This document shows, piece after piece, positions 1-64,000 of a stretch of DNA of 64,000 bases (the stretch's first letter is position 1; every line of letters starts with the position of its first letter). Position numbers and translations under genes: made by a program. Below the pieces are notes generated by a model. It did no database searches, had not been told where the DNA came from, and was given only the letters and a program-made list of their open reading frames with translations. Source of the DNA: Fimicolochytrium jonesii (Eukaryota); contig NW_026515687.1 in NCBI RefSeq assembly GCF_025526975.1, positions 62,001 through 126,000 on the forward strand, read 5' to 3'.

Positions 1-227
1 TGCGCATTGCGCATTACCTTGCCGGTTTCGCTATCCTGTCATACATGTACGTATGTTTTCCAAGTCGCGACACGTCACTGACGCGAAGTTTGGTAATCGC
101 GTCGGCTGCACTGGACATGCATTCTGAATTTGAACCCCGTCCATAAGGGTCGGATGTGCAAACTTACGAGGTAGAAAGCAACAGCCTTCGATCAACAGTT
201 ACTCGAGGCAGGAAAAAATCTGCAAGC

Positions 228-3200
228 ATGCTCAACGCGGAGAGCATCTTGCCAGATCCTCCTGGTCAGCAGGGGGGCCTCGCAAACAGCGCCGCCCGAC
301 CCTCACCAATGGTACCGAGGTCTTCTGATACCAGCGGAACCGGCCTACCAAACGTTATACCCGCCAAGCGGAAATCGATTCCATACGTCCCTGGTGGACC
401 CGAAGAGGAACACGCTCTACAGCGCGCTAGCGCACTGAAAGGGCGTCTATATACCGTCGTCAAGAAGGGCGAAGTCCCCCGCTTCGATGTCAAGCGTGTC
501 GATCCAAAACGGGGTGGGGCAGCAGCAGCAGCAGCACATCGCTTCGGCTCCGGGGCGAGGTTGGAGCCGATAGAAGCGCATGAGATTGGACGATCTGATG
601 GGGCGGGTGCACGTTTAGGAGGGAAAACTACAGATGCATCGCGACTGCGAGCGAGACAGGCGCAGGTTATCCCGGCCAGTTCGGCCCGGTCTCATTCAGC
701 GAGGCGGATGCTTGATAGGGCAAGACAAATTGTTGGAATGGAGGAGATGACTCCGGCGCAGGCCAACCAGGCTGTCGAACTCGGAAAGCCTGCACTTAAC
801 GTGATTCCACCCATCGCTGGTGATGTTGACCGGGAAGATGACTCCAAACGTTTGAGGGTGTCAGGAGTTGCGGATGATGGCTCTGATCGGGAACTAGTCT
901 CCCGGCAGCGGTCCGGGACCGTGGCAATTGAAGACGAGACGCAGAAACGACATGCGAAAGAGCTATTTGCATACATCAAACATCTCGAGAATCATCCGCA
1001 GGGCAAGGAATTCCAATATATGAACCCAATAAAGACGTCGGTGAAACGGGGTCAACCGACGTTTAATCCATATAATCTGCAACTAGTAGAATATGCCGAC
1101 ACGGATAAGACGGAGGGATACTATACCATAAGTGCAGCGGTAAGCCCATACTTTTGCCTGGCTTATCGTTCGTCCATTCTTGTTAGCTGATGCATATTCC
1201 ACTAGGGGGTGACTCATTTCGATGTTCATGGGCACGGCGACTTTACGCCTCTTGCGCAATGGAAACGCGAATACGATCTTTTCCACTCTCTCCTTCGCAT
1301 TCCATTTTTCGGACACTACCGACTGTGGAAATGCTTCTCCCAATGGCGCAAAACGGTTTTGCAAACCAAAATCGCGCAGATTCGTCGGAGATTGGCAAAG
1401 AACTTGTTTGTTGTGCATCCAATCTTGCGCACGGCACTACTCAAGATTCGCGCTTGCTGCGTTGATATCGTCCTGACGAAGAGGCTGGTCAAGATCGAGC
1501 CAGATAGAAGCTATGAGCTTCTGGACTTCGTGCGCGAGCAGAAGGACTGGATTGATCAAATTAGTGGTGGCACACTGAAGGAATGGGAAGATCAAATCCG
1601 GAAGCTGGTGGAGGACGCCGGAGTGGCTTGTTTGAAGGAGAAGGGTTTCGATGTACAGATCGATCAAGAAGAAGGCGAGGAGGAAGAGAGCATGGAGGTT
1701 ACGGAGCAAGCAGTGCCGGACGTAGACGCTCCTGTCTTGGCTATAGTCAAGAAGGCTGAGGGAGAAGTCGCCGAGCCGCGAAAGCTGACTTACACGGAAC
1801 AAGCAGCGCGGCGAACAGAATGCCGCAGACTGCAACGCTTTGTCAAATTGGCAGATTACATGATCGTGACAACCTTGCATCTGCTCACACTGGAAAGCGT
1901 GCGTGATCTGCTTCGCTTTGTTTTCAAGGGCTGCGTTGATGCCGACGTCGAGGTAGATGGCGCTGGGGGCGGAACCATTACCATCAGCGATCCCGCCATG
2001 CTTGGCGAGAGTGATGGCATGCTGCTTTTGCAAGAAGAGGCAGACAACAAGAACAAGCGCACGTTAGAGCGGACGGCATCATCCAACGGAGTTGACATGG
2101 TTGGCCTGGGTGCCGGAGGAGTCGTGCAAGTGGGCGGAGCTGTCGTCGGTGAGAACATCGGAACCGGCGAGATCGGCGAGGCGGGCTTTGAAGGATTCTT
2201 CAATATCCTCAGCAAAATCGTCCGGCAAAGCATCCCGGCAACAGAGCTCATCGAGGTGATTGAGGAGACCGGCCCAACAAACACGGGTGGTGACATGATG
2301 GACATTGACCTCCCGGAGCGTCCATCTCTCGGAGAGACAGCAGCCAGATCCGCGCAAGTGGCTGATAAGACTGGTAAAGATGCTGGAAAGCACAGTCAAA
2401 CGGACAGTGGCGCAAAATACCATCCGCTGTTCAGAAATGAGCTCCTATTGCAGCTCGCCACTGCCACCCGCAACTTGTATTTCGCCCCGTCGCTCCCGGA
2501 TTTCTTGACGGCGGTCGACATTTTGTTCAAATCTTACCTGGGCATCATTGACAAAGTGGACCTCCTTACAAACACCATCGAATATCTGGATCCAGCCAAT
2601 GTTGCTGGAGGAGCCTACTCATCTGTGCGCGGTCTCGAAGAGGGCGAGTACGGGGAGGGACCACAGATTACCGCCATAGTCAGTGATGGCGCTTACTTTC
2701 GGGAACTCTGCGGTAGGATTCGAGGCGTCCTCGTCGGAGTTTTCGCCAATGCATCAGAATGGATGCAGACATGGGAAGAAGTTCGAAATATGTGGGTGGA
2801 GAATGAAGGGTTCGATACTCTCTCATCGTTGGAGGCAGCTGCGGGACCGGTCGCCATACTCTTTGCAACAGCTGGCGAAGCCACACATGCGGAAGAAGGC
2901 GGGATTGCCAATATTCTGCTGAAGCGCTATGCGGAAAGGGAAATCCCTGCGGAAACCGCTCCTGAGACCCAAACGGAAAGCAAGCCCGAAGTGAAAACGG
3001 AAGGCGCATCAGAAACCGCTGAGGCCGGAGAAGGTGGAGCAGAAGCTAAAGAGCCGACCATTCTTGAGCTCGGCTCGACTATCCTTACCAAAGCCGATGG
3101 AACCACCTACTCGCCAGTGGTGGAATTCTTCGAACATCATCTAGCCAAATTCGCACTTCAACGCCAGAAAACTGCTGCCATTCCAATCACGTCAACAATC

Positions 3201-6200
3201 AATAACTTGATGGTCGACACGACAAAGCTGAAAAGCATACTGGTCCCCAGTCCCGAACGGTGCTTCTCGGAGGTAGCTAGCTTTCTTCCTGGCTTGTCCA
3301 GAGACAAGAACGAGCTGCTTCTGAACGAAGTTCAAGTATGGGTCCGAACGCTCAATACCCAGCCTGCGAACGTAGAGGGCTTCGTCGAGTACCTTGGATG
3401 GTTGGAGAAAGTCAAGGGATCGATGCCATTAGTCGAACAGCTGTATGATGAAGTCTCAAGGCTGTACAAGTTGATGGAGCAATACAAGATCAGCATCCAA
3501 CCGACGGACCTTGCCATGTACCAGACCCTTGGCCCAACCCTCCGTCAGTTGAAAGAGGTTGTAGACATGGCTTCCGACACCAAGGATGAGAACATCTCCA
3601 GGTTCTCTGTCGAGCTCGACAAATCTCTGAATGACTTGATGGCGGAAGTATCCGAGGTTCGGAACCGCGCACAGGACCCAATGGTTCTCAACGCCGGGGC
3701 CAAGAGTGATATGGTAATCAAGTTCCTCGAAGAACTGCGGGAGCAACTGAGTAACGTGGACGCGACGAAAGCGCGGTACGAGCAATGGGGCTTGCTCTTC
3801 AAGAGTGGAGGGAGCCTGTCAGCTGTTCCTAAGGGCGTGGCCGAAGGAAAGCAGCCAGCGCCCGGGCTACCTACTAAGGGCGGGGATCTGGAGGAAACAA
3901 AGGCTGAGGTCAACATGAAGCGAACCCTGTGGATGAGCTTGAAAGATTGGGACACAATCACCAAGTAAGTATCTAAAGCATTTTTGCAGCAAAGAAGACA
4001 GTGTTGCTCATCAACACATCACACAGGCGCTGGCGCGAGGGTGCATTCGAGTCTCTGAACACCGAGGAGATGAATGCTGATATTCAGGCATATGTGAAGA
4101 TCGTGTACAACCTTGACAAAGGGTTACCTCCAAATGAGGTTGTCCCCCGATTGAAAGCAATGGTCGATGAATACCGAGGTCTTTATGCCACCATTGTAGA
4201 TCTCCGAAATCCGGCTCTGAAGGCGCGGCATTGGGAAAAAATTCAAGATGCCCTCGGCAAAGTGCTTGTCCGAGACGAGACGTTCACCTTGGAGAAGCTG
4301 ATGGAGCTGCGCGTCTTCGACTTCAAGGATGAAATCAGCAACGTTTCTAGCCAAGCCGGTTCCGAGGCGGCCCTCGAGGAAATGTTGGGCAAAGTTGTGA
4401 AAACTTGGAACGAGGTGGAATTTGTCGTTGCAGCGTATCGCGACGCTAAGGATGTGTTCATTCTGGGATCGGTTGAAGACGTTCAAACACTCCTGGAAGA
4501 CAGTCAAGTCACCATTGCCACCATCAAGAGTTCACGCTTCATCGGGCCCATCCGAGCGGAAGTGGAGCGTTGGGACAAACAGCTCAGTCTTTTTACTGAA
4601 ACCTTGGATGCTTGGCTGACGTGTCAGCGGAACTGGCTCTACTTGGAGAGCATCTTTTCTGCTCCAGACATCCAGCGTCAGCTGCCAGATGAGGCGAGAA
4701 TGTTCTCTCAGGTCGACCGCAGTTGGAAGGACACGATGCGTAAGGTTCATCGCAACCCGAACGCGATGAAATCAGGCACAACACCAGGATTGCTGGAGAC
4801 CATGCAACAGAACAACGTATTGCTTGACCAGATTCAGAAATGCTTGGAAGATTATCTCGAGAGCAAGCGCCTTCTATTCCCTCGTTTCTACTTCCTATCC
4901 AATGAGGAACTCCTCGAAATCCTTTCGCAGACGCGTAACCCGCAAGCAGTTCAACCGCATCTCAGCAAATGTTTCGATGCGATCAAGTCTCTCGAATTTT
5001 CGTCTACTGATCCTAAGAGCATTGATATAAATGCCATGAACAGTCCGGAAGGAGAAAAAGTTGCATTCCTGAAGACCATCAAAGCGCGCGGAAACGTGGA
5101 AGCCTGGCTCGGCAACGTGGAAGAGGGAATGGTGGCTGTCCTGAGGAGGCTAGTCAAGCAAGCGCTCGCCGAGTTCGAAGATGGAAAACGGTCTGATTGG
5201 GTGAGAGAGCATGTTGGCCAAGTGGTGCTCACGGGAAATCAAATCCTTTGGACCCGGGATGTCTCCGAATGTCTGAAAACGGCCAACGCGGTAAAGGCGC
5301 TCCAAGCTTTCAAGGATAAGTGCATCAAGGTAGGTTCAACAATTGGCTAGTAAAATTGCTCCGACTCCCAATCTCAGCCGTTCTTCTGTAGAACTTGTCT
5401 GGCGTTGCCGCACTCGTGCGTGGAGAATTGACCAAAATCCAACGAGGCATTTTGGGTGCTCTCATCACGATGGATGTTCATAATCGTGACATCGTTCAGG
5501 GTTTGATCGACGCAGGCGTAACAGGGATGGGGGATTTCGAATGGACAAAACAGCAGAGATACTACTGGGACGTAGATAACGACACTTGCCTCGTGAAGAT
5601 GTCCACTTCTACGTTCATCTATGGATACGAGTATCTTGGCTGCTCGCCGCGGCTCGTCATTACACCTCTCACGGATCGCTGCTATCTGACATTGACCGGT
5701 GCTATGCAACTGAACCTTGGTGGCTCCCCACTTGGTCCGGCCGGGACGGGGAAGACTGAAACTGTCAAGGATTTGGCCAAAGCTCTAGCTCGGCAATGTG
5801 TTGTGTATAACTGCTCGGACGGCATGGACTACAAGATGATGGGCAAAATGTTTGCGGGACTTGCACAATCAGGAGCCTGGTGCTGTTTCGACGAGTTCAA
5901 TCGGATTGACATTGAGGTCTTGTCCGTCATCGCACAACAGCTTCTGACCATCAAGAACGCAAAGGACATGAAGGCCACGCGGTTTATGTTTGAAAGCAGG
6001 GAGATCCGGCTGATTGACACATGCACTGCATTCATCACGATGAATCCTGGATATGCGGGAAGACAGGAGCTCCCGGACAATCTCAAGGCACTTTTCCGGC
6101 CCATTGCCATGATGATCCCAGATTACGGCCTCATCGCGGAGATCATGCTGTTCTCCGAAGGGTTCGAGAACGCGAAAGTGCTGGCTGGAAAGGTAGTCAA

Positions 6201-9200
6201 TCTGTACAAATTATGTTCCGAGCAGCTATCTCAACAGGATCACTACGACTTTGGAATGAGAGCCGTAAAGTCGGTCCTCACAATGGCCGGCGCACTAAAG
6301 CGAAATAACCCGGAGCTCAGCGAAGAGGGCGTCCTCATCCGCGCTCTGAGAGATTCGAACTTGCCCAAGTTCTTGGCGGAGGACATTGGACTTTTCCGGG
6401 GTATTCTTTCGGACTTGTTCCCTGGAATCATCATTGTAGAGCAAGATTATGGAGCTTTGGTAGCCACAATCAAGGAAGTCATTATCGAGCGCAAGATGGA
6501 AGTGGTCGATAGTTTTGTCACCCGTATTTGCCAACTTTACGAAACGAACAAAATCAGGCACGGTGTTATGTTGGTCGGCCCGACAGGAGGTGGCAAAACT
6601 GCCTGCTATGAGATCTTGCAGGAAGCCTGCAACAGATTAAAGGAGCGCGCTGTGGCGGAGTTCCAAGCTATCAAGACTTGGGTCCTCAATCCAAAGGTAC
6701 TTTCACTGTTGTGTTATGTTCCAAACGCTATAGCGGCTAACTTGGGTCTACCAGTGCATATCCATGACGGAGCTCTACGGTGAATTCAATCTTGCCACGA
6801 TGGAATGGAAGGACGGGCTTATCGGTTACATATTCCGACAGCAAGTCCAAGACAACAGCTTAGACGAGAAGTGGACTGTGTGCGATGGACCGGTTGATGC
6901 TCTTTGGATCGAGAACATGAACACCGTTCTAGATGATAATAAGCTTCTCACGCTGATCAATGGCGAGCGCATCAAAATGAACAACACGATGCACATGCTG
7001 TTCGAAGTCGCCGACCTCGCAGTTGCGTCACCTGCGACAGTCAGTCGATGCGGAATGGTCTACATGGATCCCACCAATCTTGGGTGGCGCTCTTACATTC
7101 GGAAGTGGATGGCCCAGTTGCCTGCAAATGTCAGCGAAGACCTCAAAAATATGTTCTGGGGCTTCTTTGACGTGTATGTCGATCCTGGTCTTCGCTTCAT
7201 TCGCAAGCAATGTCAGGAGTACATCAAGTCTGTTGATCTGAATCTCGTGCAAAGCCTTAGCAAGCTCTTGCTTACCTTCATCGTTCGCAAGGAGGTGGAT
7301 CTGACAAGGTCAATAGCCGATGTCAGAGCCTTGTTCTCCAACCTCTTCGTCTTTTGCTACGTCTGGGCACTGGGAGGCAACTTGGCCGACGGCTTCCATG
7401 ACACATTTGACACTTTTGTTCGCGATCTCATCGACGCAAACCCAATTCCAGATGTACAGCTGCCTTCGGCAAACAACATGTTCTGCTACTACGTAGATTT
7501 GAAGACGAAGTCTTTCGCCTTATGGGATGATCTGGTGCCGGCCTTCAAGTACACACAAGACGTTCCTTTCTTTCAAATGACAGTTCCTACAAGCGACACG
7601 GTGAAGTACGAGTACTTCCTGGAAGCGTTGCTGATGAACGGATTTCCAACCATGTTTACGGGAAACACGGGTGTGGGAAAATCGATTATCGTCCAAAGTC
7701 TCTTGAACCGTTGCTGCAAGACTTATGGCTGGGTACCGGTCGCGCTCAACTTCTCTGCACAAACGAATAGTGCGCAAACGCAGCAAATCATGGAGCTCAA
7801 GCTCGAAAAGAAGCGGAAGAACATCATGGGGGCCCCCACCGGGTTCAACAAGATCATTCTCTTCGTCGACGATCTCAATATGCCGAAGTTGGATACTTAT
7901 GGATCTCAGCCTCCGATCGAGCTTCTTCGGCAATACCTTGACTTCCACGGCTTTTACGACCGGGAGAAACTCACATGGAAGGCCGTGGAAGATATTGAGA
8001 TAGTAGCCGCTTGCGCACCGCCTGGAGGAGGACGTAACAATGTGACACCGCGCCTTTTGCGCCACTTCAACCTCTTCAACATTCCGGCACCCAGTGAGCT
8101 AACGCTGGGCAAGATTTTCCGTGCAATCGTGGAAGGCTTCTTGCGAAATGGTTTTGTGCCAGAAGTAAAAGGCGTGGGCGATGCCATCGTCAACTCTTCT
8201 ATCGAGATCTACCACAGGATGTGCGCTGAGCTGTTGCCCACACCTGCAAAATCGCACTACACGTTTAACTTGAGAGATCTATCGAGGGTAGTGCAAGGTG
8301 TCCTGCAAGCCCGGCCACAGGTGGTGCAAAACAAGCTTGACATCGTAAAAGTCTTCTGCCACGAAGCCTCTCGCGTGTTCCATGATCGTTTGATTGACGA
8401 ATCGGACAGGTCGTATTTCAATAAGCTTCTTTCGGAGCTGGTTGAGAAGAACTTCGGAGTCGCTATTCCGAAGGAGACGCTTACCCAGAAGCCGATCTTG
8501 TTCGGTGACTTTGGAAAGCGAGGCGTACCTCCAGAGGATAGGCTGTACGTCGAGATGGCGGATATGAAGGTCATGAACACTCTCCTAGAGGAATATCTGG
8601 AGGAATACAATGTCACAAACAACAAGGACGTGCGCCTCATCTTCTTCATGGATGCGAAGCAGCACATCACCAGAATCAACCGCATCATTCGCCAGCCGCG
8701 CGGAAATGCCCTATTAGTTGGTGTCGGCGGAACGGGCAAGCAATCCTTAACCCGGCTTGCATGCCACATTTCAGATTACCAGTGCATACAAATCGAGTTG
8801 ACTAGAACGTATGGTCAGACCGAATGGCGCGAGGACATCAAGAGACTATATCGATTGGCGGGCCAGGATGGGAAGAATACGGTATTCCTGTTGTCCGACA
8901 CGCAAATCAAAACGGAGACCTTCCTCGAGGATATCAATAACATCCTCAACTCCGGGGAAGTGCCAAACTTGTTCGAATTTGATGAGAGGGAGAAGATTCT
9001 GGGCGAATTGAGGTCGGTCTGTAGGGAAAAGGGTCTACCAGAAGATCGCGACAGTGTGTATCAGTTCTTCATCAACCGTGTTCGGGACAACCTCCACATT
9101 GTCTTTGCGACGAGTCCTGTCGGTGATACATTCAGGACTCGATGCAGGATGTTCCCGTCGCTGGTGAACTGCTGTACGATTGATTGGTTCGATGAATGGC

Positions 9201-12200
9201 CGCGGGAAGCTTTGCTGTCCGTGTCTCGTCGGTTCTTGGAGTTCGTAGACCTCGGGTCAAATGCGATGAAGGAAAAGATTGCAGAAATGTGTGTGGACAT
9301 TCACGAGTCCGTCGGACTGCTAGCGCAGAAGTTCTGGGACGAACTGCGTCGTCGGTACTACACCACGCCGACGTCGTACCTCGAGCTCATCAACCTCTAC
9401 ACGGCCATGTTGCAAGAGAAGCGAAAGGAGCTGGGCTCCTCCCGTGATCGACTTCGCAATGGTCTGAACAAGTTACTGGAGACAAACGAGCTGGTGGCAA
9501 ATATGCAGGTGGAGCTCGAGCAATTGGGGCCGGAACTGAAGCAGAGGGCACAGGACACTGAGGTGCTGATGGTGAAGATCGGAAAGGATCAGGAAACCGC
9601 TGATGGCGTCCGAAAAGTCGTTTCTGAAGAAGAGACAGTGGTCCGAGCAAAAGCCAATGAGACTGAAGCAATCGCAGCTGAAGCGCAAAGGGACCTCGAT
9701 GAAGCTCTCCCGGCATTGAACGCCGCCTACAAGGCTTTGGATGCCTTGGATAAGAAAGATATTGCAGAGTTGAAGGTGTTTACCAAACCTCCAGATGCAG
9801 TGCTCATGGTGATGGAAGCCATTTGTACCCTATTCAAGACTAAGGCGGATTGGGACGGTTCAAAAAAGCTTCTTGGAGATCCTCAATTCATGAAGAAGAT
9901 GGCTGAGTTCGACAAAGACAACATCGAGCCAGCTGTTTCGAAAAAGCTGAAGAAGTACATCGAGAATCCGAACTTCAATCCAGACGCTGTAGAGAAAGTT
10001 TCAAAAGCATGTAAAAGCATGTGTATGTGGGTCATCGCGATGGATCTCTATTCGCGAGTGAACCGAGAAGTCGCGCCAAAGCGGAAGCGCCTGGAGGAGG
10101 CTGCTGTAGCCTTGGAATCAACGCGGGCCAAGTTGGCTGAGAAGGCGGCGGCGTTGGCAGAAGTGGAAAATCAGCTTGCCAAGCTCAAGGCTCAGTACGA
10201 GGACTCCATCGCCAGCAAGCGTGAGCTCGTCGAAAAGATGGAAGAAACAACGCGACGTTTGGCGCGTGCCGGGAAGCTCACCACAGCTCTGGCTGATGAA
10301 CAAGTACGATGGGCGGAGTCCGTCGAGAAGTTGAATCAGCAAATAGAGGATCTCGTTGGAAACATCTTCCTGAGTGCAGCCTGTGTGGCGTACTTCGGCG
10401 CCTTTACATCGACGTTCCGCGCTGAACTAGTAGCGGGATGGATTAAAAGATGTCAAGAAATCGGCATCCCCGTTTCCGAAAACTTCAATCTATTCGACAA
10501 TCTGGCGGATCCTGCCGTCGTCAGAGATTGGAATATCCAAGGGCTGCCAGCTGATCCGCTTTCCACGGAGAACGGCATCTTGGTGACGAGGGGACGACGA
10601 TGGCCTCTTATGATCGATCCGCAGGGTCAAGCTAACAGATGGATCAAAGCAATGGAAGGCAACGAGCTGAAGATTGTGAAGCTTAGCGATCCAAAGTTTT
10701 TGAGATCGTTGGAAAATGCAGTCAGGACAGGTCAGCCTGTTCTCATGGAAGATGTCGGCGAACAGCTCGATCCATCACTCGAGCCACTGCTCTTGAAGCA
10801 GACGGTGAGACAGGGAGGTCGACTTCTGATCAAGCTTGGAGACTCCTTCGTGGAGTATGACCGCAATTTCAAGCTCTACATCACGACCAAGCTCGCCAAC
10901 CCACATTACTTACCGGAAGTCTGTATCAAAGTCACAATCATCAACTTCACGGTCACGAAGGTTGGATTGGAAGGACAGCTCTTAGCAGATGTCGTGCGCT
11001 TGGAACGTCCTGAGTTGGAAGAGCAGCGGAACACATTGATCGTCAACATTGCAGCTGACAGGAAGGCGTTGAAAGACATTGAGGAGCGCATCCTGAAGTT
11101 GCTTTTCAATTCTCAAGGCAACATTCTGGATGACGAGGAGCTGATCAACACCCTGAACCAATCCAAGGTCACCTCTGCTGCTATCAAGGAGCGTGTGGCG
11201 CAGGCCGAAGTCACTGAGAAGGAAATTAACATCGCTCGTGAGAAGTACCGACCAGTAGCTATCCGAGGCTCGGTTCTTTATTTCGTGATTGCGGATCTTG
11301 CTGGGATCGATTCGATGTATCAGTTTTCCCTTAAGTACTTCAAGAACTTGTTTTCCACATGTATCCAGCACTCCGAGAAAGCCAACGACCTTCAAAAGCG
11401 GATCGAGATTCTATGCAAGACCACAACCTATAGCACGTTCGCGAACGTCTCCAGGGGCTTGTTCGAACAGCACAAAATGGCATATTCGTTCATGATCTGC
11501 GTTCAAATCCTTCGGGAAAGCAAAGCCATTCTCGACTACGAGTGGAACTTCCTGCTTCGCGGCGGAGGTGGAATGCTAGGTTCAGACCTGCCTTCAAAAC
11601 CCAATGTCAGATGGCTCTCGAACGGGATGTGGGAGAATCTGTGCGATCTAGCGCGAACGATTCCCGAATTTGGCTACGCCATCGAACATCTGCAGATGTA
11701 CACCATGGAGTGGGAGGCCATCGTCGAATCTGACAATCCTTATAGCATGCCAATACCGGGAGGGGCCGAGAACCAATTGACCGATTTCCAGCGATTGCTT
11801 TTGATCAAAGTGCTTCGTGAAGAGAAGGTTGTGCCTGCTTGCGTCGAATTCGTCAAGAAGAATCTTGGACAGGAGTTCATCGACATACCACCGCTCGACC
11901 TGGCGGTCGCCTACAAGGACATCGACAACCGCACACCCTTCATCTTCATTCTCTCGACGGGCTCAGATCCCGTGTCCGCGTTGATGAAGTTCGCGGCGTC
12001 CAAGGAATTGAACATGCAAGATCGCCTCCACATGATCTCTCTAGGACAAGGCCAAGGACCGATTGCCGAGCAGCTGTTGCGGCGGGCAATGGCATGCGGA
12101 GACTGGGTGTTCTTGCAAAACTGTCACTTGGCAGCGTCGTGGATGAGCCGTCTGGAGACAATCGTGAAGGAGTTCTCGCAGCCAGATGCAGAAATCCACG

Positions 12201-14092
12201 AAAACTTCCGCATCTTCCTATCGTCAATGCCTTCGAAGGTGTTCCCCATCGCGGTACTGCAAGACGGTGTGAAGGTGACCAACGAGCCACCCAAAGGCCT
12301 AAAAGCGAACGTGGCACGAAGCTTCGCTGACATCTCCCGCGACCTGTTCGATGAACATCCCCCCCAAGGACCACGGTTCCGCAAACTTCTGTTCGGTGTC
12401 TGCTTCTTCAATGCCGTGATTCAAGAGCGTAAAAAGTTCGGACCGCTGGGATGGAATATCTTGTACGACTGGAGTAACTCGGACCTCGAAGTTTCCATCA
12501 CCATCCTGAAAAACATGCTTCAGGAGTCCAAGACGATACCATGGGATGCGCTATCTTACCTCACCGGCGAAATCACCTTCGGAGGCCGTGTGACGGACGA
12601 CTGGGATCGACGGACCTTGCGCTCAATTCTCGCGCGGTTCTATACACCTCAGATTCTGGATGACTCGTATAAGTTCTCGCCTTCCGGCATCTACCATGCC
12701 CCGCCCGACGGCGATCTGGCCAGCTATCGCGCGTACATCGACAGGCTTCCCTTCTCGGAGGAACCTTCAGTGTTTGGCATGCACGAGAACGCCGACATCA
12801 GCTACCAAATACAAGAGACTCGGCGGTTATTGCGATCTATTCTGGAAGTCCAGCCAAGGCTAGTTACTGCGGGCGGTGGCAAGTCCAGTGAGGAGATCGT
12901 CACAGGAATGGCAACGGCCATCTTGAACGACTGGCCGGCCCCTCTCATCTTGGAAATCCCAATAGAGGGTGAGAAGCGGCCGAAATCCGCTCGCTTCGCC
13001 GGGGGAGCACCTCCATCCGAGTCCGGCGGCTCCACGATAGACGACAGTAGCCCCAACCCCGTCCTTCTGGAGCTGTTCAAGAAGGACGAATCGGGTCGCA
13101 TGCTGAACTCGTTGAGCACCGTTCTCTCGCAAGAGGCGGTGCGATTCAACAAACTCAACAACATCGTCCGCAACTCGTTGCAGAACCTTGTGAAGGCTGT
13201 GAAAGGTCTCGTCGTTATGAGCTCGGAGCTGGAGCTGGTTTTCAAGAGTTTGCTCAACAACGAGGTACGAGTCTGCCTGATCTATTCCCATGCATTTAAG
13301 AGCCCATCCACTCACGCATCTCACATTCATCCAGGTCCCACATGCTTGGTCCGCCCACGCCTACCCCTCCCTCAAGCCGCTCGGCGCCTGGGTCAAAGAC
13401 TTCCACAAACGCATGGCCTTCATCAAGGATTGGGCCGACAACGGCCAACCCACCGCCTTCTGGCTCCCCGGCTTCTTCTTCCCACAGGGATTCCTCACAG
13501 GAGTCCTGCAGAACCACGCGCGCAAATACAATATCCCCATCGACACGCTCACGTTCTCGTATAAAGTCCTGGATTATGATGAGGGCGACCCGCGAGCGTA
13601 CGGCGGGGGCCAGCCTGCGAGTGGGAGTGATCCGTCGAGGGTTGGGACGGCGGCGTCGGATACTAGCCGCCCGATTACGGCCGCGCAATCGAGTCAGGAT
13701 GGGGTGCTGGTTCATGGGTTGTTTATGGAGGGTGCTCGATGGGATCGGGAGAAACGGTTGTTGCAGGATTCGTTTCCTATGGAGATGTATTCGGTATGTT
13801 TCTGATGTCCTTTTCCTCTACACATCAAATGTTGAGTCTAAAACTGACCACCGCTCTCTTCCGCTAACAGACAATGCCTCTCATCCGCTTCATCCCCGTT
13901 CCCACCTCGCAAGCCCAAGGCGGCTCCGGCATCTTCGTCTGCCCGCTCTACAAGACCTCCGCCCGAGCCGGCACACTCTCCACTACCGGCCATTCGACGA
14001 ACTTTGTCGTGCCGTTAAACATCCCGTCGGATCGGCCGGCTGATTATTGGATTTCCAAAGGTGTCGCGCTGCTTTGCCAGCTTAACGAATAA
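228..14092 (+). CDS. DNAH6: Axonemal (inner-arm, DNAH6-like) dynein heavy chain, 7 exons
   Basis: P-loops [24 protein letters not shown] and [18 protein letters not shown]; stalk and C-terminal [23 protein letters not shown]. ORFs join in frame via GT-AG introns 1140-1205, 3965-4026, 5330-5391, 6697-6754, 13265-13334 and 13794-13870. Start taken as ATG 228. Confidence 0.93.
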
Positions 14093-14317
14093 GGGGCAGG
14101 AGCATGGATCGCTAGGAGAGGGATGTATGTAATCTGCGTGTATATAAGAATTGTATTCTTCATAACAATATGAGAGAGATCGTTACGCCGAATTGTGTGC
14201 TATCCTGCGATCAACGCCGTTTTCTTGACAATGGACTAGGCAAAATGGGGGGGCTATTATACAAGTTATCTACAAGCTTGAAAATCGCAAGATGTCTGTT
14301 TTGCCAAGGGATTCTAT

Positions 14318-16903
14318 CTACTTTTTCTTAAACTCCAAGCTAACCTTCCTCCACACCCTCTTCACAATGGACCCCTTCCTCTTCGCCGGTTCGGCTTTGG
14401 CCGGGGATCCTGCTTCGGGAATGTTTTCGACGGAGGGCTTGTACTTGATGCCGCTGTTGCTGGAATGCCCTGCTTGTTTTTCTATTTCGGCTTCTATGGC
14501 ATCAGCTACGATTCCAGTGAGGCTGCCTTTGCGGCCGATGGGGGTGGCGACGTCCGATCCTGCGGGTGTCGCCTGGGGAGTTGCTCCGTTTGTTTGTGCT
14601 GGCGGCGGGGCAGCGGGTGTTGCGGGAGTCGATGTTACGGGAGTGGCCACGCTGGAACCGTCCGGGGCGAGTTCCGTCGACTCCTGAACGGGTACGGAAG
14701 GCTTGGTCGGTTCCGGCGTTGTTGGAGTAGCAGGCTCGTCAACAGGCTGTTTTGCGGCTTTGTCGTCTGTCTGCACAGGTTTACCCCTATTTGGAGGCGT
14801 AGAAGGAGGTGTAACCTCTAAGCCGTCCTTAACAGCCGGTATCGAGGTTTCTGATGCGGCATCCTTCTTCGTCGTTGTGGCAGGAGCATCGACATCGACA
14901 GCCTTGCTGGAATCATTCAAAAGCGAAGGGCTGGACGATGTCGTCGGTTCCACTCTGGGTTGCGGTCTTGGCCGATTACGTCTTCCGGAGGCAATCAAAG
15001 TCACAGTATCATCCAAAGCCACTTTGACCCCGTTTGTAGTGCCATCAAGGGCGAAACGCGGAGACGCATTGTTCACCTTTGGGCTTGGCGATTCTGACGA
15101 TTGCTCGGATGCGGCGGCGTCGTTGGGCATCGGGCGGAGGTTGTAAAGCGCGGCGCTAGCTTTCGCTGCCGCGTTTTCTGGTGCCGCACGGGTCAGTGGC
15201 GTCGTGTGCCTATGTATTGGATCAGGGACGTCCTCAACTTCGTCTTTGGGAGACGAGAGGCTTTCCAACTCTGCGCCGTCGCGTTCTTCGTCAGCCGTAG
15301 GGTCCTTAAGTGGCACGGTCGAAGCATCACCGTCGCCCAAATCTTCGTTGCTATTGCTGTCGTCGGTAGGATCCTCGAACTCGTCTTCTGTGTCTTCCTC
15401 GGTGTCCTCATCTTCGGATAGTGATGCTCTCCTTCCATTTACGGGCGGCGTACTACCCACCGACCGTCCTGCGAGTCGCCTCGTGGCGCGAACAACAGCC
15501 AGAATGTCTTCGGGAGAAAACGAGAAGTTTGCCGCGGTGCTTGAACCCTCGCCCTTAGCCTTCATCTGTACGTCCTGTTTGGCAAGCTCCTTCAGCCACT
15601 CTGCCTCTTTCCATTCCAAAGCATTTCCATCCTCGTAATCGAATCCCCACTGAGCAGCGCTTTCGCGGATGACTTCTCGTTTGAGGACAAGCTCATCCCA
15701 TCGGACGGATTTCGGTGGCGATGAGGTACCAGCCTCCTGAGTCGGTAAGGAGCCAACTTTCTGCAGTGTCTCGGTGAGGGTGGTGACCAGCGTGCGTACT
15801 TGCTCTCCTGCGGCCCAGAGTGCTGCCTGCAGAGACGATCGTTCCTGCTGCCATAATGTCTCACGACTAGCTAATGCGCCGATCATGACTTTTGCAGCGT
15901 CCAGTGCGTCCGATTTGTTGACGTCTCGTGGCGACCCAGTCGATTCGCCACTTCGGACGGTGACCTGCCCATTGGAACTCCCACTGGCGTCTCCCTCCTG
16001 CCCCACAGGCGACGCGCCGCTAGACGTGTCAGCCAAGAAAGGCACGTCGCCTCCATGTCTTCGTAACAGGAGGCGGAACGAGTCCCAATCTCGAAGATCA
16101 GACAGAAATGCGGGAAGCACGTTGGGATTGCGGACGAGCTTTTCCGCCAAAGGGTCTACGAGATCCGCCTCCACGACTTTGGTTTCGGTGGCAGATATTT
16201 CCGATGTTTCAGGGGAATCGGCCGTCGTCTGCCAAGACGAATCCCCGTTTCCGTCAGCTAACACAGTGTTTGCAAACTGCTTAAAGCGGAGACCATCAGG
16301 CGCACTCTCCTCCCAAAAAGCTCGCAGGACTCGGAGGGCATCTCTCGTCCGTCGTTGCGCCTCTGCGATAGACCCTGCGTCCTCTCCTATCGACCACTCC
16401 ACTCGACGGTCGCCGTCATAGCCAGGAAGTGATCCGGCACGCTGAGCGGTAATGTTTATGCGGAGGTACGTAAGAGGCATCGCTAGTTCCTGCTCTCACA
16501 CTCAACACTCGGTGGGAGCTCCAGGTAACGGTGCCGACAGAAAGGCTACCTGACGAAAAGGCTGACTGACGCGAGGGACGTAACAGACTGTTCGCTTGTT
16601 CGCAACGTAGCAAAACAACACCTGAAAACCAAAGGTGGCTTGCCGTCTCCGAGTGTTCACAAACGTCCTAGCACCTACAAATTCGGCGCGGAGTAGCTTC
16701 AAAGTACTGGTGACTTCGACCGGCGGCGATATGAGACGAGCCCTTGACAAGGAATGCCGCGGACTGCTTGGTTCTGGAGGAGTTGGAGGCGAGGACTGGT
16801 CCAGAACTCGGAATGGTGGGTGTGTGTGAACCTGAGGTTCCTTGCTTTTTCCCCAGACGGGAAAGAAAGTGCAGTACTTTTGGGCAAATCCCGTGTCCAA
16901 CAT
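14318..16903 (-). CDS. Hypothetical protein: beta-rich N-terminal domain, coiled coil, long acidic/Pro-Thr-rich disordered tail
   Basis: 720-aa ORF 14318-16480 joins ORF 16502-16903 in frame through a short intron (...PFRQ|ELAMPLTYLR..., donor GTAGCC near 16549, acceptor GCAG near 16490). No family recognised. Confidence 0.7.
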
Positions 16904-17375
16904 GGAGTGAGGCCGAACCTTTTCCTCAGAGGTGGGAAGTTCAAGTTTACTGTACGTAATAAATGGAATTATTATTAGCCGCCAATTGGAGGCATCGCCC
17001 CCGCGCCCGCCCCCCTTTGCTCAAGTCAGTGTCACAAGCCTGTGATGCTCCCATGTGAAACCGTCGCTACTATGAGTCACCCACGGTAACTTATAGCGTT
17101 TGGGGAATTCATTTTCGACGGCGACACTCTTTTTCGCACGTGGACAGGATATGGCATTGATGACTCCAGCCAAGTATACTTAGCAGATATAGCCCGCATC
17201 CAAGGGAAATTTGCGAGAAATCGCTCCGAGGGACGCGTCGAGGCCTAAAAATCGGCCCGAGGCTTGGACTATTTGCAAGGCCAAGACAAGGCCCCAAGGA
17301 TCGATTTGAGCGATTTCCCGAGAGGACAAGGGTTATATCGTATTTATCGCACACACCGTACAACAAATATTCTGC

Positions 17376-19327
17376 TTAAGATTTATAGTTGACACAGTTG
17401 ATAACAGTCATGTGGCCAACCTTTGCATTGGCCAGGAAACTACCAAAGCTACAGGCTACATGGGCTGCATCTGATTCTACTCCGTCAGGAAGTTTGGATG
17501 CTTCATCAGCATCATCCGCATTGGCTGATTTGGGCCTGGCAGGAATCTTGACCTTCAACCGCTTGATAGGAGACTTGGCGGGATGCGCCATGGTGCTGGC
17601 TTTCGTCTCGGTAGCCGTCCAGGAATTGATGGTTTGCGTGCCAACAATGATGGGCAGCTCATTCTCCTTTCTTTTGGCACTTGTTGGATCGAGCACTTTA
17701 GCGACAGCAAGGCGATGAGTTTCCTTCATTCGAGAGTACGAGGCAAGGCCTGCGGCGCTGCGGTGTCCTGAAGTTTTCTGGGTGATATCCTGATGGACCC
17801 CAGCTTCAAGAAGTGCCGTAATTGCTGTGGCGCGGCCAGAGTGCGGGACAAGCTTTCGGTGGTTGCAATCGATTCCAGCCTGAATGAACGCTTCTTTCAA
17901 CCACTTTGAGATGGTATTTTTGCCAACGGGGGCATCGATGTACCATTTGCCGGATGCCAAGAGGTTTTTGGCTGAGTTTGCACGGACAAAGAATCGTGAA
18001 GTGTTCAGTCCAGAATGCTTCTCAAGGTATTTCCGAATGTCGGCAGAGGGTCCTGATTGCCCAACGGTGAGCGGAGTGACATCGACTCTAGCAACGAGGC
18101 CTTTAGCACGGCGGTGAGGTAGGCAGGGATATATAGATGTATTATGGGTAAAGAAGAAAAGAGAAAGCCGGCGCAGTCGCGCGCGAATATGTACAAGTAG
18201 AAAAATCCAACAACAAGTCATGTGACCAAGGGATATAAACTAGCTACTGGGTTAGGGTTACCGCGTTACCGCAGGGAGCTAGGGTTGCGGGAATATGACT
18301 CGGCTCCCCACCACACCACAGCGGCCGCCCTGGTGATTCGTTTCGACGGTCATGGTTCTCTCAAAATAGTACTCCCCAGCAGCCATCATCTTCAGCTTCA
18401 GATCTGGAACCTCCATGTGGCTTGCCTCTCCTCTGCGCTCAACGAGGAAGACTGACAGGTAGAGGTAAACGCGGTGGAGAAGGCCTTCCGGCGTGTCCAC
18501 CGAGCAGAAGGCTGAACCCAGCATAGTGCGAAATTCTTCAAGGCTGAGGTCAGAGGCTGCGTTGGTCCCACCATTGCCCATCTTCTGTAAGTTGGCCATC
18601 CTCACGTTGAGAATAGTACGTGCACCACGGAACTCAGTGTCAGACTGAATATTGACAACCCGGTTGTTTTCCTCCCCTTTGAGTTTGAGATAGCGGCCAA
18701 GACTACCAAAGCCAGTATCCAAGCTGGAGTCACGAAACTCTTCCCCATTGTCCATTTTGACCTGAATGATGAAGGCCTCCAAGTCCTAGATGGTTTGCGT
18801 GAAGTAGGTATCAGCTTTGAGGTCAAACAAATGGACCGTGCGGAAGCAGTGTGGGTTCTCACCTTGTTCAATTGAGCAACGTTGACAGTGCCATCTTCAT
18901 AGGTCAAGTGGCACTCTTCCTTGTACTGGTTCCATTTTTTGACCCACGTCTTTGTAGAGCGGACGGTGTTTGGGTTGTTGTCTGCCTCCTTAATCCTCTG
19001 TATCTCCTCCTCGGACAACGGTGGAAATCTCGGCGCAAGATTCCCAGGAATCAGCTTCCTCTTCAAAGGCAAAGTGATGGCAATGGTATCGTCAGGGCCT
19101 GGTTTGCAAGGCACGGCACTGGGCTTATGGTCCTGGTCCTCAGCCTCCTTCGACATTCTCTGAGTGTAGTCCCACTCTTCCTGAAGCCGGTCAAAGGAAT
19201 TGCGGCGGCCTCTATTGTAGACTTCAGGCTCTGGCTCTTCCTGGCCTGCGGGGAACTGTGAGAGGGCCTCCTCTGCCTCCATTGGAGTGAGGATAGGGTA
19301 GTGATCATCACCCATGTCAGACAGCAT
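17376..19327 (-). mobile_element. Crypton-type (DUF3504-like) tyrosine recombinase gene, interrupted by a solo LTR
   Basis: Motifs NNPNTVRSTKTWVKKW, RRGE (catalytic R), NHQGG, HSGRAT (HxxR) and SGHRS...Y (H, Y). Intron 18786-18862. The frame is restored when 18115-18320 plus one TSD is removed. Element ends not located. Confidence 0.85.
18115..18320. mobile_element. 206-bp solo LTR-like insertion with 4-bp TSD GCGG
   Basis: Begins TGAGG, ends CCACA (TG...CA). Flanked by GCGG at 18111-18114 and 18321-18324. Contains TATA-like boxes. Confidence 0.8.
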
Positions 19328-20354
19328 GTCGGAGGTTGGGGTGCTGATTGCAATGCTGATCTCAAGATCTGGGACGTAAGTTGGCAAGGCCGGGGTGACG
19401 ACGGGAGACGTGGGTGTACCTTGGCTGTCGCGAGTGCCAAAATCCAGGCTGCCCCTCAAGCGATTGGCTTTGGTAATGTTCTTGAATTGAATTGCCCAGT
19501 CCTGTGTTTTCAAAAACAGATGTACATACAACCACGTACTGCTGGTCCTGGAATAGCACTGGTGTGCTATTCCAGCGCATAGGTGCGTCGCAAAGTTGGT
19601 GCTATTTGACTTTCGAATAGCCCTGGTCTCCAATAGCACCGGTGTGCGATAACATGTGCGCTTGTACATAACTGAGTTTTGATGAGTGCAGGCTTGTCAA
19701 TATACAGTACAGCGATGAATGCATTGCCATAAAAAATGCAACTTGCTCAACGGATAGTGTTGGGCATTCGGCGCTGAACAACAGTTCCAACGGTACTCGG
19801 ATGCACGAATCTTGACAGCACCGCAGCACGTGAATAGGGTAACCAGAGGGGCGGGACATCCTTGACAATTGATGCCAGGATACCACCTGCGACCAGGCAA
19901 TCCATGAGCCCGGGTTGATTCAAGAAAAAAAGAGCTTCTCGTGATGATGGCGGATGAATATCGATCGGCAAAGATGATGATCGCGTATACTATACACTTC
20001 GTATAGAGCGCGCGGTAAGCGGACGAGGGGAGGGCCATTCCCTTCACCCGTTCCAATCGAATGCCAAATAGTACCATTCCATTCATAATTCACGGTCAAG
20101 TTTCCGCTTCCATACCGTCCCTCGCGCGAGAGACACAACACCCCAGCCGTGGGACTTATTAGTACATACTTACGCCGAAAGCCAGAAACGACCGTTGCCC
20201 CTCGTGGAGAAAGCCCCTCACCTCACCGACGATCGTTATACAGAAAGCGCTGTTGACGAGCTCCGAATCCACTCTAGCCTGGTTTCCCAGGCACACCGCG
20301 GAGCATCTCCCTGAAATCAGATTCCCACGGGACTTTTGCGCAAGCGGACCGCAA

Positions 20355-23300
20355 ATGTCTCGACTGCCCACATACCACTACCATGGGTCTTCGGCTTCCA
20401 ACAGTCCCAATAGCCGTGAGCAGCAGTCTCAATACCCTGGCCCATACCCGTACGGCCAATATCCGCCGGCATATCCGACACATCAGCCAAACCACCCACA
20501 TTCCCACCCAGGCGCGCCAATGCCATACCCCGCTCCGTATCCTCCCGCATTAGCGGGCCACCCCATGTATTCCCATCAAGATCTACCAGGCCACCTTGCA
20601 GACCCTCATAGGCAGTTTCCCTCTGGCTATCCTCCCCCCTCGCAACCTTACCCGTCGCGGCACGGGAGACCAACGAACTTCAACCCAGAATTCCAAACGT
20701 ATTCAGGGGAAGATCAACAGAACTTGCGCTCTGCGGAAAAAAGTCAATCGGCCGAGGACATAGACGGACCAGGTGGGGCTTTGGGAAGACATCCGTCTGA
20801 CGATAGCCTCACTGCGAGCGATACGCCTGAAGCAAAACCTCTTGCGAAAGGCGACAAAGCACAGGGAGGAAAGGCGGACGTAAAAAGTGCAAATCCTGCA
20901 CAGGAAACCAATAAGGAAGCGGATGGGGATGCGTCAGACGAGAAAGCTGCATTCGGAGAGACCACCACGGCAACTTCGGGCACATCGACCGGGGTCCCAG
21001 ACTTTGTGAGAAAATTATTCCGGTAATTTTGGAGTCTTCTTGCTATCTGCACACACGCTCATCGCATTGACTCTCATCGTCATCTTTTCATAGCATGTTG
21101 GAAGACTCTACGGAGACCGACATCGTTACATGGGGTGTAAAGGGGGATACATTTGTGATCAAAGATCCGAATGAATTTGCGAAGGCGGTGCTGCCAAAAC
21201 ACTTCAAACACAACAACCCGGCCAGTTTCGTCCGGCAGTTGAACAAATATGGGTTTCACAAAATAAAGAGTCAGGACGATGGACGGCTTTACGGTGACTC
21301 GGTAAGTCTTCCGTTAGCGGTCCGATTTCTTTACCCAACGCTGACCTGATTTCAACTCGTTCATCAGGCGTGGGAGTTCCAGCACCCGAACTTCCAGTAC
21401 AACAAACGCGAAATGCTGGACTCGATCCGAAGGAAGACCTTGATAAAAGGGAAATCAACGACGAACGCCGCGTGCCCCACAACCGTTGCAACCGTGGACA
21501 ATCTGGCAAACGAATTTCGCCGGGACACGACTGATCTGCAATCGCAAGTCAATAGCTTGGCTAAAGTGCAGGGTGACATAGCCGCCTATTTGGAGAGTTT
21601 GAGTCGGAACTACATGATGATAGTGGAGGAAGTGCTGAGCTTCCGGAAAAACATGATTGCACAAGATCAAGTAATTCGCAACCTGGTGGGATATATTGCA
21701 GACAATCAGCGGCCAGGTAGGCTCATGTCGCAGGTATTGCTGAAGCGTTCTATCGAGGCTGACTTCCATATTTCTCCTCCAGATACAGACAGGAGTAAGC
21801 TGATGAATTTCTCGCGCCCCGAGCTGCCTACGTCGTCAATGGCTGCAGCCCTCCCTGGTATAGGCGGGTTTCCGTCCCTACCGGCTCCGTCTGTAGATGC
21901 CGGAGGACCCGGCAATGTGTCCAGCGGTAGCTCAAACGACGCACTCCAGGAATTCAATAAGACTTACCAGGCAGTTGCGCGAGCGAGCTTTCACCAGATG
22001 GACGAGATCAGTCGCCATGTCAAGGAGGCATACGGGTCAGTGCAGAACCCGCCCGGTTCCGTTGAGGAGACGGTGGGGTCAGCGCCATCCACTAGTGCCG
22101 GTGCGCCAGCGGGGTCGATAAACGACTCCATCCGAGACACCGCGGCCGTCAGCGCCGCATTGAATGAGCACTTTGGTGAACTTCAAGACCAGAACGGCGG
22201 CTTGACCGTGTTCACAGTCGGAGGGCTCACGCCAAGACGGGAGGAGCCAGTTGGACCGTCCAACGGAAATGCTGGACAATGTAAGAGTGTCAGGGTCACC
22301 CGAGCGACGTTTGTGCCCCCATGGTCTGTGCCGCCAAAGGTTTTGCTTGTAGAAGACGACAGTACCTGTCGGAGGTTGTCCAGCAAACTGCTCCAAATCT
22401 TTGGTTGTGCATTCGATGTGGCTGTTGACGGCTTGGATGCGGTCGAGAGGATGGGAATTGGTAACAAATACGATATTGTGCTCATGGTAAGTAGGCGAAC
22501 TTCGATTCTTCAGCTCCGTAATGTCGATGTTGAACTGCTCTTCGCAGGATATCGTGATGCCGAATCTCAACGGAGTCGCCGCAACAAATCGCATTCGGCA
22601 ATTTGACCGAACAACACCCATCATTTCGATGACGTCCAACACAACGGCAAACGATTGCCTCACATATTTTGCGAATGGAATGAACGATGTGCTTCCGAAG
22701 CCTTTCAACAAGGATAGCATGCTTTCTATGATTGAAAGGTTGGTATTAACATGATCATTCTGTTTAGCGGGTAGACTGATGTGACTGATCGCCCTGATTT
22801 GTAGGTATTGTAATCACCTTGTCGGCCAGCAAGCTGCCGCAATGGGCATTCCAAAGGCCATTTGCGCCAGTGATGGCTTCCGACCGAATGACTGGGAGAG
22901 AGGGTCTGGACGGATATTCGAGATGGAGAATCAAGATGGATACCCGTCATCGTCGGGGAATGGATCCCATGCCCAAACTTCGCACGTCGGAACAAGCTGC
23001 GCATCAGCTCCTCCGGCTGCTGATGCCACCACGGCAGATTACTCCAATCTGCTCAACCTTCCATTCGCCGAAATGCCCGAATTGGGAGCGGGCGGATTCG
23101 GCACCTTGGGCGACAACCCATTCATGAACACACTGGAGAGGGACACGTTTGCAACTGCTGGCGGTCAGCGTGCATCTCAACCGCAACACCCACAACACCC
23201 ACAACGACAACCACAACAACAACAATTCTCGTTGTCACCATCCCCAGACGTCGACAACACACCGTCCCCGCAGGTCGTCGCGGAGCTGGGCATGGGCGCG

Positions 23301-23486
23301 TTCGCATCATCCGGCATCTACGGCCACCCCTCCGGCGGCGCGCCAACCAATTTATCGCGAGAATCCGTCGCGAATAAACGATCATATGACGGTGCGGGGC
23401 AGCAGGACCAGCATAACCTCCACCCGCAATCGGCAGACAACGAAAACCCGTATACCAGGTCGTTCAAGCGCGCACGAGGTACATGA
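20355..23486 (+). CDS. SKN7: Skn7/Prr1-like response-regulator transcription factor (HSF DNA-binding domain + coiled coil + receiver domain)
   Basis: HSF motif FVRKLFRML...[24 protein letters not shown]. Receiver VLLVEDD...[14 protein letters not shown]...KPF. Introns 21023-21093, 21302-21367, 21717-21782, 22487-22547 and 22739-22804. Confidence 0.92.
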
Positions 23487-23924
23487 GCGCCAAGCGAATA
23501 GTGAACAAACATTCCAGCATCAGACGATTGCCCTCCCCGTTACGTTGCTCCATCGATTGATATGTGAATGGAGTGTACGCCGGCGCCGGGCCTCACTTGC
23601 GCACCTTCGATATTTTTTGGGATCTTTCTCTACTTCTTGTCGGGTGTTTTTCCACCCTGTATCCTTCCCTTTGTGTTTGTCATTTAGTGTTCTGTAGGAT
23701 GTGCGGCTATACCCTCGCTCCTTCCTTCTTTACTTAAATACATGATTACTACAAGTGTATTGATGCAGGACTCTCGTGCACGTCCCATGTACGTAGTTAA
23801 ATGCCAAACTATGTGCAAGCCGACATGTGATACATATCTGTGGATTTTGAAGACACGAATCAAGTACGCCGGGGGAACTACGTATGAGCTGAATGAGCTT
23901 TCCACGAAGTCCAAAGGGCAGCCA

Positions 23925-26620
23925 TCACACATCTCGCAACGGGTGACTTGCAGATTCCCCCGTTCTGAGAAACTCAAACGCGCGCTTTTCAAAACGAATT
24001 AACCAATGAGAAAGCAGAAAAAACAAGCGGGAGAAGGACAAAGAACGAATAAGCCCATAACACGAAAGGAAGGGGCCAATAATACGCAGTTCGCCTTCCG
24101 TACCTGCTGAACACCAATATCCCCCGCCCGCCTGCACTCGCCCACAAGATCCCAGAGATCTGCCGGGATCTCGTAGCCGCGCGCCATCAGCCTATTGATG
24201 CAGTATAGGAGCTGCATGATTGCTAGCGTTGTTGATGATGCTGTCGTGGGTGGAGTTTTTCTGGAGGAGGTTGTCGTGGTCGTATCTGGGATGGCGGGAT
24301 GGGGTAAACAGTGGCGGGAAGGGGTTGCAGGTGAGTAATGAGACATGTTACGGCGTGAACAACATGCAAAAGGCGTACATACCGTTACTGAGCGCCCTTT
24401 GAAGGACGTTGGACAATGCCGCAAATATCTGTGATGTTGACGAAAGGTACTCTGCGATGACCTACGACGCCCAGATCACATATTTTGAATCACTCTAATC
24501 TAACCGGGACAAGACTGGCACTCCGCAAACCTACCCAAGTGACAAACGACAGCAGATTGATTTCTCGCACGTCCAATTCAAGTAGTGAGTTGCGGCAGAA
24601 CGCGTCCAAGGCAGGTATGGTGGCCGCCGATAGTGGATTTCGGGAAATGGTTTTGGTCAGTGACGAAATGATCCCACGTCGTGAGCCGTCCGGAAGGAGG
24701 GGCAATAGTTGAACAGCATGCGTAATGTATTGTTGTTGATCTGTGTGCAAGGAGAGTGTCAGCCGCCTTTGAACAATGGGGAACTATGGACGTCCGCAGG
24801 AAAGAAGGTACCCAATGTGGGAATGCTATCAAGCACATCCATGGCTTTTGCGGTAAGCCGTTCCTTGAAGGCAGTATCATCGCTCGTTTTGACGATCTTT
24901 AGTACTTGGCTGAGGACGGCCTCGTAAGTGGCTTCTGACACGGTTCCCATGAGTATATCCAAGGCCTGCATCATCGCCATCAGTTTCTCATCGCCACGCA
25001 TCCCTCCATCGATGGATCATCCGCCGATATCGGAAAGTCACCTTGCGCTGTATAGTCTCATCTTCACTCTCCAGCCCTTCCTCTACAACAGCTCGGTGCA
25101 AGCCCACAGCTTCCGGATCCAGTTTCGCCCACATCTCCAGCCCCCAAAGACCCACATATCGCAGATTGTGGTTTTTCGATCCGAGTAACTGCGATATGGA
25201 TCGCCACGGTAAGGATGGAGGATCTCTCGTTAGTGGCGGTACTAACGAACGGACGGTGGGCTTGGTGACTAGGTGGTCCAGCCCCCGTATGCAGGCGTAG
25301 GTGACAGCGTAGGATGCTTCACCACCCTTTGATGCACGTTCCAGTGTTTCCAGTATGATTGTGTAAATTTTCTGATTTGTGCTGTTTGTAGGGCCATCAG
25401 TATATAAGTAGAGCATGTGCTAGGACATTGCATGCTCCTAGCTCCCAACATACGCTTGATCGTCATTGTCCAGCAATGTAATGATCTCGAGAGTCCGTAT
25501 CAAAACCCAAGGCGCTGGGACACCATGGAAGTCATGTGTGCTTGATAGTCGGCCCGCGATCGCCTGCCGCTGGATGTGGATGAACGCATCCAATAAAGGC
25601 AAGCATTTCGCAGGATCAATCTGGCAACAATGCATGAGCATCAGCATTGAGATGGATTGAACAGCAACTTACGGTGCCTGCGAACCTGCGCTGCATGAAG
25701 ATAGACGCTCAACGTCGCTGCCATGACACTCGGATCCGCATCGGCCAACGTCCGCTTTAAGCGCTTCATCTCGAATGTAATCAGATGCGGGGCTACTCTG
25801 AATAGCCTTCGCAAAGCTGTAACGGCGCTTTTTCTGACTAGGAGACTGTTTCCGGCGGCGATTCCATAGACAGGTTAGAAGTGTGAAGCATGACGATCTT
25901 GGAACAACCAAATTACACACACTCTTCATGACGGAGACATCCGGTCACCATGGGCAGTAAGGACGGGACCATGTCTGTGCTTGCGATGGCGCTCACGACT
26001 TTGAGTGCCATTGCTATTATGTCTTGATTATCACTGGCCAAGTCCTGGGATGCATGGCATCAGTATATGGCCATGGGAGCAGATATCAAGATGTGCCTAC
26101 CCTTTGTATGGTATTGACCATCAAAAGATTGAGCTCATGATCCTCGTGCAAGAACATTGATACACAAAGATATCCTTGGGAGCGCCCACAATCCTTGTTA
26201 GAAGGATCTTCTCATCCAGGAAAGCGGACCTGTGGGCTAACCGATGTGCTTCTCAAACAAGGTCTGCGCGTCCTGGACCAGCGTGACAGCCTTGATATGT
26301 GCAAACTCTGCCGTACTGTATCCCATCGTCTCGCCGTAAAGACACAATGCCAGCAGCTCTGCAGTTTTGGCCTTCAACAGCTGTCCGTCAGCCTCCAATC
26401 GCTTCGCACCATGTGCGTGAGAACGTAATGTCATGGACGCTACCGATGTGAGATCATTTGCACCTAAGTCGATCCGCAGTGAGTTGACTTCGCTCGCCAG
26501 AAGGTCTCGTTCTTGCTGGGCCGTCTTGGCGCCTGCGACAGACCGGAGGAACCTCCTAAATCGCGGGCTGAACGAACGGTTTTCGCGACCGTTAGCTCCC
26601 GGAGATGCCTCCCTCGACAT
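23925..26620 (-). CDS. AP4E1: Adaptor complex large subunit, AP-4 epsilon-like (multi-exon)
   Basis: Adaptin_N motifs FRRFLRSVAGAKTAQQERDLLASEV, LYGETMGYSTAEFAHIKAV, FEKHIGYL, HDFHGVPAPWVLI, NHNLRYVGL, DETIQRK and terminal QQ|RAFEF. Not all exon boundaries resolved. Confidence 0.78.
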
Positions 26621-27085
26621 TGCGAAAGTTGCTTGAGATTTAGCTAATAGCCGATGCTTTCAAGGTCTTCAAGCCCGTTCCCAGGTCCTGCTCCTGCTAT
26701 GAAACAGTGTGGGTATGAAGTGAAGGACGTCCACAGACGTTCAAATCCACAATCCAAGCGTCAAAGACACTTAGGCAGAGCAGGAATAAAAAAGGGCCAC
26801 GCATCACGCAGCTGGTGAGGCAGGGTGAGGGGGGTGAATTCAAATCGAGAGACGCGCCGATGTCCGAAAGCCTCGAAGGGGAAATCCATCCGAACGGCAC
26901 ACTCCCACCAGCCACGATTAGCACACCCCTCCACACCCTGCCCCAATCCCTATCAGAGGTTCAGAAGGAAAGCCGTGATCTGGAAAGGGCATCGTTGCTG
27001 AATGTGGCCGACGTGGACGAGTTCCGGCATCCAATACCAAAAACGCGAGGAAACCCAAAACATCCCAGAGCCTGCAAGCGTCGAG

Positions 27086-29325
27086 ATGGCGGACCCACTC
27101 AACGACGACTTTTTGAACGATTCTTCACCGCTGGATATGAGGAGCGGGCAGACGCCCAAAACTCCGCTAGAAAGGCAACAGGTTCAAGATGATTTGGCTA
27201 TGATATCCTGCGGTTCATTTTTTGACCCTCCAATGATTTCAGTTTGATAGATCATCACAAAGCCGCCCACCAACCAGCCGCATCTTCTCGCGCGAAATCG
27301 CGGACAAACCACCCCTCCATCCATATGACGACTTATACACCATGCCTCCGAGCTCCTCCACCCCACCACCCAAACAGTCCATCTCCCTCAAACAGAAATC
27401 CAGCCCGGCACGCCTTTTCGTTGCACCCGTGAAGTCCTTCGGCGACTGGATGAAAGATAGAGGCCGCGTACCCAATACCAAAACGAAGGAAGCCGTACCT
27501 GCTGGAGATGACGTGCAGGCTAAGACTGCGTCGGAAGGAACTGCTGTCGACCGGGTTCGGAAGGAGGAGAAAACAGAGCCTGCTGCTCTTCCGCCGCCAC
27601 CAATAGACGAACGCGTGCCGTCCCCACCTTCTGTGGTGCATTCAGCCGAATCCCCACACGACACTCTTGAGATCAAACGAGAGCAGACGATGTCGCCTCC
27701 TTCCGTAGCCTTGGCCGCAGAACCAAACCATACCCCGACGGCCGCCACAATGAAGTTGGACGACACCCCAGAGCCCGAACCGGAACCGGCGCCGCAGAAG
27801 GCGCGCATTTCGCCGACATTCCCGTATCCCAATGAAGAGGCACTGATTCCGCAATCACCGATAAACGCAATGCCGAAACCGCAACGACAACAATCATCAT
27901 CGGCCAAGATCAAAACTGAGCCAGTTGGTGAGAAATGGACCGCGGGCCAGCCTTCTCCTTGTGTCAACCCTTCACCGTCTAAACCAGCCCTCGGATCTGC
28001 TGCAATCGCCCGCGACTCACCGACCATGATGTCCCCAGGCTTTCTGCACGGAACCGCGCCACCAAATTCCTACAAAACCGTCGACGACAGCGCACTCGAA
28101 TCCGGCCACACTTTCACAAAGAAAACCGCAAACGTGCCCGCACGGCCCCAGTCGGCCTACGGCATACTGACCCCGGTAAAGCCGGCGGCAATGGACCCGA
28201 AAGCGATCGCAGACTTTGACCCTCTTCAAAAGAACACATCCGAGAACGACTGGTTCCTGAAATGGGATTCGCCACAGGCGGTTCCTCCAGCTGCTGTACC
28301 ACAATCTTCTCGGACACCTGCGAAACAGAGATCGATGGGCAACTTGACGAGTCCACCGCCGTCACTACTGGATTCCGTGATCGAGTGTCCGACGCCGAGG
28401 AGTATTCCAAGGTATTCGGAGAAGGATGTGCAGGAGAAGATTCGGATATTGCGCGAGAAGGTGGGTGAAAGAACGTGTCAGTGTGAATCAATTTGGGCTG
28501 CTAAGATGACCTCCGTACAGTATGAATCCCAGTTCGAGATAGTGCGCGCATCAATATTGCAGGAGGCGAAAGACGAACATGACCGGAGGTGGAATAAACT
28601 CAATGAGGACTGGGAACAGTTCAAGGATCATGTGAATGGTTAGCCTGCACAGTGGGCAGAGCGGATTCCATGTCGCAATGCGGGTTCTGACGCCGTCTCT
28701 TATGTTTCCGTATATCAGAGCTGCGCAAAACGGAATTAGAGAACGCGCAGATGGAATACGAGCGCCTGTACACGCAAATGAAGACCGTGTACGATGACAA
28801 GCAACGGCTCGCAAAAGAGAACGAGTTGTGGGAGGTCAAGAACAAACAGCTGCAGATGGATGTAACGGATATGCGTGAGGTGCGTGGGGGATGTTTTGTG
28901 CTTGGCCTGGTGGGGTAGATTGAGGAAGGACTTTTTCTTATGTGGGGTTTTGTTGGGTTGCGCAGTCTACGAAGAAATTGATGGCCCAAATCGATAGTCT
29001 GAAAGAAGACTTGAGTGGCGCTGAGGGGCGGTATACGCACTTGCGGGAGTATGCCAACCAAAAACTTGAAGAGTGAGTTCACTTTGCTCAAACTACATCC
29101 CTCACTGAAAGATGGTTGCTAATTCATGTCTTTCACAGAGCAAACACAGAGTTAGGCCGCATGCAAGACGAACACGAGCAGGAGGTTTCGACCCTGAAAG
29201 CTAAATCGATGCGGCAGGAAGTGCAGATGCGCACGTTACAGAGGTCGCTGGAGAGTAAAGAGGCGGAGAATTCTCAGCTTTCGAGCATTGTTGATAATTT
29301 GGTGATGCGGCTTGAGCGGAAGTGA
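27086..29325 (+). CDS. TACC (transforming acidic coiled-coil) family protein
   Basis: Ser/Pro-rich N-terminus, then spliced coiled coil ending LREYANQKLEEANTEL...LQRSLESKEAENSQLSSIVDNLV, matching the TACC C-terminal signature. Confidence 0.82.
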
Positions 29326-29363
29326 CACTGGCCTGTTTTTATACAAGTTGCCTTCATCGGCGA

Positions 29364-29438
29364 CGCCTCAGACAGAGGTACAATGATGTGGATGGCAGAT
29401 AACCACCACGGAAAATGGGATGGGGTGAGGATTCTAGA
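29364..29438 (-). ncRNA. Candidate Fanzor omegaRNA (scaffold hairpin plus flank-derived guide)
   Basis: After the Fanzor stop: UUUUCC, hairpin GUGG-UGGU/GCCAUCCAC (29388-29409), element end CAUCAUUG, UA, then flank CCUCUGUCUGAGGCG. Position matches known TnpB/Fanzor omegaRNA layout; the 5' limit is unknown. Confidence 0.5.
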
Positions 29439-32338
29439 CTACCTACGGTTACGGGAGAATGCGTCTGGTCTGCGGCCATCAACGCCAAACACCACCGAAC
29501 GCACAATTGAGAGGAAATTCTTGGTGCTTAGGACGTCCCGATTGTGCACTTTCATCCGTAGTGGTCGTCTTCCAGCAATCTCAAATGGCGTCCAGTCTTG
29601 GTTGATACATTCGGGGTTGGGGCAACCCACCAATCCATGGACGAATTCCATTCTTCCTTTTCTAGCTTGCCACGGCCGAGATGACAGCCGGCGTCGGATG
29701 TTTTTCTTCACATGGCCGTGGCAGTCGGGGCACATGGACGACGTTCGATACTCATCTAGCAAGTAGCATGGAATGCTGTTTCTTGCAAAGAGTGTGCGGA
29801 ACCTGATTTCCATGATGAGTTAGCATATTATAATACATAAAAAACAACGATGGCCACTCACCCTTTGGTCTTTGTTGACTCCTGAAAGCGCATGGTTCTT
29901 CCAGCGTCGCTCCAATCACCCAAGATGACCGAAAAATGCTTTCCATACAGGCGTCGCATGTTCTTGATGAGTTTGCTCTCAGACTTTTGCCGCAGTGAAA
30001 ACGCCTTGAATCTGCGAGCCACATGAATCTCATCCTGGTAAAACTCATCCAGGGCGGGATCTGGGATATGGATGTCAGCCCATGTATTACCAAAGTTGAA
30101 AATCAAAGTTGAAGTAGAACATCATACCCGCATGTTCGTAATCCACGATGAACGCTGAGAACGCCTGAATGTTCATGCTCTTGTGCGACGGAATATGTGA
30201 TTCCATCTCAGCAATGCCGGGCATTGATCTTTCGCTCCGTCATGTCTCGTTAAAAATGCCGAGACTTTGTCTCGACCGCCCGTTGATTGGATGTGTATCT
30301 GATATGGGGTGATGCATTGTGAGAACGCTGCAGTGGAATGTCGCTGCAACGGGGATGGTGGGGAAGGTGACGGAGGGGATGGTGACTGGGGGGATGGTGA
30401 CGGGGGGGATGGTGGGGACGGGGATGGGGACAGGGTTGAGGAGGGCGTTGATGGGGATGGCAGGGATGGCGGAGGCGGCGACAGCGGCGACAGTGGCGAC
30501 AGCGGGGAGAGCGGGGATAGCGGCGACAGCGGGGATAGCAGCAACAGCGGGGACAGCAGGGCAGTAGTAATCAACTGAGACGTACCGAAATGGCCGCTCC
30601 TTCTTGATGTCTCGACAGAACAAGAGGTCACGCTTGCCTGGATCAATGCAGACGATGTTTGGAGCCTCCCGTAGTTCGGCGATGTGGTGCTCAAAATACA
30701 GCTGCTTGACTTCTTCCTGCATTTGGGCCTTGCTGCGCTTCCGGGCCCGATGCCCATACTTGAGCCCTGGCTTCTTAAAGTGGATGGAAACGGAGTACCC
30801 GTTTGTGCTGATTGACCCATCAAATTTGAGACTAAGCTTCTTTCTATGCTTGAAGACCTTGTCCTACAATCCGTCATTCAGCAAGGTAATCAGATTGAAA
30901 TAAGCGCAGAAGGATACAGACTTACATTGATATTGAGAAACTGCCCCCACAGCTCCCGCTTGCGTTCATCGGTGAATTTCCCCATGCAACTTCGGCCCAA
31001 GCCCAGGATATGGGTGCCTAGGATCAGCGTGTCGATCCAAACAGATGACTGGATTCGAGATTTGTGCAGCAGGATAGCCGAAAACAGCCGCATTCCACGG
31101 CGCTCATAGAGACGTGACAGCTCACAATACGCACCTGTGATGAGGCGAGGCAGGTGCGGACCATCATTAGACAAAAGAGGAAGCGGGGGGGGCCGGAAAT
31201 ATACTAACTCACCTGAATATGGCGTTGCGTCCACCGCAAGGCTGTACGCAAGTGGCTCATCCTGGGGAGGAAACAGAGCCCATAGCTCGTCGAGGACAGT
31301 CCGCTCAAGTCGTGTGAGGCGCGCAAACTCCTCTTCGGTTGGAAACTCTTCAAACGTCGCATACTTTGTAAACTGACGGACACGCTGATAATAGTGTCGC
31401 CGCTGCGCTCGGTTGACTCCGGCTCTACGGAGATGCAGTACGACTTGCTTCAAACCAAGCCTTTCATTGACATAGCGCAGAAACATTTGCATGAAATGCT
31501 CCTGTACGTTAACTTTGAGGTTTGTGAGGATGCTCTTAGCTGTGTACGCTGCAGTCTGTTGGCAGTTTTGCATGCGGATGGGGGCGAATCCGTGAACATC
31601 ACAGTAGCCTTGAACCCGTGGACGCAGCTCTTGCGCGATGACTGGATTGCCATTGTAGCCTGGATTGTTTAGCAGCTCAAATATCACACTTATGTGCTTG
31701 TCGGTGATGTCTGGGAAATTGTGTAGAGGATGATCGGCTGTGGTGGGCAGACGTAGCAGTCAGGACATTGTTTGATGGGAAATATACAGTTTAGTGAACC
31801 TCAAAAACTCACCAAGGTAGAACTTGAGAAAGAAGGTGGTGCGGCGCGCAAGGATGTGAACATTGCCGATGAATGTTGTCAAGCGCTCCCTTTGAACTTG
31901 ATTTTGATTATGGATGATTTGGTGAAGCAAAACCTTGGTGCTGGCATGTGTCTGCGGGCGGGGTCGTTGAATTGGTGGTGGTGGTGGTTGGGGCTCATAC
32001 ACCAGGGATCCACCCGGTGTGCTGGGAAAACGGAAAGGGATGGGAGCAGGGAGGTTCAGCGGACGCTGCAGACCCCTGTCCACGGGTGAAAGCCCTCGCT
32101 GCTGGCGCTGCCCATCTTCATCGCCGGAACTCTTGCTAACCATGTCTGCAATTGCTTGGGGCAAGTGGCGCTGGACAGAAGGTGGGAAATCAAATCGCAG
32201 GGGTTGCAATGGTGTCTGCACAGCGGTTGGCAGATGCAGGGTAACGGGAGTAACCTTCCTCCTCTTCCGCCGTGGTGTGGTAGCTCCGGTAAAGATGCCA
32301 CACCACAGGCGCCCCTGGAGCGCCTGGTGTGATGACAT
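29439..32338 (-). pseudogene. Fanzor1 (TnpB-like RuvC RNA-guided endonuclease), 6 introns, one frameshift and one premature stop
   Basis: Spliced product has FDGSISTNGYSVS, RuvC-I CIDPG, FRYTSNQR..ETK, ILGDWS, RuvC-II LLDEYRTSSMCPDC, second Zn pair CPNPEC and RuvC-III NRD. Introns 31738-31812, 31135-31212, 30864-30925, 30299-30585, 30061-30127 and 29803-29861. Extra base at ~30252 and in-frame TGA at 30240-30242. Start uncertain (ATG 32338 or 32143). Confidence 0.9.
30340..30562. repeat. G-rich 9-mer/15-mer microsatellite inside Fanzor intron 4
   Basis: Repeats of GGGGATGGTGAC.. and GACAGCGG(C/G) units. Confidence 0.85.
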
Positions 32339-32523
32339 GATGGCTGTGCTGTGCCGAGACAGGTGTTGCAGGCGATTGCCGTGATAGCTGTGTGTCAAAG
32401 AACTCGCATCAGTGCTGTCTGACAGCGGGGAGGATTTACAGCCTGGCGCAGTCGTGGCGCAGTCGTGGCTTGTCCACTGCTGATCGCCGCGCCTCCAAGG
32501 CCGCACTCTCCTCCTCTCACACG

Positions 32524-32987
32524 AAACGTCAAGCGCTCGCAGCTCACGCAACTCACGCAGAGCGCACTCTGAGCATGGAAACGTCAAGCGCTCGCAGCGG
32601 ACAACAGGCCCCTCACCCCCCTGGCCAACACCCACCTCCCTCCAGCTCAAGCGCGGCAACTCACGCAGAGCACTCTCTGAGCATGGAAACGTCAAGTGCC
32701 AATGAGGTGAGTCACTCGGCTGCTGTGCAGCCGCGGGCGTCTCCGCTGGGTGTTGACCGCCTGATCTCGCGGCCCATGTTGGGCACAACCGCCGCTTGTG
32801 GGAGGTCGACCTGCATGGGCTGTGCTGTCTGGGCGTGTTTGCCATACGCTGATCTCGCGGCCCATGTTGAGCACGACCGCCGCTTTGCGGGAGGTCAACC
32901 TGCATGGGGTGCGCTGCCTGGGCATGCTGCTGTGCGCTGGCCCATGCTGAGCACAACCGCCGCTTGCGGGAGGTCGACCTGCATGGG
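32524..32987. repeat. Two families of dispersed direct repeats in the Fanzor/TET divergent intergenic region
   Basis: GCAACTCACGCAGAGC.C.CTCTGAGCATGGAAACGTCAAG twice (~32549, ~32657) and AAACGTCAAG three times. A ~59-nt unit CTGATCTCGCGGCCCATGTTG.GCAC.ACCGCCGC...GGGAGGTC.ACCTGCATGGG at ~32761, ~32849 and (partial) ~32939. Confidence 0.85.
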
Positions 32988-33080
32988 ATGCGCCGCCCTG
33001 GTTGCGATCGGGCTAGGTCTGCTAACGCCTTCCCTTCCCCCACGCCCCCGGTCGCACCCACCGCGGTCGAGGCTCTTCTG

Positions 33081-34337
33081 ATGGGCATGGGCGAGACCCG
33101 CGCCACAGCTATCTTCGGTGACACGGTGGCCTTTTTGTATCCGCTGCTGGTAGACGCCGGCCTTGCCGCCCGGAACGCCAGCCTAGAAGACAAGGCTAAG
33201 GCGATTGGCCTTTTTTCACAGAAGATCAAGCAAGACAACCCCACCCTTTGGGGTTGGTGGATCAATAGGCCAACGCGCTCCCGTCACCAGAATAAGCGCG
33301 CCAAGCACCACATTGGGCTCCAGTCCGGCATCATCACCGCGATCAGCGATGGCAGTCTGACCACGGCCAACTTCTCAGTCGACCCCCAGCCCTCCGCTAG
33401 CCGCCCGGCTGTTCACATTGTGGTGCCAACGCCCGCCTTGTGCGATGGCTGGGAGGGCAAGATGGTCTATGCGGGGTTTGGGAAGAGGCCGGCGAAGGGG
33501 AGGGGCCTGGATGGGCTTGAGCAAATTGAACCCCAGGCGGGGGCCCACATCCACATCCGCGACGAGCACGGCGCCCTTGTGGCCACAATCTCGTACAATA
33601 GTGCGGGTCATCGCAAACACGATCTGCGGCTGGGGCTCATCGTCAAGTCCTGTGGATCCCGGTCGGCTGCGGTTCGATGGAGGGCCTCAAGGGGCACAAT
33701 GCACGCCGCGGGGCTTCGTCGTGGCAACAAGAACTTGGGATATGCCAGGGGGACATCGCACTATTCAATGAAAGGAGGGGCAGACATGTCCGCAAAGAAG
33801 TTTCTCGTCGCAATGGAAAAGGCCTTCACCAAGCGACTGCTGCAGGAGCTTGCCAACCGCAACCCCACCGCGGCGGCCTACCTGATGATGGCCATGCCAG
33901 AGGTGTACGGGCCAAATTCCGATGAGTTCCCCCCGCTGTTCGCCACCACCAACTATCAAGTGGTTGTTCACTCCGACCCGTCGGACAACGGTGCAGCCGT
34001 CAAGCTGAACCCGCACACAGGCCGCGCCATATGGAAGCTGACCCCCAAGGAGGAGCTTCCGGAGGAGCTTCAAGCCCGCAAGCTATGCGCGCAATGGGCG
34101 GGAGGCTACGCCGCTGCTCCGGCAACCGTCATCGGCGAGTGGGTATTTGCGCTGCCAGAGCAAGGCTTCTACTTGGTGCTGCAGCCCGACTGCATGTGGA
34201 CGAGGATGCCTCACAAGCTCCACGGAATGGCGGTGCTTGACACGTCCAGCGGCAGTCGCCACACGGCTGTTGTGACGCTGCCCTTGGCGACGGCCGCGGC
34301 CATCCAGAAATACGGCCTCCCTGATGAAGATGAATAA
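33081..34337 (+). CDS. TET/JBP-family 2OG-Fe(II) dioxygenase, intronless, apparently intact
   Basis: GTMHAAGLR, FATTNYQVVVHSDPSD (HxD), FALPEQGFYL, LHGM (distal H) and SRHTAVV (2OG-binding R). Aligns motif by motif with the second copy at 46.3-47.2 kb. Start uncertain (ORF open from 32904). Confidence 0.75.
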   Translation: MGMGETRATAIFGDTVAFLYPLLVDAGLAARNASLEDKAKAIGLFSQKIKQDNPTLWGWWINRPTRSRHQNKRAKHHIGLQSGIITAISDGSLTTANFSVDPQPSASRPAVHIVVPTPALCDGWEGKMVYAGFGKRPAKGRGLDGLEQIEPQAGAHIHIRDEHGALVATISYNSAGHRKHDLRLGLIVKSCGSRSAAVRWRASRGTMHAAGLRRGNKNLGYARGTSHYSMKGGADMSAKKFLVAMEKAFTKRLLQELANRNPTAAAYLMMAMPEVYGPNSDEFPPLFATTNYQVVVHSDPSDNGAAVKLNPHTGRAIWKLTPKEELPEELQARKLCAQWAGGYAAAPATVIGEWVFALPEQGFYLVLQPDCMWTRMPHKLHGMAVLDTSSGSRHTAVVTLPLATAAAIQKYGLPDEDE

Positions 34338-34876
34338 TGTTATGATCTCGACGACTGAGGCGGAAGTGAAGTAGAGAAGACAGGGCGAGAGTGGTAGGCG
34401 ACAAGAGATTGTATTGGCGAAACAAGGAACAAGGACTAGAACAGGAGATGAGAAGAACTGGTGTTGATCTGCTGGGGAGGAAGGGAATGGACGAAGAGAG
34501 GCCGGCTATTTATAGACAGGCAACCCGGCAGATCAGAGAACAACAACAACAAGAGGGGACTGGGGGGGCGCCAGCTATGCTCCTAGAGCGTGCGTGGCGA
34601 GCGTAGAGAGCATTGCTACAGCTGCTGGCTATGGGGAAGTAGTGGAGGGTGTGGAGAAGCCGAGGGGGGATTGGCGAAATGAGAGGAGAGAGGAGGAGTG
34701 GCGATACTGCAAGAGGATTGATGAAATGAGAGGAGAGAGGGGGAGTGGCATTGACATTGACATTGACACTGACATTGACACTGACATTGACATTGACATT
34801 GGCGTTTGACATTTGGCGGTTGACATTGGCGGCTGTCAGTAGGTAAGCTTATGGTATGGGCGCATTGTCCATAACA
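34338..34876 (-). repeat. LTR A (539 bp)
   Basis: TGTTATG...CATAACA termini, TATA box, internal (GACATT)n tract. Confidence 0.95.
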
Positions 34877-34888
34877 TCACCCCTCTCT

Positions 34889-37800
34889 TTAGCGGCGGCG
34901 GCGGCGGCGTCGAGTTTGGTGTGGCCGCAGAGGAAGTGCTACGGGGACAGAGGAAGGCTTGTTGGGGTACGCGCTGTGGAAGTCCTGGAGGAGTGCGTCG
35001 GTATGGGTGAGGTGTTCCACGGGCTCCCAGGTGTTCTCGGAGTCAGGCCAGCCCTGCCATTTGACTAAGTACTGAAGGCGACGACAATGGATGCGAGAGT
35101 CAAGGATGGCTTCGACAACCCACTCTTCTTGACCCTCAACGGTCTCTGGGGGCGCGGGTTCGGGTTCGTGTCGTTCGGGGATGGTGAAGCGGGGTTCGAG
35201 GAGAGAGACATGGAAGACATCGTGGATTTTGTACGTAGGCGGGAGCTTGAGCCGGTAGGCGACAGGATTGATTTTTTCAACGATGGGGAATGGCCCAATC
35301 TTGCGATGGTCGAGTTTCTGAGAGGGCCGGGTTGTCTGGAGGTTTTTGCAGAGGAGCCAGACGTGGTCGCCAGGCTTGAAGTCCGGTCCAGGAATTCGTT
35401 TAGCGTCGGCGTAGCGCTTCATTTGATCTTGGGCTTCCTTGAGCTCGAGGGAGAGCTGTTCATGGACTCCCCTGATTTGTTTAGCGCGGGCTTCAGCGGC
35501 GGGGTTGACGGATTCGGAGGTAGCAGAGGCCACGAAACTGAAGCGGGGGTGGAGACCCTTGTTGGCGTAGAAGGGGGTGGTCTGGGAGGCGGACTGGTGG
35601 GTGTTGTTGTAGGCGAACTCGGCGGACGACAGAAGCTGTTTCCAGTTGTCCTGTTGGTGGTTGCAAAAGCATCGGAGATACTGCTCCAGGATCTGGTTGG
35701 TGCGTTCCGTCTGGCCATCGCTCTGGGGGTGGAAGGCCGAGGAGAGGTTGGCTTTTGCCCCAAGGAGTTCGAGAAGTCGACGCCAGAACCGGGACTTAAA
35801 CTGGGGTCCTCGGTCAGAGATGACGTCGTCGGGGAGGCTGTGGAGACGGATGATGTTGTGGAAGACTAGGTCGGCGGTGGATTCGGCGGATTCTGACTCG
35901 CTGCAGGCAATGAAGTGGGCCATCTTGGTGAGGCGACAGTTGACGTTCAGGATGGAGTTGAACCCGTCGACGGGAGGCAGACCGGTGATAAAGTCTAGGG
36001 ACCAAGATCCCCAAGGGCGGGTAGGGATACTGTTGGGCTGGAGTAGGCCATATGGTTTGTGTCGACTGGATTTCGCTTGGCTACAGGTATTGCAGGACTT
36101 GACGTAGGCCTTGACGAAGCGCCACTGGCTGAGCCACCAGTAGTTGCGGGAGGCAAGTTCGAGCGTCTTGGACATCCCAAAGTGGCTGGCTAGGGGTGTA
36201 TCGTGCATGTCGTGGCAGACTTCAGCTCGGAGCTCGTTGGTGGGGACATAGACCAGGTTATCGTGCAGCAGGATCCATCTCCATCTGAGAACCGCTTGAT
36301 ACAATCTTGGGTTTGCTCGGTTCGTTGGGCGAGGGGTATCTTGAGCTTCTTGCGAATGGTCTTAGCGAGGGGATCAGAGGCCTGGGCGGCCTTAATCTTG
36401 TCAAGCAGCGTGGTATTCATGGGTGTGAGGTAGGCCGCGGCGAGTCGAAGGCGTTCGGGAGTCAGAATTGTGGTTGCCTGGGAGCGGAACGCTCCTTCCC
36501 CCTCTTTCAGCTCATGTTCGGAGCGTCGGGAGAGGGCATCGGCTTGGTGCTGCTGGGAACCGGGGCGATAGGTAATGACAAAGTCAAAATCCGAGAAGAA
36601 TATCGACCAGCGGGCTTGGCGGCGGTTCAGGGTGCGGGTGGTCATGAAGTACTGAAGGTTTTTATGGTCGGAGTAAACGGTGATCTTGTGACGGGCGCCA
36701 ATGAGATGGTGTCGCCACTGGGCAAAGGAGTCTTGGATGGCCAGAAGTTCCTTGTCGTAGATCTCGTAGTTGATCTCTTCGGCCGTGAATTTGCGAGAGT
36801 GGAAGGCCACGGGGTGGAGCTGATTGTCCTGGTCAGGTTGGAGGAGAACTGCGCCAAGAGCGAAGTCGGAGGCGTCAGTTTCGACGACAAAGGGCTTCTC
36901 TGGGTCAGGGTGATGTCTTTCCGGGTCAGGGCTGTGAGCGGGGTAGCGATCTTGGAATAACCTTGGATGAATCGGCGATAGAAGTTGGCAAAGCCGAGGA
37001 ACCGCTGAACGCCTTTGACAGTCTTGGGAGGTTCCCAATCCGTGATGGCAGCGATCTTCGTGGGGTCCATCTGGATGCCTTTCTCGGAGATGATGAAGCC
37101 TAGGAACTCAACGGATTCGCGGTTGAATTCGCACTTCTCTGGTTTGGCGTACAACCCATGCTGTCGGAGGCGGGACAGGACTTCGCGGACATGTTTGGGG
37201 TGATCTTCGGGGTTCTTGGAGAATATCAGGATATCGTCGAGGTAGACGACAACAAACACATCGAGAATGTCGCAGAAGATGTCGTTCATCAGGTACTGGA
37301 AGACGCCAGGAGCATTGCTGAGTCCAAAGGGCATGACATTGTATTCGAATAGACCGTAGCGGCAGCGGAAGGCGGTCTTCCATTCATCGCCCGGGCGCAT
37401 GCGTAAGAGGTTATAAGCGCCGCGGAGGTCGATCTTGGTGAGGCGGCGGGCGCCGCGCAAACGATCCATGATACCGTTGATCAGGGGCAGGGGGGTAGCG
37501 GTTCTTCACCGTGATGCTCTTCAGGCCTCGATAATCGACGCAGAGGCGGAGAGAACCGTCCTTTTTCTTCACGAATAAGACTGGCGCACCGGCAGGGGAC
37601 TTTGAGGGTTTGATGAATCCTTTGGCGAGGTTTTCTTCGAGGTATTCGCAGAGTGCCTTCATTTCTGGTTCGCTGAGGCTGTAGATCGGGCCGAAAGGTG
37701 GCTGCTTGCCTTCTTCCAGATCGATTGGACAGTCGTAGGGCCGGTGCTCGGGGAGAGTGTCACCATTTCTCTTTTCGAAAACGTTGGCGAAGTCTTGATA

Positions 37801-38721
37801 CTCGGGGGGCAGGAAGTCTTTGATGTCTTTCTCGGGTGTCGGGGGGTTACTGGGGATAGGCGAGGCCGGGAGATCGGGTTTCGCAGGGTTGACGTAGGTG
37901 ACAAAGACCTGGTCATGCCTTGCTGCGATCTGGAAGGCTGGGGCGGAGATGAACGAGACTCGGAGCGGCGTGGGAGCCGGTTCTGGGGTGCTGGAGCAAG
38001 ATACCTTGGGTACTGGGATCGACCATGTTTTGGCGACGGGGACTTCATCCTGGGGGATGCGGATCAAGGGCTCGGGGGTTCTGGCGGGTGCTGGGCTCGG
38101 GGGTGCTGGAGAGTTGTCCCAATTTGCGAATTCATGGTACTGACAGTCGCAACGGAAACCGACCGAAAGGTTCTTGAAGTCAACGTTAATGTCGTGGAGG
38201 CGGAGCCAGGGGAGACCAAGGAGGATTGGAGCATGGGGTGATTTGGTGACATGGGAGACGAGTTCTTCGAAGTGGTTGTCGACCCACATGCCTACTGGTT
38301 GGGTGTGATGGGTGATTGGCCCAGCAGAGCTGGGTTGACCGTCAACGAGTTCAATTGTCAGTGGACGCTGATGCGGGACTAGGGCGATGCGGTGTTTGCG
38401 GGCAAAGTCTCTGTCGATGAAGCAGGACAGGGCACCGTTGTCGATCATGGCTGAGGTAGGTATCCGGGCGCGGCTGGATGATACCATGATGGTAACGGGG
38501 TAGTTGAAGGGTTCGACGGGACCCAGCGCAAGCATGGCGCGGGGGTTGATTTCGGAGTTTTCGACATGGGCAGCGGCTAGGAGGGTTGTGTCGGCTATAA
38601 CGGAGTCGGGAACCAGGGGGGTGGCCTCTCCCGTTGCAGGAGCTGCGAGGTTAGGAGGCCCGGGGCGGTGTGTGTTGTCCAGTCGCTGGGGCTTTACTGC
38701 GGCTGGACTTTGGGAAAACCC
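34889..38721 (-). pseudogene. pol: pol, copy 1 (PR-RT-RH-IN-chromodomain), frameshifted, with ~80-nt deletion near 36912
   Basis: ORF pieces 37411-38535, 36642-37469, 36190-37038 and 34889-36304. Deletion seen by comparison with 42352-42430. Confidence 0.92.
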
Positions 38722-39692
38722 TGTTCGGTGAAGGGTTCTTTGATGTCGACGTTGGCGGCACGGGTAGTGGTCTTGTTCTTGACGGGGCAGACTTTTGCAA
38801 TGTGCCCCGCGCCACTGCAGTAAAGGCAGAGGTTGTTGGAAATGCGGCGTTGGCGTCCCTGAGGGCTCAGAGGGCCGCGGGGACGAGCGGCATCAATCTG
38901 CATAGGCTCGCTGTGGTCGACAGTGGTGGTAGTAGTAAACGAGGTGTGGGGGACCGGGAAGGTCTGGCGGCTTCTGCTTTGCTCCAGGCGGCGCTCAAAC
39001 AGCCGGTTATCGCACTGGATAGCCTGCTCCATCACCACATCAATGGTGGCCGCAGGGGGCATTGTGAGCGTCAGGTCTTTGACGTCTTCTTTGAGGCCGC
39101 GGCGGAAGGTAGCAATCAGGGCCTGGTCGTTCCAGGAGACATCGCATTGTAGCTGGCGGAACTCAGCGACGAACTTGGTTGCTGCATGGGTTTGGCGAAG
39201 GTTCTGGAGCTTGTTTTCAGAGGTGCGGACCCTGTCGCTGTCTCCGAAGACCGATTGCATCTGACTGATAAAACTATCGAAGTCCTGAAGGCTGTGATCT
39301 TGGCGTTCGACTAGGGGCGCCATCCAGGCTTGCGCAGTGCCGGTGAGGTAGGTGCCAATAGTTTGGATCTTGATGATGTCGCTGGGGTAGCGGCCGGGCT
39401 GGAGAGCAAACATCAACCGGATGTTGTTCAACCACCCACGGAATTTGCTGCGGCAACCATCAAACTTCTCGGGCGAGCTGATTCTTGGCTCCAGAGCAGG
39501 GTTGGCGACTTGGGGACGGGTGTACGTATCGGCTTGAACCTGGACGGCGATGCTCTGGGCAGCTTGTGCGTCGGCTTGGGCTTGCGCTAGGTTGGCCTGC
39601 AAGTTGGCGTTTTGGCTTTGCAAGGCAGCGATGGCTTGGCACATATCGTTCCATTGCTTGGCGGTGAAAGGTACGGATTCGGGTTGGGACAT
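38694..39692 (-). CDS. gag: gag, copy 1 (PEG10/sushi-like capsid with CCHC knuckle)
   Basis: PEKFDG...[29 protein letters not shown]. Confidence 0.92.
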
Positions 39693-39762
39693 GGCGAAAA
39701 AGGTTTGTCGGATGCAGGGCTGGACAGGGATCTGAACTTCGCAGTGTTGGAGCAGATCAAAC

Positions 39763-40309
39763 TGTTATGATCTTGACGACGGAGGCGGAAGCGAAGTAGA
39801 GAAGTACAGGGCGAGAGTGATAGGCGACAAGAGATTGTATTGGCGAAACAAGAAACAAGGACTAGAACAGGAGATGAGAAGAACTGGTGTTGATCTGCTG
39901 GGGAGGAAGGGAATGGACAAAGAGAGGCCGGCTATTTATAGAGAGGCAACCCAGCAGATCAGAGAACAACAACAACAAGAGGGGACTGGGGGGGGCGCCA
40001 GCTATGCTCCTAGAGCGTGCGTGGCAAGCGTAGAGAGCATTGCTACAGCTGCTGGCTATGGGGAAGTAGTGGGGGGTGTGGAGAAGCTGAGGGGGGATTG
40101 GCGAAATGAGAGGAGAGAGGAGGAGTGGCGATATTGCAAGAGGATTGGCGAAATGAGAGGAGAGAGGGGGAGTGGCATTGACATTGACATTGATATTGAC
40201 ACTGACATTGACACTGACATTGACATTGACATTGGCGTTTGACATTTGGCGGTTGACATTGGCGGCTGTCAGTAGGTAAGCTTATGGTATGGGCGCGTCG
40301 TCCATAACA
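39763..40309 (-). repeat. LTR B (shared central LTR, 547 bp)
   Basis: Near-identical to LTR A and LTR C. Confidence 0.95.
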
Positions 40310-40321
40310 TCACCCCTCTCT

Positions 40322-43300
40322 TTAGCGGCGGCGGCGGCGGCGTCGAGTTTGGTGTGGCCGCAGAGGAGGTGCTACGGGGACAGAGGAAGGCTTGTTGGGG
40401 TACGCGCTGTGGAAGTCCTGGAGGAGTGCGTCGGTATGGGTGAGGTGTTCCACGGGCTCCCAGGTGTTCTCGGAGTCAGGCCAGCCCTGCCATTTGACCA
40501 AGTACTGAAGGCGACGACAATGGATGCGAGAGTCAAGGATGGCTTTGACAACCCACTCTTCTTGACCCTCAACGGTCTCTGGGGGCGCGGGTTTGGGTTC
40601 GTGTCGTTCGGGGATGGTGAAGCGGGGTTCGAGGAGCGAGACATGGAAGACATTGTGGATTTTGTACGTAGGCGGGAGCTTGAGCCGGTAGGCGACGGGA
40701 TTGATTTTTTCAACGATGGGGAATGGCCCAATCTTGCGATGGTCGAGTTTCTGAGAGGGCCGGGTTGTATGGAGGTTTTTGCGGAGGAGCCAGACGTGGT
40801 CGCCAGGCTTGAAGTCCGGTCCAGGAATTCGTTTGGCGTCGGCGTAGCGCTTCATTTGATCTTGGGCTTCCTTGAGCTCGAGGGCGAGCTGTTCATGGAC
40901 TTCCCTGATTTGTTTAGCGCGGGCTTCAGCGGCGGGGTTGACGGATTCGGAGGTAGCAGAGGCCGCGAAACTGAAGCGGGGGTGGAGACCCTTGTTGGCG
41001 TAGAAGGGGGTGGTCTGGGAGGCGGACTGATGGGTGTTGTTGTAGGCGAACTCGGCGGACGACAGAAGCTGTTTCCAGTTGTCCTGTTGGTGGTTGCAAA
41101 AGCATCGGAGATACTGCTCCAGGATCTGGTTGGTGCGTTCCGTCTGGCCATCGCTCTGGGGGTGGAAGGCCGAGGAGAGGTTGGCTTTTGCCCCAAGGAG
41201 TTCGAGAAGTCGACGCCAGAACCGGGACTTAAACTGGGGTCCTCGGTCAGAGATGACGTCGTCGGGGAGGCCTGTGGAGACGGATGATGTTGTGGAAGAC
41301 TAGGTCGGCGGTGGATTCGGCGGATTCTGACTCGCTGCAGGCAATGAAGTGGGCCATCTTGGTGAGGCGACAGTTGACGTTCAGGATGGAGTCGTACCCC
41401 GTCGACGGGAGGCAGACCGGTGATAAAGTCCAGGGACCAAGATCCCCAAGGGCGGGTAGGGATACTGTTGGGCTGGAGTAGGCCATATGGTTTGTGTCGA
41501 CTGGATTTCGCTTGGCTACAGGTATCGCAGGACTTGACGTAGGCCTTGACGAAGCGCCACTGGCTGAGCCACCAGTAGTTGCGGGAGGCAAGTTCGAGCG
41601 TCTTGGACATCTCAAAGTGGCCTGGCTAGGGGTGTATCGTGCATGTCGTGGCAGACTTCAGCTCGGAGCTCGTTGGTGGGGACATAGACCAGGTTATCGT
41701 GCAGCAGGATCCCATCTTCATCTGAGAACCGCTTGATACGATCTTGGGTTTGCTCGGTTCGTTGGGCGAGGGGTATCTTGAGCTTCTTGCGAATGGTCTT
41801 AGCGAGGGGATCAGAGGCCTGGGCGGCCTTAATCTTGTCAAGCAGCGTGGTATTCATGGGTGTGAGGTAGGCCGCGGCGAGTCGAAGGCGTTCGGGAGTC
41901 AGAATTGTGGTTGCCTGGGAGCGGAACGCTTCCTTCCCCCTCTTTTAGCTCATGTTCGGAGCGTCGGGAGAGGGCATCGGCTTGGTGCTGCTGGGAACCG
42001 GGGCGATAGGTAATGACAAAGTCAAAATCCGAGAAGAATATCGACCAGCGGGCTTGGCGGCGGTTCAGGGTGCGGGTGGTCATGAAGTACTGAAGGTTTT
42101 TATGGTCGGAGTAAACGGTGATCTTGTGACGGGCGCCAATGAGATGGTGTCGCCACTGGGCAAAGGAGTCTTGGATGGCCAGAAGTTCCTTGTCGTAGAT
42201 CTCGTAGTTGATCTCTTCGGCCGTGAATTTGCGAGAGTGGAAGGCCACGGGGTGGAGCTGATTGTCCTGGTCAGGTTGGAGGAGAACTGCGCCAAGAGCG
42301 AAGTCGGAGGCGTCAGTTTCGACGACGAAGGGCTTCTCTGGGTCAGGGTGAGCAAGGATGGGGGCGGTGGTGAATGCTTTCTTCAGGTTCTCGAAGGCGG
42401 TGTTTGCGGCGGGTGTCCAGGCGTACGGGATGTCTTTCCGGGTCAGGGCTGTGAGCGGGGTAGCGATCTTGGAATAACCTTGGATGAATCGGCGATAGAA
42501 GTTGGCAAAGCCGAGGAACCGCTGGACGCCTTTGACAGTCTTGGGAGGTTCCCAATCCGTGATGGCAGCGATCTTCTTGGGGTCCATCTGGATGCCTTTC
42601 TCGGAGATGATGAAGCCTAGGAACTCAACGGATTCGCGGTTGAATTCGCACTTCTCTGGTTTGGCGTACAACCCATGCTGTCGGAGGCGGGACAAGACTT
42701 CGCGGACATGTTTGGGGTGATCTTCGGGGTTCTTGGAGAATATCAGGATATCGTCGAGGTAGACGACAACAAACACATCGAGAATGTCGCAGAAGATGTC
42801 GTTCATCAGGTACTGGAAGACGCCAGGAGCATTGCTGAGTCCAAAGGGCATGACATTGTATTCGAATAGGCCGTAGCGGCAGCGGAAGGCGGTCTTCCAT
42901 TCATCGCCCGGGCGCATGCGTAAGAGGTTATAAGCGCCTGCGGAGGTCGATCTTGGTGAGACGGCGGGCGCCGCGCAAACGATCCATGATACCGTTGATC
43001 AGGGGCAGGGGGTAGCGATTCTTCACCGTGATGCTGTTCAGGCCTCGATAATCGACGCAGAGGCGGAGAGAACCGTCCTTTTTCTTCACGAATAAGACTG
43101 GCGCACCGGCAGGGGACTTTGAGGGTTTGATGAATCCTTTGGCGAGGTTTTCTTCGAGGTATTCGCAGAGTGCCTTCATTTCTGGTTCGCTGAGGCTGTA
43201 CATCGGGCCGAAAGGTGGCTGCTTGCCTTCTTCCAGATCGATTGGACAGTCGTAGGGCCGGTGCTCGGGGAGAGTGTCAGCATTTCTTTTTCGAGAACGT

Positions 43301-44239
43301 CGGCGAAAGTCTTGATACTCGGGGGGCAGGAAGTCTTTGATGTCTTTCTCGGGTGTCGGGGGGTTACTGGGGCTAGGCGAGGCCGGGGAGATCGGGTTTC
43401 GCAGGGTTGGCGTAGGCGACAAAGACCTGGTCATGCCTTGCTGCGACCCGAAAGGCTGGGGCGGAGATGAACGAGACTCGGAGCGGCGTGGGAGCCGATT
43501 CTGGGGTGCTGGAGCGAGATACCTTGGGTACTGGAATCGACCATGTTTCGTCGACGGGGACTTCATCCTGGGGGATACGGATCAAGGGCTCGGGGGTTCT
43601 GGCGGGTGCTGGGCTCGGGGGTGCTGGAGAGTTGTCCCAATTCGCGAATTCATGGTACTGGCAGTCGCAACGGAAACCGACCGAAAGGTTCTTGAAGTCA
43701 ACGTTAATGTCGTGGAGGCGGAGCCAGGGGAGACCAAGGAGGATTGGAGCATGGGGTGATTTGGTGACATGGGAGACGAGTTCTTCGAAGTGGTTGTCGA
43801 CCCACATGCCTACTGGTTGGGTGTGATGGGTGATTGGCCCAGCAGAGCTGGGTTGACCGTCAACGAGTTCAATTGTCAGTGGACGCTGATGCGGGACTAG
43901 GGCGATGCGGTGTTTGCGGGCAAAGTCTCTGTCGATGAAGCAGGACAGGGCACCGTTGTCGATCATGGCTGAGGTAGGTATCCGGGCGCGGCTGGATGAT
44001 ACCATGATGGTAACGGGGTAGTTGAAGGGTTCGACGGGACCCAGCGCAAGCATGGCGCGGGGGTTGATTTCGGAGTTTTCGACATGGGCAGCGGCTAGGA
44101 GGGTTGTGTCGGCTATAACGGAGTCGGGAACCAGGGGGGTGGCCTCTCCCGTTGCAGGAGCTGCGAGGTTAGGAGGCCCGGGGCGGTGTGTGTTGTCCAG
44201 TCGCTGGGGCTTTACTGCGGCTGGACTTTGGGAAAACCC
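40322..44239 (-). pseudogene. pol: pol, copy 2, several small frameshifts
   Basis: ORF pieces 43373-44053, 42928-43566, 41838-42917, 41612-41857, 40852-41610 and 40322-40855. Confidence 0.92.
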
Positions 44240-45210
44240 TGTTCGGTGAAGGGTTCTTTGATGTCGACGTTGGCGGCACGGGTGGTGGTCTTGTTCTTGA
44301 CGGGGCAGACTTTTGCAATGTGCCCCGCGCCACTGCAGTAAAGGCAGAGGTTGTTGGAAATGCGGCGTTGGCGTTCCTGAGGGCTCAGAGGGCCGCGGGG
44401 ACGAGCGGCATCAATCTGCATAGGCTCGCTGTGGTCGACAGTGGTGGTAGTAGTAAACGAGGTGTGGGGGACCGGGAAGGTCTGGCGGCTTCTGTTTCGC
44501 TCCAGGCGGCGCTCAAACAGCCGGTTATCGCACTGGATAGCCTGCTCCATCACCACATCAATGGTGGCCGCAGGGGGCATTGTGAGCATCAGGTCTTTGA
44601 CGTCTTCTTTGAGGCCGCGGCGGAAGGTAGCAATCAGGGCCTGGTCGTTCCAGGAGACATCGCATTGTAGCTGGCGGAACTCAGCGACGAACTCGGTTGC
44701 TGCATGGGTTTGGCGAAGGTTCTGGAGCTTGTTTTCAGAGGTGCGGACCCTGTCGCTGTCTCCGAAGACCGATTGCATCTGACTGATAAAACTATCGAAG
44801 TCCTGAAGGCTGTGATCTTGGCGTTCGACTAGGGGCGCCATCCAGGCTTGCGCAGTGCCGGTGAGGTAGGTGCCAATAGTTTGGATCTTGATGATGTCGC
44901 TGGGGTAGCGGCCGGGCTGGAGAGCAAACATCAACCGGATGTTGTTCAACCACCCACGGAATTTGCTGCGGCAACCATCAAACTTCTCGGGCGAGCTGAT
45001 TCTTGGCTCCAGAGCAGGGTTGGCGACTTGGGGACGGGTGTACGTATCGGCTTGAACCTGGACGGCGATGCTCTGGGCAGCTTGTGCGTCGGCTTGGGCT
45101 TGCGCTAGGTTGGCCTGCAAGTTGGCGTTTTGGCTTTGCAAGGCAGCGATGGCTTGGCACATATCGTTCCATTGCTTGGCGGTGAAAGGTACGGATTTGG
45201 GTTGGGACAT
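44212..45210 (-). CDS. gag: gag, copy 2
   Basis: 332 aa, near-identical to copy 1. Confidence 0.92.
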   Translation of the reverse strand: MSQPKSVPFTAKQWNDMCQAIAALQSQNANLQANLAQAQADAQAAQSIAVQVQADTYTRPQVANPALEPRISSPEKFDGCRSKFRGWLNNIRLMFALQPGRYPSDIIKIQTIGTYLTGTAQAWMAPLVERQDHSLQDFDSFISQMQSVFGDSDRVRTSENKLQNLRQTHAATEFVAEFRQLQCDVSWNDQALIATFRRGLKEDVKDLMLTMPPAATIDVVMEQAIQCDNRLFERRLERNRSRQTFPVPHTSFTTTTTVDHSEPMQIDAARPRGPLSPQERQRRISNNLCLYCSGAGHIAKVCPVKNKTTTRAANVDIKEPFTEQGFPKVQPQ

Positions 45211-45279
45211 GGCGAAAAAGGGTTGTCGGATGCAGGGCTGGACAGGTTCTGAACTTCGCAGTGTTGGAGCAGATCAAAC

Positions 45280-45818
45280 TGTTATGATCTTGACGACGGA
45301 GGCGGAAGCGAAGTAGAGAAGTCAGGGCGAGAGTGATAGGCGACAAGAGATTGTATTGGCGAAACGAGAAACAAGGACTAGAACAGGAGATGAGAAGAAC
45401 TGGTGTTGATCTGCTGGGGAGGAAGGGAATGGACGAAGAGAAGCCGGCTATTTATAGATAGGCAACCCAGCAGATTAGAGAACAACAACAACAAGAGGGG
45501 ACTGGGGGGGCGCCAGCTATGCTCCTAGAGCGTGCGTGGCGAGCGTAGAGAGCATTGCTACAGCTGCTGGCTATGGGGAAGTAGTGGGGGGTGTGGAGAA
45601 GCCGAGGGGGGATTGGCGAAATGAGAGGAGAGAGGAGGAGTGGCGATATTGCAAGAGGATTGGTGAAATGAGAGGAGAGAGGGGGAGTGGCATGGACATT
45701 GACATTGACACTGACATTGACACTGACATTGACATTGACATTGGCGTTTGACATTTGGCGGTTGACATTGGCGGCTGTCAGTAGGTAAGCTTATGGTATG
45801 GGCGCGTCGTCCATAACA
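45280..45818 (-). repeat. LTR C (539 bp)
   Basis: TGTTATG...CATAACA termini. Confidence 0.95.
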
Positions 45819-46295
45819 GTACGGGGACATGCCTGTAGAGGTCTGGGGCATCCTGTTGTAGTTGTACTCGAGGAGGGGAAGCATCTCGCGCCAGTTCGAG
45901 CCGGTGTAGTTCAGGTAGGGGGCCATCATCTTCTTGATTGTCTTGATGACGTTCTCCGTCTTGCCGTTGGTCTGTTGGTGTCGTGCCGACGAGAGTTTCT
46001 GCTCTACGCCGGCGCACTTCAGGAGGTGCTTCCAAAAGCCGCCGGTACATTTGGTGTCCTGATCACTGATGATCGTGTGGGGCATGCCCGTGATGCGGAA
46101 GGCCTGGTCGAAGAACAGCTGGGCGAGTTCCTTTGCCGTCGCCTTGGCGTGGGTCTCAAGGAGGATTACGCGGCTGGATAAGTAGTCCACCAGGATGAGG
46201 ACGACTCCCTTGTCCATGACGGACTCGTCTTCCACTTCCCCCCCCTTAGAGTTCGTCGTGGGGAAGTAGATGTCCAAGCCGACGCAACGCCAGCG
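45819..46295 (-). pseudogene. Integrase core fragment of a third Gypsy family
   Basis: WRCVGLD...VDYLSSRV...GMPHTIISDQD...SSARHQQTNGKTE...TGMSPY, cut by LTR C. Resembles the integrase at 49868-50776. Confidence 0.85.
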
Positions 46296-46309
46296 AAGTT
46301 GATCACGAT

Positions 46310-47217
46310 CACCCGTACACCCGTCTCTACAAGGACATCGTTGTTGTAGCCGACAGGCAAACGGATGAGATTGCATTTGCGGCAAGGTTTCATCCGTTTG
46401 CGGATATGTCAGCGGATGACAGGACCCGCTTTGAGGAGATTGCGCTCCACCTGGACCACCAGCGTCAGTTAGCTTACCCCGTGACGATAAACGGTGCGCA
46501 GACGTCTGGTACCATGATCGGTGTTGGCTGGCGTGCGGGTACAGATCGTAGAAAAAGCATGGGGATCTACCAACCACGAAAGAAGGATTCCATCAGCGTG
46601 GAGAAGTGGCGCGCTTTACAAGCTGAGTTGCCAAAGATCGAGGTGCATTACATTCACTTTCTCAATAAGCTTTCGCCTTACCTCTTGTCTTGCATCAAAA
46701 AGCGGGCAAAGGAACTACGCGTCCCAAGCATTTCACAAGCGGAATTCGGCAACCTCGTTGCAGACGACTCCTTCGCCAGCAACATCACCGCCACATGGGA
46801 TGATTTTGTCAATAAATTCCACCGTGATAACGATAAATCGAAATTCACATACGGAATCTGGTTCCCAGTATCGGACAAGACGGGCAAGCTGAAGAGCAAG
46901 GCGGATGGATTCGCCTGTCATGGTGAAGTCTTTGTGAATGCGGACTACCGTGTGTATGTGGATTTGATGCGTGCGACAGCGTAGTCGAGATCGTTTGGCG
47001 AGGGCCTGAGGATGCACATGCAACCACATCATCAGTCAGAGGCCCAGACTCGAATCACCTTGGGACCTCCGTGCAAATCAATGAGAAGCTGGCAAAACGA
47101 GTCGAGCGGTTGTTGCAGTCACGGGAAGAGGAGGGCATCAAGGCCGCGGCGGGACGCATCCGTGGGGTTGCAGAGACTTTAGAACGATCGCGAGGACCCC
47201 TTCTGATTTGCATCTAG
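46310..47217 (+). pseudogene. Second TET/JBP-family dioxygenase (rust-fungus-like 2OG-FeII type), 5'-truncated and frameshifted
   Basis: GTMIGVGWR, FASNITATWDDFVNKFHRDND (HxD), YGIWFP. A 1-nt frameshift near 46966 continues as VVEIVWRGPEDAHAT...NHLGTSVQINEKL, where the expected R reads H (CAC). Confidence 0.85.
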
Positions 47218-47292
47218 TACCATAAACTCTACATATATACAGTATGTGTGTTTTTTTTCGTACGCCGGTCGGACATTTTACAGCAAGATCCG

Positions 47293-47462
47293 CCCCCCCC
47301 CCCCCCCCCCCCCCGGGTAGCTTGTCAAATACGGCGCCTACACAGAGAATGGACGGGGCACGGTGCCCGGGCACGTTCTGGTTTGACGTGCGGGGGACGA
47401 ATTTCTCCCCAAAATCCATTGAGGGCTGACTAGTACAGCGTGGGGCGAAAATCGTTCCCCCG
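47293..47462. repeat. C22 tract followed by an imperfect ~21-nt inverted repeat
   Basis: Poly-C 47293-47314. CGGGGGACGAATTTCTCCCCA (~47391-47411) versus TGGGGCGAAAATCGTTCCCCCG (~47441-47462). Confidence 0.8.
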
Positions 47463-47505
47463 ACGGCGTGGCGGAGAATAGACGGAAGCAAAGCCCGTTA
47501 GGGTT

Positions 47506-47815
47506 GGCCTTACAGCCTTCACGCTCGGCCTAACGCCCTTCACGCTCGGCCTTACTGTACATACGCCCTTCACGTTCGGCCTTACGCCCACGCTGGGGCT
47601 TACTGTACGCCCTTCACGCTCGGCCTTACTGTACATACGCCGTTCACGTTCGGCCTTACGCCCACGCTCGGGCTTACTGTACGCCCTTCACGCTCGGCCT
47701 TACGCCCACGCTCGGCCTTACAGCCTTCACGCTCTTACTGTAGAGCCTTCACGCTCGGCCTTACGCCCACGCTCGGCCTTACAGCCTTCACGCTCGGCCT
47801 TACAGCTTCACGCTC
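47506..47815. repeat. Minisatellite with core CACGCTCGGCCTTAC, units of about 17-28 nt
   Basis: More than a dozen degenerate copies read directly. Confidence 0.92.
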
Positions 47816-48561
47816 TCAGCGCCATGGTTTGCCATTTAGGTAGGCACTACTACCCCAGCATTCATTTCCCACAAATACTCATCATCCAAAAAACGAATCA
47901 TGGCTCGAGTCCTGCAACATAGGGCACTCAACTCTCCTGTTCCGCTTATGCAGATACCGATAGACGTACAGTACATGTGCAGTATTCGTGTTCAAACCGG
48001 AGATGAGATATGGTGGGTGATCACTGAGGAGGCTTTGCGACAAACCGGAGATGGAGCGGGAACAGAGGAGTGATGGTGGAGGAGAGGAGAGGTAGCTGGC
48101 AGGTCGTGCCGGGACTCCAGGACTCCCCACTTGCAGAACACTCCCACTCGCACATGCTCACTCGCACATGCTCACGCACATCCTCACGCTTTCATGGCTC
48201 TTGTTTTACAGACTGAGCGACGAAACAAATCTGAAGGGGAGGGGAAACAGACAAAGCGGGCGACAGCGGTACACGGATTCAGTCGTTTTAATACACTTCT
48301 GAAGCAAGATGGAGTCAGAATCATCCCACGCTTCAATCTCAACGTCGAATCCGCAGAGGAATATGCCACAACAATTGCGCACCCCGACACAAGCCGTATC
48401 CGGTGGGTAAACGCCCGGAAAAAACATCTAGATGACCAGCTCGGAGCGGGAGAGAAGGAGGCAATCGAAGGGATACCATTGTCGCCAACTCCTCCAACTC
48501 CGGGCAATGCGGCCAATGCCCTTGACGCGTTATTGAGTGCCGCGAAACGTCTGCTCACCTA

Positions 48562-48836
48562 TGTAACGTCAGAGGAAACGTAGACGATATTGGGCCCTTC
48601 TGAGAGGGCTGAGAGCAGTGTATTGTAGTGAAGAAAAAAGTAAGAAGCTCTTCACAGCGGCCGCTCGACTGACAGCTTTATATATGGGCTGCCAGTGGGG
48701 CTTGCGTGGCTTCAGTGAGGCTGGGCGCCTTATGTAATGTATCGCTGAGAACTCGGGTGGCCAGCCCTGGTCTCGAATCAAGTAGAAGTAAAGGGATATA
48801 ATATGGAATACAAGTGAAGATGAGATATCCCCGACA
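48562..48836 (-). repeat. 3' LTR (275 bp) of second Gypsy
   Basis: TGTAAC...CCGACA, matches 54412-54686. Confidence 0.93.
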
Positions 48837-49150
48837 CCTCCCTCACATCCTGAGGAGGGCGCCGAATAAATAAGAGGTGAACTACGAGGGATATGTGAAG
48901 AAAGGGAGAGCTCATGTTCATTTTAAAGTGTTGATGCACTTGTTCATTTTATAGTGTTGACGCACTGTGTTGATGCGTGTGTTTGAGGCAAAGGCGTCCC
49001 TAAGCCGACGTCGTGTGTTATGTGTGTATATAAGGTCGGTTCTTGCGTCGCCGCGCGTGATGTGATGTAGTTTACGTCGCTATTGTCAGCGGTGTGATTG
49101 ATAGTGAGCGGTTCTTGCAACGTCGCGCGTGTGATGTGATATGAGATGCT

Positions 49151-52100
49151 CTATGCTGCTCGTCTCCGTATCCACAAAGATTGTGGATGAGCTTTTCGCC
49201 ATCGTTTATAAACAGGCGTGTAGCGAAGTGCGGATTCGGGTTCCCAAGTATGGTCAGGATAACCGAGCCATTTGACTAGAAGATTTGGTACGGCGCGTCG
49301 CTCGTCGATGATATCTTCTACAACCCATTCAGGTTCTCCGCGTTCTTTGATTGATGGAGGAGGTTGTGGAACTGCACGTTGCGGATATTGCTCTTCGCGA
49401 TGTGCTCGTAAAATATCGACGTGAAAGACAGGCCAGATGCCGCTGATCTTCGATGGTGATAGATCGAGTTCGTAGGTATCAGGATGTGCTGCCAGTGCGA
49501 TGATTTTGAATGGTCCGATCCACATAGCTGAGTATCAAAGTCCTCTTCGAGCGTCTCCTTCTAGGTTGATTCCTTGTCGATTTAGATCGACGAGGTCGCC
49601 AATTTTGTATGCGATTGGTGTTCGACCTTTGTCATGTTGATGTGCGAATTGATCTTCCGATCTCTGAAGGTTTTCCCGTACGATACGGGCGATGTCTTCC
49701 TGCCCTTTCTTGAAGAGTTCGATTTTGTTTCGATCTACAGCTCGAAGTTTGAGTCCTTGTCCTTCGAGTGTTGGATTCCAACCCAGAAGGGTTGGAGAGC
49801 GTCCGAGATCTACTTCGAATGGCGATAAACCTTCATATTCCTCCCTCGGAGCGGCATTGTATGCAACTTAGATTAAAGGCAATAGTTTCTTCCAATTGCT
49901 TTTGTTGTAGTTGAGGTATTGCTTCCAAATCCTTTTCAGGGTTTGGATGGCTCGCTCAACTTTGCCGTCGGTTTGTTGATGACGACCAGTAGCGAATTTG
50001 TGTTTTACACCGAGGAGAATATCAAATGCAAGGAAGAAGTCAGAAAGTGCGCGAGGTTCGCGATCCGTAACGAAGACTTTTGGCGTACCGACATGTTTCC
50101 AAACATGATCTAGAACGACTTGGGCTAGTTCGCGTCCAGTAATTGTCTTCTTGATCGGTGTCAGGATCACACGTCCGGAAAGGTAATCGATGCAGACGAG
50201 ACAAGAGTTTGTTTCATCTACTTTGAAAATGTCGAATCCGATCGTGTGACATCTTCCAAAACGTATAGGAAGAGGTCGAAGAAATCCATATCGACAATGA
50301 CCAGGTTTGAAGTGTCGACAGGATTTGCAAGTTCCAACGTATTTGATAACGTCGGAGCGTACGGTAGGCCAGTAATAGTCCGTAAGAATTCTCGCGAGAG
50401 TCTTCTTAACGCCGAGATGTCCTCCGGTGGCAAGTTCGTCATGGAATTTCCGCAAAATCTTTGGGCAAATGTTCTCAGGAACGTATAGACGTCCTTTGTG
50501 TTGTACTAATCCATTTTCAAACGTATAACGGAGTTCTTTCAAAGTTTTCTCGTGTTGAGGTTTTCGAGAAATTTCATCGAGATAATCCGAATATGGATCT
50601 TCGCATAGCGCTTTTTTCCATTCTTCTTCTGAGCAGGTAGGTGAGTTTTGTGGATCGTCTGTCCTAGCATTGGAGGAAGGTTCATTGACAAGCATGTTGC
50701 TGATCTGCGTATGCATGTCGAGGCGTCGTTGACAATCTACACACCGAGGCGCATAGATTGGATTGCGGGAGAGCATGTGAGCGATATGATCCCATTGTCC
50801 AGGATGTCGAAATCATACTCTTGTAGCTTCTCCACCCAATTAGCTTGTCTTCTGCTCAAATGGGGTTGCGTTTGGATGAATTCGAGTCCCTTGTGATCGC
50901 TAAAACATCGGAAGTAACAACCATTAAGATATGGTTGATTGGCGACCAACATCTTGACAAGAGCTAAGAGCTCCTGTTCGTGCGTAGGATATCGAGTTTT
51001 TGCGTCCTTCATCTTTCTAGAAAAGAAGACCACAGGCCGGAGCCGAGGTAACTTCTTCCATTGTCCGACAAGAGTAGGCAGATTCGTAGGGATCGTTTCA
51101 TTGCCAGAAGGTTGTCCAATCCAGCCAGCGATAGCGTAGCCTGATGAGTCGGTACAGACATAAATCGGCTTGGTTTCATCGATTGTTGCTAGGGTAGGCG
51201 CAATGATCAACGCTTCTTTCAACTTTTGAAATGCCTCTTGTTGCTCAGGACCCCATCGAAATTTGACTTTCGAAGATTGAATACTTGATAGGGGCAGAGC
51301 GATGTCCGAATAACCTTGTACGAAGTTGAGGAAGTAGTTCGTGAACCCGAGAAAGCTTTGAACTCCTTTTGTTGATTTTGGAGTAGCCCAATCCTTAATA
51401 GCTTGGATTTTCGAGGGCGCGATGCAAACACCATGTCTTCACAATATGTCCACACCATTCGAGTTCTTCTTTAGCCCATATGCACTTTGAAGGCTTGATG
51501 AAAAGGGCGTGTTCTTCAAGTTTCTTCAGGATACAATCGACATGTTCCCGATGATCGGCTAAGGTCTTGGAGAAAATGAAAATGTCGTCCAGGTAGGTAG
51601 CAAGGAAATCGTCGTAATCTTTATGGAAGATCTTATTCATAGGACGTTGAAATGCAGCAGGTGCGTTGGTAAGTCTGAACGGCATGACCAAATACTCGAA
51701 ATGTCCGAAGCGAGTTCGTATTGCCGTTTTTTCTCGATCTTGTTTTCGTATAAGAGGACAATGGTATGCTTCTCGAATATCGATAAGCGTAAACCATTTA
51801 CAACCTTGAATGCGATCCCTCATCTCACGGATATTGGGTAAAGGAGTGCAATCTTTCTTGGTGACAGCGTTGAGACCTCGGTAGTCCCAACAGATGCGTA
51901 ATCCCCCATCTTTCTTTTTCGCAAAGACGACACTAGCTCCCCAGGGACTTGAGGAGTGTTGTATCCATCGTTTTTCGAGCATCGAACTGATTTGTTTCTT
52001 ATGTTCAGCGAGTTCTTCTTTGTTCATGTGCCGAAGAGGTTGCCAAACGGGGTCAGCACCTTCAGTGAGTTCGATCTTGAACTTATCTTCTCGCGATCAG

Positions 52101-52998
52101 GGGGTAAACCTTTCGGTTCCTTGAAGAGCGTATTGACGTATTTATTTAGGATATCTTTAAGATGTCCTGGATTTCCTTTAAGCTCTTGAGGAGCGTCCAG
52201 TATTTCGTTAAGAGCGAGGCGACAGACCGTGTCTTTTTCAAACTTGTTCCGTCGCCAAGCCTTATCGAATCGCTTAGAAGTCATTTCTGTGACTTGAGGA
52301 TTGCGAAGGGCATTGGCTTGAGCGAATCAAGAAACATAATGAGGTGCAGCTTGTAGAGGACGTGTATCCACAGGTTTAATGATCCGAACAGGTCGAACAG
52401 GTCTTTTATCGTAGACCGGATCTTGTTGTACATCGAAGTAAGGGTTGTTGTGTTTCGGGATATATTCGACATCTTCCCAGTTTCTTGAAGTTCTTTTGCA
52501 TTTGATGGTGACAGACTGCGGTGCGTTTGGTATAGGGCCATGATTGGTCCAGCAAAGGATAGGTAAGGTACTCATCGAGAATTGTTCAGCGTAATTAAAG
52601 AAACGTCAAAAAGGCGTTCCAATAATAGCGTCGTAAGCCAGATTACTGACTAGCCAGGAGAGTTGTCCAACTAAGAAAAGCGACTGAGATTCAAGATCCC
52701 ATAGATCTAACTTTTCCGAAACGACCGTGTTGAGAATCATGTAGGATTCTTTGTCGGCCAGCCATATCTGCTTTGGTTCAATACCTTTCTTGGAAAATTT
52801 GTGCTTTTCGACGAATGTCTTGTCAAGAAATAACCCAGTTGCGCTGCTATCGAAAAGAACACAAGCAAACTTGTTTCCGATGCGACAATGAGAGACCCAG
52901 AGTCCAGCAGACAGTGGTTCGAAGGCAGGTTTGTCGGTAGGATCGTATGTTGTAGGCCGAGCAGAGCTACCGAGGGGCTCTATCGACCTTGGAAAAAA
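49151..52998 (-). pseudogene. pol: pol of second Gypsy (PR LFDSSA, RT YLDD, RNase H, integrase, chromodomain), multiple frameshifts
   Basis: ORF pieces 51395-52027, 50737-51222, 49868-50776 and 49151-49525 (EWVVEDIID...VKWLGY...TWEP). Confidence 0.9.
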
Positions 52999-54317
52999 CT
53001 CAAAGATTGATTTGTAGTAGTATTCGTAGTATTCGCAGAGTTGACGGCGTCATCGAGAATTTCCGTAATGCGTGACCCAGCATCAACCTGCTTGGCTGAA
53101 CCTTGTTGTTGATTAGGTTGGCGACTGCGCTGCGGAGTCTGAGCGCCACGACCGCGCTGTCGAAAACCACCGCGTCGGTTCTGGGTTTGCGAGCCTTGCT
53201 GTTGATTTTCAGGATTTGACCAGCATTCAACTCTCCAATGTCCCATTTTGTTACAAAGGGGACAAGGAGTTGTTGGACGCTGACGAGGAACGTGAGTAGT
53301 TTGCCATTGTCCACGTCGACGAAAGGGTTGTCGACATTGGTAGGGAACTTGACCTGCAGTGAGACGGCTCACTCCAGGGGGATAGTATGACGTACCGAGG
53401 GCATTGAGCCCAAAGGTCATATCATCTAAGTCTTGCTCGAATTCCGTAATTTGAGGATTGGTGTAAGGGGCGAATCGTCCGCCACAACCACCGCCACGAC
53501 TACCTCGACCGCGGCTGGCTCCATGGCCTCCACAAGCACTCGATGCCGAGGCAATTGGACGAGGCGTATTGGCTTGGTTGCCATCAGTGAACCCGTGAGC
53601 CACATGAGCACGACGAGCTGCAGTGATAGCTTGATCGAGAGTGATAGCGGTGTTGATATTGGTAGTGCCCGAGACTTCGAAGTTCGTCACGGCTTCAGCA
53701 AGATAATGACCGATTACCGTATTCTTGAGAAGACCGGCCTTGAAGTATCGAATCTGATCGATAAGGGGAATGGTGCCTTGAGTGTTATCGAGACGATGAG
53801 CGGCTTCAAGCTCATTATTGGTGTCCTGAAACTCCTTGATATATTTTTCGAGAGAGTCACCAAGCTTAAGACCGGAGAGCTTGAGCTCAATAGTATTACG
53901 CAAGTTGCGAGGATAAAAGTGAGGGACAAGAGCCGTTTCGAAAGCTGTCCAACTTGCGGGAGCGCCAGAGGTGTAAGTCGTATTGTACCACTCAAGAGCA
54001 GTACCCTTGAGATAGGTAGTGAGCGTAGGGGCATACTCTGCCATAGTAAAGGGTATGGCGTTGGCAGCTCCAGTACCGTCTGATCCAGCTTGTACAGCCG
54101 GGACAGTAAGAGACTCGAGAAAGTTGTGGTGAGACGTAACGAACTCTTCGATCTTTTTGGCAGCTTTGGCGCCATCGTATTCGACGAGCTTGTTCTTGCG
54201 AGCGTCCATAAGAAGTCTGAAACGTTCGGCTTGTTGGACATCCTGCGTAACAGCACGCTCCCAAGTAGCGAAAGCAGCTGCGACAGCCGCAACGATAGCT
54301 TGAGTTTGTTGGTCCAT
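52980..54317 (-). CDS. gag: gag of second Gypsy with CCHC knuckle
   Basis: YLKGTALEWY, CPLCNKMGHWRVEC. Ends at slippery U UUU UUC (52992-52998). Confidence 0.88.
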   Translation of the reverse strand: MDQQTQAIVAAVAAAFATWERAVTQDVQQAERFRLLMDARKNKLVEYDGAKAAKKIEEFVTSHHNFLESLTVPAVQAGSDGTGAANAIPFTMAEYAPTLTTYLKGTALEWYNTTYTSGAPASWTAFETALVPHFYPRNLRNTIELKLSGLKLGDSLEKYIKEFQDTNNELEAAHRLDNTQGTIPLIDQIRYFKAGLLKNTVIGHYLAEAVTNFEVSGTTNINTAITLDQAITAARRAHVAHGFTDGNQANTPRPIASASSACGGHGASRGRGSRGGGCGGRFAPYTNPQITEFEQDLDDMTFGLNALGTSYYPPGVSRLTAGQVPYQCRQPFRRRGQWQTTHVPRQRPTTPCPLCNKMGHWRVECWSNPENQQQGSQTQNRRGGFRQRGRGAQTPQRSRQPNQQQGSAKQVDAGSRITEILDDAVNSANTTNTTTNQSLSFFQGR

Positions 54318-54411
54318 TCTTGCTTGTGAACGAGTGTAAGTGGGACGTCCGGTAGAGGGGCAACGTTGACAAGGAATGTCTTGGTGATGCTAGCGGTAGG
54401 TGGTGCTACCA

Positions 54412-54912
54412 TGTAACGTCAGAGGAAATGTAGACGATATTGGGCTTTTCTGAGAGGGCTGAGAGCAGTGTATTGTAGTGAAGAAAAAAGTAAGAAGCTC
54501 TTTGCAGCGGCCGCTCGGCTGACAGCTTTATATATGCGCTGCCAGTGGGGCTTGCGTGGCTTTAGTGAGGCTTGGCGCCTTATGTAATGTATCACCGAGA
54601 GCTCGGGTGGCCAGCCCGGGTCTCGGATGAAGTAGAAGTAAAGAGATATAATATGAAATACAAGTGGAGATGAGATATCCCCGACACTGAGAGCAGTGTA
54701 TTGTAGTGAAGAAAAAAGTAAGAAGCTCTTCGCAGCGCCCGCTTGACTGACAGCCTTATATATGGGCTCTCAGTGGGGCTTGCGTGGCTTCAGTGAGGCT
54801 GGGCGCCTTATGTAATGTATCACCGAGAACCCGGGTGGCCAGCCCGGGTCTTGGATCAAGTAGAAGTAAAGAGATATAATATGAAATACAAGTGAAGATG
54901 AGTTACCTGACA
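54412..54912 (-). repeat. 5' LTR plus tandem partial LTR duplicate
   Basis: Full LTR 54412-54686, followed by a copy lacking its first ~47 nt (54687-54912). Confidence 0.9.
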
Positions 54913-55671
54913 ACCTACGCCGACCCCAGTAACGAATTCGGGTTGTCTACCTTTGCTCACACTACGGCGCGCGCAACAGCAACAGGGACGTCTCCGATGC
55001 TGTCTGCGATGCTTAGTGACGGGTCGGGTAATGCTGATAATGTTTATCAGCGGATCGAGACCCATTTTGGCACACTTGCACGTAAGTTACAAATGGTTCA
55101 GTTGCCTTTGTCCTCATGTAGCCGGCCACTAATGTGTGGTATTATAGAAACATGCCCCAAACGCCGCATGTACTTTACCTCCAGGGAGGATGTCGTCGCG
55201 TTTGTCAAAGAACGCTACAATCACGCATTCATGAAGGAGTGTCACCAAACACGTTTTTGCGAGATATCGGCCTTCCATGAGGGATCCGTACTTTGCGGCG
55301 CTGGCCAAAGCAAAAATGGATTAAGGTCAGCGAGACATGTGGGGAATGTATGCCCCTTACCTGGAATTCAAGTGGCGCAAAAAGGGGCAGAAGCTGTCTC
55401 TAGGTAAGGTGACCGGACCGTGTTCCCGCATGCATTGACACAGCGCACTCATCTATGTATTATAGACAACATTTTTGCTCCGGTTCTCCCAAATGACCCT
55501 CTCTCTATGCGGCCCGGGGCGCGGATCCACCAGTTTGTTGACAAGGCTGCATGGGCACAGAACCGGGACGGAGACCACCAGCCCACACCAACACCTGGCC
55601 CAACCCACACTACCACACCCAGCGCCATCTCAAACCCCAACATTGGCTTTGCTTTCGGCGGAGTTGACGAC

Positions 55672-55902
55672 GGCGGCGGTGGAGTTGAAACCATGGTGGA
55701 CAGCGGCGGTGGAGTTGAAATCATGGCGGACAGCGGCGGTAGCAGTGGAGTTGAAATCATGGCGGACAGCGGCGGTGGCGGTGGAGTTGAAATCATGGCA
55801 GACAGCGGCGGTGGAGTTGAAATCATGGCAGACAGCGGCAGTGGAGTTGAAACCATGGCAGACAGCGGCGGCGGTGGTGGCAGCGGCGGCGGTGGAGTTG
55901 AG
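55672..55902 (+). repeat. Coding tandem repeat (GGGVE[I/T]MADS)n, 30-39 nt units, about 6-7 copies
   Basis: GGTGGAGTTGAAA.CATGGC.GACAGCGGC repeated in frame in ORF 55420-56463. Confidence 0.9.
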
Positions 55903-57364
55903 GGAGTTGACAAGGACCAGGCGCGACAGATGATGAAGACTACCTATGATGAAAAGCGGCTGCTAGATTTCGTTGCGCAAATGGCAGAGACCATCAACAC
56001 ACTCCGCACCCAGACAGATGACTTGGCAGCTCAGCTCTCTTCGGCAGCTCAGCTCTCTTTGGCAGAGCCCAACATCGAACCAGTCGAACCCGTCGAACCC
56101 GTCGCAGCCGCCACTACTGAATCTCCTACGCACGGGCGCGTCAACAATGAAGAGCTAAACCCCGACCCCTCTGCAATGAATATAGACGTTGACGGTTGGT
56201 GGAACCGGCCGCCGGCAATGTGGAAAGGCGAGCCGTGGCCAAAGGTGGATGAAAAGCAAAAATATGCCGGTGGGCCAGTGGGCTCTCGGTTGTGGCAGAA
56301 AGGAAGGAGAAGGAGACCTGAGGATACCGGCAGGGTCGTCGATCATCGAACCCGCTATCATTCGGCGGATTGTCAAAACCGATTGCTGGCTGAACGATCA
56401 AGCTGTCAACAGGTCCGTTCCCGCTTTCCCGTGCGAGTGTGTGTCATTGTTGTCACTCACTGATACTTGTCTCTGGATATATAGGTGGTGCGCGTTGTTA
56501 CAAGCCAGGTCATCACGGCGCCCAACCATTTATCCGCCACTGCTAGCCGTTGGATCCACTTGGCTCCAAAGTGTCAAAATGGCACGGACATCCAATGTCC
56601 CTATTCGGCTTGTTCCGGTAAGAAAAGTTACTTAAACGTACCGTACTTAACTAAACTAACTTTCCTTTTTTGTTTTATGTTAAGCGGTCGATCAACGTTG
56701 CAGAGTACAACATACTGCTATTCCCATCAAACCCAGATAATCTGCACTGGGTCCTGTTTGCAATACTTGTCGCGGTGCCGGCGCCCAAGTCCGCAAAACC
56801 CCTGGCCCCCCTGGTTCGCCATTAACCAGACACGAAAACGTATTCCTCGTTTTATTTGACTCAAAGCCTCGCCCGAATGACGACGACTACGTTGATAAGA
56901 TGGCCAATATCGGCTCCCTCTTGTGGGATTGGTACATTACGGCCACTGAAGCCCCGCTCAATCACACACCGACACCGACGGTTGACGCCCTCTTCACGCC
57001 TCGACAGACCGATGACCAGAACTGCGGTACATTTGTGTGCATGATGGCTAATGCCATTGCCCGTGGTACGGTGGGTGAGGCCTCGGAATCATGGGCCGAT
57101 ACGCAGACCGCCGTCAATGCCCGCCATAATATCGCTCTGAGCATCGTTTTGGCGACGTTTCTTAATGATGGGGATGCTCATCAGTATATGAATGTGACGA
57201 AGTGCTAGATCTCTGGTGACTGTAGCCGTAGTCCCTTCAACAGCATCATTGTACAGCAGTAGTCAAAATGCCGTACAAACATCCGGCACAAAATGGAGGG
57301 GCTTGCCATTGACAGTGGAATGACAGGAGGGGGTGAGGAGTTGCCGCTCTGATTCTCTGCATGA

Positions 57365-60300
57365 TTGTTTTCGTCATTATACCAATTTTTGAAAGCGCAT
57401 TATTCATGCCCGCAGAGCAAAATTCAAGCGGCGATGAACCGTCCATTAACCACCTCCGAAATTACGAACACTGTGTTTTATTACAACCTCAACAATTACG
57501 ACCCTGCTTGGGAATTTTGGCTGACGGTAGGATACTGGTCTTTCCAAATAGTTGAGGTTGAATCCGGACTCGGGGACGTTTTAAACAGTCTCCCACAACC
57601 GTTTCCCCCTTCTCAGGACTTATCTGCGCAACGTTATAATATTAAAATGGTAAGGATCATCCGAGTCCCTCCAAATCGACAGGATGCTGACGATATAAAC
57701 AGTCAAACACAATACGAGGCGCACCGAAATATGTGCCGTCTACAGCCCCAATCCGAGGGAGCAGCATTATCGCTAGTGTTACGAGGACATCAGCGGCAGC
57801 AGGATCAGGTGTGAATGGGCCCTTGCGCTTCAGGACAGAACAAGGACGATCATGTCATGGCTTAGTGTCGGTCATCTCTTTTCCAACATGTAGCTCAAAT
57901 ATCGCTGGTACAACCAGGTGCTGCCTCTGGACTCACCATCAGGCTTACATCACTGCCGAGCTGTGGGAGCGTAGCACCGTATTGACGTTGCAAGCATCTG
58001 GGGGCACTGCACTGTCTACTGTGTCCAGCACCTTCTCAGCCGACAAAGAGGTCAATATGATATCTCCCGCGGCTCCCAGCGATGCACCAGTCTCGGACAT
58101 ATGTAGATTTCAGTACACTGTGTCGGACGGCTCCACGACGTCCTCGGTAATGACCGTAAACGCTTACGTCAAGACGAATCGGAAACCCATTGTAGGCGAT
58201 GGTGGCGGAGTCTTGTATTGCGACGGTAAGTATAAAAGCTCCGTCATAAATCAGTCATAAATCTGTCATAAATCAGTTAACATTGTAATCTACATGGCAG
58301 GGGATGACTACGCATACGCCAAGGTAACTTTTGCAAAGCAGTTTTGCTCAAATTGGAGGATATCTGACTGAAAGCTGCTTTCCAGGATTTTTCTTTCGAT
58401 ACTGCGGATTACGGAGAATACGTAAGAGAGAATCAACGCAATAATTCCCCTGAGAAGTTGACATTAATCATCGCTTTATTACATGAGACGATTGAATTTT
58501 GGTCATACCAATTCTATTCCGACAGCCACCCTGTTCTCTTTCGGGTTGGTTTCCAGGCGCAATGGACTTGGAATAAACGCTAACGGGGGTTTCCTTTGAA
58601 CCCCACAGAAACAACAAGATTGGAGTAAATTACACAGGCAATTGGTGTCTTCGAAAAGAAAGTCGCTGGTCAAAATCAGACTTTTGCATTGGCCGGTTTA
58701 AATTTGATCAGTACTCGCCGAATCAGAAAGCGGAAGCTTACAACTCGTAAGTAGCTGAAGCAAACAATTCGACGGGTGTTGCAGAAAGTTTGACCTTGTC
58801 TTCCTGTCTGACAGATGGGATCCCACTACCGGAAACGGACTTCTGAGTCTTGATATTACGCCGGTCTTTGAGCAATGGTGCGTTCACTTCCCAACGTATA
58901 CCCGGATCAAGAGGCTCGGAAAATATACCCACGTAGCTTCCGAACTCTTTTTTCAGGAAACACATGGCAATCGTTTCAACTAACACAACATTGCGGATGT
59001 ATCTGAAGTGAGTATCATATAGGCAACGCTCAATCCACGTGATTCAGACTCTGAGGTTGGCATTTTTGTAGCGGCGAACTTCTTGGACAGATCGCGAATG
59101 TGCCGTTTTTCGGGAAGCGGGACGGGTTATACTTGTGTCATTGGTACGTGAGAGGCATAAAGAATATTTCAAACAATGCCTCCCAACATGTTTTAACAAA
59201 ACATGCAATAGGCCATTCTGGGGAAATTACCACTACTATAAAGTGAGTGCCGGAAACGGTGTCCTGCGGAAGGTCCAGCTATCTTAACGCGTGCTTCTCC
59301 GAAGGGGTTCCTTGACGAGTTTAGAGTCTCCAATTACGCGCGAAGCCGGAATGAAATCCAAGCCGACATGCACACCACTCTGACGGGAACCAAACAGGGA
59401 CTCAAAGGCTACTGGTATGGAAACAGTCGAATAGTTCTGTGGGTGCTCGTGATAATCAAAATGGTTTTGGTTTCAGGAACCTTGATCAGTATGCCGATGC
59501 CATAGCGTTCCAACAGCCTTATTCGCAAAACCGGTATCTCAAGGATTCAAGTCCTTTCAAAAACGACCTTGTCCCAGGTGGATGTGTTCCCAATAAGCTT
59601 CCTTATTGCCCACTGGGTGCCGGGCAATGCACAGCGACAGAAGTGCCTCAGGCAGATTGCTGGGACAAGGATGGGAGCACACAGAAAGCCGCGGCACTAC
59701 CGGCGCTGTACCTGCCCAATGCTCCCGTCGGAGGGTATTTGGCCCCACTTCTGGTAGAGCCAGGCATCAACACTACCGTGTCCCTAACGGCTTTCGATCC
59801 TGATGGTGACGTCCTGACGATCAAAATTGTCACTGTTCCGGAACGAGGCGCATTCTACACGAGTAGCGGCAAGGCTGTAGCTGCTGGGGATGAATTTCTT
59901 GCGGGCACTGAGCTTACCTTTTACAATCCCAACGAGTATGAAGGCGGGAAGCCGGCATCACAAATTACTTATCTCGTTTCCGACGGATTGGACACGGCAT
60001 CCAAGCAAGCTACCGTGCCTATACACGTCAAATGTCCTCCTGGAACTTTCTTGAACCTTGAAACAAACCATTGCGAAGACTGTCCACACGGCCAGTATAT
60101 GCTAGGCAGCGGATTCCAGAATCAGTGTGTGCGCTACTCGAACTTTGTCTGGAAGTCTGGCCTCGGCGGAGTGGTCGCCGCTATCAAAACGGTGGCATTG
60201 GCATACGTGTGTGTCTTGGCCATAGCGGTCATCATATACAGAAAGAGCAATATAATTCGGGCCGCCAGCCCTGGGTTCTCTTTTCAAATTATCTTCGGAA

Positions 60301-61827
60301 GCATTCTTGGACTGTTGGACGTATACACCTACATCGACATTCCGAATGCCACTACCTGCATTCTGCAGCCTTTGTTCGTTGCTGTTGGGTTCACAATCGC
60401 GATCGGGTGAGAAAACTCCTCAACAAACCATTGCCTTGACGCAGCCTGTCGACTAATAGCTTAATGCTTTGTATGCTGTAGGAGCCTCGTGATTAAGACG
60501 CTACGTGTTCACATCTTATTGTAAGTCTACATTTTCATGATTCCGACACCTGTGTCCCATTGCATTGTTAACCAAGCTTATACTTCCGGTATAGCAACTT
60601 TCCTTTCACCGCCAAGCGGTTTCGCTGGGCCCTGCGAGACAGGTTCCTCTTCGCAGTCTCTGGAGCAGCAGTCGCAGTTGATTGGGTACGAATGGCTTGT
60701 CAAAGGTTCGCCTGGAGGAAGATCTGATCAATTGCTATAGATCATTTTGATAGCCTGGTTCGCACAGGACAAACCTCGGCCGCAACTGCTAACGGATGTT
60801 GGCGGTTCATTGTATTGTATGTCCGTGCTGTCCGTATATACTTCTCGGGGAAGCTTTGCCAACTCGCATCTTCCTTTTTAGGGGGTTGCACTTCGAATGA
60901 TTCTTCTACTGCTCAAGCTTTCTCGACAACTCTGATTGTGTACAACAGTCTTTGGTTGCTTCTCGGCATTTATTCCGCGGTTCAAGTGCGCAATGTGAAA
61001 TCGGCCTTCAACGAATCTCAGCATATCATTAGCTGCATCTACACCCTTATGCTGGTTTCAGTCATCCTTCTACCGATGAACTACGCAGTCGAGCTGTTTG
61101 GATTTCAAGTCCGCAGCCTCTTCGTTGCATTCCTGCTCATTTTGGGCTCCGTCTTCGTATCCACCCAGCTTTTCATCCCGAAGCTCATCGCTATCAGGGC
61201 TTTGGAAACGCGCGACAATAAAGAAGATGCCGATTCAGGGACACAATCCAGGAATAGGAGCCCATCCCATAAACCTTCAGCCAACGATTTGGAGGACAGC
61301 AACCAAACAAACTCCTTTGGCGTTGAAAGCATTTCGCACGAGCAGCAAATGGAGAAATGCATGTGTTTATCGGTAAGACTTCATGCAGCTTTGCTTTCGT
61401 GGACAAGTGGGCGTTGATAGGTTATTTCCGTGCAGGTCACGCTGGTTCAATCTCAAATTGGCACCGGGATTCTTGGCGCATTTTCAGCACATTCGTTGTT
61501 TTATCTTGCTAACAAAGGGGCTATCATTTTACGGAAGCTATGACATCTATGGGATTCTGCACATCATCGCGAACGCGCTCCGTACTAACCCTCTCCTCCC
61601 CTCTTTAGTATCGACAAAGCACGTCAAATTACTATGTGTATCAGCGAAACAGTGTGAAAACAGTCAACGATACCACCATCTCTCTTGCCACGCAAGATGG
61701 TGAGCATATCAAACTCAGATTTGGAGACAAAGAGCACAAAGATGCTTGGATGACCGCCTTGAAGGCCGGTGCAAAGGCGATCGGCCCTATATCTACCGTA
61801 GCGGCGACAGCCAGTCTCCAGCCGTAG
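57365..61827 (+). CDS. Class C (7tm_3) GPCR-like protein with LamG/cadherin-like/Cys-rich ectodomain and PH-like C-terminus, many small exons
   Basis: LamG-like KHMAIV...MYLNG...GFLDEFRVSNYARS; AFDPDGDVLT...YLVSDG; CPPGTF...CEDCPHGQY; 7TM RKSNIIRAASPGF, IKTLRV, VRNVKSAFNES, FIPKL; tail LRFGDKEHKDAWMTALK. Start and exon structure uncertain. Confidence 0.75.
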
Positions 61828-62479
61828 TTGGTGGAAAGACTGGACGGTTTCTCATTCAATGTCTCTGCCCCGTCACATTTTCTTGGTATAAGACTTCATA
61901 AATTCAGTTGATCCCACACCATCAGGTCCGCATACACTGGCTAAAAACCAGGATCGACGATGCTAGGGTAGATTGTGGTAGAGATAACGGATAAAACCGA
62001 TGGGGCCGGCGGGGAGGACTTAAAGGCATCGGAAGCAGAATTCAAGGTCTCCTGGTTTTCTGCGACTAGATGCGCTGGGTGAATCCCCTTTCCGTTCTTA
62101 CGACAGAAATCACCCTGGAGACCAGATTTTGACGTACCTGTGTCGAGAGCGATGAATTAGGTCAATGTTGATGCAAAATGAGAGTGCAATGTTGTGAACA
62201 GAGTGTGCGCTTAGCCTGTTTTGTTCTAAGATCTGTGCAGTCGAGTGACAAAGAGAGAGTATATATATGATACATTTGATGCTGCGGTTCGGTTGAGGCG
62301 CGCTTCGGTTCAGCGGAAATGGATTTATATGGATGAGGAGAGGTTGTGCTTACTAAGCTTCTTTTCTTTCACTTGAGCGAAAATATAAAGATACAAGCTG
62401 GTAGCACAAAGCTCATGAAGTCAATACCAAGGTAAGACCAGCTGGCTCTGCCAAAAATACTTTTCGAGGTCCATGCAAA

Positions 62480-62852
62480 GCAAACATTTCTCCTGAGAAG
62501 CAAACATAATGCCAGCGTGCGCAACAAAATGCAACCTTTTTCAGCCAGTTCGCACGAAACGCAAACATTTTGCCCGAGGATGTTTGAAACGCAAACATTT
62601 CTTCCAAGGATCAAACATCTATTGAACCTTTCTTCCGAAGAGCAAACATTTCGCGTGTGGCGTGCATGAAATTCAAACATTTCCCCAAGGAAAAGATGTC
62701 AAAAATTGTCAGCGTGCCCGCTGCGCCACATAGCGTTCCCGTCACGTGCGCTTTTACGTGTTTTATCAAACATTTCCGCAAGGAAAAGATGTCAAAAACT
62801 GTCAGGGTGTCCCCTGCGCCACATAGCGTTCCCGTCACGTGCGCTTTTACGT
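62480..62852. repeat. CAAACATTT motif array plus a 93-bp-period direct duplication
   Basis: CAAACAT at ~62481, 62501, 62562, 62592, 62612, 62643, 62674 and 62767. 62673-62759 is repeated at 62766-62852. Confidence 0.85.
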
Positions 62853-63092
62853 TTTTTTCTTTCAACGGCGGTGGGAACTGACCATTCAGGATTTCGGCTA
62901 TAGGAGCGACAGAGGAGCAGATACAAATACAGCTATACCACATTGGGACGGGGGGGATTGACAGAGGGAATACATGGTGGAATAAAGAGGGTGGAATATC
63001 GAGGGGAATATAGGCAGGGAATATGGCCGGTTAATTATGGGCGGGCTCCTAAACTGATAATTCACAGCAAGCTTGAGAAGGAGGGAGAAACG

Positions 63093-64000
63093 CTACAAAA
63101 GCCCATACGCCAAGGGTCCTTGACGATGGATTTCGGCCAAACCGTCCCAGAGGGGGCCGCCAAACGGGTTTGGGGACCGGGGGCTACCGTGCTCGTCAAG
63201 CAAGTCCGTGGGAAAGTAGAAGGTCAGCCGTTTGGAGCATGAGCTGTATTCGGGAAGCTTTTGGCCCTCATCCAAGCAAAAGAGGACGTAGATTCGCGTC
63301 GGGAATACGTGAGAACCCGTGATGGCATGGACGAAATTGTCCAGCGTCTGGTCCTTTGGAACTTCTTTCAATGCACATCGGGAGAGCTGCGCGGCGGTGT
63401 TGACGAGATCCCGGCTCATTGCAGATTTGCACGTGAATTCCAGATGGCGGGAAATCTCATCATACATGAGCAGTACAGGCGCGAATAACGACATGACGAC
63501 TCCGCATGGGACCGAATGGAGGATTCCGACAAATTCCACGCCCATCCCCTTTACCATGTCGGCCATCGGGCCATCCCTACTTGCGTACAGCACGTGGTAT
63601 TCGATCGAACGCGAATGGCGGTCGGCGTTTTCCCAGAACGTCCAGAGATCATTCCAGCTGCGGCGAAGCGGCTGCGGACGGTGTGCATCATTCACGTAAG
63701 TTGGAACATGAATAGGCACACCCAGTCGCTCAACGCATGCCCTGAGTCTACCGACGGAAGAACGGACTCGGTAAACCGTTCACTGAGGGCGGTCAAGAAC
63801 ACTGCAACGTCGAGTACATACCTGGCCTCCCATGTTTCACGCTTTGTTTTGCGGTCGATCCCCTTGTCACGCATACCCAACAGTACCTCGCCGAGTTCCT
63901 TGTCGAAGAGCTTCACCGTTTCCGCGGTGATCTGCCAATAATGGGGGAGGTGGATACCCGAGCAATTGTGGCTGTGGTGGAGGTAGTTTACAAAAGCAGG
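63093..64000 (-). CDS. Hypothetical protein, 3' part of a gene extending beyond the window
   Basis: Protein-like ORFs 63692-63916 and 63093-63719 in tandem. No family recognised. Confidence 0.4.

What the first reader, a model, noticed from the sequence alone, without database searches (positions are those of the whole stretch)
29439..34337. Fanzor1 nuclease gene paired head-to-head with an intact TET/JBP dioxygenase
Seen: a spliced Fanzor1 gene (minus strand, RuvC D-E-D present) and an intronless TET/JBP ORF (plus strand, HxD...H...R present) diverge from a ~0.7-kb repeat-rich spacer. Established: Fanzors are RNA-guided nucleases carried by transposons, and fungal TET/JBP genes travel with KDZ and Plavaka transposons and oxidise methylated DNA bases. 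I do not know of a described Fanzor+TET cassette. Inference: one element combines guide-directed cutting of the empty site with removal or modification of silencing marks. TET could also protect the element, license the target, or be recruited by the RNP.
Basis: partly seen in the sequence, partly recalled or inferred. Interest (0 to 1): 0.92.

Follow-up and report, generated by a model that had tools for sequence, protein, structure and literature searches.

The report
Chytrid transposon pairing Fanzor with TET
In a chytrid fungus, a CRISPR-like Fanzor nuclease gene (broken in this copy) sits head-to-head with a gene for a likely TET-type DNA-base oxidase at about nine places in the genome, so the two likely travel as one jumping element that would combine RNA-guided cutting with escape from DNA-methylation silencing, a pairing we did not find in print.

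Summary
The window carries a 7-exon Fanzor1 gene (29439-32338, minus), a close relative of SpuFz1. This copy is broken by a nonsense codon and a +1 frameshift. A 418-codon ORF with HxD...H...R (33081-34337) faces away from it across a 0.74-kb repeat spacer. Both genes are multicopy families in Fimicolochytrium jonesii. Seven of 11 other annotated copies of the ORF have a Fanzor model as the next accession (P about 1e-12), and one more gene model reads TET 5' end, spacer and Fanzor in the same order. The ORF is TET/JBP-like by collinear motifs only: Pfam misses it and both folds failed. A gypsy LTR cuts the element exactly at the TET stop, so the far end and any transposase are unseen. Most annotated Fanzor loci (38 of 46) show no annotated TET neighbour, and no linked locus has both genes intact. 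Both genes decay by CpG transitions. Best reading: one DNA-transposon family carrying two independent 'selfish helpers', a homing nuclease and a likely anti-silencing dioxygenase. Nothing supports physical coupling. It is a new combination of known passengers, so far in one species.

The parts
29439..32338 (-). Fanzor1 gene, 7 exons, 6 GT-AG introns, RuvC D-E-D and C4 zinc finger; pseudogene in this copy
30219..30252 (-). Lesions in exon 5: nonsense TAA (30252-30250, codon 529) and one extra base near 30221; they separate RuvC-I from RuvC-II/III
   Evidence: other copies read through
30299..30585 (-). Intron 4, 287 nt, filled with 9- and 15-bp tandem repeats; the same repeats show up in models of other copies (P0018, P0071, P0085)
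29344..29415 (-). Candidate omega-RNA scaffold and element end: TTTTCCG plus a hairpin begins 23 nt after the stop, as in the right ends of SPu-1 and SPu-2; a TA follows 72 nt on. Compared by eye; end point inferred
   Evidence: folding not better than shuffles; no Rfam match
32339..33080 (.). GC-rich (64%) divergent spacer with 89-bp x2.8 array (32761-32997) and 44-bp duplication; shared by other copies; no inverted-repeat partner of the Fanzor end
33081..34337 (+). Intronless 418-codon TET/JBP-like ORF (H297-x-D299, H381, R393); public model begins at 32988
34338..45818 (-). Tandem Ty3/gypsy (LTRs 34338-34876, 39764-40309, 45280-45818) that begins one base after the TET stop; 5-bp flanks differ, so no target-site duplication. 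Not part of the cassette; it removes the cassette's far end

Best explanation
This is a decayed, truncated copy of a multicopy fungal element in which a Fanzor1 gene and a likely TET/JBP-type dioxygenase gene lie head-to-head and likely move together as two independently acting passengers of one DNA transposon. Shown: gene anatomy, recurrence of the pair and its spacer on separate contigs, Fanzor at the outer edge with its 3' end pointing out, CpG-biased decay of both genes. Inferred from known families: in intact copies Fanzor binds an omega-RNA that runs over the element end and cuts element-free sites, which favours copying of the element by repair; the dioxygenase oxidises 5-methylcytosine (possibly also 6mA or T) laid on the element by the host, so that the shared GC-rich divergent promoter stays active. 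The transposase is inferred to lie beyond the TET gene or to act in trans; Fanzor-only copies would be truncation or deletion derivatives, or have unannotated TET remnants.
For: 7 of 11 other TET-like models have a Fanzor model at accession +/-1 (binomial P 8e-13 at p=0.008); 4 of these 7 came from look-ups not chosen by contig. Where two Fanzor pieces flank a TET, the more N-terminal piece is the nearer one (P0071/P0077, P0057/P0079). Model P0050 on a further contig reads antisense TET 5' end (97%), spacer repeats, then Fanzor N-terminus. Six TET models include spacer repeats. No inverted partner of the Fanzor end lies between or within the genes. TET-linked Fanzors fall on both sides of the best-supported split of the copy tree, which fits an old linkage. 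P0002 and P0005 share a tail beyond the TET stop that the window lacks, so the element goes on past the LTR. CpG-loss changes: 41 of 116 possible vs 39 of 547 other transitions in TET; 19/44 vs 24/233 in Fanzor exon 2. TET cargo on 11 fungal DNA-transposon lineages (PMC12730594) and Fanzor1 capture by 5 superfamilies (PMC3627910) are precedents.
Against: TET identity rests on motifs: no Pfam, PHROGs or PDB-sequence hit; the only controlled match covers 53 columns, with rows chosen after looking, and failed in global mode. No termini, target-site duplication or transposase were seen. Linkage at other loci is read from accession order and gene models, not DNA. 38 of 46 Fanzor loci have no annotated TET neighbour and 4 of 11 TET models have no Fanzor neighbour among those looked up. 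Only 4 of 12 TET copies are full length with all four residues, and CpG decay shows the enzyme did not keep these copies unmethylated. The copy tree is poorly resolved (2 of 19 branches starred). Seen in one species only.
Confidence: 0.6

Rival explanations
1. Two separate elements: a TET-bearing element inserts site-specifically upstream of Fanzor genes, so the pair is a nested insertion repeated many times.
For: TET-linked Fanzors do not form a clade (6 changes, shuffled mean 5.5); most Fanzor loci lack an annotated TET; GC differs (spacer 64%, TET 61%, Fanzor 53%); model P0018 stops matching the window 46 nt upstream of the Fanzor start.
Against: Same orientation and spacer wherever it can be read; no inverted end of the Fanzor unit in the spacer; repeated loss or missing annotation gives the same scatter; P0018's start may be a separate exon.
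Confidence: 0.13
2. The pair is one element, but the ORF is not a DNA-demethylating TET: it is another 2-oxoglutarate/Fe(II) enzyme or writes a different mark (as CMD1 or JBP do), for instance one that shields the element's own DNA.
For: No profile or structure hit; 33-residue insert after HxD; lacks the HxE hallmark of the PE type it most resembles; host genome has 1.84% 6mA (PMC11258239, supplement row).
Against: [quoted passage not shown]
Confidence: 0.15
3. Fanzor and the dioxygenase are mechanistically coupled: the RNP recruits the enzyme, or oxidation of methylated targets licenses cutting.
For: Fixed divergent arrangement around one spacer at about nine loci, which could allow co-expression.
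Against: Closest characterised relative SpuFz1 works alone and sits in a single-ORF element (PMC10432273, section 7); the intact copy P0032 has no annotated TET neighbour; no linked locus with both genes intact.
Confidence: 0.07
4. Chance neighbours in a transposon-rich region, spread by segmental duplication.
For: The right half of the window is a nest of gypsy and DNA-transposon debris, including a second, unrelated Tet-like gene.
Against: Pairs lie on nine contigs of different length, copies differ by 9-21% in protein, and P is 8e-13.
Confidence: 0.05

Closest known systems
SPu-1 / SpuFz1 Fanzor1 element of Spizellomyces punctatus (PMC3627910; PMC10432273; PDB 8gkh)
   Same: Protein match E 4.6e-149 over residues 129-759; multicopy; no transposase in view; TTTTCCG plus hairpin shortly after the stop (by eye); gypsy insertions common.
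   Different: SPu-1 is 2.1 kb, one exon, one ORF, with 30-33-bp inverted repeats. Here: 7 exons, a 130-residue low-complexity N-terminal extension, a second divergent gene, more than 5 kb, and no inverted partner within the part that survives.
TET+ DNA transposons of Dikarya (KDZ, hAT7, PHISTA, IS3EU, EnSpm, ESTA, Plavaka, Helitron1/2; PMC12730594; Iyer et al. 2014 cited through it)
   Same: TET/JBP-like passenger on a repeated element in a fungus; very divergent sequence, as for the PE type, which HHpred also barely detects; anti-silencing is the proposed role.
   Different: Chytrid host; partner is an RNA-guided nuclease; no transposase seen; HxD instead of the PE-type HxE; no match to PF20515 or PF12851. 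'Fanzor' and 'chytrid' have 0 occurrences in that paper's text and supplement.
[quoted passage not shown]
   Same: Fanzor at an element end; many truncated copies that keep the 3' part. Among 74 held models 42-47 cover the C-terminal region and 20-28 the N-terminal half (sample biased to C-terminal clusters), against 12 TET models.
   Different: No helicase, hairpin end or TTTT target could be tested here; no TET reported in the passages read.

Membership tests
Fanzor1 | RuvC-I DPG motif, shifted RuvC-II glutamate, C4 zinc finger, RD motif | tested here: met
   TNB domain weakly hit, E 0.008
Fanzor1 | Full-length homology to a solved Fanzor1 | tested here: met
   P0032 vs 8gkh E 4.6e-149; window pieces 88% and 92% identical to P0032
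Fanzor1 (active nuclease) | Uninterrupted reading frame joining the three RuvC motifs | tested here: not met
   stop at codon 529 and +1 frameshift in this copy; met by P0032
Fanzor1 | omega-RNA encoded over the right end | tested here: inconclusive
   motif and hairpin in the expected place by eye; fold z about 0; no RNA data
SPu-1-type element | 30-33-bp terminal inverted repeats and TA duplication | tested here: inconclusive
   no partner above background anywhere in the window, but the far end is removed by the LTR element
SPu-1-type element | Single intronless ORF | tested here: not met
   7 exons plus a second gene vs 1 exon
TET/JBP dioxygenases | HxD...H iron triad and 2-oxoglutarate arginine in order | tested here: met
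   H297, D299, H381, R393; all four kept in distant homologues P0097 and P0099, triad in P0098
TET/JBP dioxygenases | N-terminal G-x-M-x-x-x-G-x-R motif of fungal Tet-like proteins | tested here: met
   local hhalign score 28.7 vs shuffles 14.1 +/- 2.6, 0 of 60 as high; 53 columns only; rows chosen post hoc; global mode not significant
TET/JBP dioxygenases | Double-stranded beta-helix fold | tested here: inconclusive
   AlphaFold2 mean pLDDT 33 with 1 and with 13 sequences; fold searches uninformative
Pfam PF20515 / PF12851 | Score over the curated cut-off | tested here: not met
   no family at E<=1 or E<=10 for the ORF, two copies and four distant homologues; the second Tet-like gene at 46250 does hit, E 6e-38
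PE-type TET/JBP (PMC12730594) | HxE in place of HxD | tested here: not met
   HSD here; HTD, HED, HQD in homologues; rest of the motif order resembles PE type by eye
TET/JBP dioxygenases | Oxidation of 5mC, 6mA or T in DNA | not testable with these tools
   needs an assay
TET+ DNA transposons | Dispersed copies that carry the TET gene | tested here: met
   12 models on 12 contigs
TET+ DNA transposons | Transposase, termini and target-site duplication of a named superfamily | tested here: inconclusive

The most novel reading that the evidence does not exclude
A natural eukaryotic element that couples an RNA-guided nuclease to a DNA-modifying dioxygenase: the Fanzor RNP brings the enzyme to guide-chosen sites, or needs it to unmask methylated targets, making it a ready-made programmable epigenome editor built on an undescribed TET/JBP subfamily.
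Probability: 0.07. Interest if true: 0.9.

Novelty: new variant of a known kind. Interest (0 to 1): 0.62.

Why it matters
What Fanzors do for their transposons in vivo, and what transposon-borne TET/JBP enzymes do, are both open. A family that carries both, next door to the model chytrid Spizellomyces and its well-studied SpuFz1, gives natural with/without comparisons: Fanzor copies with and without the dioxygenase, in a genome where CpG decay marks the family as methylated. It extends TET-carrying elements to chytrids (the 2025 survey lists only Dikarya), adds a divergent TET-like subfamily that Pfam misses, and supplies an intact intron-bearing Fanzor1 (P0032) as a new nuclease candidate.

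Tried and rejected
No sequencing run was listed; this says nothing on expression. AlphaFold2 twice gave pLDDT 33; Foldseek and VIA-align on that model matched only a helix pair; ESM Atlas gave no usable hit and holds no model. PDB-sequence searches with the ORF, its alignment and two homologues found nothing significant. An HMM of the family ranked the second Tet-like gene first among 1274 other frames but at E 2.2. No relative of the TET-like ORF in metagenome contigs or phages; two metagenome Fanzor loci were too short to show a neighbour; none in viral contigs. An attempt to collect prokaryotic PF12851 members for a profile-profile test found 0 in 806 genomes, and none for the second Tet-like gene. 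The first tree had the window row out of frame and was redone. My first reading of the lesions was wrong and is corrected. Three short proteins in Fanzor clusters (P0078, P0082, P0096) are unrelated and were dropped, as was P0101, a repeat artefact. Rejected: that the second Tet-like gene (46250-47214) and the Ulp1 fragment belong to this cassette, because the gypsy between them has no target-site duplication. No complex prediction was run, since I do not claim binding.
Full report
Observation. The minus-strand gene is a Fanzor1. Seven exons from 32338 to 29439 are joined by six GT-AG introns. The spliced frame is 2272 nt, one base too long, and has a stop at codon 529. The part before the stop is 462/526 identical and the part after the frameshift 198/216 identical to P0032, an intact 761-aa copy of the same family. 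P0032 matches SpuFz1 (PDB 8gkh) at E 4.6e-149. DPG lies before the lesions, DEY and NRD after them, so this copy cannot make a nuclease. The nonsense change is a substitution, which makes a pure homopolymer assembly error unlikely (inference). A public model, P0088, equals the window's exons 6 and 7. The plus-strand ORF 33081-34337 is open and intronless. The spacer holds an 89-bp x2.8 array and a 44-bp duplication.

Both genes are families. A search of proteins of 229-732 aa returned 9 clusters for the ORF, all named Fimicolochytrium jonesii apart from the window's own entry; with cluster members that makes 12 models on 12 contigs. Two Fanzor searches (476 aa and over; 417 aa and under; 418-475 aa not searched) returned 11 and 37 clusters, 41 of them from the same species; I hold 74 such models. 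ORF fragments under 229 aa were not searched.

The pair recurs. I looked up 30 of the protein clusters, giving 52 Fanzor accessions. Seven of the 11 other TET-like models have a Fanzor model at accession +/-1; four do not among those looked up. With p=0.008 per model, P is 8e-13. Three of the seven partners were picked for look-up because they shared a contig with a TET model; four were not. Where two Fanzor pieces lie beside a TET model the more N-terminal piece is nearer. Independent of accessions, model P0050 on another contig starts with the antisense of the TET 5' end (97% over 39 residues), continues through the spacer repeats and enters the Fanzor N-terminus. Six TET models include spacer repeats at their start. 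With the window that makes nine loci. The link is one-sided: the 52 accessions form 46 loci, of which 7 plus the window's own have an annotated TET neighbour and 38 do not. Unannotated remnants, as at P0050, would raise the share. In a quick tree of 22 N-terminal rows the six linked copies are scattered (6 changes, shuffled mean 5.5; 2 of 19 branches starred) and fall on both sides of the best-supported split. That fits an old link with repeated loss, or repeated insertion.

Ends. On the left a spliced host-like gene ends at 29326 facing the Fanzor (coiled-coil, TACC-like by eye; label recalled, not tested), so one end lies within about 110 bp. There, 23 nt after the stop, TTTTCCG starts a hairpin (the 7-mer occurs 10 times in 128,000 strand-bases). 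The right ends of SPu-1 and SPu-2 in the supplement of PMC3627910 show the same motif and a hairpin at a like distance (by eye). A TA follows 72 nt on. The region folds no better than shuffles and has no Rfam match. No inverted partner stands out between the genes or elsewhere in the window. On the right a tandem gypsy starts one base after the TET stop; its flanks differ, and beyond it lies the integrase of another gypsy. Copies P0002 and P0005 share a tail past this point that the window lacks. So the far end and any transposase are missing here.

Is it a TET? Not formally shown. Pfam, PHROGs, PDB sequences and the ESM Atlas give nothing, and two AlphaFold2 runs failed at pLDDT 33. A full HMMER scan of 1.84 billion representatives found 8 hits: 3 own-family, 4 distant homologues from unnamed sources (28-38% identical in alignment) and one artefact. 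H297, D299 and H381 are kept wherever these homologues cover them; R393 in two of three. The order of motifs (G-x-M-x-x-x-G-x-R, long helix, PP-x-F-x-T-x-N-Y-x4-HxD, W-A-x-G, W-x-F-x2-PE-x-G, W-x-W-x4-HG, R-x-T) follows that of PU- and above all PE-type TET/JBP sequences in Table S1 of PMC12730594 (by eye). That paper notes HHpred E-values of 1.4 and 19 for the PE type, so a profile miss is expected for such proteins. One controlled test: a profile of six rows against the window's second, Pfam-confirmed Tet-like gene scored 28.7 locally against 14.1 +/- 2.6 for 60 shuffles, none as high, but over 53 columns only, with rows chosen after looking; the global mode was not significant. I put TET/JBP-type at about 85%.

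Selective context. Among amino-acid differences between the window and other copies, CpG-loss transitions are about five times as frequent as other transitions: 41 of 116 possible vs 39 of 547 in the ORF, and 19/44 vs 24/233, 9/20 vs 13/131, 12/35 vs 9/159 in three Fanzor exons. CpG observed/expected is 0.83-0.85 over Fanzor, spacer and ORF against 0.94-1.02 in host-like regions. In Spizellomyces 5mC is confined to transposons (PMC12695648, passage); F. jonesii has 1.84% 6mA (PMC11258239, supplement row). So the family is likely methylated by its host, which gives an anti-silencing enzyme a job but also shows incomplete protection. Four of 12 TET models are full length with all four residues; none of the 8 accession-linked loci has both genes intact as annotated.

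Mechanism. Most likely (0.6): one DNA-transposon family with two passengers that act separately, a guide-directed homing nuclease at the end and a dioxygenase that counters 5mC. All activities are inferred. Rivals: different chemistry (0.15), nested site-specific insertion (0.13), direct coupling (0.07), chance (0.05). The superfamily is open: the Fanzor points to an SPu-1-like inverted-repeat element; the excess of 3' pieces (42-47 C-terminal vs 20-28 N-terminal of 74 models, biased sample) recalls the truncated Helitron2 elements of PMC3627910.

Prior art. Eight searches found no paper that reports a Fanzor with a TET/JBP gene. Read: PMC12730594, parts 1-5 of 7 (all text before the references) and supplement searches (Fanzor, TnpB, chytrid: 0); PMC3627910, passages, section 15, supplement passages (files 13-14 not searched); PMC10432273, passages, section 7, supplement search (one scanned file not searchable; no dioxygenase, JBP or Fimicolochytrium entry; it mentions 11 Spizellomyces Fanzor loci with further genes, not named beyond gypsy); passages only of bioRxiv 2023.08.09.552727, PMC10288648, PMC11258239, PMC12695648, PMC13565253, PMC8226300, PMC11423790. 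Iyer et al. 2014 is not held and is cited second-hand. Repbase and subscription journals were not searchable, and bioRxiv supplements are closed; any of these could hold the family.

Verdict. Real, recurrent and not found in print, but a new combination of two known transposon passengers, in one species, with the enzyme's identity resting on motifs and no sign of coupling. Interest 0.62.

Noticed in passing
window 46250-47214 (+): Second, unrelated Tet-like gene (PF20515, E 6e-38), frameshifted near 46960, its 5' part abutting a gypsy integrase fragment (45819-46300). A classic-type TET in a chytrid, outside the lineages of the 2025 survey.
   Followed up: partly
window 47490-47815, 48074-48583, 54880-57205: Tandem repeats, an unknown ORF and, past another gypsy (48561-54905), ORFs ending in a Ulp1 protease fragment (PF02902, E 2e-4): possibly one large interrupted DNA transposon that owns the second Tet-like gene.
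   Followed up: no
window 17379-18239 (-): Tyrosine-recombinase fragment (PF00589, E 1e-7) among unannotated ORFs 14321-19696; possibly a Crypton- or DIRS-like element. Host-like genes lie between it and the Fanzor.
   Followed up: no
window 34338-45818: LTR-internal-LTR-internal-LTR tandem gypsy, the two units 98% alike with many one-base indels and no target-site duplication: ectopic recombination or an assembly join.
   Followed up: partly
protein P0097, residues 1-115: The closest foreign homologue of the TET-like ORF (41%) begins with four copies of a short peptide repeat, hinting at a tandem-repeat region upstream of the gene in another organism too. Its genome and neighbours could not be fetched.
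   Followed up: partly
protein P0037 (another contig): Fanzor N-terminus nearly identical to that of the TET-linked P0050, ending in sequence of the same gypsy LTR family as at 34338: this LTR family has hit the Fanzor family more than once.
   Followed up: partly
window 57691-61417 (+): Class C GPCR-like gene (7tm_3) with Ig-like and ephrin-receptor-like extracellular repeats.
   Followed up: no
window 1206-13561 (+): Dynein heavy chain gene with very long exons.
   Followed up: no
window 62673-62857, 63093-63779: 92-bp tandem duplication and an unknown ORF near the window's end.
   Followed up: no
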